In this document: positions 1 through 59,189 of the stretch, in pieces
How the letters are laid out: every line of letters starts with the position of its first letter
How positions within the stretch are numbered: the stretch's first letter is position 1
From: a virus
Lineage: Duplodnaviria; Caudoviricetes
Virus record (IMG/VR): IMGVR_UViG_3300044984_002334
Location: 1 to 59,189 of that record
Reading direction: 5' to 3' (one strand)
Length of the DNA stretch: 59,189 bases
The notes under the pieces: generated by a model
The model's input: only the letters and a program-made list of their open reading frames with translations
What the model was told of the DNA's origin: nothing
Databases searched by the model: none
Translations under genes and position numbers: made by a program

Positions 1-147
1 GATGACAGCACAGATGAAGTTATATTCAACGAAGTGAAAAGCTTCTTGAAGAAGGCACGAGCAGGACAGATGTTTAGCACCAGAGATAACGACTGTATTG
101 TCGTAAATACAATTTTCAAATCAAAAACAGAAGATAACGAGAATTAG
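1..147 (+). CDS. 3' end of a hypothetical protein (partial, runs off the window)
   Basis: Frame 1 is open from base 1 (DDSTDEVIFNEVKSFLKK...EDNEN) to TAG at 145-147, 11 nt before the primase ATG. Confidence 0.6.
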   Translation, partial: DDSTDEVIFNEVKSFLKKARAGQMFSTRDNDCIVVNTIFKSKTEDNEN

Positions 148-158
148 AATAAGAGAAA

Positions 159-1124
159 ATGTTTGACTCCGATTTTGACCCATTCAGATTTATCCTAGAG
201 AACCAAGAATCCATTATAGAACACTTCTTCAATATTAAACTTGACGGTAAGAATATTATTTGCTTGTTTAGGGAAGACAAAAACCCAACTTGTGGATTTT
301 ATTATGCTAAAACTGGTAGGCTCTACTACCACGATTTTAAGACTGGAGATAACTTTGATGCTGTGGGAATGGTGATGAACTTGAAAAAGATTAATCGTTC
401 CCAAGCATTAAAATTAATATTAGATAATAAACAAAGATATACTAAGAAAGAAAAGAAAGCAGTGGAAGAAAGAATTTATTCCTACTTAGAACACGAAAAC
501 TTTTCGTACTTTGAGAAATATTATATAAGTAAGAGAACTTTAAATTACTTTAGAGTAAAAGCAATTAAAACGCTGTATATCAATGGTAATGTATACAAGA
601 GATGGAGAGATTTAAACCCAATTTTTAGTTACGGGTATTCTTCTAAGCGACAAAAGTTCTATCGACCAATAACTAAAAATGATGATAAATGGTTTGGAGA
701 TTCTAACCATGATGACGTATTCGGATTAGAACGCTTGCCTTGGGTAGGGCAAACAGTCATTATTACCTCCTCCGCTAAAGATACGATGGTACTTAAAGAG
801 CTTGGCTTCAATGCTATTAACTTTGACTCCGAAACTATCTCTTTACGAAACACTACTATTAAGTCCACTCTCTCGTCTCTTAAACGGAGATTCAAGTATC
901 TATTTGTATATATGGATAATGATGCTGCAGGACTAGCTACTAACAAGAAAATATCCGAATTTATAGGAGCTATGCCTTTAGTCAATCCTTACTCATTTAA
1001 AGATGTATCTGACCACTGCAAGCATTACGGATTAAAAACCACAAAACGTATGGTAGAGAAAATGATATCTAAACAAGTGAGAAACTATGTCATTCCAAAC
1101 GTCACATTCGATGTCCCATTTTAA
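159..1124 (+). CDS. DNA primase (TOPRIM), crAss-like type
   Basis: Degenerate N-terminal zinc-binding-like region (ICLFREDKNPTCGFY..G.LYYHDF), KFYRP...KW, TOPRIM-like VIITSSAKD, YMDNDAAG (DxD) and KDVSD; lies in the replication block. Confidence 0.85.
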   Translation: MFDSDFDPFRFILENQESIIEHFFNIKLDGKNIICLFREDKNPTCGFYYAKTGRLYYHDFKTGDNFDAVGMVMNLKKINRSQALKLILDNKQRYTKKEKKAVEERIYSYLEHENFSYFEKYYISKRTLNYFRVKAIKTLYINGNVYKRWRDLNPIFSYGYSSKRQKFYRPITKNDDKWFGDSNHDDVFGLERLPWVGQTVIITSSAKDTMVLKELGFNAINFDSETISLRNTTIKSTLSSLKRRFKYLFVYMDNDAAGLATNKKISEFIGAMPLVNPYSFKDVSDHCKHYGLKTTKRMVEKMISKQVRNYVIPNVTFDVPF

Positions 1125-1839
1125 TTATAATAAACTACGCATGACAAAAACAGAAATATTAATAGATAGAAATATCATATCTCCGGATTGGGCTGAAGCA
1201 ATACCAGAAGCATTTACTTATTTCTACGATAACATCGCTCCCGAGATAAAAACAAAAGCCCAAAAAGCTCCAGTATACCCAGAAGCACTCAGTATATTCC
1301 GTGCGTTTAAAGAATGTTCAGAAGATAAGGTAAAAGTAGTTATCATTGGACAGGATCCATACCATGATGGTAGCGCAATAGGAGTGTGTTTCGATAATCC
1401 TGTAAAAAGTAAAAAGGTTTCCCCGTCTTTACGGAACATCTTAATAGAGTTAGAAAGTGATTTAAATGGCTACTTAGAAGGTATAAAAAGAAAAGTTTCT
1501 TCTTCTTATTTAGAACACTTGCCAGCACAAGGAGTATTGCTACTAAATACAGCACTAAGTGTAGAACATGGCAAACCAAACTCTCACTCTGAACTTTGGG
1601 CACCATTTACTAAACAGATCATAGAACACTTGAATACTAAAAATGATATCATTTGGGTAATGTGGGGAAATTATGCAAAAAGCTACAAGAAAGTGATAAC
1701 GAACACAACTCATCATTTTATTGAGGGCGCACACCCATCTCCACTCAGTGCAAATCGAGCTGGATTCTTTGGTGGTAAATACTTCTCTAAAACAAATGAG
1801 ATTCTCAAATCACTCAAAAAGAAAGAAATTGTATGGTGA
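1087..1839 (+). CDS. ung: Family-1 uracil-DNA glycosylase (true start probably 1111 or 1141)
   Basis: Canonical motifs VKVVIIGQDPYH, SPSLRNI, QGVLLLNTALSV, SH...W, VMWGNYA and HPSPLS. Confidence 0.95.
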   Translation: MSFQTSHSMSHFNYNKLRMTKTEILIDRNIISPDWAEAIPEAFTYFYDNIAPEIKTKAQKAPVYPEALSIFRAFKECSEDKVKVVIIGQDPYHDGSAIGVCFDNPVKSKKVSPSLRNILIELESDLNGYLEGIKRKVSSSYLEHLPAQGVLLLNTALSVEHGKPNSHSELWAPFTKQIIEHLNTKNDIIWVMWGNYAKSYKKVITNTTHHFIEGAHPSPLSANRAGFFGGKYFSKTNEILKSLKKKEIVW

Positions 1840-2117
1840 TATGTATAATACCTTGGTATTTAGCAGTTGGTGTCATGGCGCTAACTATAATCTTTGCTTG
1901 GTGGGCAACTAAACCAAAGAAATATGAATATGATCTAACTCAGATCACAGAAGTAGATGAACTTCTTCTTCGTCTAGATGAACTAAATGGAGGTTTGTAT
2001 GAAACAACTCCTATTGTATTTATCAGTATTGATGTCGTTGCAAAACTACTTTCATCTAATTGTAGTTACAACAATATGAAAAATAGTTACCCAAAACTGC
2101 AAATAAAAATAACGTAA
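1833..2117 (+). CDS. Hypothetical protein with N-terminal transmembrane helix
   Basis: Hydrophobic IIPWYLAVGVMALTIIFAWWA; overlaps both neighbours (translational coupling). Confidence 0.65.
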   Translation: MVICIIPWYLAVGVMALTIIFAWWATKPKKYEYDLTQITEVDELLLRLDELNGGLYETTPIVFISIDVVAKLLSSNCSYNNMKNSYPKLQIKIT

Positions 2118-2770
2118 TGGACGTTAAAGTACGAAGACGAGGAGCAGCAAAAGAGATAATCGTAGATGGTGTTAAGTATAAGTCTCTGTTAGAAGGAGCA
2201 GCTGCTACACTACTTAAAGAAGCAGGCCTTGAGTTTAAATACGAACCGACTAAGTACGTTCTCTTAGAAGGATTTAAAGGCCAAAACTTTTGCGTAGAAG
2301 AAGACAAATTATCCCCTACTAATATACAGGTAACATATACGCCTGACTTTGTAGGGCCGTATTGGATAATGGAGACTAAAGGAATGAAGACTCCTGACTT
2401 TATGATTAAGTGGAAGTTCTTCAAGCAGAAACTTGAGGAAGAAGGTGATAAGAAGATATTATTCATGCCGCGAAACAAAAAACAGATTATGGGCGCCATA
2501 AAGAAGATCAAGAACTTACGAGTGTTTCAAGAGTGCTTCATGATGATTGATGTGAGAATCGCTTATATCAATAAGTTGATACGAGAGGATAAGATATTTG
2601 CAGAGCGTATGAATGAAGACTATGCAACTGAGGAGCAGCGTAATACTCTAATGAAAGCTCACATGGATAACACTCTTACTTATGATGAAGCAGAAGAGCT
2701 TATTTACGAAGCATTCCCTGTTATGAGTAGCAGATTAACAAAACTTGAAAAATTAATTTCAGCAATATGA
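2117..2770 (+). CDS. T7 endonuclease I-like PD-(D/E)XK nuclease (putative junction resolvase) with C-terminal extension
   Basis: YKSLLE...L...GLEFKYE, then YTPDF and METKG, matching the endonuclease I catalytic pattern. Confidence 0.75.
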   Translation: MDVKVRRRGAAKEIIVDGVKYKSLLEGAAATLLKEAGLEFKYEPTKYVLLEGFKGQNFCVEEDKLSPTNIQVTYTPDFVGPYWIMETKGMKTPDFMIKWKFFKQKLEEEGDKKILFMPRNKKQIMGAIKKIKNLRVFQECFMMIDVRIAYINKLIREDKIFAERMNEDYATEEQRNTLMKAHMDNTLTYDEAEELIYEAFPVMSSRLTKLEKLISAI

Positions 2771-3132
2771 AACAAGAAACATTAGAAGCTATCATGGAGA
2801 GAGAAGCTTTATGGGAGCTAGAAATAAGTATAAAGAACAACTGGTCACGTACAGAATTTGATAGTATTGATAATGCTATACTAGACAAGCTTAGAGAATC
2901 GCATTCAGAAGAAGCTATGGCTGAAGCTAGAATGTATCATCTTGTTTGTATAACAAAAAGCACGGTAGCTTTAAAAGCTGGTGAACAGACAAGTTTCATT
3001 GTATTACAAGATAACGAAACTGAAGCAATAGCTAGTTATGGAACCATAGTCGATACTGCAAATAGCAGCACAATGACGGCTTACGAAACACCTAAGCAAG
3101 TAAAAGAAGTAATTACATACAAAGAAATTTAG
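2767..3132 (+). CDS. Hypothetical protein
   Basis: 121-aa ORF with ATGA overlap to the upstream gene. Confidence 0.7.
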   Translation: MKQETLEAIMEREALWELEISIKNNWSRTEFDSIDNAILDKLRESHSEEAMAEARMYHLVCITKSTVALKAGEQTSFIVLQDNETEAIASYGTIVDTANSSTMTAYETPKQVKEVITYKEI

Positions 3133-3136
3133 AAAA

Positions 3137-3610
3137 ATGGCAAACTTGACAAAAGACGAAGTAAATGTTCTTGCACAAAGAGCATATGATATTAAAGCAG
3201 CAGAGATAGTTCTTCATAATGAAGCTATCAAAGAATCTGAAAAATATAAAGAGTTTGTAAAAGATGTAGAACGCAAGCATATTTTAAAGTTAATTAAAGA
3301 CCGAGAAGAAATACAAGAACAGCACGCTGAAATGGTGGCTACAGGACTTGCTAAACTTGAAGTTCTACGACAAGAAATTAATGATCTTGATAAAGACCAA
3401 GAATATATCAATCATAGGTGGGGAATCCCTTCTTATGAAGCTGTAAAGAATCAAATCGTCGCTAACGAAGGTAAAGTGTTGTTCCCAACTAAGCACATTA
3501 GAAATAATGAGCGATTTGAAAACAAACTTAAGTCAGTAGCGGTAATGAACAAAACTAAGACACCAACAGAAGTGTTAGAGATATTACTAACAGTTAACGA
3601 AGATGAATAA
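3137..3610 (+). CDS. Hypothetical coiled-coil protein
   Basis: 157-aa charged helical ORF with A-rich upstream region. Confidence 0.7.
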   Translation: MANLTKDEVNVLAQRAYDIKAAEIVLHNEAIKESEKYKEFVKDVERKHILKLIKDREEIQEQHAEMVATGLAKLEVLRQEINDLDKDQEYINHRWGIPSYEAVKNQIVANEGKVLFPTKHIRNNERFENKLKSVAVMNKTKTPTEVLEILLTVNEDE

Positions 3611-3869
3611 AAAGACAGAAAACTTGTACAAAGAGCTTGAAGAGTTAGTCCCACTATACGTTAAATATATATTCTTAGGGCAGATCTTAGGTACAAAAGA
3701 AAGAGATATTATAGATCGCTACTCAGGTTTAGGCTTTACTGCTGAAGAACTTGAAGCTGCTTCTAAAGAAGTGTATGCTAAGTTAGTTGAAAAAGAAGCA
3801 ATACCACCATTACCAGAAATCACGGAAGTACTCCCAGGATCTAACTCAGAATTAATTACAGAACTATGA
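3603..3869 (+). CDS. Hypothetical protein
   Basis: 88-aa ORF overlapping its neighbours. Confidence 0.65.
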   Translation: MNKKTENLYKELEELVPLYVKYIFLGQILGTKERDIIDRYSGLGFTAEELEAASKEVYAKLVEKEAIPPLPEITEVLPGSNSELITEL

Positions 3870-4000
3870 TAGCATTAGCAGCAATATTAGGAATTTTTGG
3901 ATTGTGTTTTCTCTTCGGGGAAGTTAAATTAAGCGTCACTTATAACGCTAAGACACGTGTATATACAAACAAGAGAACAGATGAAAAACTGCAAGAATAA
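3866..4000 (+). CDS. Small membrane protein (44 aa, not in the ORF track)
   Basis: MIALAAILGIFGLCFLFGEVKLSVTYNAKTRVYTNKRTDEKLQE; ATGA overlap upstream and TAATG overlap downstream fill the gap exactly. Confidence 0.65.
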   Translation: MIALAAILGIFGLCFLFGEVKLSVTYNAKTRVYTNKRTDEKLQE

Positions 4001-5055
4001 TGGATACTAAAATAACGGATTACTTTAAGAGCAAGAGGGTGAGTAACTCTATGTTAAGTGGATTACACAATCCTCGATGGATAAAAATCAAGTTTAACAA
4101 CCCAGACACAGAAGATGAAGATCGAAAAGCATTTCGTATTGGCGGTGCCTTGGACTGCCTTCTCACTTCACCAGATCGTTGGGAAAATGATTACCATGTA
4201 AGTGATGCTATACGCCCATCAGGATACATGGGGAAATTTGTAGAGCATCTACCATGCGGACTCGACGAATCATCCGCATCTGAACTCTATCAAGTGGGAT
4301 ATGAAAAGTCCGGGTATAAAATGAAGATAGAACGTGTTATCGAAAACATGTGGAAGAATGAAGAAACAGCTAAATATTATAGGTCTGTATGCGAAGTTAC
4401 TGGAAAAGTAATCATAAGTAAAGATGAATATGAGTTAGTATTGAAATGTAAGGACCTGATTCTCGCTAATGAATTTACCCACCCCTACTTTGTTACTTGG
4501 GATGATTGGATGGATAACCATATAGAACTAATACACCAATACCCTATCTACTTTGATTATAACGGGTTTGAATGTAAAGGGTTGCTAGACGGCATACGAA
4601 TTGATCACAAGGAAAAGAAGATATACCCATTTGATTTGAAGACTACCTCAGGAGGTGTTTATAACTTTCATGAGAGTTTCTTAAAGTGGGGATATTACAG
4701 ACAATGCGCTTTTTACGAGCAAGCAATGCTTACTGATGAGCTAATTAGCAACTTAGTAGCAGATGGCTACACTATTGAAGATTTTGTATTTGTAGTTGTA
4801 GACTCTAAGCTAAGCTCATCGCAAGCTGCAGTGATCTATAAAACAAGTAAAAGGGATAGAGAGTGTGGTTTAACAGGTTGTTACGTAGGAAATAAGTATT
4901 ATAAAGGAATCAATGAATTAATGGAGGAACTTAGGTTCCATATCGAAACGGATTACTGGGACCTTCCTAAAGACGTGTACCTTAGTAACGGTGTAATTAA
5001 ACTAGACGTATTTAATGACGCAGAAAAGCAGATCGTTCATTCTCCCGATGCTTAA
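4000..5055 (+). CDS. PD-(D/E)XK exonuclease (RecE/exonuclease VIII-like, DUF3799-like)
   Basis: SNSML, IGGALD, CKGLLD...FDLKTT and YYRQCAFY (QxxxY) motifs. Confidence 0.8.
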   Translation: MDTKITDYFKSKRVSNSMLSGLHNPRWIKIKFNNPDTEDEDRKAFRIGGALDCLLTSPDRWENDYHVSDAIRPSGYMGKFVEHLPCGLDESSASELYQVGYEKSGYKMKIERVIENMWKNEETAKYYRSVCEVTGKVIISKDEYELVLKCKDLILANEFTHPYFVTWDDWMDNHIELIHQYPIYFDYNGFECKGLLDGIRIDHKEKKIYPFDLKTTSGGVYNFHESFLKWGYYRQCAFYEQAMLTDELISNLVADGYTIEDFVFVVVDSKLSSSQAAVIYKTSKRDRECGLTGCYVGNKYYKGINELMEELRFHIETDYWDLPKDVYLSNGVIKLDVFNDAEKQIVHSPDA

Positions 5056-5533
5056 ATTGGGAGTACCGCAGAACTACATTATCAACACCTACTTAGGTAA
5101 CTCAGAATATGAAAGTAACGAGGATTGGGGAAATTTCTTTTACGTAGAATTACGTGAGGACACCCCCACTATCTTACTGTCTAAAGCAAGAATTAATGAA
5201 GCATACCAACATGAATACGATACCTTAACAGGATCTATCATGCTAATATTTAGAATATCGGACTACCAAAAAGACCACATAGTTACTCCTTTTATTAAAG
5301 GCAAGTACTCTGAAATTGATCGCGCTTATGTTCGAGAACACTTCTCTCAATATATACAAGGCCAGCTATCATTCGATTATAGAATCCTCACCAAAGATAA
5401 ATATACCCCCTCAAGATTTATCCTTATCCGAGATTACTGGAAACGTCAGATTGGAATAGCGCTTCCTGAAGATGCTGAGATCTGGAGTATCCCGAGTAAG
5501 GAAGATGAAATATATTTGCACTTATCACTTTAA
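5015..5533 (+). CDS. Hypothetical protein (crAss-like gene following the exonuclease)
   Basis: 172-aa ORF; FILPML...F..GKYSEI...EIWS pattern recalled from crAss-like phages, not verified. Confidence 0.7.
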   Translation: MTQKSRSFILPMLKLGVPQNYIINTYLGNSEYESNEDWGNFFYVELREDTPTILLSKARINEAYQHEYDTLTGSIMLIFRISDYQKDHIVTPFIKGKYSEIDRAYVREHFSQYIQGQLSFDYRILTKDKYTPSRFILIRDYWKRQIGIALPEDAEIWSIPSKEDEIYLHLSL

Positions 5534-5545
5534 ATTTTATATAAC

Positions 5546-5704
5546 ATGCGTTCTAAAAAAGGTCAGCTCACTAACACACAGATGAAGAATTCACTTAAAG
5601 CACAAGGCTTTACTAACACTAAGAAATCCTCATTGGGTTTTCAAAAGTGGGTACACGCAGATGGAAAGACTCTATTAGTAAATGGAATTCAGATCCTTAA
5701 GTAA
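5546..5704 (+). CDS. Small basic protein (52 aa), weak HicA-like pattern
   Basis: MRSKKGQLTNTQMKNSLKAQGFTNTKKSSLGFQKWVHADGKTLLVNGIQILK; AT-rich leader, ends just before the terminator. Confidence 0.55.
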   Translation: MRSKKGQLTNTQMKNSLKAQGFTNTKKSSLGFQKWVHADGKTLLVNGIQILK

Positions 5705-5720
5705 ATAATCGAGATTAAAC

Positions 5721-5763
5721 ACAAAAGGGGGTACTTCGCTATGAAGTACCCCCTTATTTTTTT
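5721..5763. terminator. Bidirectional intrinsic terminator between the convergent replication and virion blocks
   Basis: Perfect 13-bp stem AAGGGGGTACTTC (5725-5737), GCTAT loop, GAAGTACCCCCTT (5743-5755); T-tract follows on + and an A-run precedes it (T-run on -). Confidence 0.9.
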
Positions 5764-5771
5764 CCTAACGC

Positions 5772-8700
5772 TTAATAAGTTCTCACATCCAAAAACTGTT
5801 GAAAGTAAGAATCATTTTCCATCTTAGAATATAAATCGTGATATGCAGAAATAAAAGGAATACTTCTCTGAAGATCTTTACTCCCTCGGAAATTACCGTC
5901 TCGTGTTAATGCTTTATCATCCATACCAACTGTGTACATAAGCACACTCCAAAAAAACTTAGAAGATGAATCTAACATTGCAATTGACTTCTTAGCTGTA
6001 ACTGGAGCTGAAAGATTAATCGCATTCTTAAGAATCTCTATTGGAGAAACATACGAACCAAAATCATCAGTGATCCGGTAGAACATTTTCTTAGTAGTGT
6101 CTTTATCGTCATCATCCCACATACTCTTACCTGCAAGTATCATAAAGAAGTAGAGTGCTGAAGTAATGGCAAAGTCTTTAAGATCTTCTTTCTGTTGCTC
6201 AGAAAGCTTATCCCAATCGTAAGACTCATCAAACTGAAAACCAAAGAACTCACGTATTTTAGAACCTTTATCTCCTGGAGTAGAATTTTGTATAGCTAAC
6301 CTATTAAAAAGTAAACCTAACAACATTCTCCAACGGCCTTCTACAATAGATGCATCCCACTTAAGTATCTCCTTACCGTGGATATCAACTTCCTTCTTAA
6401 AAAAGCCTTCTCCTTGTCTCGTTCCACGCGATGCCCAAACATTTTTAAGTATTGAAGGAAGATAACGTTTTAACTGCATCATAAGTTCACCAAGTATATA
6501 ATACTCAGCAGCTACTCTTTCATCTAACCTATAACCTCCATGAATCTTCTCATAAAGAAATTTCATAGCATTTACTTCTTCTATTTCTAAGCCCAGTACT
6601 TCCTTATACGAAGGTTTGTCTGAGAAATTAGAGGTGCTACGCTGCCCACGAGATCCTCCTTGGTAAGTAATATTGCCATCTACAACTTCATAAGCATCCC
6701 ACATTGAGATCTCGTTACCATTCTTATCTACAGTTTTCATAGCTTTTAGTTGCGCTATAAACATAGAAGTCGCAAGTACTTCTTCAGGTAAAGAGTGAAA
6801 AAGTGTTAAAGTTTTAGTAGTGAATAAATTATTGTTAGCTGTCAACATTTCATTCTTAGATGAGTACCAATCCACATTATCAGGCATATATCCAAATTGT
6901 TCCATGAGTAACCAACCTTTAGTGGTGCGAAAGTTACCTGTAAATGCATCTCGACCAAACATGCCAATTGCTTCAGCATATCCTTCTCGAAGATGAGAAA
7001 GACCAAAAGACGCATTGCCTACCTTAGAACCAAAAGAGTTACGAGCTGCTTCTTTAAGAGTTACAAGATTAGCAAACACAGCGTTTACAGAACCTGAAAC
7101 AGGTTTTAACCACATAGTAACTCCACTAAAATAAGATTTAACTGAACGAAGAAACTTAACTCCACTAAACTGTTTATAACCTTCTTCTGTTACTTTGCCA
7201 AACGAACGGCCACTAAAATCAATTCCTGTAGATTTCTTACCTAAAATATGAAGATTAACTGAGTCTTCTATATATGCTTCAAGTCTTGGCTTTTCTGCAC
7301 CATTTTCCATTCGCTTATTAAAGTCAAGATATAACTTAAGACCTAACCCATAAGCATAAACCTCATCCATATGAAGCTTGTAAAAGTTCTGTTTTACAAA
7401 GTTATCTAACGAAAGCTCAAGGTTCAGTGTGTAGGCTTGTTGATCCATGATATGATCATTATCTAAATACTTCATAGGAATAGCTTCACGAGAAGCATCC
7501 CACTTGTCAAACACCATTTCGTAGTAATACGTGAAAGTACGATTGTAGATAAACTTTAACGTTTCTTTAGAGAAAGTGCTGTACCTTCTAGCTACATCAT
7601 ATAACTGAGGAGCATACTTAGGAAAGAATCCTTTATAGTAAGCAAACTCAGGACGAGAAGAGTTGGAGTACTTACCATTAAACAGGTCAAGGTTGGTCAC
7701 ATTAAGTTTGCGGCCAGCGCGCTCTGTAAATGTAACTACTCGATTAGCTAGTGCAGTGTTGCCTTTAGGAATATTCTCATAGTTAGCTAACTTGTCGTTA
7801 AAGAACATCTCAACAGAGTTGTTTACAAAGTTTAAAAAGTTCTGTTGCGCCTGAGAAAAACTCTTAAACTCAGAGTCATCAGCATGATATAACCGAGTTC
7901 CTTTATATGCCCATTCGAAAAGCTTTGTGCGATCTATTCCACCTATTACTTTAGAGTACGGCTTACCTGTACGCTCTTCTATTAGCGGGTTCAGTACATC
8001 ATCAAAAGCAGCTCTCCACTTACCATGCGCTGTCCTCGCATGCTGTTTCTTTTCAGAAAGTATCGAGTAATAAGCCTTGATATAAGGATTAGTAGAAGCT
8101 GTATTAGTTCCCATCCAACGATCCATCCAACCCATATCAGTATCCCAAGACTTGAGATCCATTTCAGGATCTCTCTTTAACTCGTTAATCTCTTTAATAA
8201 GCTCAGCTATCTGCACATATCTCTCCTTACCTGAGTGCTTACCTACTGTTATGTTCTTATATAGATTAGTATCAAACATAACTAAAGATTGAAGTTCTAA
8301 CATCTTAAGTTTAAGCACTTCTCCAGCTTCCTTGTTACCATACTTGTTAGCAGAGACATAGTTATATGTGGCTGTATCAAATATAGAAGGGGAAGCTTCT
8401 AACATAGCTTTGTAAGTAGAAGGACGCTCAGCCTGTAAATACGACTTAATCATCTTAAGGTAAGCGGGTGTGTTGATGAATCGTGCAGAGTCTATCTCAT
8501 CTATATTGTAACGATTAGTTACGTGCACCACTTCCAAATTCTTAAATCGCGCTTTAGGATTGTTCAGCTTAATCATCATAGCGTATAGCATGATCTGAAG
8601 CTTAGCCTTGTTACGAGGGTTTACGAAGATATCAGCATCTCCAGCTCTTCCATATTTAAAGAAATCAAGTTCAAAGTTTCTATCAAAATGCTTACCTGTC

Positions 8701-10082
8701 TTTAAATCAAACACACTAAAGATATCTCCACCATGATCTATTACTAAGTCAGGTGTTCCCCCTACGTTCATAATCTTACTTACCATAGAAGGTTCCGCAA
8801 TAAGCTTATCAGTTCGTAATGAAGGATTATCGTTATATGCATTTGTGCCTGTTCGACCAATAATACGCTTTATTGCTTCAGCATCTAACCAATCAAATTC
8901 TTTAGGCGCAATACCTGATACCGAATACATCTCAGATAAACCCGTGTTATCACCAGAAATAAAGTTAGAAATAATTTTGTGAAAGATTATTCCTTTGTAC
9001 TTACCTATCTCATAGGTCTCATCTACTAATCGTTTATATGTTTCATAATCTACTGCAGTAACGAACTGAGAGAACTTCTTCTTTTCAGTCTTGTCAGTAT
9101 CTTTCCAAAAGTTATCAGCTTGACGAGTTCCGAAAGTATCCACAAGAGTAAATGGTTTATGTTGCATAGCAGGCATAAACTCATTAGTCACTGTCTGGTA
9201 TTCTTCACCATCCATTGTATACACCTGTTTAATCTCATCTTTAACTGCATTAGACAACACAGAGTAAGAGGGAGAAACGGGGTACTTAAGAGTAAGGAAA
9301 TCTCTGAATGCTTTTACATCTTCAGGAGTGCCAATAAAATGTACCTGCTCTGGTTCATGTACTGCAATCTCATCGTACTCATCATTGTATACACCATCAT
9401 ATCCTTGATCCTTACCTAATGATGGGAGTATGTGTTTAGATCTCTGCTCTCTGAAATCGTCCATAATAGCAGGAAAATCATTAGACTTAGAAGTGAGAAG
9501 GTTCTTTATATTCACTAAGAATAGCCCAGGTTCTCCATATTCACTAACAGTACTTTCATAACCAAGACCAAAATAAAAACCAGCTCCTGAAGGGTATAGT
9601 CCTGAATACCCAGACAAACCTATAGCACTCTTGTCAAACTTCTTAGGTTGCTTTAAATATTCTTCCAGACTTTGTAATCTTTGCAGATCGAATCCTTCTA
9701 AAGTACCTTGTTGTTTTTGTAATCTGAGACTTTCTAATTCTCCATTACGAACATCCATGTATTCTGGAAATTGCGTATTAATTTGCCCAGCATGATAAAC
9801 AATATCTTTAATCGCTGATTTAGGGAAAATAGAATTTAAGTAAGCTGCATATTCTTGCTGGTTACCAACAGTACTTAACTGTGGATATTTTCTAAAGGCT
9901 ATATCAACTCCTGAAATTGAGGGGGCCGAAGCCCCTACTATCTCATTCGCATTTGGAAAATGATCCGCATTATTCTTATCCTGCCAGATAGCAACCTTAG
10001 CAGATAACAATGGTACTGAAAGGCCAGTTTGTTCTTGGAGGGCCTTAAACTCCGGATTATTAATATTTACGCATTTAGCCAT
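5772..10082 (-). CDS. Large virion cargo/ejection protein with ADP-ribosyltransferase-like and RecB-type nuclease domains
   Basis: IFPKSAIKDIVYHAG...GAGFYFG...YDGV...DEIAV (ART-like H-Y-E pattern); G..FH...E...GTPDLVID...FDLKTG...QIMLY (PD-(D/E)XK); hydrophobic helices near the C-terminus; last gene after the RNAP. Confidence 0.75.
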   Translation of the reverse strand: MAKCVNINNPEFKALQEQTGLSVPLLSAKVAIWQDKNNADHFPNANEIVGASAPSISGVDIAFRKYPQLSTVGNQQEYAAYLNSIFPKSAIKDIVYHAGQINTQFPEYMDVRNGELESLRLQKQQGTLEGFDLQRLQSLEEYLKQPKKFDKSAIGLSGYSGLYPSGAGFYFGLGYESTVSEYGEPGLFLVNIKNLLTSKSNDFPAIMDDFREQRSKHILPSLGKDQGYDGVYNDEYDEIAVHEPEQVHFIGTPEDVKAFRDFLTLKYPVSPSYSVLSNAVKDEIKQVYTMDGEEYQTVTNEFMPAMQHKPFTLVDTFGTRQADNFWKDTDKTEKKKFSQFVTAVDYETYKRLVDETYEIGKYKGIIFHKIISNFISGDNTGLSEMYSVSGIAPKEFDWLDAEAIKRIIGRTGTNAYNDNPSLRTDKLIAEPSMVSKIMNVGGTPDLVIDHGGDIFSVFDLKTGKHFDRNFELDFFKYGRAGDADIFVNPRNKAKLQIMLYAMMIKLNNPKARFKNLEVVHVTNRYNIDEIDSARFINTPAYLKMIKSYLQAERPSTYKAMLEASPSIFDTATYNYVSANKYGNKEAGEVLKLKMLELQSLVMFDTNLYKNITVGKHSGKERYVQIAELIKEINELKRDPEMDLKSWDTDMGWMDRWMGTNTASTNPYIKAYYSILSEKKQHARTAHGKWRAAFDDVLNPLIEERTGKPYSKVIGGIDRTKLFEWAYKGTRLYHADDSEFKSFSQAQQNFLNFVNNSVEMFFNDKLANYENIPKGNTALANRVVTFTERAGRKLNVTNLDLFNGKYSNSSRPEFAYYKGFFPKYAPQLYDVARRYSTFSKETLKFIYNRTFTYYYEMVFDKWDASREAIPMKYLDNDHIMDQQAYTLNLELSLDNFVKQNFYKLHMDEVYAYGLGLKLYLDFNKRMENGAEKPRLEAYIEDSVNLHILGKKSTGIDFSGRSFGKVTEEGYKQFSGVKFLRSVKSYFSGVTMWLKPVSGSVNAVFANLVTLKEAARNSFGSKVGNASFGLSHLREGYAEAIGMFGRDAFTGNFRTTKGWLLMEQFGYMPDNVDWYSSKNEMLTANNNLFTTKTLTLFHSLPEEVLATSMFIAQLKAMKTVDKNGNEISMWDAYEVVDGNITYQGGSRGQRSTSNFSDKPSYKEVLGLEIEEVNAMKFLYEKIHGGYRLDERVAAEYYILGELMMQLKRYLPSILKNVWASRGTRQGEGFFKKEVDIHGKEILKWDASIVEGRWRMLLGLLFNRLAIQNSTPGDKGSKIREFFGFQFDESYDWDKLSEQQKEDLKDFAITSALYFFMILAGKSMWDDDDKDTTKKMFYRITDDFGSYVSPIEILKNAINLSAPVTAKKSIAMLDSSSKFFWSVLMYTVGMDDKALTRDGNFRGSKDLQRSIPFISAYHDLYSKMENDSYFQQFLDVRTY

Positions 10083-13000
10083 TGCAATCTAATAATTTTT
10101 GTTGCTCTTCTGGACTGTATTGTGAAAATTCCTCAAGACTTAAACCGAAGGCTCTTAACACGTTATCTACTGACTTAGGTACTCCGTCTTCATCCCAATC
10201 AGATAATACTGCTGTATCGGAGATGTCTTGAAACTTTATGATAATACCTGAACCTGTTGGGTTCTTAGTAACGCTTCCTACTTGTACTTTCCTACGTAAT
10301 GAGCGATCATAGTTATAACTAGGAGTTATAAAAATTATATCATCCTTTTTAACTCCGTTAATTAATTTAGAGTAAGTAAGTGCAGTAGTTGGAGACTCTT
10401 GAACTGTATGAACAGTAAGTTCTGTAGGAGTAAAGTTTGTTGCTATATTGTAGTTATCAGGAGTTTCTGTATAATAAACATCATTTATATTTCCCACTTT
10501 CTGGTAATACCCGTAATCTGGGGTAAAAAGAACAAGCTTAAACACAGTAGTTTTTTGCTTGTATGTATCCTTAATGTAAGGTGGGAAAGCTTTGGCTTCT
10601 CCTTTATCGTTCTTCTCAGGAGTAAACCTTTTATCAAAGAACACCTTAATACGAGTATCCGTGTTAGGTAATGTTATTATTTCATAACCAGCATCTATAG
10701 CTTTAGCCTGTGTAACTGGATCATATGGAATGAACGAAGCAGATCTATCGTAATAGATCTTAGGTAGCCTATTTGCATTTGTAATTACGTTAAACAACGC
10801 AAAGTGATTAAGCTGCGCACCTGTAACACCTTCAGAAGCGTTTGTCAACTTAGTTACATATCTATCTATAACGTTTTTAAACATTGTAGATGGAATATAT
10901 GCTGCGTAAGAAGAGGATGAGTTGTCCAAGCCAAGATTAAGTAGTGCGTACACTAAAAGATCTCGTTGTATTGGAGATACCTTAGACGAATCAAGAACTA
11001 AGGATCTTGTAACTTCACCATTGATGATTGTATACTGGTTAAGTTGTTTAAAACCTAATGCAAGTTTAGCAATATCTTCTGGTTGAATACCTATACCTGC
11101 TCTAAAACTAAGTGTACGAACTTTCTGATCATTAAACTGTATAGAAAGCGTGTTTAAGAATTCGTTACGTTCACCTAATGGGTGAGTTCTGTCATAAGCT
11201 TGTAACTTCTGAATAAACGTAGCAACTTCATCATTAAATGTTCTTTGTTTAGAAAGTACATATGAACCTCCATCAGAAAGAGTAACTGCTTTAGGAGTTA
11301 CTAAGGAAAGCCTCGACTTGATTAACGGGTCAGAAGCTAGCAGGTAATTAGAGAATGCACGGCGAATTTTAACATACTCTTCTCCAGTTTCATCTGCAGA
11401 GTTAAGCGTTACTGCTTTGTAAACTTCTTTAGACATATGTATCATAGGATCAGAGTGGAGTGACCACTTGTCTTTAATAAAGGAAATCAGATCCGTGTTT
11501 ACTTCGTAAGCAGCTTTTAAATGTGCCGCAGAGTTGAACATGTTAGGAATAATGAATGAGAAGTCTTGACGAGACTTAAGTACTCCATCTTTATATGTAC
11601 CTATCTTAGCTTCTAGCAACTCTTGGTTCTTAAAGATATTCTGAACAAACACTTCCTGCTCTTTAACAATGTTAAGGAACGTAGATAATGATCTCATATC
11701 CCCACCAATCTTAAAGCCTTTAGCGAAAAGATGAACCGCAGCTGCAGTGATTTCATCATTAGGAGTTGTTATATTATTTTTCAGATCTTCGAGAGACAAC
11801 ACCTTAGTACTTACTGGGTACTTCTTTAAAAGATCAGCTACAAACGTACTAGCGTTCTTAACTTTAGATTTAGTTAATGGTTTGAATACATCTTGATATA
11901 ATAACGCAATTATAGCTTCCATTGGCATACCTGTAGAAACAAGTCCTACTACTGCATTACCTATGTTCTGGTTAATACCAGCGCGATATAAATAACCAAG
12001 TTTCAAGTTATCTATCGCAGCATTAGTAAGTGTATCAAGAACTTGAGTAACTAAGTATTTGCCTTCAGCATCTTTAGTAGCGATCCTATCAAACAGTGTA
12101 TCTTCTCCGTTTATATTGAAGCGATAGCGAGTATCATAATTTAGAACCGGTGAACGGTACTCTTTAAACTCGAAAGTTTTATAATAGTCGTCCTTAGCTT
12201 TCTGTAAATTATCTATCTGTTTATTAAGCGCAGTTTTCTTATCAGCATCAGAAGTCATCAATAACTCTTGTTGAAGTTCTCCAATAGAAATATAAATTTT
12301 ATTTAAAGTTTCCTCCGCACCAGCAGTAGCTAAGTAACCAAATGATTTAGCTGCATTAGCAAAGGCACCAGTTAATACAACACCAGCTGTAAGCATTTCG
12401 AATGCTTGAAACTCATCTTCTAAGTTAGTTAAATCTAAGTCCTTACCTTGTTGAAACTGTTTGTAGAAATCATCATCAATGATGTCTGTAAGAGCAGTAA
12501 AGGCAATTGGGGTAGTCATACGATACTTATTGTTCTCGTCCGTAATAACATCTAACATAGTCTCTGTGACAGAGTTCTTAAGGTACTTAGCTTTGAGAGA
12601 CTTGAGAGATTTAATACTTTTAGAAATTAATCCTCCAAACCCAGCTTTTAACTCCTCTTGTAGAGAACCTTCTAAGCTTTCTAGTGCAGCTAAGTTATAT
12701 TTGATATAGTTTAGGTATTCTTTAGATAAAGAATACTTGTTGTTTACAACCTCATAACCTACTGGAGTATCGGCATTAGTATTTATCATCACATCTTCAG
12801 TAGAAACTATCTCAGTTATAAACTTAAGAACTGTCTCGAGATAAGGAATAAATGAAGGATTTAAGGTTGAGAAGTCTTCAATCTTAGTAATCATTTCTGA
12901 AAACGCACTTAATACAGTAGGTTCCATAATTTTATCTGGACCCATTACTATGTGATTACGTTTCATCCAAGATTTACGGAATGTAGCTTCATTAGGAGCT

Positions 13001-16000
13001 TTAGAAGCTATGAACGCCTCTTGGAACTTACGTTCTAACTCAAGTCCACTATCAGTAGTAGCTGTAGCAACTTCTACGGATAACTTAAATTGTTCTTTAA
13101 ACGTACGCTTTAATTCCTGCAGTTTTAATATGTCTTCTTGACTTTCAAGTGTATCTTCTAAACTTTTTAACTCATTAAACACTTGTCCAAGTTTAGATAT
13201 AAGTCCTGTTAACACAATTCCATCTACATAAGAAGCTTCAGAAATGCTTACAGTCTCACGCATAATTACAAAGAGACTATCTACGTCAAAGTCACTACCA
13301 TGAATAGGCACTAACTCTTTAGGAGCTATAATCACGTTTGTTTTACCACCAGGATATGTGTCTACAATACGAAATGCAATTGCAGAGTGGAGTTCAGTAG
13401 AAGGAATACGAAATGCCATACCATCAGGCATAGTATAAATACTCTGGCCGTTCTTAAGCGCCACACGCTGTTCTGTAGTAAGTAACTCAGCAGGAACTAC
13501 AACTTCAGCTACTAACATTTTTCTCCCATTTACTTCTTCATACTTGTAAGTAAGCGCATCTAGATTTGTTTTGTTAGTTGCAACTATATCTGTTCCTGTA
13601 TCCCAAGACACACCTTCTGCTGTTTGAAGTACAAGCTTACCACCTTTAAACTTAATCTTGGTAGTAGATTTTCCTAAACCAGAAGCAAGTGCAATGATAC
13701 CTTTCTTCTCAAGAATTGGGTGATTATGGTTTACACCATTATATATAAGGTCAAGAGCTCTTTCAGATCCTGAACCTCCCAAGTTCTTAGCTAAGTATTT
13801 ATTCAACCCTTCTTTAGTTAAAGTATCGAAGAACTCTTTCTTACCATCGTTTATTAACTCTGCTATCAAATCATACACCTGTCTTGCTGCAACTTGTGTA
13901 TTCTCGTAAGCAGGATTCTTAAGCTTGTCTCCATATACATTTAAGAAGTACATCAACTGAGAGTAAACTGAAACATCTTTCTCTACGTCTGTAGTAGCAT
14001 TGAACTGTAACCGATAATTGTGATTAGATAGCGTAAGAGATGGCAGTACTGGCGCAGAATCATATGCATCTGCAAAATCACTTAACATTCCAACAGCTCC
14101 TATTCCTTCTAAAGAAGATAAATCAGTATCCTTGCCAGCTACTTTTTTCATAATATTAGCCATCGTAGGATATTTCAAAGGCACACCTTCTTCAGAATAT
14201 AAAATAGGCAATCCAACTTTGACAGCGGATCTAAAGACAGCTTCATCATTACCCTGACTCTCCATCACTTCTCGTAACCTTGCAAGATACTTAAACTTAG
14301 CACATAACTCGTCAGTAAGGACTACTGTAGAGTTTTTAACATACCGAGCGATTGAAGTACTCATTACAGGGTTACCATCTTTATCATTGAAAGTATGTGG
14401 GTCTATACCGAAGTACACAGGCTTGTGGACATTACCTAATGTCCAAGATTTCTCAAAGCCTTTAGAAAGATCTGCTAAGCGAGCAGGAGTCATAAACCCT
14501 TGCGCATCTGTAGACTCAAACTCATCACCAAAAAATGTCATAAAGTTTTCGAACTCTTCTTTCTCATTCTCAGGTACTACGCCGCCGAAGAACAGCTCTG
14601 CAAACTTAGCTCGTGTAGTTTCTAATCCGACTACTGTATCAGCAAGGATAGCAAGTTTGTAGGTCTCTTTCATACCTATTATTGGGTCAACTAACCCACG
14701 AATACCAGGAGCTTTTGTCCCAGCAAAACGTTTAATAATCATATCTACAGAAGGAAACGCTGAGTAGTCACCTAAATATAATTGATTTAAATGATAAGAG
14801 TTAACAGTGTTATTTAAGTAAAAAAGAGTAAACAATGGTAAAATTAAATTTATATTGCCCTTATCACTAGATTTAAAATTAATAATTTCCTCACCTTTAG
14901 TAAAGTCATATTGAATAGTATCTAAAAGTTCATTAAACTCACCACTAAAGAGGTTCTTTTCTTTTTCAGCGTTTCGTAAAGAAAGCATGGTAGCGATCAT
15001 TCGTTTATCAAAAGAAGGTTCTAACTCTTTAATATTGTTCTCTAAGTAAGTAAGCGCTTCTTTCTTTAAGTAATCGTAAGCACGAGCTGCGAGTTCATCA
15101 GAAGGAATCTCTCTCCAATTAGGAAACTCAGTACTTACCTTTAAGCCAACTTTAAAGTTAGCGAATAGATTAGAACTAAGTGACTTCTCATACTTCTCGA
15201 TATCTATGATACCTCTTTCTAATAGATTTGCTTTCGCTTTTAAAGAATCAAACATTTCTGCTATACCATATTTTGTCTTGTCCATAGAAAGTAATCCTAA
15301 ACGAACTAATGGATGCTTAGGAGAGTCTGAAGGAACAAAAGAAAACTGGTGGTAAGAATTTCCATATTGACGAATGCCGTCTACAAATCCAGTAATAAAC
15401 TTACGCTGGAAGAAAAAGAACTTGTTCTCACGTAGGTACTCGGTTGAAGAGCCATTGTCTTTATTCTTAGCGCCAGCATACTCACCTACAGCATAGATTC
15501 TATTCGCAGCTCTTTTTGGAGACTGTATAAATATATTATGCTTATGTAAGTCGGTAAGTAGGTGATCGGGCACAACTCTAAATTTAGAATTCTTAGTTGA
15601 TTGTGAGTTGATTAAAGAAGAATCTATATCTATAATGTTGTTGAGTACATCATACATAAAGGAAGACTCGTGATACTTATAGAACTTATTACCATTAAGA
15701 TCGAGTACAGATGGGTTACGAATAAACTCATCAGATCTAGCCATTGGTTTATTGATCTCAGAGATATAACCATCGACACTCTCTAGCCATTCAGGGAAGT
15801 TAAACACCTTAACAGTATCATCTTCAGAAGTAACAATGTCAGAAGTGACTTTAGCAGTATGGCTAAGCAATCCTTTTATCTTCTCTGCAAGCTCAGCAAC
15901 CTCCTCATCTTTAATCGTCAGATTATTAGCTGGAAGATTCAGCATCTTATAGAAATATCGAATAGCCACTTTCTTAGCTTTTGGGTTACTACTTAGTGCA

Positions 16001-19000
16001 GCCCGTATTGTTGTAGGCTTGCCTTCTGACACGAACTTATGATCGTAATAAAGTGTGTGCAGACTTTTCAAAGTGCCGTTACCAAAACGCTCATACAATT
16101 CATTAGAGATAAACTCTTTAATAGTGACAGAAACGTCAGAAGAACGAGACTTAACCATACGGAATGTATTACCTTCTGCAGATGTACGTGTAGAGATAAA
16201 CAAATCTGTTTCCTTCATTGAAGCCATAGTATTATGAACACCTCGTAAGACGTTTATAGCATCTGCCTTGTGTAACATCTTATTGAACTGTGCAATCGTA
16301 AGAGCATTATTCTTCGCCTTAAGGAAAAGGAATAGTGAGTTAGATGTCATCTGCTTACCTGATGTAGGAAGCTTCTCTAACTCAGCAAGAGTTTTTATAC
16401 CGTCTGCTTCATAAGCAATGTAAGCATTTACGCCTGCAATAGAATTCACTGCTGTAATATGAAGATTCGTAGGGATGGTTACGCCATCTACAAAACTGTT
16501 ATTAGTAGCAAGGATTATATTGTTATATAAGTTATCTATGATTGCAAGATCTAACCCTGAAAGACCAGAATCAGATTTAAGTTTTAACAACTGCGCACTG
16601 ATAGAGTTCTTGGTACTCGAAAGACTTTGAGTCCAATCAAGAGTAGAAGCGAGCTGCATTGTCTTAATGTACACAAGTGCTGATGATAGATACCTATTAC
16701 CTACCTGCACAAAAGACAAGAAGTCCTTCATACTTTCAGAGAGTGTGGTCTCATAAGACTTGTTATATAACTTAAGATATTCTAAGATACCAGAAGACTC
16801 TTTTAACTCAGTATCACCTGAATAGAATTCCTCTTCTCCTAACTCAGCAAGCTCCAAGTTCACACGTCCAATAGCATTCTCATCAAAGTTTGTGTTAGGA
16901 TAGATATCCTTGATAATGTCCTTAAGAACTAAAGTGTTAGTTTTAGTATTGCTTGACGTAAGAGAATCAATACCAGCTAACATATCTTCGAGAGCAGGCA
17001 ATTCATTATATAGAATTTCAACTTTACGATTAGAATTCGCTGTTCCTAATTCAGCATACAACGCTTTGATTGCTTTAGCAGATCCTGAGCGAGTCAATCC
17101 ATTAGGGAAAACATATGCTGGATTAGAAAGATTAGTTTTAAGCTCTGCGAATAACTCATTCCTAATCTTCATCACTTCAGTTGTCTTAGCCATATTAGCA
17201 GAAACCGTATTAAGAACTAAGTTCTTAGCTACTATATAACGTGCAGCTGAACGATCTTCAACCTTCTGAATCGCGAGTGCAATCTCAGGCATAACCAAGT
17301 AACCTAATGCTTCAAACAGTTTGTTAAACTCTGGCAAGGTCATCATCTTAGTGAAGGCTTCACGATTAGTAGTCGAGTTAGTTTTTATAAGGAACTCTGA
17401 CTTGTCTTTGTTATTGAAGACTTGAGTAAACAGAATATCATATAACGCATCCCGGTCATTGGTAACTGCTTTAAGGATGTTAGGAATTAACTTAGTAGTT
17501 GGATTAGAAGCATCTAAGAATATGATAGACTTGATTAAGTTAATCTGTTCTTTAGTTAGTTCCTTACCAGCAAGTAGTGTGTCTAAGTACAAACCCATTG
17601 ATTTGGATGTGTAGATAGTTCCTAAGTGCGTGTATACCTGTTCCACATTCTGATTAACGTAGGCGAATGAAGATGTGCCTATACTACTAAGAATTCGTAA
17701 TTGCTCTTCTTCTGGGAGAAGCAAGAAGCTATCCCTGAACTTAAGGTTAGAAGTTTCACCATATGTAGGGATTCTCTCCAACATAGGAAAACTACTAGTT
17801 ACATTAGCTGCAAGTTCATCAAACTCATATTCATCTGCATCATTCAATTGTTTGTTCAGCCGGCCAAGAGTCTCAGCTTTCACTTCGGTAACAGATCTCG
17901 TTACTACAACTGGTGGAGCAGGCCGTAAGAATTGAGCCTTTGTGTCACCATAGAAGTTCTCAAGTACGGCAAGTGTTGCATCATAAACATTAGCATCCAG
18001 TCCTAAGATATCCGCTAAGTAATCTAAGATCGTTTGAAGTAACCGTTTTAGGATAGAGTCTTTAGACTTAGGTAACACTTCTATTGACTTAGCAAGTTCT
18101 CTAAACTTAGGATTAGATAACGATGCAACGAACTCAAAAATGTCAAGTTCAGAAGGTGTTGTTTCATATACCTCAGTTAGCTTATATTTACTTCCTGTGT
18201 CAGGATTAATTTTACCTTTGACAGCACCATCAAAACGTTTCTTAAGTGCTGCTATACGTTGATATAATAAGGCTTCAGGAGTATCTTTTTTAGATAACCT
18301 ATCCTTTTTTCCTTTCATTAATGAAGCTTTAGTAACAGCATGCAATCCTTCATGCAACATAAGATGAGACTCTATTTTACCCACGGGTAACCCAACACTA
18401 ATGGAAAATACTCCATTTTCATCTAAAGCTGTCATAGCTAAATCCTTACGGTACTCACCATTAAGATATATACCTTTAAGAGATTCATATACTTTAGCTT
18501 GCTCAGGTAATGCCGTTTCCACTAGCAAACGTATTCGCTCGAGTTCACCTACAACCTTCATTTCACTAAACAATTCCTTAGCTCCATAAGTTTTTCCTTT
18601 CTCAACTTCAGGCCCCACTACAATCGCATCTGTTAACTTGTAAGTAACAGTTGTAGGATTAACTTTAATGAAGCTAGACGAAAGTTGTTGAGATACAGTT
18701 TTGTGATCTTTCGCAAGATTAGTTCTGCTGATCTCTGACATCTTTAAAGGAGTGTTCAAATTTCCATTTGCTCCCTCTTCTAAGATAGGATTAACAATTG
18801 CTTGTAAGAATGGGAGTGTGGTCTCGGCAGAAGTAAAGAAGAAAATTACATTCTCTGCTTGTCCTCGTGCTGTAGCTGCATCACTGCCTCTATCTTGGTA
18901 CGCACGTTGTAGCGCAGTACGCAGATCAGAAAGTTTATCTTGGTCCGTAAACTGCACACCTTCTCCAAGTAATGCGATTACATCAGGATTAGCGTAGAGC

Positions 19001-22000
19001 CTATCATAATCAACAAACTCTTTTACGAAACTATCTCCAGTTTTCTCATCTGTTTCATAGTTAGTGAGCAACGAACCTGCCCGATACATACCAGACTGTT
19101 TCACATTCTTCTTTTGCACTGGATCCCACTTCATCAAGTTTCTCCGGAGCTGTTCTCCATTTACATTAGAGTTAGCTTTAGCTAGGTTGTTAAATTCATG
19201 CTGAGCTGGGCCCATACCTTCACGCATTTGCAACTGCTTATATGGGATTGTGTTCTCTTCTCGATTAGTTGCATCAGTAGAAGCTTCTAATCTGAATCGC
19301 TTATTCTTAGTCTCAGTAATAGCTACAATTACATCTCCATTTACTTTAAAGTAATCAGTGCCTTCGATGGTAGTTCCATTCTCATTTAGATACTCAACTG
19401 CTTCATCTTCAGTTTCGAACGTGACCATCCTACGAGTTCCACCAAACACACCTCTCACAACCTGATCCATTGCGGAAGAGATAGGAGGAGCAGTAGATTT
19501 CTTTTTAATTCCGTAAGTGTTTTCTCCAGTATGCGTATCAATATCTACTTCATAATGTTCAGAAGCAGAACGTACAGTATCACCAAACTCTTCTGAACCA
19601 AGTGGAATTCCAAGTTCTTGCTCTAACACTTCTGCAGCACGTGTGAACTCTATTAAATTAGAAACTGAAGATGCATCTAATGGTGAAGAGTTAAGAGGTA
19701 TTACAAAAGGTTTCTCTGAAGCTGTTACAATACCTTCCCTACCAACACGTTTAAGGTTGCTAAAGATTAAGTAAGGAAAGCCTGGAGCAGGCGTGACGTG
19801 AGCTAACTCCTTAGGGGGTTTGTTTTTATGCTTGTCAAAGATCTTAAGATTGATATCAGAAACAATCACATCATTACCTGATGGGTCTTTAACTGTACGC
19901 TGTATTGCTTTCCAGTTAACAGTGTACGTACCATCTGCATTTTTATTTACCCAACGTTCTTCCGGATTAAGAGATTGAATGAATTCTAAACCTGAAGGGT
20001 GTGTACCGTAGTAAGAAGTGTAGAACTTAATGATTACATCCTCGATTAACGAAGTAGCTCCATTGTCGTAAGCAGGCTGTGCTGTTTCAAATGCTCCAGG
20101 AATGTAAGAGATGGATAATGCATCAGCTCGTGTGATCTCAATTTCTCCAGCAGAGATTAAAGAGATATCTGGGATGACTTCAGTAAGTGCTGCTTCATTT
20201 AATACAGGCATTCCTTTAAGCGGAATAGTCTTCGCTTCCTCTTCGGAGAGAACCGCAACTCTATAGTACTTACCTTCGTTACCTTTCATTACTACCTGAT
20301 AGAAGTTTACTCCATTACGTGATAAAGGAATAATATGGCCAATACCTGAAGTAGGCACGTTTCCTCTTGAAAAAGCGTAGTTAGTAGGGTTGATAAGGAA
20401 AGCTTCTCCTTCTTGAAGTTCAGGAGTTGGAAGAACGACATCAGCTGGATCTATTGCAGCAAAGCTTTCGCTTGTTATAGCAACGTCTTCAGATGAGTTA
20501 GTTTCAACATCTTCCTCAGTAGCAGTAACCTCAGTTAGCGCACTAGGAGAAATAATCGTAACACCAGCTAAGATGTTTTGAAGATTCTTAGCAGAATTGA
20601 TATTAGAGTTAAAGTAATCCTTTGTCTTAGTAAGCTCTTCTACAGAGTTAGTGATCGTAGAACTCATGTCAGTATTAGGAGCACCATTCACAACAGAAGG
20701 AGAAGTAGTGACTAATAGAGACTTAGTTCGAGAATACGCTGTGTAGTAAACCTTATTCATTTCGAAAGGCTCTGCAGGTAAATCAAGTTCATTGATATCT
20801 ACAAACACTTCATCCCACTGATATCCTTGTGCTTCTGCTACTGTAAGGACAGTTACACCTGAATACTTAGCTTTATCTTCTTGTGAAGAAACTAAAACTA
20901 CTCTTGAACGTGTAGTAGGTGTAGACAAGAGTTTTTGAAACTCAGTATCTTTAGCACCTATTACTCCAAAGACTGCGGATGTGTCTGTGATAGAAGATAG
21001 TTCTTCTGAAGCAGTAGCAATTGGAGATTGTACCTCCTTAGCATTCAACTGGTACTTAGACATAAACGAAGCTATATAACCTACATTTGTGCGGTACGAA
21101 GTTGTAAGAGGAATAGTGTTATAAGCACGTAGCGATTTATCGAGTGAAGACTCAGCCTCAGCTTTAAGCTGTGAAGGGTCGCCTAAGGCAATAATCCTCT
21201 TAGACTTTATCTTAGCAGTGATAGCATCTAGTTCTTCCTTAGAAAAGGTATAGACCTCATCTATAACTATGTAATCATAAGGGGAGATATCTGCAGCCAT
21301 AAAGGCTTCAAACGAACCTTTAGTTTTATCTCCAAAGATTGCGTTATTGATATTCTCTGAAGTAAGTTTTGTCTTAGAGAATGCGTAGACTTTAGCTGCT
21401 GGGTTCAGCGACTTGTACATCTCATATAGCGAACTAGCTAGTAAGAATGTCTTACCGCTACCACCAATACCTTTAGATAGTAATACGTTATCTCCAGCAT
21501 GCGAAACAGTTAGCGGAGGATTAGTAAGGAACAACATCCCTTGAGTAAGAACAATGTTCTGTTGTAAGGAAGGCGGTTGTGCTAATTTCTCTTTAAGAGC
21601 AACAAACTTTACGTAATCTAAGTTCGAACCCATGAGCTTAGTAATTAACCCTAAAGCTAATGCTTGCTCATAGTAGTCTTTAATTTTAAGAGCGAACTTA
21701 TCGTCTACGGGCTTAGCAACTTTAGCTAAGTAGTTAAAGTCATAGTCGTTAGAGAACTTAGTGATGTACGGAGGCACATCATCTCCATAATGATCTCGTA
21801 TGAGATTGTCTATGACTGCTATAGGACCTGTTAAGGAGTAGGTATCCAACTCCTTTACACGAGCAGGTTTTAACCCAAACGCTTCAAAATCTTTTGAGAA
21901 CTTAATCTCTTTTAGTGAATCTAAGAACTCATGTTCTTGTTCTGCAGTAGAAAGATTTCTAAATGTAGAAACGATAGATAGAACACCATCAAAAGGAAGT

Positions 22001-25000
22001 ACATCATTTTCACCTTCATTAAGCTCCTCTTTAATTTTTGCCATTTTCTCAGCACCTATTACAGACTCAAACAACTTACTCATCTTGGGAGTAAAGATTG
22101 CCCTTACTAAATGTGCTGTCAATGCATTGTTTACCTCACGGTGTTTCTCAGAACGCTGATTCACATTCTTAATTAATGCAGGGAATATTTTATTCTCAAG
22201 CACATCTAAGAATGCATTTATCTGAGCGAGTTTCTTTGTGTCTTCATGTGCAGTAAAGTAAGCTTTGGCTGCAAGTAGATTAGAGTGCACTGCTTCGTAC
22301 GCAGTTTCATCTTCAATCAACTCTTCCCTAAACTCAGCAATGTATGCTTTTGTAGGTAATAAGATCTTTTCTTTATAGAACAGCTCATTAACAAATGCAT
22401 CTTGATCTTCAGCATCTAATGCTTTATAGTCTTTCAACACAGTAGCACTTTCATCTAACTGAGGATCGTACTCACCATCCATGAATCTATTGATGGTGGA
22501 TTGTCTTGCAGCGATATTTTCTAAAGCTCGAGTATGTTCTGCTATCTTACCTTGTATTAATAATGAACTATTGTTGTAAGCAGCGCTAGTCCAAGGCATG
22601 TCACGTAATCCGAAAGCTTCAATAGCTTCTGGTTCCATGATTTCAGATAACATCATAGGATCTTCATCATTTATATGATCTTGAAGAGCATCTAACTCAT
22701 TCACGTTTGCTTCAAAGTTCGCAGCAACTTCAGAAAGCTTGGCAGACTCTTCTGCTAACTTATTATCTAATGTTACTTTCAAAGCCCTTGTCTCATCATT
22801 GCTGTACGGAAGTCCTTTGTACATACCCATTAAGGAAGTGGCAGGTGCTCCCGCTGCTAACTTAGTTTTTATGTCTTCGATACGAATAAGATTATTCGCA
22901 GCTGCAGTTTCTAACGAGGCCTTCTTACCTATAGGTGCTCGTGCTAATCTAGTTTCTGTTGTATCAAAGGGACCATTTGCATAAGCATTCTGTGAAAGAC
23001 TGTATGCAAGTTCATTCAACCTTGCTATGTCCTCAGGAGTTTTGTTTGCTTTCTTACCTAGAGCCTTAGCTTCATTTCTAGCAGCTTCTACATCTAAGTA
23101 GAGTTCTTTAAAAGTCTTCTTAAGTTCTGCACGCTTTGAGGTTAGTTCAGTATCTAAACCGTCTAAGTCTTTAAGCATGTTATCTATTACTTCCTTCGCA
23201 CCATCAGTGGTTGCTTTGGATCTTGCAGATTCTAAGGCTTTCCGTTTAGTTGCGGAGTAGAATAAATTCTTCTTTACCCAAAGATCAAATTGACCATCGG
23301 CCATCTCTTTAGCTTTAGAAGATGTAGTACTAGATATGTTCTCGAATGTAGTGGCTAATGATTTGCCTAGAGCAATATTAGCTTTTATATCTGACTCAAT
23401 CCCTAAGGCAGACAGATCAGCATTCGCACCTTCTTCTAAGGAATCGAAGTAACTACCAATCTCTTCTTTAGAGTAGCCTTTGTTCATAAGTGTGTAGACA
23501 TGAGAAGCCATAGCTGTGTGCTTGTTCATCTCTGCCATAACAGGATCATTGTTAAAGGCTGCTACAGTCTGAGCATCCCAGAATCTTTTCTCACGCAATT
23601 GATTAGTTGTCACTTGAGTAACAGCTTCTGGGTCTACAATCGTATTACCATCCTCATCTAACTCGTAATTAGTTATCTCATGATCTTGATCTCCTAATTT
23701 AATAGTCTTTGTAGGTTCGGCCTTGCTAATTTTATTAATAGAGTTAGCATTCTCTCTAAAAGCTACGTGAGCAGCTTTAGAAAAAGAACCTCCGAAAAGA
23801 TCAGCTCTACGAGCTAACTCCTCAGTTCTCATTCCTTTCTCTTGCTTCTTATCTAACATAGCTCCATAAACACCAGACAGTCCGCCTATCGTAGCACCCA
23901 ATCCAATAGCTACACTACCTTCTATTTCATCAGCAGTTAGCTCAGCTCCAGGAACAAATGACTTTGCAAAACCTAGGATGTTTGATCCCATGTTAGAGAT
24001 GATCTGATCTATGTAATCATCCTCATCATCAAGTCTTCCTTTAGCAAGGTTCTTCTCATATTGCTGCATAGAGGTTTGAATGTTCTCTTCCCAGAAACCT
24101 TCTGAGAGAATACCTGTCCCAGCTTTAGACCAGAGCTTCGCTTTAACCGCAGCTTCTTCAACTGCTTTCGCTCCACCCTTAGCCCAGATCTTAGATCGTA
24201 AACTCTTTTGTGAAGAGCTCCACGCTCCGTGTAAGAAGGTGTTCTCTATGAAGTTAGGCACTATAAGCGCACCTACGTTTGTTTTAAATACACGAGCAGC
24301 TGCTTGTCCCGCTTGGAACTTAGCTGTTTCTTCATCTACGCCTTTCTCAATAAGAATCTCATATACATCCTTACGTGTACCGTACGCTTCAGCTGCAGCC
24401 TCTGCTACAGTATTGTAACCTGTGCTTGTAGCAAGCTTAATCTGTTGTCCTGTAGGCGCAACACTCTTTAAGAACTCAGCAGTATTCTTTACGAGGTCAC
24501 GAGTACCAAGTATTGTCTTAGCAACCGGACGTGCAAATCCTTTTAGGATAGCATCATCTACAGCTTGTAGGCCGGCATCAGCGAGTCTAGATACAGGCAC
24601 GGCTCCTTCTAATTGTCCAAATGCTTTTGTAGCAGCTACTAAGGATTCATCAAGCGCACCAAACTTAGAGCCTATGGTTAATGCCCTAGCTCCTGTTCCA
24701 ACTGCTCCACCCACTTTACCAATCACGGCACCGGGTACATACGCAGATGCTACGTACGCTATTCCATCTGCAAGGTCAGTTGTCCAGAACTTAGCAGTTC
24801 CCATCTTACCGATCCAACCGGAGTCATTGTATTGTGCGGAAGAGTATGTAGGTAATACATCACGTAACTTCTCATCAGCTTCTTGGCCCCACTTAGTAAT
24901 AGAGTTATCCCATAACGGAGAGAGATCTTGGTCAGCTATAGCTTTGGGAATGCTAAGTACAGAACCAAATCCTCCTACTACTTTAGGGATAATAGATAAG

Positions 25001-25209
25001 GAACGTGAGAGTAGCCCACTACCTGCTGCATCCCAGAAGCTCTGGTTCTCAGCTCGGTTTTCTTCTTGATTATAATCTGGGCGATAGTTCCTATCGTACG
25101 AATTAGAGTTAGCTGCTAATGGTACGGTTACATCTCGTCTAAGATCTATTCGTGTTAATTTAGGAACTCCAAGTTCAGCTAAACTTTTTCCTTTTACGAC
25201 CTCTGGCAT
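10075..25209 (-). CDS. Giant virion-packaged RNA polymerase polyprotein (N-terminal ejection-like region, SF1 helicase, zincin protease, crAss-type double-psi-barrel RNAP)
   Basis: RNAP: TDAQGF (~14495-14512), KPVYFG, SAVKVG, RIP...HS, GSDFDVD (13279-13293 for DFDVD), AAIDNLK. Zincin: HEGLH (18340-18354) plus downstream EF. Helicase: GIGGSGKT, IVIDE, GDPSQL, YRT, AQG, YTAYSR (~20720-21475). Confidence 0.9.
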   Translation of the reverse strand: MPEVVKGKSLAELGVPKLTRIDLRRDVTVPLAANSNSYDRNYRPDYNQEENRAENQSFWDAAGSGLLSRSLSIIPKVVGGFGSVLSIPKAIADQDLSPLWDNSITKWGQEADEKLRDVLPTYSSAQYNDSGWIGKMGTAKFWTTDLADGIAYVASAYVPGAVIGKVGGAVGTGARALTIGSKFGALDESLVAATKAFGQLEGAVPVSRLADAGLQAVDDAILKGFARPVAKTILGTRDLVKNTAEFLKSVAPTGQQIKLATSTGYNTVAEAAAEAYGTRKDVYEILIEKGVDEETAKFQAGQAAARVFKTNVGALIVPNFIENTFLHGAWSSSQKSLRSKIWAKGGAKAVEEAAVKAKLWSKAGTGILSEGFWEENIQTSMQQYEKNLAKGRLDDEDDYIDQIISNMGSNILGFAKSFVPGAELTADEIEGSVAIGLGATIGGLSGVYGAMLDKKQEKGMRTEELARRADLFGGSFSKAAHVAFRENANSINKISKAEPTKTIKLGDQDHEITNYELDEDGNTIVDPEAVTQVTTNQLREKRFWDAQTVAAFNNDPVMAEMNKHTAMASHVYTLMNKGYSKEEIGSYFDSLEEGANADLSALGIESDIKANIALGKSLATTFENISSTTSSKAKEMADGQFDLWVKKNLFYSATKRKALESARSKATTDGAKEVIDNMLKDLDGLDTELTSKRAELKKTFKELYLDVEAARNEAKALGKKANKTPEDIARLNELAYSLSQNAYANGPFDTTETRLARAPIGKKASLETAAANNLIRIEDIKTKLAAGAPATSLMGMYKGLPYSNDETRALKVTLDNKLAEESAKLSEVAANFEANVNELDALQDHINDEDPMMLSEIMEPEAIEAFGLRDMPWTSAAYNNSSLLIQGKIAEHTRALENIAARQSTINRFMDGEYDPQLDESATVLKDYKALDAEDQDAFVNELFYKEKILLPTKAYIAEFREELIEDETAYEAVHSNLLAAKAYFTAHEDTKKLAQINAFLDVLENKIFPALIKNVNQRSEKHREVNNALTAHLVRAIFTPKMSKLFESVIGAEKMAKIKEELNEGENDVLPFDGVLSIVSTFRNLSTAEQEHEFLDSLKEIKFSKDFEAFGLKPARVKELDTYSLTGPIAVIDNLIRDHYGDDVPPYITKFSNDYDFNYLAKVAKPVDDKFALKIKDYYEQALALGLITKLMGSNLDYVKFVALKEKLAQPPSLQQNIVLTQGMLFLTNPPLTVSHAGDNVLLSKGIGGSGKTFLLASSLYEMYKSLNPAAKVYAFSKTKLTSENINNAIFGDKTKGSFEAFMAADISPYDYIVIDEVYTFSKEELDAITAKIKSKRIIALGDPSQLKAEAESSLDKSLRAYNTIPLTTSYRTNVGYIASFMSKYQLNAKEVQSPIATASEELSSITDTSAVFGVIGAKDTEFQKLLSTPTTRSRVVLVSSQEDKAKYSGVTVLTVAEAQGYQWDEVFVDINELDLPAEPFEMNKVYYTAYSRTKSLLVTTSPSVVNGAPNTDMSSTITNSVEELTKTKDYFNSNINSAKNLQNILAGVTIISPSALTEVTATEEDVETNSSEDVAITSESFAAIDPADVVLPTPELQEGEAFLINPTNYAFSRGNVPTSGIGHIIPLSRNGVNFYQVVMKGNEGKYYRVAVLSEEEAKTIPLKGMPVLNEAALTEVIPDISLISAGEIEITRADALSISYIPGAFETAQPAYDNGATSLIEDVIIKFYTSYYGTHPSGLEFIQSLNPEERWVNKNADGTYTVNWKAIQRTVKDPSGNDVIVSDINLKIFDKHKNKPPKELAHVTPAPGFPYLIFSNLKRVGREGIVTASEKPFVIPLNSSPLDASSVSNLIEFTRAAEVLEQELGIPLGSEEFGDTVRSASEHYEVDIDTHTGENTYGIKKKSTAPPISSAMDQVVRGVFGGTRRMVTFETEDEAVEYLNENGTTIEGTDYFKVNGDVIVAITETKNKRFRLEASTDATNREENTIPYKQLQMREGMGPAQHEFNNLAKANSNVNGEQLRRNLMKWDPVQKKNVKQSGMYRAGSLLTNYETDEKTGDSFVKEFVDYDRLYANPDVIALLGEGVQFTDQDKLSDLRTALQRAYQDRGSDAATARGQAENVIFFFTSAETTLPFLQAIVNPILEEGANGNLNTPLKMSEISRTNLAKDHKTVSQQLSSSFIKVNPTTVTYKLTDAIVVGPEVEKGKTYGAKELFSEMKVVGELERIRLLVETALPEQAKVYESLKGIYLNGEYRKDLAMTALDENGVFSISVGLPVGKIESHLMLHEGLHAVTKASLMKGKKDRLSKKDTPEALLYQRIAALKKRFDGAVKGKINPDTGSKYKLTEVYETTPSELDIFEFVASLSNPKFRELAKSIEVLPKSKDSILKRLLQTILDYLADILGLDANVYDATLAVLENFYGDTKAQFLRPAPPVVVTRSVTEVKAETLGRLNKQLNDADEYEFDELAANVTSSFPMLERIPTYGETSNLKFRDSFLLLPEEEQLRILSSIGTSSFAYVNQNVEQVYTHLGTIYTSKSMGLYLDTLLAGKELTKEQINLIKSIIFLDASNPTTKLIPNILKAVTNDRDALYDILFTQVFNNKDKSEFLIKTNSTTNREAFTKMMTLPEFNKLFEALGYLVMPEIALAIQKVEDRSAARYIVAKNLVLNTVSANMAKTTEVMKIRNELFAELKTNLSNPAYVFPNGLTRSGSAKAIKALYAELGTANSNRKVEILYNELPALEDMLAGIDSLTSSNTKTNTLVLKDIIKDIYPNTNFDENAIGRVNLELAELGEEEFYSGDTELKESSGILEYLKLYNKSYETTLSESMKDFLSFVQVGNRYLSSALVYIKTMQLASTLDWTQSLSSTKNSISAQLLKLKSDSGLSGLDLAIIDNLYNNIILATNNSFVDGVTIPTNLHITAVNSIAGVNAYIAYEADGIKTLAELEKLPTSGKQMTSNSLFLFLKAKNNALTIAQFNKMLHKADAINVLRGVHNTMASMKETDLFISTRTSAEGNTFRMVKSRSSDVSVTIKEFISNELYERFGNGTLKSLHTLYYDHKFVSEGKPTTIRAALSSNPKAKKVAIRYFYKMLNLPANNLTIKDEEVAELAEKIKGLLSHTAKVTSDIVTSEDDTVKVFNFPEWLESVDGYISEINKPMARSDEFIRNPSVLDLNGNKFYKYHESSFMYDVLNNIIDIDSSLINSQSTKNSKFRVVPDHLLTDLHKHNIFIQSPKRAANRIYAVGEYAGAKNKDNGSSTEYLRENKFFFFQRKFITGFVDGIRQYGNSYHQFSFVPSDSPKHPLVRLGLLSMDKTKYGIAEMFDSLKAKANLLERGIIDIEKYEKSLSSNLFANFKVGLKVSTEFPNWREIPSDELAARAYDYLKKEALTYLENNIKELEPSFDKRMIATMLSLRNAEKEKNLFSGEFNELLDTIQYDFTKGEEIINFKSSDKGNINLILPLFTLFYLNNTVNSYHLNQLYLGDYSAFPSVDMIIKRFAGTKAPGIRGLVDPIIGMKETYKLAILADTVVGLETTRAKFAELFFGGVVPENEKEEFENFMTFFGDEFESTDAQGFMTPARLADLSKGFEKSWTLGNVHKPVYFGIDPHTFNDKDGNPVMSTSIARYVKNSTVVLTDELCAKFKYLARLREVMESQGNDEAVFRSAVKVGLPILYSEEGVPLKYPTMANIMKKVAGKDTDLSSLEGIGAVGMLSDFADAYDSAPVLPSLTLSNHNYRLQFNATTDVEKDVSVYSQLMYFLNVYGDKLKNPAYENTQVAARQVYDLIAELINDGKKEFFDTLTKEGLNKYLAKNLGGSGSERALDLIYNGVNHNHPILEKKGIIALASGLGKSTTKIKFKGGKLVLQTAEGVSWDTGTDIVATNKTNLDALTYKYEEVNGRKMLVAEVVVPAELLTTEQRVALKNGQSIYTMPDGMAFRIPSTELHSAIAFRIVDTYPGGKTNVIIAPKELVPIHGSDFDVDSLFVIMRETVSISEASYVDGIVLTGLISKLGQVFNELKSLEDTLESQEDILKLQELKRTFKEQFKLSVEVATATTDSGLELERKFQEAFIASKAPNEATFRKSWMKRNHIVMGPDKIMEPTVLSAFSEMITKIEDFSTLNPSFIPYLETVLKFITEIVSTEDVMINTNADTPVGYEVVNNKYSLSKEYLNYIKYNLAALESLEGSLQEELKAGFGGLISKSIKSLKSLKAKYLKNSVTETMLDVITDENNKYRMTTPIAFTALTDIIDDDFYKQFQQGKDLDLTNLEDEFQAFEMLTAGVVLTGAFANAAKSFGYLATAGAEETLNKIYISIGELQQELLMTSDADKKTALNKQIDNLQKAKDDYYKTFEFKEYRSPVLNYDTRYRFNINGEDTLFDRIATKDAEGKYLVTQVLDTLTNAAIDNLKLGYLYRAGINQNIGNAVVGLVSTGMPMEAIIALLYQDVFKPLTKSKVKNASTFVADLLKKYPVSTKVLSLEDLKNNITTPNDEITAAAVHLFAKGFKIGGDMRSLSTFLNIVKEQEVFVQNIFKNQELLEAKIGTYKDGVLKSRQDFSFIIPNMFNSAAHLKAAYEVNTDLISFIKDKWSLHSDPMIHMSKEVYKAVTLNSADETGEEYVKIRRAFSNYLLASDPLIKSRLSLVTPKAVTLSDGGSYVLSKQRTFNDEVATFIQKLQAYDRTHPLGERNEFLNTLSIQFNDQKVRTLSFRAGIGIQPEDIAKLALGFKQLNQYTIINGEVTRSLVLDSSKVSPIQRDLLVYALLNLGLDNSSSSYAAYIPSTMFKNVIDRYVTKLTNASEGVTGAQLNHFALFNVITNANRLPKIYYDRSASFIPYDPVTQAKAIDAGYEIITLPNTDTRIKVFFDKRFTPEKNDKGEAKAFPPYIKDTYKQKTTVFKLVLFTPDYGYYQKVGNINDVYYTETPDNYNIATNFTPTELTVHTVQESPTTALTYSKLINGVKKDDIIFITPSYNYDRSLRRKVQVGSVTKNPTGSGIIIKFQDISDTAVLSDWDEDGVPKSVDNVLRAFGLSLEEFSQYSPEEQQKLLDCNG

Positions 25210-25210
25210 A

Positions 25211-27136
25211 TTATTTTAATTTTTTGTAAATTCCGTTTTTGTAACTAGGAATATTATTAATTAGTTCACTTACGGGTAAGTCGTATTGAATCGGTTCCTG
25301 CTTACCTGTTTCCTTATTGAACTGAGTATCTTGTACACCATTGCGGTATAAGAAGTAAGTAAGTTGAAGATCTTTTCCTGAGCGCTCTCGTGAGTTTTCT
25401 ATGTTTAAATTTGGAGCAGCACTAACACCATCCCCTATTTGAAATTGTCTTCCCGTAGTTTTACCTCTTGTATAAATGTCTTGGTATGATTCACCCATTG
25501 CTTTGTTTTGTGTATATCGCTCTTGGTCCTGATCCACAATTACGTATTGCTTACCATTTTTAGGTATAGTAAGTCCTCCTCTTGGAACAAAAGGTTGCGG
25601 CACTATGTATTTAACATCTTGAGATACTTCAGTGCCATTAGAAGATGATGTCTTATTCATTAATAGATCACTGCCTTCTATTCCAGCTGCTTCAGCAGTC
25701 ATTTGATTACCAGTGCCTAACTCATATACTTGTACTGATTTAGGAGATTGCACTAACGCCGAGTACGCAGAAGTCATAAGTTCTTTACCGCCATTATCAT
25801 AAGGAATAGTAAGTGCTATAGGTTCAGCTCTTTGATGGTTCTTAATATCGGTATTGTAATCATTGATTACACCAGCATCAAAATTCTTTGTCCAGGTCGC
25901 ATCCTTACCATACTTAGTGTCATAGATTGCTTTTGCTTGCGATGGGTCTTTATGTAAGCCCGCTATATGATCCTGTATAAAAGCTTGAGCTAATTGTGGC
26001 ATAATACCTCTCTCACGAACTAACTCAGGATCAGCTAGTACTTTAGAAAGATTTTGTTGGCGCTTGTAACGTTCTGATGAGCTTTCTTCGATTTGGTAGT
26101 TAAATAGATTGCCATACGAAGATCCTGATAAAGCAGTGTTATTAGGTCTGTAGTTTACGTCTTTAAACATAGCGTCTTGGTCTAGTGGTTTATACGGCGT
26201 TACATTTTCTACTGTAGATAGAAAATTATATCTCGGAGTAAAATCTTCTTTTAATCTAGCATCTTGACGATCTTGATTGTACTTAGCAAGTGAGAGTGGA
26301 TCACGCTCTGATTTTTGAAGATCCTCTACTTCATCAGTTGCAAGTTCTTTACCTCGTGCAGCAGCGTACGCTGAAAGATAAGTTCCTACAGCTGCAGGAT
26401 CTTGACCATTAAATCTAAGCTTCTGCTCTAAGTAACCAGTAAGTTTTTGGTTCCCGTTTAATCCTTGTTCAAATGCAGCAGTAAGTCGTTCAGCACTTAC
26501 TTGCTTATGTGATTCAGTTACTTCAGTTTGTAATCCATTCTTAAAGACAGTTCGTGTTTTCTTATATGAGTTAGGGCCCACAGTGGGTTTAACTATTTGA
26601 ATAATATCGTTAGGATTAACATACTCAGCTATTTCTTCTAGGCCATTAGAGATATCATTGTAAGTGCCATATTCATTTTTTTGACCTGTTCCTTGAAATC
26701 CTTGTAAGAAATAATTTCGTGCAACATCGTAATCCTCAGCAAGTATTTCTTTCTTCTCTAAGCGTTTTTGTTGACGCTCATTCCAACCTAAATAACTATC
26801 ATAGTTAGATTGTATAGCAGAAGCTTCTCCACCTTTGCCAAAGTCACGCTTCATTGCAGACTGCACTTCGTACAATGCATTTGTAGCTTTGGAGTAATCT
26901 CCTTTGTAAGCAGCAACAGTATTATCAATCTGTTTAGCATACTTTTCTTGTAACTCATTTGCACGTGCACGATCTTGTGGCAGTGCGTCTATAAGAGTAT
27001 TTTTTAGTTGGTCTGCTAGTAACTTGTTAGCATCATGCCGTTTCTGCAATACTGCAAGTACTGATGATAAAGCTGGAATGTTTGGCTTATCTAAATCAAA
27101 CGTGTAGGGAGTAAAATTAGTATATCTATTTACCAT
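25211..27136 (-). CDS. Virion cargo/ejection protein
   Basis: 641-aa helical protein with no Cys seen, between the first cargo gene and the RNAP, as in crAss-like gene order. Confidence 0.65.
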   Translation of the reverse strand: MVNRYTNFTPYTFDLDKPNIPALSSVLAVLQKRHDANKLLADQLKNTLIDALPQDRARANELQEKYAKQIDNTVAAYKGDYSKATNALYEVQSAMKRDFGKGGEASAIQSNYDSYLGWNERQQKRLEKKEILAEDYDVARNYFLQGFQGTGQKNEYGTYNDISNGLEEIAEYVNPNDIIQIVKPTVGPNSYKKTRTVFKNGLQTEVTESHKQVSAERLTAAFEQGLNGNQKLTGYLEQKLRFNGQDPAAVGTYLSAYAAARGKELATDEVEDLQKSERDPLSLAKYNQDRQDARLKEDFTPRYNFLSTVENVTPYKPLDQDAMFKDVNYRPNNTALSGSSYGNLFNYQIEESSSERYKRQQNLSKVLADPELVRERGIMPQLAQAFIQDHIAGLHKDPSQAKAIYDTKYGKDATWTKNFDAGVINDYNTDIKNHQRAEPIALTIPYDNGGKELMTSAYSALVQSPKSVQVYELGTGNQMTAEAAGIEGSDLLMNKTSSSNGTEVSQDVKYIVPQPFVPRGGLTIPKNGKQYVIVDQDQERYTQNKAMGESYQDIYTRGKTTGRQFQIGDGVSAAPNLNIENSRERSGKDLQLTYFLYRNGVQDTQFNKETGKQEPIQYDLPVSELINNIPSYKNGIYKKLK

Positions 27137-27139
27137 AAT

Positions 27140-30100
27140 TTAATAAACTTTTCCTCCTGTTTTCTTTTTTACTGTATTGCCATACACATTAGGGTACAAT
27201 GCTTTAAGTAATTCAAGTTGATCAATTGCACTCTTACGTTCATCCATAGCACGTCCGAAATTAGAAAGAGTGTTAAAAGCTGTATCCTTAGCATTGTTTT
27301 GTGCTCCAAGATCTCTTGCATCTAACTCATTCTTATATTGAGCAAGTTGTACGTTTTGCCCTTGACGTTGCGCTAACCGATTCTCATAATCTATGTTAGC
27401 AGTTCTGTTCATATCACTCGTCTGAGAGATAACTTGGTTATCTGCGCTAAGCTTAGAAGCATATAAAGAATTATTAATAGCACGTCTAGTGTTAACAGAT
27501 CCAGCATCAATAGAGTTCCGAGCTTGTGCATAATTTGATTGATTTTGTTGTAATGCTTGATCTGCTGCGTAATAGTTCTTAGATATCGGAGTTGTAATTT
27601 GATAGTCCTTATTAGCTGGAGATTTTCCCATAGAGCGAATCATTTGAGAAGCAGCCGAAATACCTTGTAACGCAGTTCCTGCTGAGACACCTAATCCTCT
27701 ATCAGTAGTGTTGACATCTTTAGATGCATTTGGAACTACAGGAATAGTAATGCCTTTAATATTAGGAACCCCATTAGCATTTAAATTACGTCTTCTATTA
27801 TTTTGTAATTCAAAAGCTCCAGTGACTGAGGCAGGATCTATAATTTGCCCTGTAAGTGGATCTCGTTCTGAAACAGGTAATCTTTGATTTAACGACGTAA
27901 GAGATGGGATTGTTGGAGTTACTCTCGAAGCAAGCGCTCTACTACTCTGTGTGTAACCACTTATTTTTTGTCCAGCGGAGTTATTCCAAGTAGTTAAATT
28001 AGCATTATCTTTATTAATATTTCTAGCCGGTAAAGACAGATTGTAAGTGTTACCAATAGCTTTATAAGCAGCTTCTGTTTTTGATCCCCATTTACCATCA
28101 GGAGTGATAGCAAAACCATTGTTAGAAGCCCATGTTTGAAACTTTTTAAGTTCTTCCCCATTAGGAATTGGGCCCCCAGCAGCCATTGCTACTTCATTAT
28201 TTTGCGGCTGTCTTAGTCCCATCTGAGTCGCCATTTCTTCTTGTATTTGGGTTATTGTATCTAGATCTTTATTTAATCTGGTAATAGTTGCTTTATCTAC
28301 GGGTGTTCCACGTTTACTAAGTTTTTCTATAAGCTTTTCAGACTTAGAAGCATCTTGTGCAAATGTCTTACCTGTAAGAGGGTTAGTGAGTTTATTAGAT
28401 AACACCATATTACCGCGCACTACTTCACCATCATCTAAGTGAACTTTAGTATCACCCATTTGATATTGATTACCATCAGTCATATGCGCATTACCATTTA
28501 CTTGCACTGCATTATTAGATAACCTAGTATCAGTATCTCCAACCATTTTAGTACCAGACATGTGTGATAATGCACCGCCAGACGCAGCATAATTATCATA
28601 GTTCTTAGTCCCAACTTGTTGAAAAGCCTCGCTAATATCTTGTCCAGGCAATGCTTGCTTAGGAGCCATCGCCCTACCAGAAGCATTAATTGCCATACTT
28701 CCTAATGCGCCTATCCCAGGTATCATGCCTGCGATACCTTGAACAACTGGATTAGAAGCAAACTTTCCTAACTGTTGCCCAAATGAAGTTTCTGAAGCTT
28801 TCTTTTGTGCTGCTATTGCTTCAGGAGTAACTGGTAATCCTACTGGGGAGTAAGGAAGTTCTCCACCTGCAGCCTGCTTACGGTACATATTTGGGTATGC
28901 TTGACGAGGCTTTCCTGTAGTAGAGTCAAATATCATTTTTTGACCCTTGTAATCTTCAGTGTTCCATGAAGGTAGACTTACAGGATTTAGTGAACCACCA
29001 GTTTTATATTTTTTTGTTTTCATTTGTTCGTTGTCTAAATAAATTCTATCATATATTTCAAAAGGTTTTCCCATAATGTTAACATCATTAACTAGTCCTT
29101 TTGGGTTTAAGTCGTATTTGTCATAATAGGAAACATAGTCGCCTTTTGCATCTTTTCCTCTAGAAACAGTGAAATTGCCTAAAGCCATAGCAGGATCATC
29201 GCCAGCAGTTGAGTTTTTTATAGAAGCTTCTGCAAATCTTGCATTAGGGATACTATCGCCTGTTACATAATCTGCTGATCCTATTATTGCGTTTTTTCCA
29301 AGTGGCAAATCTTTACCCGCAGCTAAAATACTTTTTTGAAAATTAGGGTCTTTAATATTGTAATAAAAATCTATCTGTTCTTTTGATACACTAGGTTTAT
29401 AATCAGACACACCAAACTTTTTATTTTCTCCTGGGAGCCCTAAAAATAAATTTAATGCATCTTCTTCACTTGGTTCTCGTTTACCATAAAGTGTGGTGTT
29501 TAAACCTGTGCCATTATTATTATAATAAGATGCGTGATCTGCTGAAGCTTTACGTAATTCAGGATTCCCTAAAACGTCTGTTAAATGGGAAGCATCTCCT
29601 GTAGGAATTAATGTTCTACCACCTGAGCTTTTTAAGCTTTCCGAATAAGCATCTAATAGATCAAGTTTTTGAAAAGAATTTAAGTCTTCAACTCTAGAAA
29701 CTTTTGGTATTCCAACAGCGCGTAACCCTATATCACCTTGATCTTTTTTGAAAGCTTGAAAAGCTTCATAAATTTCATTTGTATATTTGTCATTTAACTC
29801 TTTAACTTTAGGAGAAGCATTAAGATTTTTATCTAAACCAGATTCAAATTCTTTACTATTAAACCTATTATGTCCTTCAGCAATACGTTTTAGTGTGCCA
29901 AAATTTACATCGTATTCGGCAACATCCTTAGGCGTTATACTATTAAATAATGATTTTGCTAAAGTTTTTTCTTTTTTTCCTTGTGCCGCTTGTTTTGGAA
30001 GAATCCCATTTTTTTCCATATACATATTTGCATATTCAGATCCGCCTGTATCTCCCATACTTGCTCTATTAATAGAACCATTTGTTACTGTAGGTGAATA

Positions 30101-30283
30101 GGTAGAAGAGGCTGGGATCCTATTTTCAGCTTCAACAGCCTTCTTAGTAAGTGGCCCATAGATTCCATCTATCTTACCTTTGTAAAGTCCTTGTTCTTTC
30201 AACTGCTTTTGCAATGCTTTAGTCTCTTCAATAGGCCCGCCCTTCGCATACTTAGACATCTTCTTATCTATTCCTATTTTCAT
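27140..30283 (-). CDS. Virion cargo protein with two peptidoglycan-binding-like domains (start probably 30259)
   Basis: TKALQKQLKEQGLYKGKIDGIYGPLTKKAV and LKKFQTW...ITPDGKWGSKTEAAY match PG_binding_1-like motifs; repeated xxGG motifs; glycine-rich hydrophobic segment; directly follows the muzzle gene. Confidence 0.7.
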   Translation of the reverse strand: MKIGIDKKMSKYAKGGPIEETKALQKQLKEQGLYKGKIDGIYGPLTKKAVEAENRIPASSTYSPTVTNGSINRASMGDTGGSEYANMYMEKNGILPKQAAQGKKEKTLAKSLFNSITPKDVAEYDVNFGTLKRIAEGHNRFNSKEFESGLDKNLNASPKVKELNDKYTNEIYEAFQAFKKDQGDIGLRAVGIPKVSRVEDLNSFQKLDLLDAYSESLKSSGGRTLIPTGDASHLTDVLGNPELRKASADHASYYNNNGTGLNTTLYGKREPSEEDALNLFLGLPGENKKFGVSDYKPSVSKEQIDFYYNIKDPNFQKSILAAGKDLPLGKNAIIGSADYVTGDSIPNARFAEASIKNSTAGDDPAMALGNFTVSRGKDAKGDYVSYYDKYDLNPKGLVNDVNIMGKPFEIYDRIYLDNEQMKTKKYKTGGSLNPVSLPSWNTEDYKGQKMIFDSTTGKPRQAYPNMYRKQAAGGELPYSPVGLPVTPEAIAAQKKASETSFGQQLGKFASNPVVQGIAGMIPGIGALGSMAINASGRAMAPKQALPGQDISEAFQQVGTKNYDNYAASGGALSHMSGTKMVGDTDTRLSNNAVQVNGNAHMTDGNQYQMGDTKVHLDDGEVVRGNMVLSNKLTNPLTGKTFAQDASKSEKLIEKLSKRGTPVDKATITRLNKDLDTITQIQEEMATQMGLRQPQNNEVAMAAGGPIPNGEELKKFQTWASNNGFAITPDGKWGSKTEAAYKAIGNTYNLSLPARNINKDNANLTTWNNSAGQKISGYTQSSRALASRVTPTIPSLTSLNQRLPVSERDPLTGQIIDPASVTGAFELQNNRRRNLNANGVPNIKGITIPVVPNASKDVNTTDRGLGVSAGTALQGISAASQMIRSMGKSPANKDYQITTPISKNYYAADQALQQNQSNYAQARNSIDAGSVNTRRAINNSLYASKLSADNQVISQTSDMNRTANIDYENRLAQRQGQNVQLAQYKNELDARDLGAQNNAKDTAFNTLSNFGRAMDERKSAIDQLELLKALYPNVYGNTVKKKTGGKVY

Positions 30284-33200
30284 AATTAGTAGTTATTAAA
30301 TCTGTTGTTAATTTTATATTCATTGGGTTAGTAAAAAAGAAGCGAAGCCCTAAGTAATAATCTCGTAATCGTGCTTGCTCAAACTCTGAGGTAAAAGGAT
30401 CTATATTTGAAATGTTTACTACTTTATCTATATAAGGAGTGTTTTTTACATCGTCCCACGAATAGGACCATATAGGATTGTTCTTATCTATCACTAAGTC
30501 ACGGAGATCGTTGATTCGATACAAATTATCTATCTTAGATACATAAGCATTAGAAGTATTAGATATTGAAAAAGCTTCTGCTAATGTAAGATCCTTATAT
30601 CCAGTAGATTGGTAATCATTGTAGCCAATGAGGCCGGAGAAGGTAGCCGGATAATTTTTATAAGTAAGTTTGTTGCCATCGTACAGTTTAGCTTTTGAAG
30701 AATAATAAATAGAAGAAAACACCTTAGCATTTATTGGATCATGCTTAGCAATTATATCTACAATGTGTGGATACTTAATCCCATAGAATGTTTGAAAATT
30801 TCCAGTATTGTGTTTATAAATTCCATTAGAATAAAACGTGTTGTAATCATTCATCATATAATAAGGCGAGTAAGAATGGAAAGATACCCAAGAATTTGTA
30901 ATGAATGAATACGAGATAGTGAAAGAATGATCTTCAAAATAAAGTGAATTATCTAAAAATACTTCAGTAGGAGTGCCGGATGAATTATTGTAATAGAATT
31001 TCTCACCATCACTCCAGAGTGTAAGCGGAGTAATTATTGAGGTAGTAGTAGAAGTCTGGAATAAAGACACATACTTACTAGCAATCTTATAATCTTTTTT
31101 GTGAACAATTACTCTTTTAAATCGAGGGTCGTATGCCATAGTATAACCAATAGTATGAATAGGACTATACGGAGTGTAACTATAACCAGTAAGTTCTTTG
31201 ACTTGTGTTTTTAATTTAAAGCTTCCATTTTCTTCCCAAAAGTTTCTCATTGATTGCAACGCAAGATCATTAATGTTAGAAGTAAGCAAGAATGGGCGAC
31301 CTGAGAGAGAGTCAATATAGAAAAGCCCAAACTCTGTTTGTACGCGATCTTTAAAAGCTTGTATACCACCAAGTGCGAAGTCAGGTGATTTAAGAGACTT
31401 AAAAGGAAGAGAAAGAATATCTCCTGTTCCTAAGTAAGTAGTGTTTCCTGATGCTTGGATTGTCTGTGGGCGAAGAAAAGCTTTATATAGTGTTTGCGGA
31501 GTTCCTACATATGCCTCATCAAAAGCAATAAATAAATCTGTTATACCACCTGTAACGGCTGGGATATCTCGATAGTTGTTTATTTTAAATTGCCTTAATA
31601 AGTCAGTTACATTTTCTGTATTATCTTCTTGAGAATATGCGATTCTAAATGGTGTGTCTTCTATGCAAAGATTACAAAAATCGTAAGTTGCATCCATAGG
31701 AAAGTATGGTCGATCTGATAAAATATTAGAATACTTTTTATCTAATACATAACTTTCTGGATAAAACAATGGAAACGATGCTTCTAATTCATAATACTTT
31801 GTAGGAACATATTTACGTATAATTCTATAATCATGTCCAGTAAAGTTAATATACTTATACTTACCTTCATTATTAGTAGATCTGGCTTCTATGTTTAAAC
31901 GATAGTCAAACTTACCAGTTACAAAATCAGCCCATGTATCAAATGCAGTTGGAGGAGAGCCATCAGGAGTCCAATAGTTTTCTATTGTATCAAAAAAAAC
32001 GCCATAAGCATTTCCACCGTTAAGTGTTACAGGGGATTCCGTAAAGTTAGGAGTTGCACATAATCTTTTGTACGTAATAATATTCAAGTCTGTAAATACT
32101 TCTTTTGTTGTTTTCAGTGAAGCTAAAATAGTCACACCGTTAAAATTAGCCGGGTAAGGCAATCCAGGAGATGCAGGTGTAGAAAGTCCTTCTAATTGCG
32201 CTGCTAACTTAAATACGTTTATATTATGATTCTTAGATCTATTTTGAATAGCTATGTTAGGAGCTGGTAATACTTGAGATACCGCATTAGACTGGTCTGT
32301 AAAGTCTGCTGGTGTATTAGAATCATTTGCAGCTATAGAACGATCCAAGTAATAAGAATCTAATATGTTATAATTTAATCTTGTAAGCGGTCGACCGTAA
32401 ACTGTATAATTATTAATATAACTAGTAATAGTCATATCAGCATCATAAGTAGTTTCATGGAATGTAGATCCTATCTCAGTTCTAGGAGCAACTGGATCTA
32501 AGAATATTTTATCAATAGATACATACGTCCCTTCTAATTTCTTAGAGTTGTACACTCCTTCTGGAGAAATAAACGCATAATAAGGAACTGGGCCAATATC
32601 CCAATAATCTCCATCTGGAGATGGGCTACCTGATAAACTAGTTTGAAAATTAATGCCGTCCATTTCTGTATAATTGTAAAGATATACATCTTCAAGATTA
32701 GATTGCTTGACAGCTACGTCACGTGTTAATAACCGAAGATAACCTTTATCAACTATTGTGGACTCTCCTTCCCCTATTACAATAGAGTAAGCTAGTGCAT
32801 TTTCTGGCAACTCTACATTGTCTAATTCTAAGAGTATATCATAATGCAAGTTTGCTGATTTATTTGCAGAAGCTGCTACGAATAAAAAGTTTGGCGGTAT
32901 TTTATGGTGACGTATAGGAGTACTGTCTACAGGAGTTCCCCAATAATCTAGTCCCCAATAAGAAGCCCCATCACAAGCTATCTTAGAAGGATATGTTTGT
33001 GATACTTCATAATAACCTAAATGCCCTTTAGAAAGAGAAGTAGTAGATCCTGGAGCTATAGATGCAGTATTAAACACTTGCCATCTTTTATTACCTGCTA
33101 CTGCATTAACATTTGAAATCGTATCTGTATCCCAATTAGTTACACCCGTCACATAAGGATTAGTGTGCGTGTTTGGAACAATATTAGCTTTACGTCCAGG

Positions 33201-34391
33201 TATGTGATATACTGGAGAATCAGTACCATTATCAAAGTGATATACAATTCCAAGAGCTACCACATCATCTTTAAGAAAATTAGTAGGTAGTACATATGTG
33301 TTAGGTTTCAAACCTTCTCTAGAATTATTTGGCGTCATCTTATACGTAACTAATAACTTAGTTGCTAGTCTTTGATACAAAGAATAATCACGAGTTGTAT
33401 AAGATAAGTTTCCTAAATAGAGTCGATCTTTATCTATAATATGAGAGTTAACTTTCTCAATCTTTAAACGGTCAATGAGTATTTCATCTATCTCTGTAGA
33501 ATAATCTATATTCTCACCAGTATCTAAATAGTTATTAGTAGCTTTACGTTCAATTGGCAAAGTAATATCAACTCCAGTAATTGTATCTGCAATACCTTCT
33601 TTCTTTACAATAGCTAACCTGTAATAAGGAAAAGAAGTATCAATGTTTTCGATACTTAGTTGAATAGCTTTATTAGAAGGACTTCTGTAATATGGAGAGG
33701 AAATTTCATTATCTTGGCCATGTCTGTTTTCAAAACTGATAGGTATGTAATTAGTAAGTGGTATCCATCTATTAATAGGATTCCTGTCTACATCAAGATG
33801 TTGGAAGTAATAAGATCTTGCTCCATACGGTAGTGAACCTTTTCCATCTACAACAAAAGTATTACCTAAACTAATGGCTGGATAAGAGTGATCTGGAGTA
33901 ATTGAAATCTTAGTTATATCTGTGATTGCTTTAGTAGTTGGATTTACCCAAGCTCTAGTATCAGTAATGTTGATAACCCGATAAGGATTAGCGTTATCAG
34001 TAAAGTAAATAATTCGATCACAACCATTACGTACTCTGAATAACGCATTAACAGGATTGTAAAAATTAAGATCAGGAGATTTTGCAATTAATGAATAAGT
34101 GCACGCAGTAGGATTAAATATACCTATCTGGTGATCTGGTCTAACTGGTGCTGGATCATACAGGAACACAACAATATCTTCTGTATCAGTTAGTGTATGT
34201 CCTATGATCTTTAATCCTGATGGAAAATTAGTTGCACAGATTGCATTTCCAAGTTCATTAGAAATGCTTCCAAGTTCTCCTTCTGTAGTCTCGAGTACTG
34301 CGTTAAGTGCGTAACGATATGTTCCATCAGGCTGGTATTTGGGATCAATATCTTGATTCATCCCTAACCTCATATTATTAGAAATTTGCAT
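30264..34391 (-). CDS. Tail muzzle / stabilization protein (crAss-type)
   Basis: N-terminal GMNQDIDPKYQPDGTYRYALN, IYFTDN.NP.R.IN, RLYLGNL, FTISYS...WVSFHSY and C-terminal RLRDYY; size and position typical. Confidence 0.8.
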   Translation of the reverse strand: MQISNNMRLGMNQDIDPKYQPDGTYRYALNAVLETTEGELGSISNELGNAICATNFPSGLKIIGHTLTDTEDIVVFLYDPAPVRPDHQIGIFNPTACTYSLIAKSPDLNFYNPVNALFRVRNGCDRIIYFTDNANPYRVINITDTRAWVNPTTKAITDITKISITPDHSYPAISLGNTFVVDGKGSLPYGARSYYFQHLDVDRNPINRWIPLTNYIPISFENRHGQDNEISSPYYRSPSNKAIQLSIENIDTSFPYYRLAIVKKEGIADTITGVDITLPIERKATNNYLDTGENIDYSTEIDEILIDRLKIEKVNSHIIDKDRLYLGNLSYTTRDYSLYQRLATKLLVTYKMTPNNSREGLKPNTYVLPTNFLKDDVVALGIVYHFDNGTDSPVYHIPGRKANIVPNTHTNPYVTGVTNWDTDTISNVNAVAGNKRWQVFNTASIAPGSTTSLSKGHLGYYEVSQTYPSKIACDGASYWGLDYWGTPVDSTPIRHHKIPPNFLFVAASANKSANLHYDILLELDNVELPENALAYSIVIGEGESTIVDKGYLRLLTRDVAVKQSNLEDVYLYNYTEMDGINFQTSLSGSPSPDGDYWDIGPVPYYAFISPEGVYNSKKLEGTYVSIDKIFLDPVAPRTEIGSTFHETTYDADMTITSYINNYTVYGRPLTRLNYNILDSYYLDRSIAANDSNTPADFTDQSNAVSQVLPAPNIAIQNRSKNHNINVFKLAAQLEGLSTPASPGLPYPANFNGVTILASLKTTKEVFTDLNIITYKRLCATPNFTESPVTLNGGNAYGVFFDTIENYWTPDGSPPTAFDTWADFVTGKFDYRLNIEARSTNNEGKYKYINFTGHDYRIIRKYVPTKYYELEASFPLFYPESYVLDKKYSNILSDRPYFPMDATYDFCNLCIEDTPFRIAYSQEDNTENVTDLLRQFKINNYRDIPAVTGGITDLFIAFDEAYVGTPQTLYKAFLRPQTIQASGNTTYLGTGDILSLPFKSLKSPDFALGGIQAFKDRVQTEFGLFYIDSLSGRPFLLTSNINDLALQSMRNFWEENGSFKLKTQVKELTGYSYTPYSPIHTIGYTMAYDPRFKRVIVHKKDYKIASKYVSLFQTSTTTSIITPLTLWSDGEKFYYNNSSGTPTEVFLDNSLYFEDHSFTISYSFITNSWVSFHSYSPYYMMNDYNTFYSNGIYKHNTGNFQTFYGIKYPHIVDIIAKHDPINAKVFSSIYYSSKAKLYDGNKLTYKNYPATFSGLIGYNDYQSTGYKDLTLAEAFSISNTSNAYVSKIDNLYRINDLRDLVIDKNNPIWSYSWDDVKNTPYIDKVVNISNIDPFTSEFEQARLRDYYLGLRFFFTNPMNIKLTTDLITTNYENRNR

Positions 34392-35085
34392 GTGATGAAG
34401 AACCTAATGAAGTAAACAAGTTATCGAATGACCTGGAACGAGGCATAAGAGAATTGTGTTGGTTTTTAATTTTTTCCATAGTAGAAAGTGAAGGCATGTT
34501 AAGATTTCCTACTGCTTTAGTAGAAAGTGTGTTCCACATATCAAGATAAAACCTCATACGACTATCTGAACCTTCTTCCATCATATTATATTTCTTTTGC
34601 CAGTACTTGTAAAGAATAAAGTTGTAAATAGCTTCCTTTAAATCTTCAGAGTCTGGTATAGTTATGTTGCCTTCTTCATCACAAGGGTAAGATCGGTATG
34701 CAACATAGATCTCTCCATCAGCAAGTGTTGTAGTCATGATAAGATTATCATCTATTGCAAAAGTGTGTCGGCACCCAGAACAGATCTTAAGATCATTGTT
34801 ACACTTGTCATTAAAAAATGGAGAAGAGTTAATTTGTAATGGGAGGTACATGCCATTGTCATAGTATGCTACCATAAGTAAGAATTTAAGATCCTCAGGA
34901 AGCACTGCTTTATGAGCATTAACTTTTAGCACAATTGCTTTATCTACAAGCAACATTTCAGCTTTTAGATTCATTAATGCTTTGAGAGCGTATTCCATAA
35001 TATCTCTTTCATTATAATATCTCTCGTCCAATCCCATGCTTACGTCGTAAACAATAGATTTTAAGGATGTATAATTAGTAATCAT
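34378..35085 (-). CDS. Tail ring / tubular protein (ring 1-like)
   Basis: YTSLKSI, HKAVLP.D, G.IYVAY...P.DEEG...IPD motifs; immediately upstream of the muzzle gene. Confidence 0.7.
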   Translation of the reverse strand: MITNYTSLKSIVYDVSMGLDERYYNERDIMEYALKALMNLKAEMLLVDKAIVLKVNAHKAVLPEDLKFLLMVAYYDNGMYLPLQINSSPFFNDKCNNDLKICSGCRHTFAIDDNLIMTTTLADGEIYVAYRSYPCDEEGNITIPDSEDLKEAIYNFILYKYWQKKYNMMEEGSDSRMRFYLDMWNTLSTKAVGNLNMPSLSTMEKIKNQHNSLMPRSRSFDNLFTSLGSSSHANF

Positions 35086-35509
35086 AGTAATTGTGTATTA
35101 CATTATTTTTTAAAATGTATTGTCCGAGTTCTCGAGCGCTATCGCGTGCAAGTTTGAATTTGAATATAGCGACTTCTGAATAATGTTGCACTTTAGGATA
35201 ACGTGTATCCCATCTACCTTGTGCTGCATATCCATGAGTATGAAGATTTTTCTTCCATCGCTTTAGTCCTTCTTTCTTCCAGAGATCCCAATCAAAATAA
35301 CCTCGACCAATAGTTTTTCTTTTATATATGCCCAAATGCCCCAGCCCGTAGGGGAGCTTATAGATTTTGTAGTCGTATATCATACTTCTTACCATAATAA
35401 AAAAGAAAGTCTTTACAATTAATACAAAATCTTTAGAAGTTATTTCGTATTTATTAGGGTAAGCTTTGAACATATCATGTTCAGCTACAAAATATTTTTT
35501 TGGGATCAT
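35075..35509 (-). CDS. IHF/HU-like DNA-binding protein (crAss-type)
   Basis: Basic 144-aa protein, YKLPYGLGHLGIYKRK...DW...NLHTHGY; lies between two ring genes as in crAss-like phages. Confidence 0.6.
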   Translation of the reverse strand: MIPKKYFVAEHDMFKAYPNKYEITSKDFVLIVKTFFFIMVRSMIYDYKIYKLPYGLGHLGIYKRKTIGRGYFDWDLWKKEGLKRWKKNLHTHGYAAQGRWDTRYPKVQHYSEVAIFKFKLARDSARELGQYILKNNVIHNYYDY

Positions 35510-36168
35510 AAATCAGAAGCGTCATTTTCTTTATCTGGTGGTAATTGGCGAGATTGTAAAAGATAATTAAGTACCATCTTGTACATAGGATCAATAAGAT
35601 CTGGGTCAATTGGAAATTCTGTATCCATTTCATCCACACAAACTCCACCATTAGTGGAATTGCAATTGATAGCTGCTATTTCAGAAGGTTTATCAAAAAG
35701 TCCATTAAGTAATATTAAAGCAAGTTCTTTATTATTTACGACATACAGATGATTATCATGAATAAACCAACCAGTTAACTTCTTTTTAGAACGTCCGTAT
35801 TTTTGAAGTTTAGATTGATTAAGAGAAATGGCTGGTAGAACTTCACCTTCCATATCCATTACTTTAATAAATGCTCCCCAACGAGTGCTGAGAAACTTAG
35901 GTATTGTAATTGTAGATTTAAGTATCTTACATATATCTGTTGGACCATCGCAACAGTTATGAAAAGAGCCTAACTCGAGTGGAACACAAAGAGATTGAAA
36001 AGTTTGTTCAGATATGTAGCGATACTTATCTGCTTTTTGCTCAGTAAGAAGTGCTCGCGTTACTTGTAAATAATGTGCTATTAAACGATTAGAGAATCCT
36101 AAGTCATCAGAAGATGGTCCTTGAGAAATAAGATTCTTAAGCGCGTAAATATGATTGCGTATTGTCAT
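35506..36168 (-). CDS. Tail ring protein (ring 2-like)
   Basis: SDD...SNRLI...R..L, Q.LCVPLE, N.HLYV, GLFDKP, EFPID...I, D..ND C-terminus; conserved position. Confidence 0.65.
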   Translation of the reverse strand: MTIRNHIYALKNLISQGPSSDDLGFSNRLIAHYLQVTRALLTEQKADKYRYISEQTFQSLCVPLELGSFHNCCDGPTDICKILKSTITIPKFLSTRWGAFIKVMDMEGEVLPAISLNQSKLQKYGRSKKKLTGWFIHDNHLYVVNNKELALILLNGLFDKPSEIAAINCNSTNGGVCVDEMDTEFPIDPDLIDPMYKMVLNYLLQSRQLPPDKENDASDL

Positions 36169-36185
36169 TTTCGAAAAAGTTTTAA

Positions 36186-36218
36186 CAAAGGTAATGTATA
36201 ACTTGGTAAGAGTACAAA
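36186..36218 (-). promoter_or_regulatory. Bacteroidota sigma70-type promoter for the ring/muzzle/cargo/RNAP operon
   Basis: Minus strand reads TTTG (36218-36215), 21-nt spacer, TACCTTTG (36193-36186), matching TTTG-N19-21-TAnnTTTG; 17 nt upstream of the ATG at 36168. Confidence 0.75.
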
Positions 36219-36260
36219 ATAAATAAGGGAGAACAGTTAGTTATAACCATTCCCCCTTAA
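36214..36260 (-). terminator. Intrinsic terminator after the DUF5675 gene
   Basis: Minus strand AAGGGGGAATGGTTA-TAAC-TAACTGTTCTCCCTT (15-bp stem with G-U pairs) followed by ATTTATTTT. Confidence 0.7.
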
Positions 36261-36264
36261 ATTA

Positions 36265-36693
36265 TCATGTAGTGATTTCAATATATATTTTCTCCTTTAA
36301 TAGTGTAGCCAGTAACAGTTTATACAACTTATTAAAGGTGCTTTTTGAGTTTATAATTTTAGACCCTACTTTATTACCTACAAGCAAGCAGCCAGATGAA
36401 TCAGCTTCAGTATTGCCAGGATGAATTCGAATTCCTTCAAACACAGGTACATTAAGTAAAAGTGGAAGAGCTCGTTTAAATCGGGGAGAGTGAGAAATGA
36501 TTACCTCATATACCCCGTAAGGAATAGCAGTTTCATGCTTTATTTTTAAAGACATTAACTGTTCTTTACTTTGCAACTTATTTAACCCTCTATCCTTATC
36601 TTCTAACACATCACAATAGAATTCGTTGTTTATATATAACTGACCTATTGTGTTTGTCTGGTTAAACTCAGTTCTTTTTAATGTTAACTCCAT
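36265..36693 (-). CDS. DUF5675-family protein, predicted L,D-peptidase-like cell-wall enzyme (candidate endolysin)
   Basis: TIG.L.......C..LED, TAIP.G.Y, SPRF, L.NVP.FEGIRIHPGN...DSSGCLLVG with the conserved H and C. Confidence 0.8.
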   Translation of the reverse strand: MELTLKRTEFNQTNTIGQLYINNEFYCDVLEDKDRGLNKLQSKEQLMSLKIKHETAIPYGVYEVIISHSPRFKRALPLLLNVPVFEGIRIHPGNTEADSSGCLLVGNKVGSKIINSKSTFNKLYKLLLATLLKEKIYIEITT

Positions 36694-37976
36694 GTGTACG
36701 TGTAATATTTAGAAACCGTACACCCATTTGCAAGTGTCGCTACAAATGTATATAAGCCTTGAGAAGTAAGATTTGCTGTATCGGTATAAGAGATATTATC
36801 ATTATCTCCATTTAACCAAGCTACTGAAACTACATTAACAGGATTGTAAACTGCTGTAACTGTATTGAAAGAACAACTATTAGTAGTTGTCCCATATAAG
36901 GTTAGAGGTATATCACCATAATTATCAATTAAAGTTATCACATTAAAATTAGAAGCTCCTCCATTTATCTTTGGACGACTTATACCATCTACTATTCCTA
37001 CAACAGTTCCACAGTTTGTGGTTATGACATTATTAGAGTAGAAATTTGTAGATGTTATACTTACAGCACTTGTATCTAATAAAGCTGTTTCTTTCCCAGT
37101 TGACGGTATAAATACATAAGCGGCACCATTAGATTTATTTACCCCAAATAATCTAGTAGTTGGGTTATGCACCATTGTAGTATTGATAGAAATTCTTCTA
37201 AAAGAAGCTCCAACGAAAACCTTATTAAAAGTTAATTTGTGCTTACCTGTAACTCCATATCTATAAATAGATACATTATTCATAAGAGTAACCATGTTAC
37301 CAGTCCAAGAAGCATTTGAGAAAACAACATCAGAAGCTGTAAGAGTAGTAAGTCCTGCTCCTGAGTAATATGGTGAGGTAGTTGGATTTAAGTCTAATTC
37401 AATTTGAGAATTTATAAAATTTCCATTTTGATCAGTTTCATAAACATACAACCTGCTAAGATACCCATTAGTAGGTAATGTAGTATTAGTATCAGTTAAC
37501 GAAAAAGAAGTTGTGCTTTTAAGCAAATTTGAGCACCCTACAACTAAACAACCTCCATTTATTTCTACTGTGGAAGGATTGCATAGAGAAGTGTTAACTA
37601 AATTTATAGCTGAGTTAAGATACTCTGAATTAGTTGTTGTATAAAATCTTGGGTAGTTACTTCCATTAGAAAGATTCTTAAGTACTAAAGTATCGGTACA
37701 AGATCCTTGGGCACGAGTAAAAGTGATATTCAATTGTTGAGAACAAGGTATTGTGGTCACATCGTCATTATAATCTAAATTATCCGCAATGTTACTCAAC
37801 TCACATTGAGTTATAGTATCAATGCAACTATTATTAGACAATAACCAATTGTAGTAACTTTCGTAAGTTGAATCAAGACAAAGATTTATAAAGTACTTTT
37901 TATTTTTATGGTACTGTAATATATCTTTAGTAAACTTAGTTGCAAGTTGCGCAAGTTGTGCATTTGAAATCATCAC
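36684..37976 (-). CDS. Tail-associated structural protein (tail-hub-B-like N-terminus with beta-rich extension)
   Basis: Cys-containing helical N-terminus followed by an S/T/N-rich beta region; follows the Cys-tailed 148-aa gene. Assignment is by gene order. Confidence 0.45.
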   Translation of the reverse strand: MMISNAQLAQLATKFTKDILQYHKNKKYFINLCLDSTYESYYNWLLSNNSCIDTITQCELSNIADNLDYNDDVTTIPCSQQLNITFTRAQGSCTDTLVLKNLSNGSNYPRFYTTTNSEYLNSAINLVNTSLCNPSTVEINGGCLVVGCSNLLKSTTSFSLTDTNTTLPTNGYLSRLYVYETDQNGNFINSQIELDLNPTTSPYYSGAGLTTLTASDVVFSNASWTGNMVTLMNNVSIYRYGVTGKHKLTFNKVFVGASFRRISINTTMVHNPTTRLFGVNKSNGAAYVFIPSTGKETALLDTSAVSITSTNFYSNNVITTNCGTVVGIVDGISRPKINGGASNFNVITLIDNYGDIPLTLYGTTTNSCSFNTVTAVYNPVNVVSVAWLNGDNDNISYTDTANLTSQGLYTFVATLANGCTVSKYYTYTWS

Positions 37977-38382
37977 AAGTAGTGTTATAAAGGTCTGTAT
38001 AGAGCGCGCACAGGTCTACACAAGAACAAGCGATACAAGAATTAGATGCAAGCAATGCTTGGTAATATAAAGTTTTTTCTAAGTCTTTAGTTTTATACCA
38101 AGTGACTGCGTCACAAATTGCCTCTCTTCCTACAAAATAGCAAACCTGCTCTACAATAATTGCACCTGTTGATGTAACGATAGTGAGTTTGAAAGAATAG
38201 ACAGAATCTACGTGCGGAGTAACTGAAGTAACGGCATACGTAGTTACATTTGTGCTGATTGTATAATTAGTGGGCACTGCTCCACAAGCATTAACTTCTA
38301 ACTTAACACTTTGATTTTCAGAGTTCATATTAGTAGAAGTTACTGTGAAGATAGTTCCGGCATTATTTAGAGTTACGACCAT
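37936..38382 (-). CDS. Putative tail hub protein (Ig-like, Cys-rich C-terminus)
   Basis: Beta-rich N-terminus, helical C-terminus ending SCIACSC...CDDFKCTTCATCN; gene order. Confidence 0.45.
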   Translation of the reverse strand: MVVTLNNAGTIFTVTSTNMNSENQSVKLEVNACGAVPTNYTISTNVTTYAVTSVTPHVDSVYSFKLTIVTSTGAIIVEQVCYFVGREAICDAVTWYKTKDLEKTLYYQALLASNSCIACSCVDLCALYTDLYNTTCDDFKCTTCATCN

Positions 38383-38833
38383 TTTTAATTTTCTTTGTTA
38401 TTAAGTACTGCGCAAGTAACGATACATATTCTATGAACTCCTCAGATTCTGTGTAAGCTCCTACGATATCTTTAATTTGTGCAACGTTATCTGTATTGTC
38501 ATCAGCCAAAACTTTAAAGATTTCTAAACGCAATCCTTCAGTACCGATCAAGATTTTAGACAAATTCTCATCTTTAATCATAAGAACTAACTGTGCAGTA
38601 GCTTCTTTTTCTAAAGTTATAAATGCTTCAGATGTAAGTGTTTGCTTTAAAATTTCTTTGATTTGCTCTTCATTATTAGGATTGCTATCAAGCAACGCAT
38701 CTGTAATTAAGCTAGCGCGATCAAATATAAGTTGAGTGGTTACAACAGCTGAAGTATTGTGTATGTGAGAAAGTATTTCGTTCTGAAATTTACCTATGCA
38801 GAACTTAAGAAGTTTTAAAAATAATTTTTTCAT
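38363..38833 (-). CDS. Hypothetical protein with internal duplication
   Basis: LLDSNPNNEEQIKEI...SEAFI versus LADDNTDNVAQIKDI...SEEFI. Confidence 0.65.
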   Translation of the reverse strand: MKKLFLKLLKFCIGKFQNEILSHIHNTSAVVTTQLIFDRASLITDALLDSNPNNEEQIKEILKQTLTSEAFITLEKEATAQLVLMIKDENLSKILIGTEGLRLEIFKVLADDNTDNVAQIKDIVGAYTESEEFIEYVSLLAQYLITKKIKNGRNSK

Positions 38834-39399
38834 TTTATGTGTGTTTTATTTATTGCAATACCACCTATTCCAACTATCTCTCCACCAACTTTACGTGGAT
38901 ACCTTATTACGTATAGATCTATTGTTTGATCTTTAATTTTAATCGTCTCTGTCAAAAATACAATTTCTTTGTGCGCTAATAAATCATTGACTTTAAAAGT
39001 TTCAGCTTCTTCTTTAGACCACAACTCTTCGTCTTTCTTACCTATGTAATCAGAAGATATTTTACCACGAGGTATAAGGAAAGCACTTTCATATGCTCGG
39101 TTTAAGGAAAGCATTGTTCCATCTCTATCTTTAATCCACATAGGAATTGGTAATTCCATATGAGCTGTTTCAAGTAAAACAAGTTTCACTTTAAATTCAT
39201 TTAGCATGTCTTCTAGATGATCTATCTTAATTTTTAAAGCTGTTTCTAAGTCTCTTAATCTTTGATTGTCATCTCTCCACAATTGTATGATAGCACTAAA
39301 ATCTTCCCTGCCTTCTTTTCGTTTTGCTAAATAAAGATTTACTATGGCTGCTAAACCCCCTCCACCTATAAATAGAAGTATATCTTTAAATACATCCAT
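38830..39399 (-). CDS. Membrane-anchored coiled-coil plus PAS-domain protein (holin-like N-terminus)
   Basis: TM ILLFIGGGGLAAIVNLYL, heptad region, then PAS_4-like LPIPMWIKDRDG.ML.LNRAYE...DYIGKKDEELW..EEA..F..ND and terminal GEIVGIGGIA strand. Confidence 0.75.
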   Translation of the reverse strand: MDVFKDILLFIGGGGLAAIVNLYLAKRKEGREDFSAIIQLWRDDNQRLRDLETALKIKIDHLEDMLNEFKVKLVLLETAHMELPIPMWIKDRDGTMLSLNRAYESAFLIPRGKISSDYIGKKDEELWSKEEAETFKVNDLLAHKEIVFLTETIKIKDQTIDLYVIRYPRKVGGEIVGIGGIAINKTHIK

Positions 39400-39400
39400 G

Positions 39401-40042
39401 TTAATTTAAAACTTTTACCGTGTAAACACCTGAAGGAATAGTGGGAGTAGTACTCGAAGTAGAATTTGCTATACGAATTGTAACTACATTTTCATTTAAA
39501 ACAAAGGCACTGATAGTCAAACCAGTTAAATAACTAGTAGTGGGTGCGGAAACGAGTACCATGCTTCCAACAGTAGCGCCAGTAACATTGATTGTTAAAT
39601 CTTTACTTGTGTTAGCAGCTATTGTTGTAAATGCTAAAGTATCACTAGCTGATAAAATAGAAGAAAATGTTTGTGAAGTTAAAGCAATAACACCGCTAGC
39701 ATCTGGAAAAGTGATTTGTTGTGTAGCTGTTAAACTACTAAATTCTAATTTAAGTTGAACACTGTTGTTACTAGCATAGTCATAAAAATTAATGTATGGT
39801 TGTCCAGTAGAAGTATTAGCAAGTTTTAATGTGTGATTTCCGCCAAAATCGAGAGTGACTGGTCCAGTAGTAAGTGCGCCTACTTGAGGATCGTAATTTC
39901 CTGCCATTGTTATGGTTTGAAAATTTAATTCTTCTGGAAAAGTTGAAATGTATTGTTTTATAATTGGAACTGCTGCAATATTTAAAGAGGTAGTGGCGTC
40001 TGAATTCCCTCTCATTATGGAAATAGGTAAATATAAACTCAT
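39401..40042 (-). CDS. Putative tail fibre/adaptor protein
   Basis: LTATQQITFPDASGVIALTS fibre-type motif and a C-terminal beta domain (TINVTGATVGSMVLVS...VTIRIAN). Confidence 0.55.
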   Translation of the reverse strand: MSLYLPISIMRGNSDATTSLNIAAVPIIKQYISTFPEELNFQTITMAGNYDPQVGALTTGPVTLDFGGNHTLKLANTSTGQPYINFYDYASNNSVQLKLEFSSLTATQQITFPDASGVIALTSQTFSSILSASDTLAFTTIAANTSKDLTINVTGATVGSMVLVSAPTTSYLTGLTISAFVLNENVVTIRIANSTSSTTPTIPSGVYTVKVLN

Positions 40043-40093
40043 CTTATTTTTGTAGTTTTTACCAGAAAAAGCTGGTCAATTTGTATTTCATAT

Positions 40094-41749
40094 TTAAAAA
40101 GTTGAAAGTGCTACTCGTTTCCATCCGGTGGACGCTTTGAAATAAATATAATCGTCATCTACGGACACGTCGCCCGCCGCGCCGTTTGCGTCTGCCGATC
40201 CAGTTGGGGTGTATTGAGTTACTAATCTTAACTGTGTATATCCGTTTGTACCTGTAATGGTGACGTTGGAAGTAGGGACCGTTGTGCTGCCAAATGCGGA
40301 TTTACCAACAAAATTATTTACCGCCGTCGTACCTGTTTGATATATTGCTTTTCTTGCAGTACCGCCTGTATTTGTTCCATCTGCTGAAATTTCTAAGGCC
40401 CGAAAGTCTGCCGATGCTGTTAGGATCGGATTTATAAATACGTTTCTAACTATACCCGATGCGCCACCGGTTTGATTTGTGGTTGTCGTTAATTGAATTT
40501 CACTGAAAGTACACGTGCCGGATGTTGGAGCAAAAATATTTGAAAAAAGTGTTCCGTATTTTGTGCCCGACGTTGTTGAAAAACTACTGTTTCCAATTCT
40601 TATACCAGTACCCGACGCGTTGTTACTTGAATTTAACACAATTGCCTGTGTGCTTGCGGCGCTCGTTGATATTGATATTGTGCCCGAACTATTGCCTAAT
40701 GTCAATGCTTGCGCACTATTCCCGATCGTAAAGCCTGCCGTTGTTGTGATACCTGTGTTAAGATATGATGCTGCGGATACTCCCGCGCTGCTGAATACCC
40801 TTAACCCTGATCCCGGACTAAAATTAAATTGTTCGACCAATGCTCCTGCATTATTAACAAGACTTATTCCAAGGTTACCCGTACGGCTCGCGTGTGTCGC
40901 TGTGCCCCATTTTGCAGATATTTGCGCGGCATCCTGATTGTCTGTTGTTGTTGTTTCCAGTTCAAACAGTAGCCCGGCTCCAAAATTATCGGCTGTGGTA
41001 CCGGTGCTATTTGCTTGAATAGTTAATGCCTCTTGCACCGTTGCCGTGTTTGCTGTGACAACCGTTTGCGTAATTGCACCGCCTGTTGTTGCCGCTCCTG
41101 CAATTGTTTGCCGAACCACGCCGTTTGTCTCAAACGAAAGTGCATTTGCATCGTTGGTTCCGATTAATACGGTTGTGCCTGTTGTGTTACCTCCGTTAAT
41201 AATATCCCCGGCCCCGCCTGTTATCGTCGTATTGGTTACGCTTGTTATACGCCCGTCCGCATCTACGGCAAAAACAGGCACCTGTGTTGCGCTTCCGTAT
41301 GTGGCGGCTGTTACCGTTGTGCTTTCCAATTCCGAACTTCCCACTGCGTTTGCTGCGATCTTTGCCGCTGTTACCGCGTCGTTTGCAATTGCCCAAGTTG
41401 TGCCTCCATCATTTACTGTAATATCACCTTTGCTACCATCGGTAATACCCCCACCAGATACTGTTGTATTAGTTACTGAAGTAATCTGGCCTTTAGCATT
41501 TACTGCGAACACAGGAATTTGAGAAGCTGAACCATAAGTGTTAGCTGTAACAGAAGTATTAGCTAACATTGTTGAAGAAACCCCATTAGACTTAATAGAA
41601 AGAATCTGACTATCAGTACCATTTCCTGAGAATATAGTTGTGTCTACGGTTATAGAATCGCTTTTAATTAAGTTTATTAACTCACTGTAAGATTGCGAAT
41701 AAACATTTGCTCCAAATAAAATGAAGCTGCATAAAATATAATTTTTCAT
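40094..41749 (-). CDS. Fibre-like protein with N-terminal signal peptide (ORF track start 41773; ATG 41749 preferred)
   Basis: MKNYILCSFILFGANVYS|Q; G/T/S-rich shaft with a duplicated ~40-aa unit; C-terminal GDVSVDDDYIYFKASTGWKRVALSTF fibre-type motif; ATG lies 2 nt after the upstream stop. Confidence 0.7.
   Translation of the reverse strand: MKNYILCSFILFGANVYSQSYSELINLIKSDSITVDTTIFSGNGTDSQILSIKSNGVSSTMLANTSVTANTYGSASQIPVFAVNAKGQITSVTNTTVSGGGITDGSKGDITVNDGGTTWAIANDAVTAAKIAANAVGSSELESTTVTAATYGSATQVPVFAVDADGRITSVTNTTITGGAGDIINGGNTTGTTVLIGTNDANALSFETNGVVRQTIAGAATTGGAITQTVVTANTATVQEALTIQANSTGTTADNFGAGLLFELETTTTDNQDAAQISAKWGTATHASRTGNLGISLVNNAGALVEQFNFSPGSGLRVFSSAGVSAASYLNTGITTTAGFTIGNSAQALTLGNSSGTISISTSAASTQAIVLNSSNNASGTGIRIGNSSFSTTSGTKYGTLFSNIFAPTSGTCTFSEIQLTTTTNQTGGASGIVRNVFINPILTASADFRALEISADGTNTGGTARKAIYQTGTTAVNNFVGKSAFGSTTVPTSNVTITGTNGYTQLRLVTQYTPTGSADANGAAGDVSVDDDYIYFKASTGWKRVALSTF
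41225..41560 (-). repeat. Duplicated ~40-aa shaft unit
   Basis: TSVTANTYGSASQIPVFAVNAKGQITSVTNTTVSGG versus TTVTAATYGSATQVPVFAVDADGRITSVTNTTITGG. Confidence 0.8.
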
Positions 41750-41751
41750 AG

Positions 41752-44700
41752 TTATAATATTAAACGATACCATCTTAACCCATTTGTATTGTAAACATAA
41801 GAATACGTATCTCCTCCTTTTGCTGGGGAAGCAGGAACGCTGGCTTGATAAATAGTTTTACCTGCGCTAGCATTTATAGTTAAGGTGGTAATAAGGTTAG
41901 AACCTGTAGGTATAGTGCCACCAAAAACAATAGTAACAACTTGTCCTTCGTAAGGATTCGCTGGTAAGACAAATGTATGTGATGCTATAAGTGTTGGTAT
42001 ATTTATCACTACTCTTGAAATGTTATTTGCAAGTGACGTAGTTGCAGCTGAGGTTAAAGATGTGGCATAAAATGTAGTTCCTAAACTAACACCACTAGGT
42101 ATAGTTGCTATTCCTGTAGTTCCAGCTACTGTGACATATGGTGTTATAGTTCCAGTTCCAGATTGATATGACATTACCAAATTATCTAAGTTGTCATGTA
42201 AAAGACTCCAAGTATCTCCAGCACCATTAGTATTCAATAACAAAAGATTAGAGGCTGTATCAGCAACTGCATTACCCCGACCATCAATACGTATTGCTCC
42301 AGCAAATCTTGCATTTCCTTCTACACGTAATTTAACCGCAGCTAATACTGCAGCACCTATTGCAACATTAGTATTGTTAGTAACTATAGCGCTACTTCCT
42401 GCTATTGAAGTTCCGTTATAATATAACATTTGAGACGAACTACCGCCAATTAACGACGCTAAATTCGCATTCGTTGCGTTACTTATTGTAGCAACACCTG
42501 CTGTAACATTATTATATAAAAAACCTGAACTTAAAGCTCCTAGGTTTTGCTCATTAGTTAAAGTAGGTTCTGAAGTAGAAGTAACAAAAGATAATCCTGT
42601 ACCTACACCACCTCCTGTAGGATTTTTAGGTTCCCAGATAGAAGTTGTATTATTCCATGCAATTACTTGACCGTCTGTAGGAAGAACTGTACTGAGTGCT
42701 CTTGTAGCTAACCTAGTATCTACATAACCTTTATCAGTTAAAGATCTATTTGTGTAACCAGTTTTATAATCAGCTGCATATTGTAATCCTTTAGAAGTAG
42801 CCCTATTATCTGTTACAATCATATCTCCTGTACTATTATTCAATTCTAGTTGGATGTTATCACCAAATACATTCCAACTAGCTGTGCCAGTTAGTGAAAA
42901 TGATGTTACTCCACCTGTTATCGTATTTACTGTGATACCATTTCCATAATCATTTATAGATCCATCTTCTAAGGAGTTGCCACCTAAAGCAACTTTTGGT
43001 ATTCTATTTACCGTAAGTGTTGAAGTTTTACCAATTTTATTATTGAACGTTGACCAATCTGTGCTGTTTAATGCACCACGAGCAGTTGCCGATGCAGTTG
43101 GTAAATTAAATGTATGTGAATTGGATGCAGAATTAATTACAAAATCTGTTCCAGAAGTACCTGTAACTAATGTTTGCGCGTTTCCAGTTAAGGAATTCAA
43201 AGAAGTTAAGGCATTAGCACTAACAGTTAATGTGTTAGAAGCTGCAAAATAAGTTGTTCCAATAATACCAGATCCGTTAACAGTTAAAGTTTGCCCACCT
43301 AAATTCTCAGAATTAGTGCCATCTGTTAGTGTAAGATTTTCATTTGTTACACTACCATCCACCTCTGTACCAGTTACAATTATAGTACCAGCCGATTGAG
43401 TAACTGCATTAATGCCAGCCCCTGCAATTGTAGCAGTACCGCCTCCAGTTCCTGATATTGCGTTAAGTGACAGTATTCCGGTTGCTACACCTGTTACTGT
43501 CAGCGTTTGTGCCTCATTTGTTATGCTACCATCTACTTCCGTTGCCGTTATGGTAATCGTGCCTCCATTTGCAGATATTGTTTCTGCAATAGCATTAATG
43601 CCAGCGGCGTTGATTGTTACACCTGTTGCACCCGACGTGTTGGAGGTAATTACCGAAGAAGCGGCACCACCAGCGCCTACTCCTATTAATCCCTCGTTAG
43701 TTACGCTACCATCTACCTCCGTTCCTGTTATGGTGAAATTAGGATACGTGCCGGTTGCTACATTAATACCAGCCCCTGTAATTGCGACTGTTTGGTCGGG
43801 TGCTGTATTTGTTATTGTTGCAATACCGTCTAATGTTGTTCCTGTTGTTGCAATTCCTATTCCGGTGCCCTCGGCTAACTGTAGAGAACCTCCGGTATTG
43901 CTAAGTGTAACAGTATGAGTAGTTGCGTTTGAGGTGTTTGCAAGTGTTTGCAGTTCCAGTGTGGCCGGGTCGAGTGTGGAGCGCACTGCTATGCCGGAAG
44001 CGTCGAGTTGTAGCAGGCGGTTTCCTGTGCCGGATAGGTTGTCGAAGATTACGGCGCGGTCGTCTCTGACGGAAAAGGCTAATTGACTACTGCTATTCCG
44101 CATGCGAACGGAATAAGTAGACGAGGTACTACCAGTGCCTGTTACAGTCATCTTATTATTACTGTTGGGAGTGCTTCCTACGCCTGTATTACCTTTTAGG
44201 TAGTTATTATTCGTAGATACATCTGAATATAAAAAGTATTTGCTCCCTGTTACAGACGATAAGTTAAGGTTATCAAATACGCCATACTGATTCACAACAG
44301 ACCCTCCAGAATTTGTCGCGCCTTCCAATAGTAACCCGTATAAATTTGATGTTGTTGTACCCGCTCCGTTGGTTGCCATATATGCCCTATATCCTGTTTG
44401 TGTATTTCCAGTTAGCCGCGAATTAATTATAAGCGCATTAATGCCGTAAGCGGTTTTTGACTCCTTAACCTCTAACTCTATACCATATCCGGTGTTCCAT
44501 CTGCCTGTACTATTATCGAGCACACGCGCATTTATGCCGCGCGCTGTATGAGCATCCCGCGTATCACTATATCTGTTAACGTCGAACTGTAGTCCATTGC
44601 AATACTGAACATCGCCCGTCGTTGCAAAGTTATTAATAACGCCAAACACTCCTCTAATACCTAATGCTGTACCGGAATTATTTGTAGTAGTACTTTGGAA

Positions 44701-46620
44701 TCCAGCTGTGTTGATGTTTACGGTTTCAACTGGAATTATAACGTCTGATTTCATTCCGTATGCAAACAAAGATGACGGTGCGCCAGTAGAGCCTAATGTT
44801 ATACTGCTGTTATATCCATTTATATTTGTATTACTCGTGGACGATGTTCCTGAATATACTACTCTGTTAAGATATGTATTAGCACTTATAATGCCTGAAC
44901 TTTGGTGAACGTAGGTGCCGTCCGTGTAAATGGAATTGTTGCCTAATCCCGGAGTTATCCGTAGCCCCGTACCGTTATAAGTGAAATTTGCATTACTTGT
45001 AATAGAATTAACATTATTCCAGTACGCCACACGTTCATTGCTCCCGCTGCCCGTTACCCCTCCGCCAGCCGTAATATCTGCCGCCACCAACCCCCGAAAC
45101 GCCGGAGTAGCAAGACCACCAGAAGTTGGCCCAGCGAATACTGTATTGGCCGACTGCGTGAATAGTGCCGTTGCTAACGTGCCGGAGCCTGTAACAGGCG
45201 AACCTGACACCGAAAAAATGGACGGCATGGTAAGTCCCACACTTGTAACTGTACCAACCGGTGCAGTAATCCATGAAGGAGAGGTCCCGTTAGTGGATAG
45301 TATTTTCCCAGTGTTGCCAGTCTGGGTGGGCAATTCTATTTCGTTGGTGATACTGCTATCTGCAACTGTACTATTTTGCCACCACTTACTAGCACTATTA
45401 TATGTCAAAACCTGCCCATTGGTCGGACTTGTCAACTTAACGTCGTGTAACTCGTTTAACCCTTCGCCGTTTTGCACATTTGCGTATATGATACCTACAG
45501 CCGCATGCTGTCTAACACAATACCCTACTATCACCTCATGATTAGGCGCTGTTGGAAGGGTAGCGGTTATGCCGCCGGGAACGGTTGGTGAAAGATACAA
45601 AGGTGCGCCCTCCGGGAATGCCGACGTATTAAGACCTCTTACCAGCCCCTCCGTTGTTACATATCCCTCCTGATTATTTGCAATATTTTCTGTTGCAATA
45701 CCCAATACAGTATTGGTTGTGCTGTCACTGCTTGCGCTTGCAATTCTGACCGCTATTCGATTACCCTGCGCCCCTGATACGTAAACTACCTGGCCATTAT
45801 TTATCGTTGTACCGGATTTATTGACCACCCGTGCAAGTGATTCCTGACCGACCTGCAATGTAACATTTCCGCCTTTCATACCCAAGTCAAGGGTGCCGTC
45901 TGTATCGTTCCATCGAAAAGTGCCGATACCGCCGGGCAAAGTTGGTAACGTGTTGAATGATAATCGGTCGAGCGTGTCAATCCTGATAACAGTACCGTCT
46001 ATTGCAATTCCTTCACCGGCCGTGTAAGAAGTGCCGCCCCCGCTACCACTGGCTATCCAAATAGTTCCATTAGATCTATAAATTTGTCCAAAAGAGTTTT
46101 TCCAAAGTTCTCCTTGTTTGCCAACTGCTGTTACAGCTGGCTGCACTCCTTCCGCTCCTATATAGTCAGTTATCTCTTTTGCATCTTTTATATATTTATC
46201 GACTTGAATAACTAATCTGTTCCGTATAAGAGAAGCTAAGTCGTTCCTCAAAGAAGAAGGAAAAGAAGGAAGTTTATAAAATGTAGATGGATGTATAATT
46301 GCTGCCTCTCCATATGGGACATCTGGAGCAATATCAGAAAACACTTCCATTTCTAGTATAGAACCAGAAGCAAGTATAATACTTGTGACTGTGAATATAG
46401 AAAGATTAGGTCCGTCTAATGTATATAAAGAATCATTAATAGAAACTGAAGTGGCATCAAAAGCACCTAAGTCATCTCCAGTAATTCCAGTAATGTTAAA
46501 ATAACCTCCTCCTGTGCGAGCCACAGTAGTAATTTCATATCTCATTATAGGATTAATGGGAACTTGAGCATTTGTTGAAAATATACAAAAAATCCCAAAT
46601 ACTAAAAGTAAAACTCTCAT
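41752..46620 (-). CDS. Large mosaic tail-fibre/adhesin-like protein with N-terminal signal peptide
   Basis: MRVLLLVFGIFCIFSTNA|Q; phage fibre modules (LNELHDVKLTSPTNGQVLTYN...WQN, GTVTSVGL, PTDGQVIAWN, FNLPTASATARGAL...DW.TFNNK); EVDGS.TNE repeats. Confidence 0.75.
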   Translation of the reverse strand: MRVLLLVFGIFCIFSTNAQVPINPIMRYEITTVARTGGGYFNITGITGDDLGAFDATSVSINDSLYTLDGPNLSIFTVTSIILASGSILEMEVFSDIAPDVPYGEAAIIHPSTFYKLPSFPSSLRNDLASLIRNRLVIQVDKYIKDAKEITDYIGAEGVQPAVTAVGKQGELWKNSFGQIYRSNGTIWIASGSGGGTSYTAGEGIAIDGTVIRIDTLDRLSFNTLPTLPGGIGTFRWNDTDGTLDLGMKGGNVTLQVGQESLARVVNKSGTTINNGQVVYVSGAQGNRIAVRIASASSDSTTNTVLGIATENIANNQEGYVTTEGLVRGLNTSAFPEGAPLYLSPTVPGGITATLPTAPNHEVIVGYCVRQHAAVGIIYANVQNGEGLNELHDVKLTSPTNGQVLTYNSASKWWQNSTVADSSITNEIELPTQTGNTGKILSTNGTSPSWITAPVGTVTSVGLTMPSIFSVSGSPVTGSGTLATALFTQSANTVFAGPTSGGLATPAFRGLVAADITAGGGVTGSGSNERVAYWNNVNSITSNANFTYNGTGLRITPGLGNNSIYTDGTYVHQSSGIISANTYLNRVVYSGTSSTSNTNINGYNSSITLGSTGAPSSLFAYGMKSDVIIPVETVNINTAGFQSTTTNNSGTALGIRGVFGVINNFATTGDVQYCNGLQFDVNRYSDTRDAHTARGINARVLDNSTGRWNTGYGIELEVKESKTAYGINALIINSRLTGNTQTGYRAYMATNGAGTTTSNLYGLLLEGATNSGGSVVNQYGVFDNLNLSSVTGSKYFLYSDVSTNNNYLKGNTGVGSTPNSNNKMTVTGTGSTSSTYSVRMRNSSSQLAFSVRDDRAVIFDNLSGTGNRLLQLDASGIAVRSTLDPATLELQTLANTSNATTHTVTLSNTGGSLQLAEGTGIGIATTGTTLDGIATITNTAPDQTVAITGAGINVATGTYPNFTITGTEVDGSVTNEGLIGVGAGGAASSVITSNTSGATGVTINAAGINAIAETISANGGTITITATEVDGSITNEAQTLTVTGVATGILSLNAISGTGGGTATIAGAGINAVTQSAGTIIVTGTEVDGSVTNENLTLTDGTNSENLGGQTLTVNGSGIIGTTYFAASNTLTVSANALTSLNSLTGNAQTLVTGTSGTDFVINSASNSHTFNLPTASATARGALNSTDWSTFNNKIGKTSTLTVNRIPKVALGGNSLEDGSINDYGNGITVNTITGGVTSFSLTGTASWNVFGDNIQLELNNSTGDMIVTDNRATSKGLQYAADYKTGYTNRSLTDKGYVDTRLATRALSTVLPTDGQVIAWNNTTSIWEPKNPTGGGVGTGLSFVTSTSEPTLTNEQNLGALSSGFLYNNVTAGVATISNATNANLASLIGGSSSQMLYYNGTSIAGSSAIVTNNTNVAIGAAVLAAVKLRVEGNARFAGAIRIDGRGNAVADTASNLLLLNTNGAGDTWSLLHDNLDNLVMSYQSGTGTITPYVTVAGTTGIATIPSGVSLGTTFYATSLTSAATTSLANNISRVVINIPTLIASHTFVLPANPYEGQVVTIVFGGTIPTGSNLITTLTINASAGKTIYQASVPASPAKGGDTYSYVYNTNGLRWYRLIL
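43335..43795 (-). repeat. Three imperfect repeats encoding (G/A)AGIN...IT(G/A)TEVDGS(V/I)TNE
   Basis: Related DNA and protein units near 43340-43425, 43512-43612 and 43692-43785. Confidence 0.75.
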
Positions 46621-46621
46621 G

Positions 46622-48007
46622 TTAAAAATTAAATTTAAGTGCCCAACTAGTTCCTATACCATTTAAATTTAAGATTCTAATTGATAAATGACTAGTACTA
46701 TCTATACATTGGATTTGTGGAGTATTATCTATGTCATAGATGTGTGGAACTCCCGCTGAAGCAGGCCCACCTAAAATCATATTTATTTTAGTTACTGAAG
46801 GATAATCAGCTGCTTCCGTGAGTGGGAAAGTAACAGTGAAATTATTAGCAGCTAGATCAGAACTTCTGCCGATAATTCTTGCCGATATAAGAATTACTCC
46901 TAAAGGAATATTAAAAGTACCTTCTCCTACAACTTTAGAAAAAGTAATGCCAGTTCCAGTAGCCATTACATATGCATTATTACCAGCGCTATATTTGACG
47001 ATTCCAGATCCGCCTCCGCCTGCAGGAGCATCTCCCTTATAAAGTTTTCCTGTAATATCTTCTATATAGAGAACTTTGTCTGTAGTTCCCGTATCAAGAT
47101 TATTGATAAAATGCCCAGAATTATTTATTGTTAAATTTCTATTATAGGTTCCATCAAACTGCTCCATTGTGATTGAGTTTTCGGAAACCATAGATATAGC
47201 AGCTTTTATATTACCATTTACTTGTCGAAGAGAAGTAAGCGTACCATCTGGGTCAACACGCATTTCTGCATATCTATTTGAGTTATTATTTGTTTCAGAA
47301 CGTAACGCTCCACCAGCTATTAAACTAGAAGTTAGATAAAGTGTGGTTCTAGCATTAGTACCTATATTGTTGTCTGCTTCTAAAGTAATAGACGTTGTAT
47401 CATTTATAGTTAAATATTTTGAGAACGCTCCGTTTATAATAGTATTTTGATTAAGAGTTCCTCCTAATCTATACTTATCTAAAGGAGCTCCTGTACCAGA
47501 AATACCATTTTCAGAAAAGCCAGAACCTATAGATGTTTCAAGAGCTTGAAGTGCTGCTTTAATAGTTGAATTATCTGGAATTGTATTACCTGTAAATATT
47601 CCTAAATTAGTTGAATTTGAGGCTACCCCAGTAAGGGTCGTAAGATCTTCTACATCTAACTCAAGATTATCTAAGTTAACTGGTTGAGTAATTGTAATAA
47701 ATGATTCTTTTGTTTTACCAGCTGCTGTTTGTAATCCAGCAAGTAAGTTGGTAGCTGCAGGAAGTGTTACATCTGCGCCACTAGATGAGTTTACGTCTAT
47801 TGTAGAGGCAGTATTATTAGCAAGTGAAAGATTAGTAATTCCTGAACCTGAACCGGCGTAAGTAATTGCGTCTAGCACGTAATTAAATAATGAGATAGCG
47901 TCATTAGGTATATTTAACCCATGAGCTGCGTCATTAGCATTGTTCCGTGAAACAGTAGTATTTTTAGGGATATAAACTCCCTTTAGTTGTTCTAAAGTAT
48001 ATGCCAT
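46622..48007 (-). CDS. Putative head/tail fibre protein (ORF track start 48040; ATG 48007 preferred)
   Basis: TLPAATNLLAGL, LG.FTG.TI.DN.TIK.ALQ.LET and LGG.L.QNT.I fibre-like motifs; the longer start lies inside a terminator hairpin. Confidence 0.6.
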   Translation of the reverse strand: MAYTLEQLKGVYIPKNTTVSRNNANDAAHGLNIPNDAISLFNYVLDAITYAGSGSGITNLSLANNTASTIDVNSSSGADVTLPAATNLLAGLQTAAGKTKESFITITQPVNLDNLELDVEDLTTLTGVASNSTNLGIFTGNTIPDNSTIKAALQALETSIGSGFSENGISGTGAPLDKYRLGGTLNQNTIINGAFSKYLTINDTTSITLEADNNIGTNARTTLYLTSSLIAGGALRSETNNNSNRYAEMRVDPDGTLTSLRQVNGNIKAAISMVSENSITMEQFDGTYNRNLTINNSGHFINNLDTGTTDKVLYIEDITGKLYKGDAPAGGGGSGIVKYSAGNNAYVMATGTGITFSKVVGEGTFNIPLGVILISARIIGRSSDLAANNFTVTFPLTEAADYPSVTKINMILGGPASAGVPHIYDIDNTPQIQCIDSTSHLSIRILNLNGIGTSWALKFNF

Positions 48008-48012
48008 AGGTG

Positions 48013-48047
48013 TAAAAAAAAAGGGGATGCGGAATCCCACACCCCCT
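48013..48047 (-). terminator. Intrinsic terminator ending the capsid operon
   Basis: Minus strand GGGGGTGTGG-GATT-CCGCATCCCC followed by nine T's, just after the stop at 48058. Confidence 0.85.
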
Positions 48048-48057
48048 GATATATTTC

Positions 48058-49419
48058 TTAATCGAGATTGACAATTGATCCTTGAGAACCTGAAGTAAGG
48101 TAAGAAGCAAGTGCTGTGTCCATCAAAGCAATAGCTGGATTAACAGTTACGCCAGAGGAGAACGCTGGAATTAATACTCGTGAAAGTTTATTGAAACCAA
48201 TACTTGATCCGAAACCATTCTGGACTTTTACATCGTGACGAATGTTGTATGTGACATACTTTTCGTTTGCTACAATTGGAGAATCATATTTAGTTTGTGG
48301 AATCAAGTCATGTTCTAAGTTATACTTAGTCTGAGCAGCTGATTGGTATTGGATTTCCAATGCACGTGCGATACCTTGACCTTCGTTAGCAAAAGTGTAC
48401 TTAACATTACCTACAGTCTGGTAATTGAAACCAAGTGGAAGGTTTACTTTAATGTCAGTTTTAACTTGTGGGATACGATCGTCATAACCTGTACGAGCAT
48501 CAAGAGCTACAATCATGATCATTTCTGTAGCAGAAGAACCACCGTTAGCTACGTTAGCATTCTCAATAGTCCAAGTAACGGAAGCAATCGCTACAGCTTG
48601 TGCTGCAACAGCAGCTGCTTTGATAGCAGTAGCCATATCGTCAGTAACAGTGATCTGTTTTGCAACACCATTAATAGTAGTTACAGTAACAACATCACCA
48701 GCAGCGATTGGAGTAACACCACCAATCGCTTTACCAGAACCACCAACGTTCTTAATTAAAAGAGCGACAAATGGACCGTTGTTAGCAAAACGTGAATTGT
48801 AACCAAAAGCAGCAGATTTCTTATTTAAATCAACTACAAATTGTGTAGTCAGATAAGAAGTAGCTTGGGTGTTAGTATAGTTAAGACCAGTAGCAGAGAA
48901 ATCAGGAGAAATGATGTTAGAACGGATATAAGCCGATTCTTGTACAGACAAATCTTCTTCGATACGACGACCGCGAAGTGAAAGAGCAATTTCATACTCT
49001 GTGTTAGAAAGTACGTTGACAGCAGCAGCGTTACCAATGATATTACCTATTACAGTAATAGCGTGTGAAGGTGCGCGGTATGCTTGCTTAGTAATAGTAA
49101 CTGGTTGAGCCCAGTCGATTATCTCAGTTTGCTCGTAAGAACGTACAGACAGTGGGTATGCCACATTAGCAGTGTTTACACTAGCAGAGTAAGGAGTACC
49201 TTGTACGATACGTGATTTAGTAGAAGCTGCAAGAGTGGGAGATGCTCCAAGAAAGTTATTTAAAGCAACAGATCCGTTAAGACCTGCAGCCATGAAAGCT
49301 AACTGACCGTCATTTAAGTTTACAGTTGCGCCAGTAATAAGGCCGCCTGTGGTCTTAATGGTACCTTGAGTTGCTTTACTAACTACAAAAGTTTCAAGAG
49401 GTTTTGAATTAATGTTCAT
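48058..49419 (-). CDS. Putative auxiliary capsid/structural protein
   Basis: 453-aa Ala/Thr-rich protein, last gene of the MCP operon; position matches the crAss auxiliary capsid gene. Confidence 0.55.
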   Translation of the reverse strand: MNINSKPLETFVVSKATQGTIKTTGGLITGATVNLNDGQLAFMAAGLNGSVALNNFLGASPTLAASTKSRIVQGTPYSASVNTANVAYPLSVRSYEQTEIIDWAQPVTITKQAYRAPSHAITVIGNIIGNAAAVNVLSNTEYEIALSLRGRRIEEDLSVQESAYIRSNIISPDFSATGLNYTNTQATSYLTTQFVVDLNKKSAAFGYNSRFANNGPFVALLIKNVGGSGKAIGGVTPIAAGDVVTVTTINGVAKQITVTDDMATAIKAAAVAAQAVAIASVTWTIENANVANGGSSATEMIMIVALDARTGYDDRIPQVKTDIKVNLPLGFNYQTVGNVKYTFANEGQGIARALEIQYQSAAQTKYNLEHDLIPQTKYDSPIVANEKYVTYNIRHDVKVQNGFGSSIGFNKLSRVLIPAFSSGVTVNPAIALMDTALASYLTSGSQGSIVNLD

Positions 49420-50141
49420 TATTCGTTAATTTGTAATTTACTGTTTTTTAGTTGAATATACTCAGAACTTTCTATATTAGTTGCTGCCAATGTAACTGCA
49501 ATATCTATAATCTCAGTGTGAGTATGTTCAGGGAATTCAAGTGTTTGTTCAGGGTAAATTACCCCGTCAATATATTTATAATCCCCAAATGAAACTTTAT
49601 TCGGATATTTCAAGTACTCAATATATACTTTAGATATACTCGAATTCAACGGATATATATAAATAGACTGAGCATTTGTAGTAGACGACTTCCCAAAATT
49701 ATAAGGAAAAAAGTCTTCAGAAGGAGAATTGAATGGATCTTTTAACATGTCGTTAAAGTCATCTGATTGAATAAACTTTAAGGCAACTGTTTTAACACAG
49801 CCGTTTATAGTAGCTTCGCAGTAGATACGAGTTAACGCATAGTAATTATATTCTAGGGTACTTAAGTCAATCTCGTATATGTTAGTGTCCACTAATGTGG
49901 GAACTAAATACGGTTGCTCCGGAAACTTTATGACTAATGTAGAAAGATCGTCAATACGTTTTTGTGTATTTTCAAATCCCTTTCTTTTAGAATTGTTTGT
50001 ACCGCTTCTTTGTTTCAAAAAGACTAAACCAGCTTCATTAATCAACCAGTCTTTCTCTGCTTTTAAAAAATTTGTCTGGCTATGAGAATTAATACGATCC
50101 ATTTTAATATCAAAATCGTAATGAAGTTCTCTAATATCCAT
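49419..50141 (-). CDS. Tail ring protein (ring 3/4-like)
   Basis: ELHYDF...D.I.S......EKDWLINEA, GFE.TQKRIDDLSTLV, YLKYP.KV, EFPEHTHTEIIDIAV motifs. Confidence 0.75.
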   Translation of the reverse strand: MDIRELHYDFDIKMDRINSHSQTNFLKAEKDWLINEAGLVFLKQRSGTNNSKRKGFENTQKRIDDLSTLVIKFPEQPYLVPTLVDTNIYEIDLSTLEYNYYALTRIYCEATINGCVKTVALKFIQSDDFNDMLKDPFNSPSEDFFPYNFGKSSTTNAQSIYIYPLNSSISKVYIEYLKYPNKVSFGDYKYIDGVIYPEQTLEFPEHTHTEIIDIAVTLAATNIESSEYIQLKNSKLQINE

Positions 50142-50142
50142 T

Positions 50143-51120
50143 TTATTGCTTAGCTTTTATCATCTCTGTAATAAGATCTACATCAGAAGATTTCTTAGGA
50201 TTTAAGATAAATGAAATTGCTTCATCTAAGTTATTTCCTATCTCTAAGGGGCCTACAGGGTTTAAGAATGTATAAGTTCCTGCTTTTTCTGTAAGAACAC
50301 GAGTGTCGACACCTTGTTTGATTAAGTATCTTGCTTCAAAGTTTTCACGTCCATCAGGAGTATTTAACATCTTAGTGTTGTTTAAGAACTTATCTATATT
50401 TGAATTAGGTTCAAATGTAGATTTATCTATATATTCGTAGAGCGCGTTTGTGACCTGCTCTTGAGTCATAGATGCTTTAGTATTAGCTATATCTAATAAC
50501 GAAACAAGTTTTCGTTTGATTATATCTGTTAAGTCATTAGAACCTAACGTACGCACAGCTTTGATCTTAAGATCATTACGCTTGTATTTAATTTCCTCGG
50601 ATTCATTCTCGAGTGCTATATAATATTGCGCTTTAGGCCACACATGTTGCCTCCATTCTTTTTCAGAATTTGCAATTCTTGGAGAAGCAAGTGCCATGTA
50701 GTAGCCCATCTCGCCTTCCATTGTATTAAGATCGAAAATAGTGCAACCATCATTCAATCTCCACGTTGATCTTTGGAAGTAAGAAAGATCGGAGTCTTTT
50801 AACGAATCTCCTTTCATGTAAGCTCTGTTGGTAAAAAAGCCTTTCGGTTTGTTCCACTTAATTTCAAGCTTATCTTGTAACATTAAAGGTTGTTTAGTAA
50901 CCTCATCATATTTTTGAACTCCTTCTTCTATCCAAGGTGTGTAAGAAATGTAGTTTGCTAACCCGCCTACTTTAGGTGAGTAGAGGCAACAGAGTGTATC
51001 TGTTGCCCGTCCCACTTTATTCTTCTTTAATTTATTACCTGCATCGGAAGTCCAATCGTGCATCCCGAAAGCTGACTCACGGGGGATTGAATATACGAAT
51101 ACTAATCGTTTGTTATTCAT
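50143..51120 (-). CDS. Conserved crAss-like capsid-module protein (ORF track start 51144; ATG 51120 preferred)
   Basis: IANSEKE...AQYYI..E.EE, LIKQGVD..VL....G.Y, IGNNLDEAISFI.NPK; located downstream of the MCP gene. Confidence 0.65.
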   Translation of the reverse strand: MNNKRLVFVYSIPRESAFGMHDWTSDAGNKLKKNKVGRATDTLCCLYSPKVGGLANYISYTPWIEEGVQKYDEVTKQPLMLQDKLEIKWNKPKGFFTNRAYMKGDSLKDSDLSYFQRSTWRLNDGCTIFDLNTMEGEMGYYMALASPRIANSEKEWRQHVWPKAQYYIALENESEEIKYKRNDLKIKAVRTLGSNDLTDIIKRKLVSLLDIANTKASMTQEQVTNALYEYIDKSTFEPNSNIDKFLNNTKMLNTPDGRENFEARYLIKQGVDTRVLTEKAGTYTFLNPVGPLEIGNNLDEAISFILNPKKSSDVDLITEMIKAKQ

Positions 51121-51170
51121 TTTAGTTGATTTTTTAGTCCGCAATACGGACCTCGTTAGAATTTATCTAA

Positions 51171-51368
51171 CTATTTATCTGAATATAAATGCGCCATAAT
51201 GTTAGCGCCCTTATTTATTGCTGCAATTAAAATACCTTGCAGCATTGTTTTTTCTGGAGTATGTTGCCCATAATATTCTACAGCTGCAATAACTACGCCT
51301 GAGACTAAAAAAGCAATGTCGCTCCAAAAGTTTGGTGATTTTCGAGATTTTTTAAGTCTTTCACCCAT
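51171..51368 (-). CDS. Small two-helix membrane protein (possible holin)
   Basis: RLKK...SPNFW basic N-terminus followed by two hydrophobic segments. Confidence 0.45.
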   Translation of the reverse strand: MGERLKKSRKSPNFWSDIAFLVSGVVIAAVEYYGQHTPEKTMLQGILIAAINKGANIMAHLYSDK

Positions 51369-51376
51369 AATGATTA

Positions 51377-51973
51377 CTAATATTTTTCTATATTTCTATA
51401 AGAAGTTAAACGCTTTAACCAAGCTTCGAACTCAGTTATAGTAGAAGCATTTTTAGCCCAATTGCAATGTTTACAACAAGTAACGATGTTATTAACAGAA
51501 TAACTCTTTGCAGAATCTACCCTATCTAAACCATTGTAATTAAAATTACAAGCGTAGTTAGCTTTAAAGCAATTTGAAGGTGGCGAACCACAATAGTGAC
51601 AAGATTTACTGGTATAATCTAAGAAGACATCTTTTGTAATTTCTACATTAATCCTTCTTCGGTTAGCCCCAGCTAAAAATTTTTGATACAGATTATTTTT
51701 AAATCCTCCACAATCAGGAAGTGTATTTCCAGAACCTGTTTTAGATGTCGTTTCTTTTCTGTAGCATCCGCATGATGTTATTAAACCAGCCTTTACATCT
51801 TTAGGTCTCAACACCACTTTTCTCCCGCAATCACAAGTAAACTCATAAGCTGTGCGTTTTCTACTTCCTTCTATAAAATACCCTACTAAATTATTAACTG
51901 TTAATCTACCGTATTTAGAATTACCCCAGATAATCCTATCTTGGTATGACGGATCTCTAACTAGCTTTGTCAT
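51377..51973 (-). CDS. Free-standing HNH-family (homing-type) endonuclease
   Basis: YGRLTV...CDCG...G...SCGC N-terminal domain and CHYCG...NGLDRVDS...Y...NIVTCCKHCN.AK nuclease domain. Confidence 0.85.
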   Translation of the reverse strand: MTKLVRDPSYQDRIIWGNSKYGRLTVNNLVGYFIEGSRKRTAYEFTCDCGRKVVLRPKDVKAGLITSCGCYRKETTSKTGSGNTLPDCGGFKNNLYQKFLAGANRRRINVEITKDVFLDYTSKSCHYCGSPPSNCFKANYACNFNYNGLDRVDSAKSYSVNNIVTCCKHCNWAKNASTITEFEAWLKRLTSYRNIEKY

Positions 51974-51976
51974 AAC

Positions 51977-53446
51977 TTAATAGTCGAAGTCATATATAAA
52001 TTCCCCCATAGTGGTTGGGTCTTGTACCCAAAGTCCTGCAGTACCTTCACAGAAAACGTCATAACCTGCAACTAAAGAAGAAACACCTGCACCTTTAACA
52101 GGGCCAGTTGGCGAGTGTGTGCCACTCTGGAAACCCCAACGGAAAGTATCTTTAACTTTAAGAACAGAGATATTACCTTTACCTTCTTTCTCGCCTACAT
52201 TAAGGAATGTCATACGGGCAGAATCAACTGGAAGGTTAGGGTAGAGTGGGTGCATCCGTTTAGAATACTTTCTATCGTCATTCATTGGATTCAACATAAG
52301 ATCTAATTGAAGTCCGTGTGGTCCATGATAACGAGTAAACTGTGCGCCAAAAGCAAGATGTGGAGTACTTACGTCAGAAGCAACTGCATTAATAAAGTGG
52401 CTATCTACAGTCAAATAACCATTAGCAATAGATACCAAACTATCGTGAAATAACTGAGCACCAAGTGTTCCTGTTACAGGGACCAATTTGCGTGACTCTT
52501 CACCTACGCGAGTAATTTGAATGTCAAGAATGAAATCTTTAAGTTGGGAAATAGAAAGTGCACCATTGTAGTATTGAACCCAAGAGTCTTTCATATACTC
52601 ACGAAGACCGCTACCTGTTTTCTTCCAAAAACCATTAGTAGCTACAGAAGTGTGCTTTTTACCATATACTAACTGAGCTTCAATAGAGGAATATAAAGCA
52701 TCCCACATTTTAGCTTCGGCATAAGGAAGGAACCGATTAGCTACGCTAGTCTTTCCATCACGGTCAGTATACATGAATTTAACTTCCAAACGACCATCTT
52801 CTCTCCAAGCTTTGTCAGTTACAGAATAACGTTGTGCGAAAGCGCCAACTTGAGATTCAAGTTTAAATGAGCTAGAGTACTGTTGAGTACCGAACTCACC
52901 ATTGCCTTCAGAAGCAACAGAAGACCAAACTTTATTCCACTCAGCACCTACTTCGAAAAGAGAAGCTGGAGCGTAGATAGCTGGATTGTCTGTCTGAAGT
53001 TTCAGTGTGTAGATAGTGCCAGTACCGTCAGTTATTTTATCAATAACCATCCAAGGATACTCATTGTCAATACCGAATAATACGTCAGGGGAAGAGTAAT
53101 AGTCAAGGTCAAGTTTAACCTTAACAGTAGTCAGGTTTATACCTGGAGTTGTGTTAGAAGACTCAAGGTTTTCTACAACCCGTGCAATACGTTCTTCAGC
53201 ACCTGCAAGTGTCCAACGGTAAACTTCAGTTGGAATTTCAATAGTGCGATCAGCTTTACCCATTGTCATATTAGCAAGCAATTTGCCTGTGTATAGATTA
53301 GATGTAGCGGAGAAGATACGTGTGATTTGATTTTCAAAAACGTGTGGGCGGATGTCGTATGAAGTAGCAAGATATTTGCTATTGATATCACTACCACCGA
53401 AACCATCACGTCTTTGGATAATTGTACTTAATGTTGGAACTGCCAT
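51977..53446 (-). CDS. Major capsid protein
   Basis: 489 aa; YRW.L, G.G.RE, TG.LG...FH, FGAQF..Y, MNDD...HP......SARMTF motifs; follows portal and scaffold genes. Confidence 0.9.
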   Translation of the reverse strand: MAVPTLSTIIQRRDGFGGSDINSKYLATSYDIRPHVFENQITRIFSATSNLYTGKLLANMTMGKADRTIEIPTEVYRWTLAGAEERIARVVENLESSNTTPGINLTTVKVKLDLDYYSSPDVLFGIDNEYPWMVIDKITDGTGTIYTLKLQTDNPAIYAPASLFEVGAEWNKVWSSVASEGNGEFGTQQYSSSFKLESQVGAFAQRYSVTDKAWREDGRLEVKFMYTDRDGKTSVANRFLPYAEAKMWDALYSSIEAQLVYGKKHTSVATNGFWKKTGSGLREYMKDSWVQYYNGALSISQLKDFILDIQITRVGEESRKLVPVTGTLGAQLFHDSLVSIANGYLTVDSHFINAVASDVSTPHLAFGAQFTRYHGPHGLQLDLMLNPMNDDRKYSKRMHPLYPNLPVDSARMTFLNVGEKEGKGNISVLKVKDTFRWGFQSGTHSPTGPVKGAGVSSLVAGYDVFCEGTAGLWVQDPTTMGEFIYDFDY

Positions 53447-53452
53447 TTATAA

Positions 53453-54466
53453 TTATTTTCCAAAAACTGTGTCCCAATCAAGTTCTTCAGCAACGTTTTG
53501 CCGCTGTTCATTTCCTTTAATTGGGCTCCTTTGTAACTTAGAATCTAGCAGTTCCCTAAAGGATTTTGCTGATTCCGATTTTAATTGTTTCTTTATGCGA
53601 TCAAAGCTGAAACCTGTATTAGGATTGTAATCCGCAAGGATATCAGCTAATTGAATCAAATGGGTATGATTTTTCTCTATGTTAGAGAGGACTTTAGAGA
53701 ACTCTGTAGTAGTAGAATTGTTCTCACGTATTGGGGTAAATATAAAATGTTTCAACCGATCAACTCTTTTGGAGTCATCAGTATATGAAGTTACTGCATC
53801 TTCTAATGCTCGAGTGGAGGCAGCTATTGCTGCTTTCTCAGAAGCTACTGCTTCAGCTTGCCTAGAAAGGAATTCATTTCTTCGTGTCTCTTTAAATTCT
53901 TTAAGATCAACTAAAGCTTCTTCAGCCGATTCCCGCAAAGAATCTGACCTCTCTAATTTAGAGATCATATTTGCAATTTTCTCATCAGTATAGTTAGAAT
54001 GCTGTTTCCAATATTCCGTAATAACTTGTTTCTGAGATATCGTATCTTCGATATCTACATTATCATAATCTATCGGTGTAAAAGCTGAAAGATATGATTC
54101 GAGCGAGTTACCACCGCTTAACCCATACTCTAGAAGCGGTTTAAAGTCTTCGGGGAGTGAATTCCATATCTCATCTCGCACCTGCTTAACAGTGTTCTCT
54201 CTAGTTTGGTTTAAAGCTTTTTCAATAGCATCTGAAGAACCATCGAACTCAAAATCATCATTCGTGTTCAAAACTTTATATTCTTTAAGAAAATTAAAAT
54301 AAGACACTGCTGTCTCATCTATTTCCTCAATAGAGTTAGGTTTTTCTTCTGTAGTAAGTTGTTCAAGTTCTGTATGTGGGGGAGCTGGTTCATCAGATGT
54401 AATCTCATCTATTACATCTGGGGTATTATCTAACTCATCTGGTTCGAAAAAATCATCAATATTCAT
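53453..54466 (-). CDS. Acidic helical scaffold-like protein
   Basis: Very acidic N-terminus and coiled coil; between portal and MCP. Confidence 0.65.
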   Translation of the reverse strand: MNIDDFFEPDELDNTPDVIDEITSDEPAPPHTELEQLTTEEKPNSIEEIDETAVSYFNFLKEYKVLNTNDDFEFDGSSDAIEKALNQTRENTVKQVRDEIWNSLPEDFKPLLEYGLSGGNSLESYLSAFTPIDYDNVDIEDTISQKQVITEYWKQHSNYTDEKIANMISKLERSDSLRESAEEALVDLKEFKETRRNEFLSRQAEAVASEKAAIAASTRALEDAVTSYTDDSKRVDRLKHFIFTPIRENNSTTTEFSKVLSNIEKNHTHLIQLADILADYNPNTGFSFDRIKKQLKSESAKSFRELLDSKLQRSPIKGNEQRQNVAEELDWDTVFGK

Positions 54467-54467
54467 G

Positions 54468-54477
54468 CAAAGGTAAT
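54468..54477 (-). promoter_or_regulatory. Possible Bacteroidota -7 promoter box upstream of the scaffold/MCP operon
   Basis: ATTACCTTTG on the minus strand, identical to the box at 36186-36195, but only 1 nt from the ATG and with no -33 TTTG. Confidence 0.45.
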
Positions 54478-54498
54478 TTTAATTAAAGTGGATATTTT

Positions 54499-56871
54499 TT
54501 ACTTAGCGGGTTTATTTCGGAGCTTAATAGCTTTCTCTTCGAGATCGAGCTTTCGTTCCTTAAGTTCTACTTCTTTTTGCCATTTTTCAACCTCGAATTG
54601 ATCTGGGATCCCATTATCATTAGAGTCTTGATCTTTAACAAAACTAAAAGACTGAATTTCTGCAACTTTGATTTTTGCTTCAAGTTCCATGTTTTTAAGA
54701 ATAATCTCATGTTGACGGGCAGCGGCAAGTTGTTCTGCATTAGATTGCATTTGAGCTTGTGATTGAGCTTGATCGTTTTTGTTGCGAGCTTCCTCAGAAT
54801 GAATAATCTCAGCTTTAAGAGAAGCGATAGAATTAGCATCAAACATTTTGATAATATCAGAGAAAGATGCACGATCACTTTGAAGTAAAGACAACGAAAG
54901 ATTTTCAAGCTTTTCGAATTTTTTAACGTCTTGATAATTGTTAGAAACAAATAATCCAAAGTCAGAATTTACAACATCATCTGGAGTAAGCTCTAAAACT
55001 TGAATAGAACCGTCATCTAGGATAGCTTGTTTAATAACAGATTTATTCTTAATAGTAAACTGAGCTATTTGTATGAAAGAGTTTAAGATTTCTTCCCACA
55101 ATTTCTCATGTGTGGAATGATACACTTCGGTAACAAGTGATGAATTGTTCGCATTAGATTGGGCATTAGTTACAGCTTGATCAGAAGCAATTCGACCTTC
55201 ACGCTCACGTGCAACACCAGAAACATCACTTAACTGCTGGTCTATATCTTGAAGTAACATGATATAATTATTAATGTCCGAAGCAGTAGACATATTCGTA
55301 ACGCCTGCTATCTTACCTCTTTGAGCAGCTCCAGGTTGCTGAGCGTTCTGAAGTGGATTAAAAAAGTCAATATTTAACTCAGTTAAGTAATAAAGAGTTT
55401 TCTCTAAACCAATTTGAGGATCTACCATTGATGTATCAAAATGGTAAATAGGTCCTTTGTCTTGCGCTATGAGTTTCCTAAGTTTATTACTTACTATAAA
55501 ATAGAGATATAAAAAAGGTTTCATACGATCCATAACACTTACTGGCCGAGCGTTCATAGAAGAGTAAGTGGTTCCGTGATAGCCTAACTTAACCTTAGTT
55601 GGATTATCCATAGAACGAAACTGTATTTCCTTAGGTCCAATTTTGCAGTAAACAGATCTTCCAATTTTAGTAGTTTCCCATACTTCATCTATCCAAGAAT
55701 ACTTAATCTTAAATGGGCTTTTTGTAATAGGGTCCATCCAGTAATAATATTCGCACTTTCGATTAAATGCTTCTGTTACAACTTCTTTTTGAGCATTTTT
55801 AGGCACTGGGTATTCTTCCGCTACAATCTCTATTTCTTCTTCTCCAAATTCATTAACAAACGTAAGGAAGCCAACTTTCTTTTGAGTTTTCCATTCTACG
55901 TGTTGTACGGCAACCATGTTAATGTCATTACCAGAAGAATACTGCCCTTCAGTATTACCTTGATTAAAAGAAGCTAAGTAGTTATCATAATTATATTTCA
56001 TATGATTCTCCCACTTTAAAGAAGAACCTGAAGAAGAAAACTTACTTTGAAGTTCTTCAACTTGCTCATCAGATAAATAATCTTGGTAAGTATCGAGAAC
56101 ATCAGAAAGAGTCATGTATGTTTTATATCCTGCGTACGTACCATCTTGAATATACTTTACATCAGGAGATTTATAGTAAATCATTCCAAGTGGATTAAGT
56201 ACTTGAATAATAGGAGCATTTTCTACATAAGTAACATAAGCAAATTCTTCTCCAGCGATTAGCCCATGCTTAAACCCATCGTTCTTAATTATAGGAATAT
56301 TTAGCATTCGATAATAATAACTAAGTAACTTATTAGCTGCAATTTCTCGTTTGTCCAAGTACTTAGAAGACATATACTTATCAGCTTCGCTTGGGTCTAC
56401 TATTGGAATTTCAGGGTCTATCATCTCCTTGCCAAAAGTTTCGGTAACAGCTTGGATAGCTGTTTGAAGTGAGTTAAGAACAAACTGTTGCACTAACTTG
56501 TCTTTGTAAAGAAGTTTGGAGCGTATACCTGCAGTATCGGTAAGCACAATTTTCCAATCAAATGCACGAGTCATTTCATCAGATAATAAGGAATTAATTT
56601 TATTAGCAGCTTTATTATAAGCTTTAATTTCTTCTTTAAAAGAATCGACTTGAAGACCTAGAGGATTACATTCTTTTTCGAAATCTGCTTGATTAACAAT
56701 ATCATTATATAATTGGTAGTTAACGAGTTTACGTTTATATTCTTCAGAATAAGGTCTAGAGATTGTAGAACTGAAATCTGTAAGTATGTAATCGGTTACT
56801 CTTTTTGCCCATTCAAAATCGTTCGTAGTCTTCTCCCGATATGATAGGCGTTGTCTTAAAAATTTTTGCAT
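54499..56871 (-). CDS. Portal protein
   Basis: 790 aa; NYQLYN, YYKSPD..YI.DG, W.W..EVWE..KIG-like segment, S.MDRMKP..YLY, SGV..EREG, D.NDNGIPD; follows terL. Confidence 0.9.
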   Translation of the reverse strand: MQKFLRQRLSYREKTTNDFEWAKRVTDYILTDFSSTISRPYSEEYKRKLVNYQLYNDIVNQADFEKECNPLGLQVDSFKEEIKAYNKAANKINSLLSDEMTRAFDWKIVLTDTAGIRSKLLYKDKLVQQFVLNSLQTAIQAVTETFGKEMIDPEIPIVDPSEADKYMSSKYLDKREIAANKLLSYYYRMLNIPIIKNDGFKHGLIAGEEFAYVTYVENAPIIQVLNPLGMIYYKSPDVKYIQDGTYAGYKTYMTLSDVLDTYQDYLSDEQVEELQSKFSSSGSSLKWENHMKYNYDNYLASFNQGNTEGQYSSGNDINMVAVQHVEWKTQKKVGFLTFVNEFGEEEIEIVAEEYPVPKNAQKEVVTEAFNRKCEYYYWMDPITKSPFKIKYSWIDEVWETTKIGRSVYCKIGPKEIQFRSMDNPTKVKLGYHGTTYSSMNARPVSVMDRMKPFLYLYFIVSNKLRKLIAQDKGPIYHFDTSMVDPQIGLEKTLYYLTELNIDFFNPLQNAQQPGAAQRGKIAGVTNMSTASDINNYIMLLQDIDQQLSDVSGVAREREGRIASDQAVTNAQSNANNSSLVTEVYHSTHEKLWEEILNSFIQIAQFTIKNKSVIKQAILDDGSIQVLELTPDDVVNSDFGLFVSNNYQDVKKFEKLENLSLSLLQSDRASFSDIIKMFDANSIASLKAEIIHSEEARNKNDQAQSQAQMQSNAEQLAAARQHEIILKNMELEAKIKVAEIQSFSFVKDQDSNDNGIPDQFEVEKWQKEVELKERKLDLEEKAIKLRNKPAK

Positions 56872-59029
56872 TCTGTGTGATAAATTTAGATATATCTTGT
56901 TCGTATTGTGAAGCTTGAGTTTTTTCTATTGCTGTAAGTGTAAATGAAGCCATGTCTTCTAATCCTATAATACATCCTACAAAAGCCATTACAGCATCAA
57001 AGTTGCCTTTAAGATTAAAAGCTTTCAACTGTTTTAGTAAGTAACGGTCCATTATAAGATCTATATTCTTAATATTATCTCCTCGATCTTCTAGCAACCA
57101 TGACCGTGCGTACTGTAAAGCTTCCCATTTTATCTTATCATTAGACATTGGGTAACCATAAACAAGATTCGAAGATGTCATAGTTTTCTTAGAGAGCACT
57201 AACCTAGGCTGAACCGCTAAGAGATCGAGTCTTTTAAGCCGTTGAAAATAATCTTTCGTGTTACCTGCAGTATTTTCAAAATAGATTTTTGCATTCCCGT
57301 AAAAAAGTGAAAGCTTATAAAGTATTTCGTTTACTGCGTCTATACCCATATAAGGACGTCCATAGTAAACAGCTACAATTTCACTAAAACCTTGCGTAGG
57401 ATATTTGTTTGTTTTCATCACTATAATTGCAGCTAATGAAGATCCAGTATTAGTGTTTGCTTTAAATGCGTCATAAGCGATAATATAGGAATCGGAACGA
57501 ATAGCTTCTCCTTGATAGATTGGAAGTTCATATATTACAGGGGCACCTTCAATATCAGGAGATGTATATGGAAAGTCATTAATCGCATTTAACTTATTAT
57601 TAACTTTATATCCGACACCGTATGGTTCAGAAGGGTCAAAGTAAAGTTCTACTTTCTTTTCGAATAGTTCAAGGATCTTCTTATTGTTAACTTCTGTTAA
57701 TCTATTCTGAATTTCTCCAGAAGGAAAAATAACAGATTCACGTGAAAGAAATATTTCAGAAGGTACCATTGGTCGATATTGAATTTCTTTATTCAATGCA
57801 TCAGAAGATGTTCCTGACTTAGTTAAAGATGTTCGTACTCGAGTAAGATAAGCAGTGGCTTCCTCATACTTGGTAGTTAAATTATCATCTTTGTACTGAT
57901 TCATTGCTTCTTGAGCAGGAATAAAGTAAGCAATGGCACCTGAATTCTCCCAAGTATCCGGCATTTCAAAAATCTGATAGTGCCCAGGGTTATAAAACAT
58001 TTCTTGTGCTGGCAGAGTACCTCCTTCCATATCACCACCAGTACCTAGCATCCATAGAATACCTGTTTTATCAGGACCACTCTTGAGGTTGTCTTTAGTG
58101 TTTGCATGTACTTCTTTTAGCAACTTAAAAAGACCTATTTCCTCAAGTACTAAAATCAAGTTACGTGCACCCTGATCTTTAAACGCATCATCTTTAAATG
58201 ATCTATGTTTTATCACAGACCCAGAACCAGCGTCTTTCCAACCTCCATCATACTTCTTTTGGTAAGTAGCTTCTATATTAGAGCCGGTATTAAAAGAACC
58301 TTTATACCGTTTCCGTAACGGAGAAGGCTTGAGGGACTTATTAAAGAATCGTTCTCCGGGAAGACGATCTAACATATCTTTTACTTTGGCGAGTAAAAGC
58401 GCTGACTTAGAGGATTCTTCTGCGCCTACTGTAATATCTACTGAAGTAATTTCCTCAGCAGGCATGTCTAAGCGATCTTGTCCATCTAGCAACCATTCTT
58501 TAGCTACAATTCCTGCAGTAAGATATGACTTACCTGAGTCTCGAGATCCAAGTACCATGCCATTCCACATGTTATTCTGAAACAACGCAGCTCCCATGCT
58601 CACTTCTTTGCGTTCTTGTAACAGAGTGATCGGGTGCCTAAAGATCTTGCGTTCTCCATCGGAATTAATAACATCTGGAAATTCAATTCTTAATTTCTCG
58701 ATAGGCCAGAACAAATCATCCAGTACACGATAATTAGCAGTGAAAGTATCATCATTCTTAAAACCAGAAAATCCTCTGCAAGCATTATAATAGTGATGGA
58801 CTTTCCAGTCTAAATCTCTAAGTAATGGTCTCGCAAAGGATTTGATGTTCGAGTTGCTTTTGTTCAGTTTAATAGTGCCCATATTACCATAAAAAAAGAG
58901 TGAAGGGGGAATAAATTCCCCCTGAACCCAATCTCCTACAATAGAGGACTCTTTTATCCATTGCCAGTAGTTAATCCATTCTAATGAGAGTGGATGCACA
59001 TCTGGCACATCTCGTACAAATTTACTCAT
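56813..59029 (-). CDS. terL: Terminase large subunit (ORF track start 59038; ATG 59029 preferred)
   Basis: Walker A GSRDSGKSY, Walker B LVLEEIG, GTGGDM, nuclease YDAF, FEN and GNFDAVMA. Confidence 0.92.
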   Translation of the reverse strand: MSKFVRDVPDVHPLSLEWINYWQWIKESSIVGDWVQGEFIPPSLFFYGNMGTIKLNKSNSNIKSFARPLLRDLDWKVHHYYNACRGFSGFKNDDTFTANYRVLDDLFWPIEKLRIEFPDVINSDGERKIFRHPITLLQERKEVSMGAALFQNNMWNGMVLGSRDSGKSYLTAGIVAKEWLLDGQDRLDMPAEEITSVDITVGAEESSKSALLLAKVKDMLDRLPGERFFNKSLKPSPLRKRYKGSFNTGSNIEATYQKKYDGGWKDAGSGSVIKHRSFKDDAFKDQGARNLILVLEEIGLFKLLKEVHANTKDNLKSGPDKTGILWMLGTGGDMEGGTLPAQEMFYNPGHYQIFEMPDTWENSGAIAYFIPAQEAMNQYKDDNLTTKYEEATAYLTRVRTSLTKSGTSSDALNKEIQYRPMVPSEIFLSRESVIFPSGEIQNRLTEVNNKKILELFEKKVELYFDPSEPYGVGYKVNNKLNAINDFPYTSPDIEGAPVIYELPIYQGEAIRSDSYIIAYDAFKANTNTGSSLAAIIVMKTNKYPTQGFSEIVAVYYGRPYMGIDAVNEILYKLSLFYGNAKIYFENTAGNTKDYFQRLKRLDLLAVQPRLVLSKKTMTSSNLVYGYPMSNDKIKWEALQYARSWLLEDRGDNIKNIDLIMDRYLLKQLKAFNLKGNFDAVMAFVGCIIGLEDMASFTLTAIEKTQASQYEQDISKFITQNAKIFKTTPIISGEDYERF

Positions 59030-59189
59030 AAGCTTCAACTGGAGGCGGAGAATATTTTGGTAGAGTGTCGTATATGGTTACTTCTGAAAGTATAATCATA
59101 TTAGCTGCAGAAACTGCATTAGTAATCGCTTCTTCTACTACTAAGGTCGGATCGACAATACCAGCAGAGATGAAATCACATTCTTGCCC
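59022..59189 (-). CDS. groEL: C-terminal end of a group I chaperonin (GroEL-like), partial
   Basis: Manual translation GQECDFISAGIVDPTLVVEEAITNAVSAANMIILSEVTIYDTLPKYSPPPVEAYE* matches the GroEL G(I/V)xDP.KV...AL.NA.S.A..LL..E..I.D motif; overlaps the terL ATG. Confidence 0.8.
   Translation of the reverse strand, partial: GQECDFISAGIVDPTLVVEEAITNAVSAANMIILSEVTIYDTLPKYSPPPVEAYE

Follow-up and report, generated by a model that had tools for sequence, protein, structure and literature searches.

Two adjacent fibre-like proteins encoded in the window, by which we mean the whole 59,189-nucleotide stretch of viral DNA analyzed here, begin with predicted Sec-type signal peptides that end immediately before a glutamine, and since these signals are conserved in relatives, both proteins (P0001 and P0002) seem to be exported to the periplasm. 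An earlier note had moved from Q-rule signals (Gln at +1) of the Sec/signal peptidase I (SPI) type to export of the fibres, a step that comparative sequence evidence supports and that leads us to a strong inference of predicted export. We propose that the window represents ~59% of the genome of a crAss-like podovirus with a Bacteroidota host.

Signal peptides and fibre-type bodies of P0001 and P0002

The two genes and their features are as follows (SP, signal peptide).

41752..46620, minus strand: P0001, signal-peptide-bearing fibre-like protein, 1622 aa (open reading frame and translation; start 1 nt past the upstream stop)
46567..46620, minus strand: predicted signal peptide of P0001, residues 1-18, MRVLLLVFGIFCIFSTNA (sequence, hydrophobicity, separate helix in the model, family conservation)
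46564..46566, minus strand: Gln19, predicted +1 residue of P0001 after signal peptidase I (invariant in alignments A2, of 20 sequences, and A3)
46045..46566, minus strand: conserved N-terminal domain of predicted mature P0001, residues 19 to about 192 (phmmer, AF2, synteny)
45361..45972, minus strand: tail-fibre module of P0001, residues about 217-420, common to SP-less fibres of many phages (tblastn, IMG/VR relatives)
40094..41749, minus strand: P0002, the other fibre-like protein with a signal peptide, 551 aa when read from the preferred start (open reading frame; the mechanical one reaches 41773)
41696..41749, minus strand: predicted signal peptide of P0002, MKNYILCSFILFGANVYS (sequence; recurs in homologues; Gln +1 codon 41693-41695)
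40250..41215, minus strand: conserved central fibre domain of P0002, residues about 187-508 in 559-aa numbering (homologue coverage, alignment A1)

Both N-termini have a basic n-region, an uncharged hydrophobic core within the expected ~7-15 residues, small uncharged residues at -3/-1 and Gln at +1. The P0001 ATG at 46620 lies 1 nt beyond the TAA (46622-46624) that ends the 472-aa gene upstream and opens the sequence MRVLLLVFGIFCIFSTNA followed by QVPINP, in which Arg2 precedes the core VLLLVFGIFCIF and the T-N-A junction places T/A at -3/-1 before Gln19. For P0002, the mechanical reading frame starts at 41773, inside the 3' end of P0001, while the preferred ATG at 41749, 2 nt past the P0001 TAA (41752-41754), gives MKNYILCSFILFGANVYS followed by QSYSEL, with Lys as the second residue, the core YILCSFILFGA and a V-Y-S junction before Gln; the core and the S/Q junction are identical from either start. 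Translations and the detector described below thus confirm the Q-rule-type anatomy that the earlier note had read at both starts, including the P0002 start as written there.

The signal is rare within the window. A crude custom detector requiring a basic n-region, an uncharged core and small residues at -3/-1 flagged only P0001 and P0002 among the window ORFs, and over 717 six-frame ATG ORFs with 150 aa or more from the window and loci L002-L104 it called 39 SP-like, 15 of which had Gln at the candidate +1. In a table of 32 large window ORFs, the N-terminus of P0001 stands well clear of all others in hydrophobicity (3.32 as an 11-residue Kyte-Doolittle mean), the next values being 2.25, 2.18 (P0002) and 2.13. 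GC3 is 0.11-0.28 in the signal peptide and N-terminal domain, as in the rest of the phage, and 0.30-0.34 in the distal bodies.

The bodies are of fibre type, as had been claimed. Residues 217-417 of P0001 match cultured-phage proteins annotated as tail-fibre or tail proteins (tblastn), the match to Pseudomonas phage Rollin standing at 48% over 12% of the query, and a P0001 relative is encoded in 340 of 393 pattern-matched IMG/VR stretches; when 80 loci were retained from these 340 relatives of the body module, a classical signal was present in only one. Residues about 187-508 of P0002 match many fibre-like metagenomic proteins, as well as SP-less fibre genes of the siphovirus-type tail modules L002-L004. 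The closest P0002 relative, P0003 (87% identity), differs in its N-terminal region yet has a signal ending in SA before Gln, and the rule classes 41 of the 120 listed homologues of P0002 as SP-like, with Gln after the core in all 41 (38 called by rule, 3 by eye).

Other routes were considered for the two proteins. As lipoproteins processed by SPII they were rejected, as the A/Q and S/Q junctions provide no Cys at +1 and Cys occurs only within the hydrophobic cores, without a lipobox. As type IX secretion system (T9SS) cargo they were rejected for want of a type A or type B C-terminal sorting domain; in Pfam and NCBIfam searches of P0001, P0002 and relatives, neither a T9SS C-terminal domain nor another outer-membrane crossing route was found. 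In Pfam, P0001 had no match and P0002 nothing beyond a sub-threshold one to ribosomal S21e (E 0.066); NCBIfam gave no match for P0001, P0002 or five relatives.

A phage-specific domain directly follows the predicted signal

In the AF2 model, residues 2-16 of P0001 form a separate helix, and the N-terminal domain (N-domain) consists of a beta-barrel (residues 25-109, pLDDT 90-98) and a subsequent helix (126-145). A phmmer search with this domain returned 141 matches, of which 102 begin at the N-terminus of the protein. The junction of a small residue and Gln directly precedes the domain in all 102 cluster representatives, and a full hydrophobic core is present in 98, the remaining four appearing 5'-truncated. 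Only Q19 and D63 are invariant columns in alignment A2, and Gln19 is invariant in A3 as well, while the core sequence varies across the family and only its character is kept. P0123, whose N-domain is 36-38% identical to that of P0001, retains the signal peptide followed by Gln; its C-terminus appears beta-helix-like by reading of the sequence only. Likewise, each of the eight IMG/VR loci that the N-domain profile retrieved has the signal-Gln junction and then the domain, with the signal inside the open frame. The signal is therefore kept in homologues, as the earlier note had asked to see, and judged by this conservation the predicted signal of P0001 and P0002 is not a chance feature.

A search of 401 sampled cellular genomes, all from the phylum to which G004 belongs, did not find the N-domain and gave only two weak matches, both outside the barrel, and in 50,697 GenBank phage records there was no match at E <= 1e-3. 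These searches show a phage-specific module restricted, at the level of sequence, to phage contigs, and together with GC3 they uphold the view that the signal segments are phage-like. No virion-attachment fold was recognized in the domain, with nothing at E <= 0.001 in PDB Foldseek and weak matches in BFVD (TM at most 0.42).

The signal-bearing genes occupy the fibre slot of a crAss-like module

The crAss-like label rests on the type of terminase (TerL), portal and major capsid protein (MCP), with PHROG TerL, portal and major head matches at E 4e-60 to 7e-100, and on gene order by blastp. The window MCP shares 28% identity with its counterpart in Flavobacterium phage FpV4 and also matches those of Bacteroides and Cellulophaga crAss-like phages. 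Three neighbours of the fibres matter here.

46622..48040, minus strand: 472-aa SP-less fibre-like protein directly upstream of P0001 (PHROG virion-structural matches, alignment A4, synteny)
38830..39399, minus strand: 189-aa protein with an N-terminal transmembrane-like segment, putatively holin-like by position only (sequence, position)
36265..36693, minus strand: DUF5675 endolysin-type protein without signal peptide (Pfam PF18925, E 4.6e-31; tblastn)

The 189-aa protein has the position seen in the lysis cassettes of crAss001 and clade contigs, and the DUF5675 protein is 44% identical to crAss001 gp30, with relatives annotated as L,D-carboxypeptidase/transpeptidase. The window and four contigs (L145, L150, L152 and L153) share one gene order: a 240-aa protein, a protein of about 450-490 aa, a 472-like protein, an SP fibre with the same N-domain as P0001, a second SP protein, a transmembrane protein and the DUF5675 endolysin. 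The core of this order (SP-less 472-like gene, SP fibre, second SP protein, lysis genes) recurs among the eight N-domain loci wherever flanks are included, and synteny with these contigs, FpV4 and crAss001 places P0001 and P0002 in the fibre slot. In local blastp alignments the N-domain is 36-49% identical across syntenic contigs, against no more than 21-24% for their MCPs. Despite this divergence the 472-like protein also keeps its C-terminal domain, the last 120 or so residues being retained in six of six aligned clade members (A4). In several loci, lipoprotein-type ORFs adjoin the SP fibres. The searches turned up no relative in culture.

Signal-bearing fibres in other phages

In unrelated siphovirus-like contigs, too, the fibre slot is taken by fibre-like genes with a signal peptide and Gln. 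One of these contigs is a complete 31.4-kb DTR genome (G003), in which the sole protein with tail-fibre PHROG matches (1294 aa) carries signal and Gln, its gene lying between baseplate-region and lysis genes, and similar arrays are present in G001, L023/L033, L110 and L111. After the fibres comes an SP protein of roughly 200 aa whose crAss-like and siphovirus-like versions are weakly homologous (E 3e-7 and 3e-5, searched against a small database), which fits a putative exported fibre accessory. Signals are absent from the fibres of FpV4, crAss001, DAC15 and VA7, the four cultured phages of Bacteroidota that were inspected, and thus this phage group does not in general need an export route.

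Possible fates of the fibres

Tail fibres are expected to be made and attached in the cytoplasm with no export signal, and the conserved predicted signals of both proteins depart from this. In the pathway we propose, the precursors of both fibres would be translocated by the host Sec system and cut by signal peptidase I after TNA in P0001 and VYS in P0002, baring a Gln that host glutaminyl cyclase would turn into pyroglutamate in keeping with the Q-rule; we infer both the cleavage and the pyroglutamate. The fibres would fold and trimerize in the periplasm, with the P0001 barrel-plus-helix domain, which begins exactly at the predicted cleavage site, as a candidate attachment module and the long variable remainder providing reach and receptor binding. 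Because heads and tails are assembled in the cytoplasm, docking of the SP fibres is proposed to wait until the inner membrane has been opened by the holin, and the SP-less DUF5675 endolysin would need the same holes. The 472-aa SP-less protein encoded just upstream may provide the docking site, and the outcome would be a virion put together in two compartments.

That the fibres of the window dock on particles after holin action is quite possible, and we put it forward tentatively; docking at lysis and the identity of the docking partner are speculative. It is also possible, if slightly more doubtful, that an entire crAss-like clade, and independently some siphovirus-like Bacteroidota phages, shifted fibre maturation to the periplasm, the fibres and a small accessory being Sec-exported, trimmed to pyroglutamate, folded in that compartment and docked post-holin on particles built in the cytoplasm. 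If true, this would amount to two-compartment virion assembly with infectivity tied to lysis. To our knowledge, no tailed phage has a tail fibre that passes through the periplasm, nor is such a pathway known for tailed phages, and our literature search found no report of one. Against docking stand the signal-less fibres of the four cultured phages, the SP-less 472-aa protein, which could alone be the virion receptor-binding protein, the near absence of signals among relatives of the P0001 body module (1/80), and an N-domain whose PDB Foldseek and BFVD comparisons gave no recognized attachment fold.

Rather unlikely, but to be weighed seriously, is a different fate in which the proteins are exported and never join the virion, acting late in the periplasm or envelope on the producer cell or its surroundings; they might mask or destroy receptors (sparing progeny from debris and blocking superinfection), clear capsule or matrix, or be released at lysis as free adhesins or depolymerases. 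Sec routing is separate from cytoplasmic tail assembly and would keep the fibres apart from it, the virion fibre proper could be the SP-less protein encoded upstream, beta-helix domains of depolymerase type appear to form the C-terminus of some family members (P0148 carries the source name 'right-handed parallel beta-helix repeat-containing protein'), and in one fibre-like protein of L023/L033 a membrane-anchor-like segment comes after a long, basic N-terminus. Precedents point the same way, as Bdellovibrio MAT fibres are SP-bearing, phage-derived and work as cell-surface adhesins (PMC10769870, from the portion available), and the Q-rule genes of P. gingivalis phages are proposed in the accessible text as possible outer-membrane modifiers (PMC10367356). 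However, the window genes sit in the fibre slot of a late structural operon and are among the best-conserved parts of a module whose MCPs have diverged to 21-24% identity; the G003 SP protein is the only one there with tail-fibre matches; the N-domain was not found in the 401 cellular genomes; a length of up to 2833 aa (L153) would be costly for an accessory role; and the searches found no T9SS domain or outer-membrane crossing route.

Docking after holin action also has to be set against readings of the N-terminus itself. That the start codons are wrong or the hydrophobic stretches fortuitous, the true starts lying downstream, is close to refuted and very improbable. P0001 does have an in-frame Met26 just past the predicted cleavage site, and Bacteroidota-type genes lack strong Shine-Dalgarno sites, which leaves start calls weakly anchored; but both starts abut upstream stops (at distances of 1 and 2 nt), A2 shows no conservation of Met26, and the signal lies inside the open frame in the 8/8 related loci and recurs in the 102/102 family representatives, which answers the downstream-start objection raised in advance by the earlier note. 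It is improbable, though less so, that the hydrophobic N-terminus targets the inner membrane and stays uncleaved or incompletely translocated, the fibres being tethered until lysis or the helix serving structurally in the particle. The signal-anchor-like L023/L033 relative, with no Gln at +1, would suit such tethering, as would the plain helix given by AF2, a model that cannot separate signal from anchor. Yet only the character of the core is conserved, and the variable core sequence argues against a specific structural contact; short cores, small -3/-1 residues and an invariant +1 Gln are instead the signature of cleaved SPI Q-rule substrates (PMC5837995, as far as the available text goes).

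Comparison with known systems

The fibre cassettes of crAss001 (gp22-gp26), DAC15 and FpV4 resemble the window in setting a variable fibre cassette beside a DUF5675 lysis cassette and a TerL-portal-MCP module. The modular bodies in the window share modules with annotated tail fibres, but the fibres of the inspected cultured phages have no signal, whereas both window fibres and all clade relatives have one. Spanins, SAR endolysins and superinfection-exclusion lipoproteins such as T5 Llp are phage-encoded, host-exported and often encoded beside fibre or lysis genes; these are small envelope-acting proteins, in contrast to the predicted exported proteins of the window and its relatives, which span 550-2800 aa and carry tail-fibre modules.

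SPI substrates of Bacteroidota usually follow the Q-rule, with Gln at +1 (PMC5837995, PMC10653852, both in their available parts). Temperate phages of Porphyromonas gingivalis carry five Q-rule genes, of function not known, which like those of the window are phage-encoded with Sec/SPI signals and Gln, but which the accessible part of the report does not describe as fibre-like or as part of a tail module (PMC10367356). The mosaic adhesive trimer (MAT) proteins of Bdellovibrio bacteriovorus combine, in the available portion of their description, a Sec signal peptide, a conserved beta-rich N-domain, a trimeric shaft of variable, phage-fibre-like make-up and exchangeable tips (PMC10769870), and P0001 has the same layout of signal peptide, conserved N-domain and variable, presumably trimeric fibre; the P0002 central-domain profile also picks up Bdellovibrio genes. 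The N-domains show no detectable homology, as hhalign of A2 against A5 gave a probability of 3.5% and aligned only the signal peptide. The MAT signals do not end in Gln, unlike those of P0001 and P0002, and while the MAT genes are described in that portion as chromosomal in the predator, with products on its own surface, the genes of P0001 and P0002 lie in phage structural modules.

Two adjacent fibre-like genes with predicted signal peptides

The minus strand of the window, a linear IMG/VR record with a CheckV completeness of about 59%, forms one long late operon in which TerL, portal and major head protein (MCP) genes were assigned by PHROG matches (E 4e-60 to 7e-100 across the three). An HNH/endonuclease VII-type gene immediately follows the major head gene, where Flavobacterium phage FpV4 also has an HNH endonuclease. 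Next come several conserved head and tail genes, the fibre-like genes P0001 (1622 aa) and P0002 (551 aa), and, 3' of these, small ORFs, of which one encodes a membrane protein and another is of DUF5675 endolysin type. The window also encodes a 1375-aa virion structural protein and a 1047-aa protein with a peptidoglycan-binding domain.

Features of the window
56813-59038, minus strand, TerL
54499-56871, minus strand, portal
51977-53446, minus strand, major head protein (MCP)
51377-51973, minus strand, HNH/endonuclease VII-type gene
46622-48040, minus strand, 472-aa protein without signal peptide (SP), with fibre-like repeats, upstream of the SP fibre
41752-46620, minus strand, P0001, fibre-like protein with predicted SP
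10075-25209, minus strand, 5044-aa ORF downstream of the tail genes
5772-10082, minus strand, 1436-aa ORF downstream of the tail genes

MCP identity to FpV4 is 28%, crAss-like phages infecting Bacteroides, Cellulophaga and Azobacteroides are matched as well, and blastp comparison showed that the window shares its gene order with FpV4 and crAss001. The phage is a divergent crAss-like podovirus, with a member of the Bacteroidota as the most likely host. The 5044-aa and 1436-aa ORFs, the former searched as two halves, had zero PHROG matches at E <= 0.001; their location is reminiscent of the giant virion proteins that crAss-like phages encode. In L145, a related viral locus, the MCP frame is in two pieces, one equivalent to residues 9-217 and the other to residues 293-418 of the window MCP. 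An HTH-type ORF separates them and another ORF follows shortly after, which suggests an intron or homing-element insertion.

P0001 starts 1 nt past the stop of the upstream gene, and its N-terminus reads MRVLLLVFGIFCIFSTNA up to the predicted cleavage site and QVPINP beyond it. The mechanical ORF of P0002 starts at 41773, within P0001; an ATG at 41749, 2 nt past the P0001 stop, gives an N-terminus of MKNYILCSFILFGANVYS followed by QSYSEL. In both proteins a basic residue precedes a hydrophobic core free of charges, positions -3 and -1 are small and +1 is Gln, bearing out the claim of the earlier note that two adjacent fibre-like proteins carry signals obeying the Bacteroidota Q-rule. Such an N-terminus occurs in no other of the window's 32 large ORFs. 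P0001 and P0002 were also the sole window ORFs flagged by our signal peptide detector, which is rule-based and not a trained predictor, and which flagged 39 of 717 six-frame ORFs from the window and about 100 viral loci, 15 of them with Gln at the candidate +1. We firmly infer that both are Sec substrates cleaved before Gln. A start-codon artefact is highly unlikely, and a dual start yielding an SP-less isoform from Met26 was dropped because Met26 is not conserved in the 20-sequence alignment (A2) of the conserved P0001 N-domain, which begins at Gln19.

Conservation of the signal peptide

A phmmer scan of 1.84 billion representative proteins with P0001 residues 1-230 returned 141 matches, 102 of which aligned from the very N-terminus of both proteins. 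The hydrophobic core was present in 98 of these 102 N-domain representatives, the remaining four appearing 5'-truncated, and a small residue and Gln lay directly before the conserved domain in all 102 (90 counted by script and 12 by eye, namely eight with a QAQ-type or QSQ junction and the four truncated sequences). Across the 22-36% identical sequences of A2, no column other than Q19 and D63 is invariant. Because the core sequence varies while the Gln junction is universal and Q19 invariant, the hydrophobic segment is conserved in character and not in sequence. The predicted cleavage-site Gln is the best-conserved residue of the N-domain family, a pattern to be expected if SPI cleavage according to the Q-rule (PMC5837995, PMC10653852) is selected for. 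A scan of IMG/VR for the P0001-type N-domain, made with an eight-sequence alignment (A3), found eight loci from seven contigs (L145 and L151 share a contig); signal, Gln junction and N-domain are present in 8/8 of these loci. Homologues therefore keep the signal in both sets, a check that the earlier note had proposed.

The P0002 family is more mixed. Searching 5.8 billion proteins gave 239 matches, and at least 41 homologues are SP-like by the detector (41 of the 120 matches listed), 38 with Gln at the rule-predicted +1 and three with Gln after the core by eye; the other 79 listed have N-termini mostly like those of ordinary phage fibres, and three SP-less relatives sit in siphovirus-type tail modules (L002-L004). 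The closest relative among the matches listed, P0003, aligns with 79% of P0002 at 87% identity; its N-terminal ~150 aa are unrelated to P0002, yet carry a signal ending in SA before Gln.

Gene neighbourhoods of SP fibres

The four N-domain loci with flanks (L145, L150, L152 and L153) share the gene order of the window: a 240-aa homologue, a ~450-490-aa homologue, a counterpart of the SP-less 472-aa protein, and then the SP fibre, which ranges from 785 to 2833 aa. After it come another SP+Gln protein, of 214-747 aa, a membrane protein and lastly the DUF5675 endolysin. Between these crAss-like phages the MCPs are 21-24% and the fibre N-domains 36-49% identical, in local blastp alignments, the shorter of which flatter the figure.

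SP+Gln fibre-like genes were also found in the fibre slot of unrelated siphovirus-like contigs. In G003 (also L079), a complete 31.4-kb genome with terminal repeats, the sole protein with tail-fibre PHROG matches (1294 aa) has a signal. Its gene is flanked on one side by the tape-measure/baseplate region and on the other by holin-like, lipoprotein and lysozyme-like ORFs that we read, from position and N-terminal sequence only, as lysis genes. Six consecutive SP+Gln ORFs follow the tail genes in G001, and three occur in a row in L023 and L033, one of these proteins having a C-terminus that reads as chaperone-of-endosialidase-like; L110 and L111 contain similar arrays. L023 and L033 additionally encode a 1225-aa relative of the P0001 body module (L023 7569-11246; L033 385-4053), in which ~50 basic residues precede a hydrophobic segment without Gln at +1, an N-terminus more suggestive of a signal-anchor than of a cleaved signal.

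A smaller SP+Gln protein of ~200 aa recurs 3' of SP fibres and could serve the fibres as an exported accessory or chaperone; no copy was found in the window. The crAss-like version (L153) is weakly homologous to the siphovirus-like versions of L023 and G001, with E-values of 3e-7 and 3e-5 from a very small database.

Loci encoding the ~200-aa SP+Gln protein
L153, 18496-19140
L023, 12708-13304
L033, 5469-6071
L101, 11550-12146

Phage origin of the family

A classical signal was present in one of 80 IMG/VR relatives of the P0001 body module (L079), in none of the four fibre cassettes of cultured FpV4, crAss001, DAC15 and B. fragilis phage VA7, and was not found in that of one spring-water podovirus record. 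Among 50,697 GenBank phage records, neither the P0001 N-terminus/N-domain nor P0002 had a tblastn match and the fibre region had no blastn match; SP fibres of L079 and L023 matched only cyanophage, pelagiphage, roseophage and uncultured-phage fibre modules by tblastn, and no cultured relative with SP fibres emerged from these records. On the cellular side, the N-domain gave only two weak matches, both outside the barrel, in 401 genomes sampled from the phylum of G004, whose record bears the title Candidatus Kapaibacterium and which we take to be placed in Bacteroidota by GTDB. A P0002-profile search of genome contigs recovered mostly Bdellovibrio, Saccharibacteria and Kapaibacterium genes, together with two phage-sized contigs in proteobacterial MAGs that obey the Q-rule. 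Within the records and genomes searched, the SP-Gln-N-domain-fibre family is thus a phage family and not a borrowed host gene. The phage-like composition previously attributed to the signal segments was confirmed and agrees with this origin, GC3 being 0.11-0.28 in SP and N-domain versus 0.30-0.34 in the distal bodies.

Several observations adjoin this survey. G+C in 2-kb windows is 0.40-0.46 across the fibre genes (40001-46000) versus 0.32-0.36 in the flanks, and GC3 climbs from 0.11-0.18 (SP and N-domain) to 0.30-0.34 (distal bodies), a gradient that fits later exchange of distal modules than of the resident N-terminal part. L110 (26.6 kb, binned as Gammaproteobacteria) and L111 (28.5 kb, binned as Coxiellaceae) hold arrays of Q-rule SP proteins, which suggests mis-binned phages of Bacteroidota. 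Chromosomal arrays of six and two consecutive fibre-like ORFs occur in the Candidatus Kapaibacterium records L113 (5773-20254) and L112 (6964-9516); with signal-peptide-like N-termini, mostly Gln after the core by eye, and G+C of 54-55%, these have the appearance of secreted fibre proteins encoded by the cell.

Domain architecture

The AF2 model of P0001, built from A2, comprises a detached helix at residues 2-16 that corresponds to the signal, a beta-barrel at 25-109 (pLDDT 90-98) and a helix at 126-145, with disorder from the start of the shaft. Foldseek comparison of the N-domain model with the PDB returned nothing at E <= 0.001, the best hits being generic EF-Tu/FNR-type barrels; BFVD gave four weak matches at E <= 0.001 (TM <= 0.42), one named tail fibre, and the ESM Atlas gave weak leads (0.82) to viral clusters. 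The shaft includes a module at 217-420 that is common in SP-less fibres, in line with the fibre-type modules described in the earlier note, as well as repeats and a small C-terminal tip resembling that of the second SP protein of L152 (E 0.008). The AF2 monomer of P0002 (alignment A1) had a mean pLDDT of 52.6, too low for a fold search.

Searches of P0001 and P0002 revealed neither a T9SS sorting domain nor a lipobox, nor any alternative route across the outer membrane. T9SS cargo was dropped, the CTD being absent by Pfam and NCBIfam, as was periplasmic O-glycosylation, since the motif D[ST][AILVMT] is not enriched (4 observed versus 6.4 expected in P0001, 2 versus 2.8 in P0002, and below shuffled expectation in both homologue groups).

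In the SP-less protein upstream of P0001, the C-terminal ~120 aa are conserved in 6/6 aligned phages while the N-terminal and middle regions vary, an unusual arrangement for a fibre. A locus scan with the 472-aa protein found no loci, and complex prediction of its residues 345-472 with the mature P0001 N-domain (19-195) scored 0.00 (mark 0.32), which speaks neither for nor against binding.

Homologues of the SP-less 472-aa protein
L145, 8478-10016
L148, 8472-10007
L150, 8448-9965
L152, 7173-8240
L153, 8829-9947

Possible docking on particles or action on the envelope

The reading we favour, tentatively, is that SP fibres dock on particles after holin action. Given the predicted Sec export and cleavage before Gln, P0001 and P0002 would fold in the periplasm. 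In holin-endolysin lysis a signal-less endolysin reaches the wall through holin lesions, and since the DUF5675 endolysin lacks a signal, such lesions would be expected in the inner membrane, where they would let cytoplasmic particles and periplasmic fibres mix with the outer membrane still closed. The docking site might be the C-terminal domain of the SP-less 472-like protein, a guess prompted by its conservation in 6/6 phages. Docking is favoured because the SP genes occupy the fibre slot of the late operon and are among its best-conserved parts, because the N-domain is phage-specific, and because the SP protein is the sole fibre-like gene in G003.

The main rival, which we consider possible though doubtful, is that SP proteins never join virions and act on the envelope, masking or destroying receptors, clearing capsule, or serving as free adhesins at lysis. 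In its favour, the SP-less upstream fibre could be the real receptor-binding protein, some relatives appear to have beta-helix domains (P0148 by source name, P0123 by sequence reading), and Bdellovibrio offers a precedent. Set beside the Gln junction found throughout the N-domain family, an uncleaved membrane anchor is unlikely. Should the family stand, either infectious particles are complete only once cytoplasm and periplasm mix at lysis, as docking would have it, or these abundant Bacteroidota phages regularly deliver large adhesins or depolymerases of fibre type to the host envelope. In both cases receptor-binding protein prediction for uncultured Bacteroidota phages would change: signal-peptide filters would wrongly reject SP fibres as non-structural, and Q-rule signals would become a marker for host-phylum assignment. 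Periplasmic folding and pyroglutamate capping are also a possible route to fibre stability.

Comparison with known systems

To our knowledge, the fibres of studied tailed phages are assembled in the cytoplasm, and we rate the SP fibres described here as tail fibres with an export step added. Full-text searches of a PMC and bioRxiv collection found no report of Sec signals on tailed-phage tail fibres. Q-rule genes have been noted in P. gingivalis prophages, as genes of unknown function and not as fibres (PMC10367356).

Five matches of the P0001 search (P0171, P0185, P0202, P0220 and P0243) have SP+Gln and then a FxYQAxARD... motif that by eye resembles TYQGRIK... of the N-domain of the mosaic adhesive trimers (MATs) at Bdellovibrio loci L117, L125 and L129; MAT-like proteins may thus exist in Q-rule organisms or their phages. 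The MAT family is the closest functional analogue of the SP fibres: behind a signal peptide, its members have a beta-rich N-domain that is conserved, and then a phage-like fibre that varies and is displayed on the predator (PMC10769870). Homology of the P0001 N-domain to that of MATs was rejected, and whereas MATs are cellular genes, the SP fibre genes described here are phage genes.
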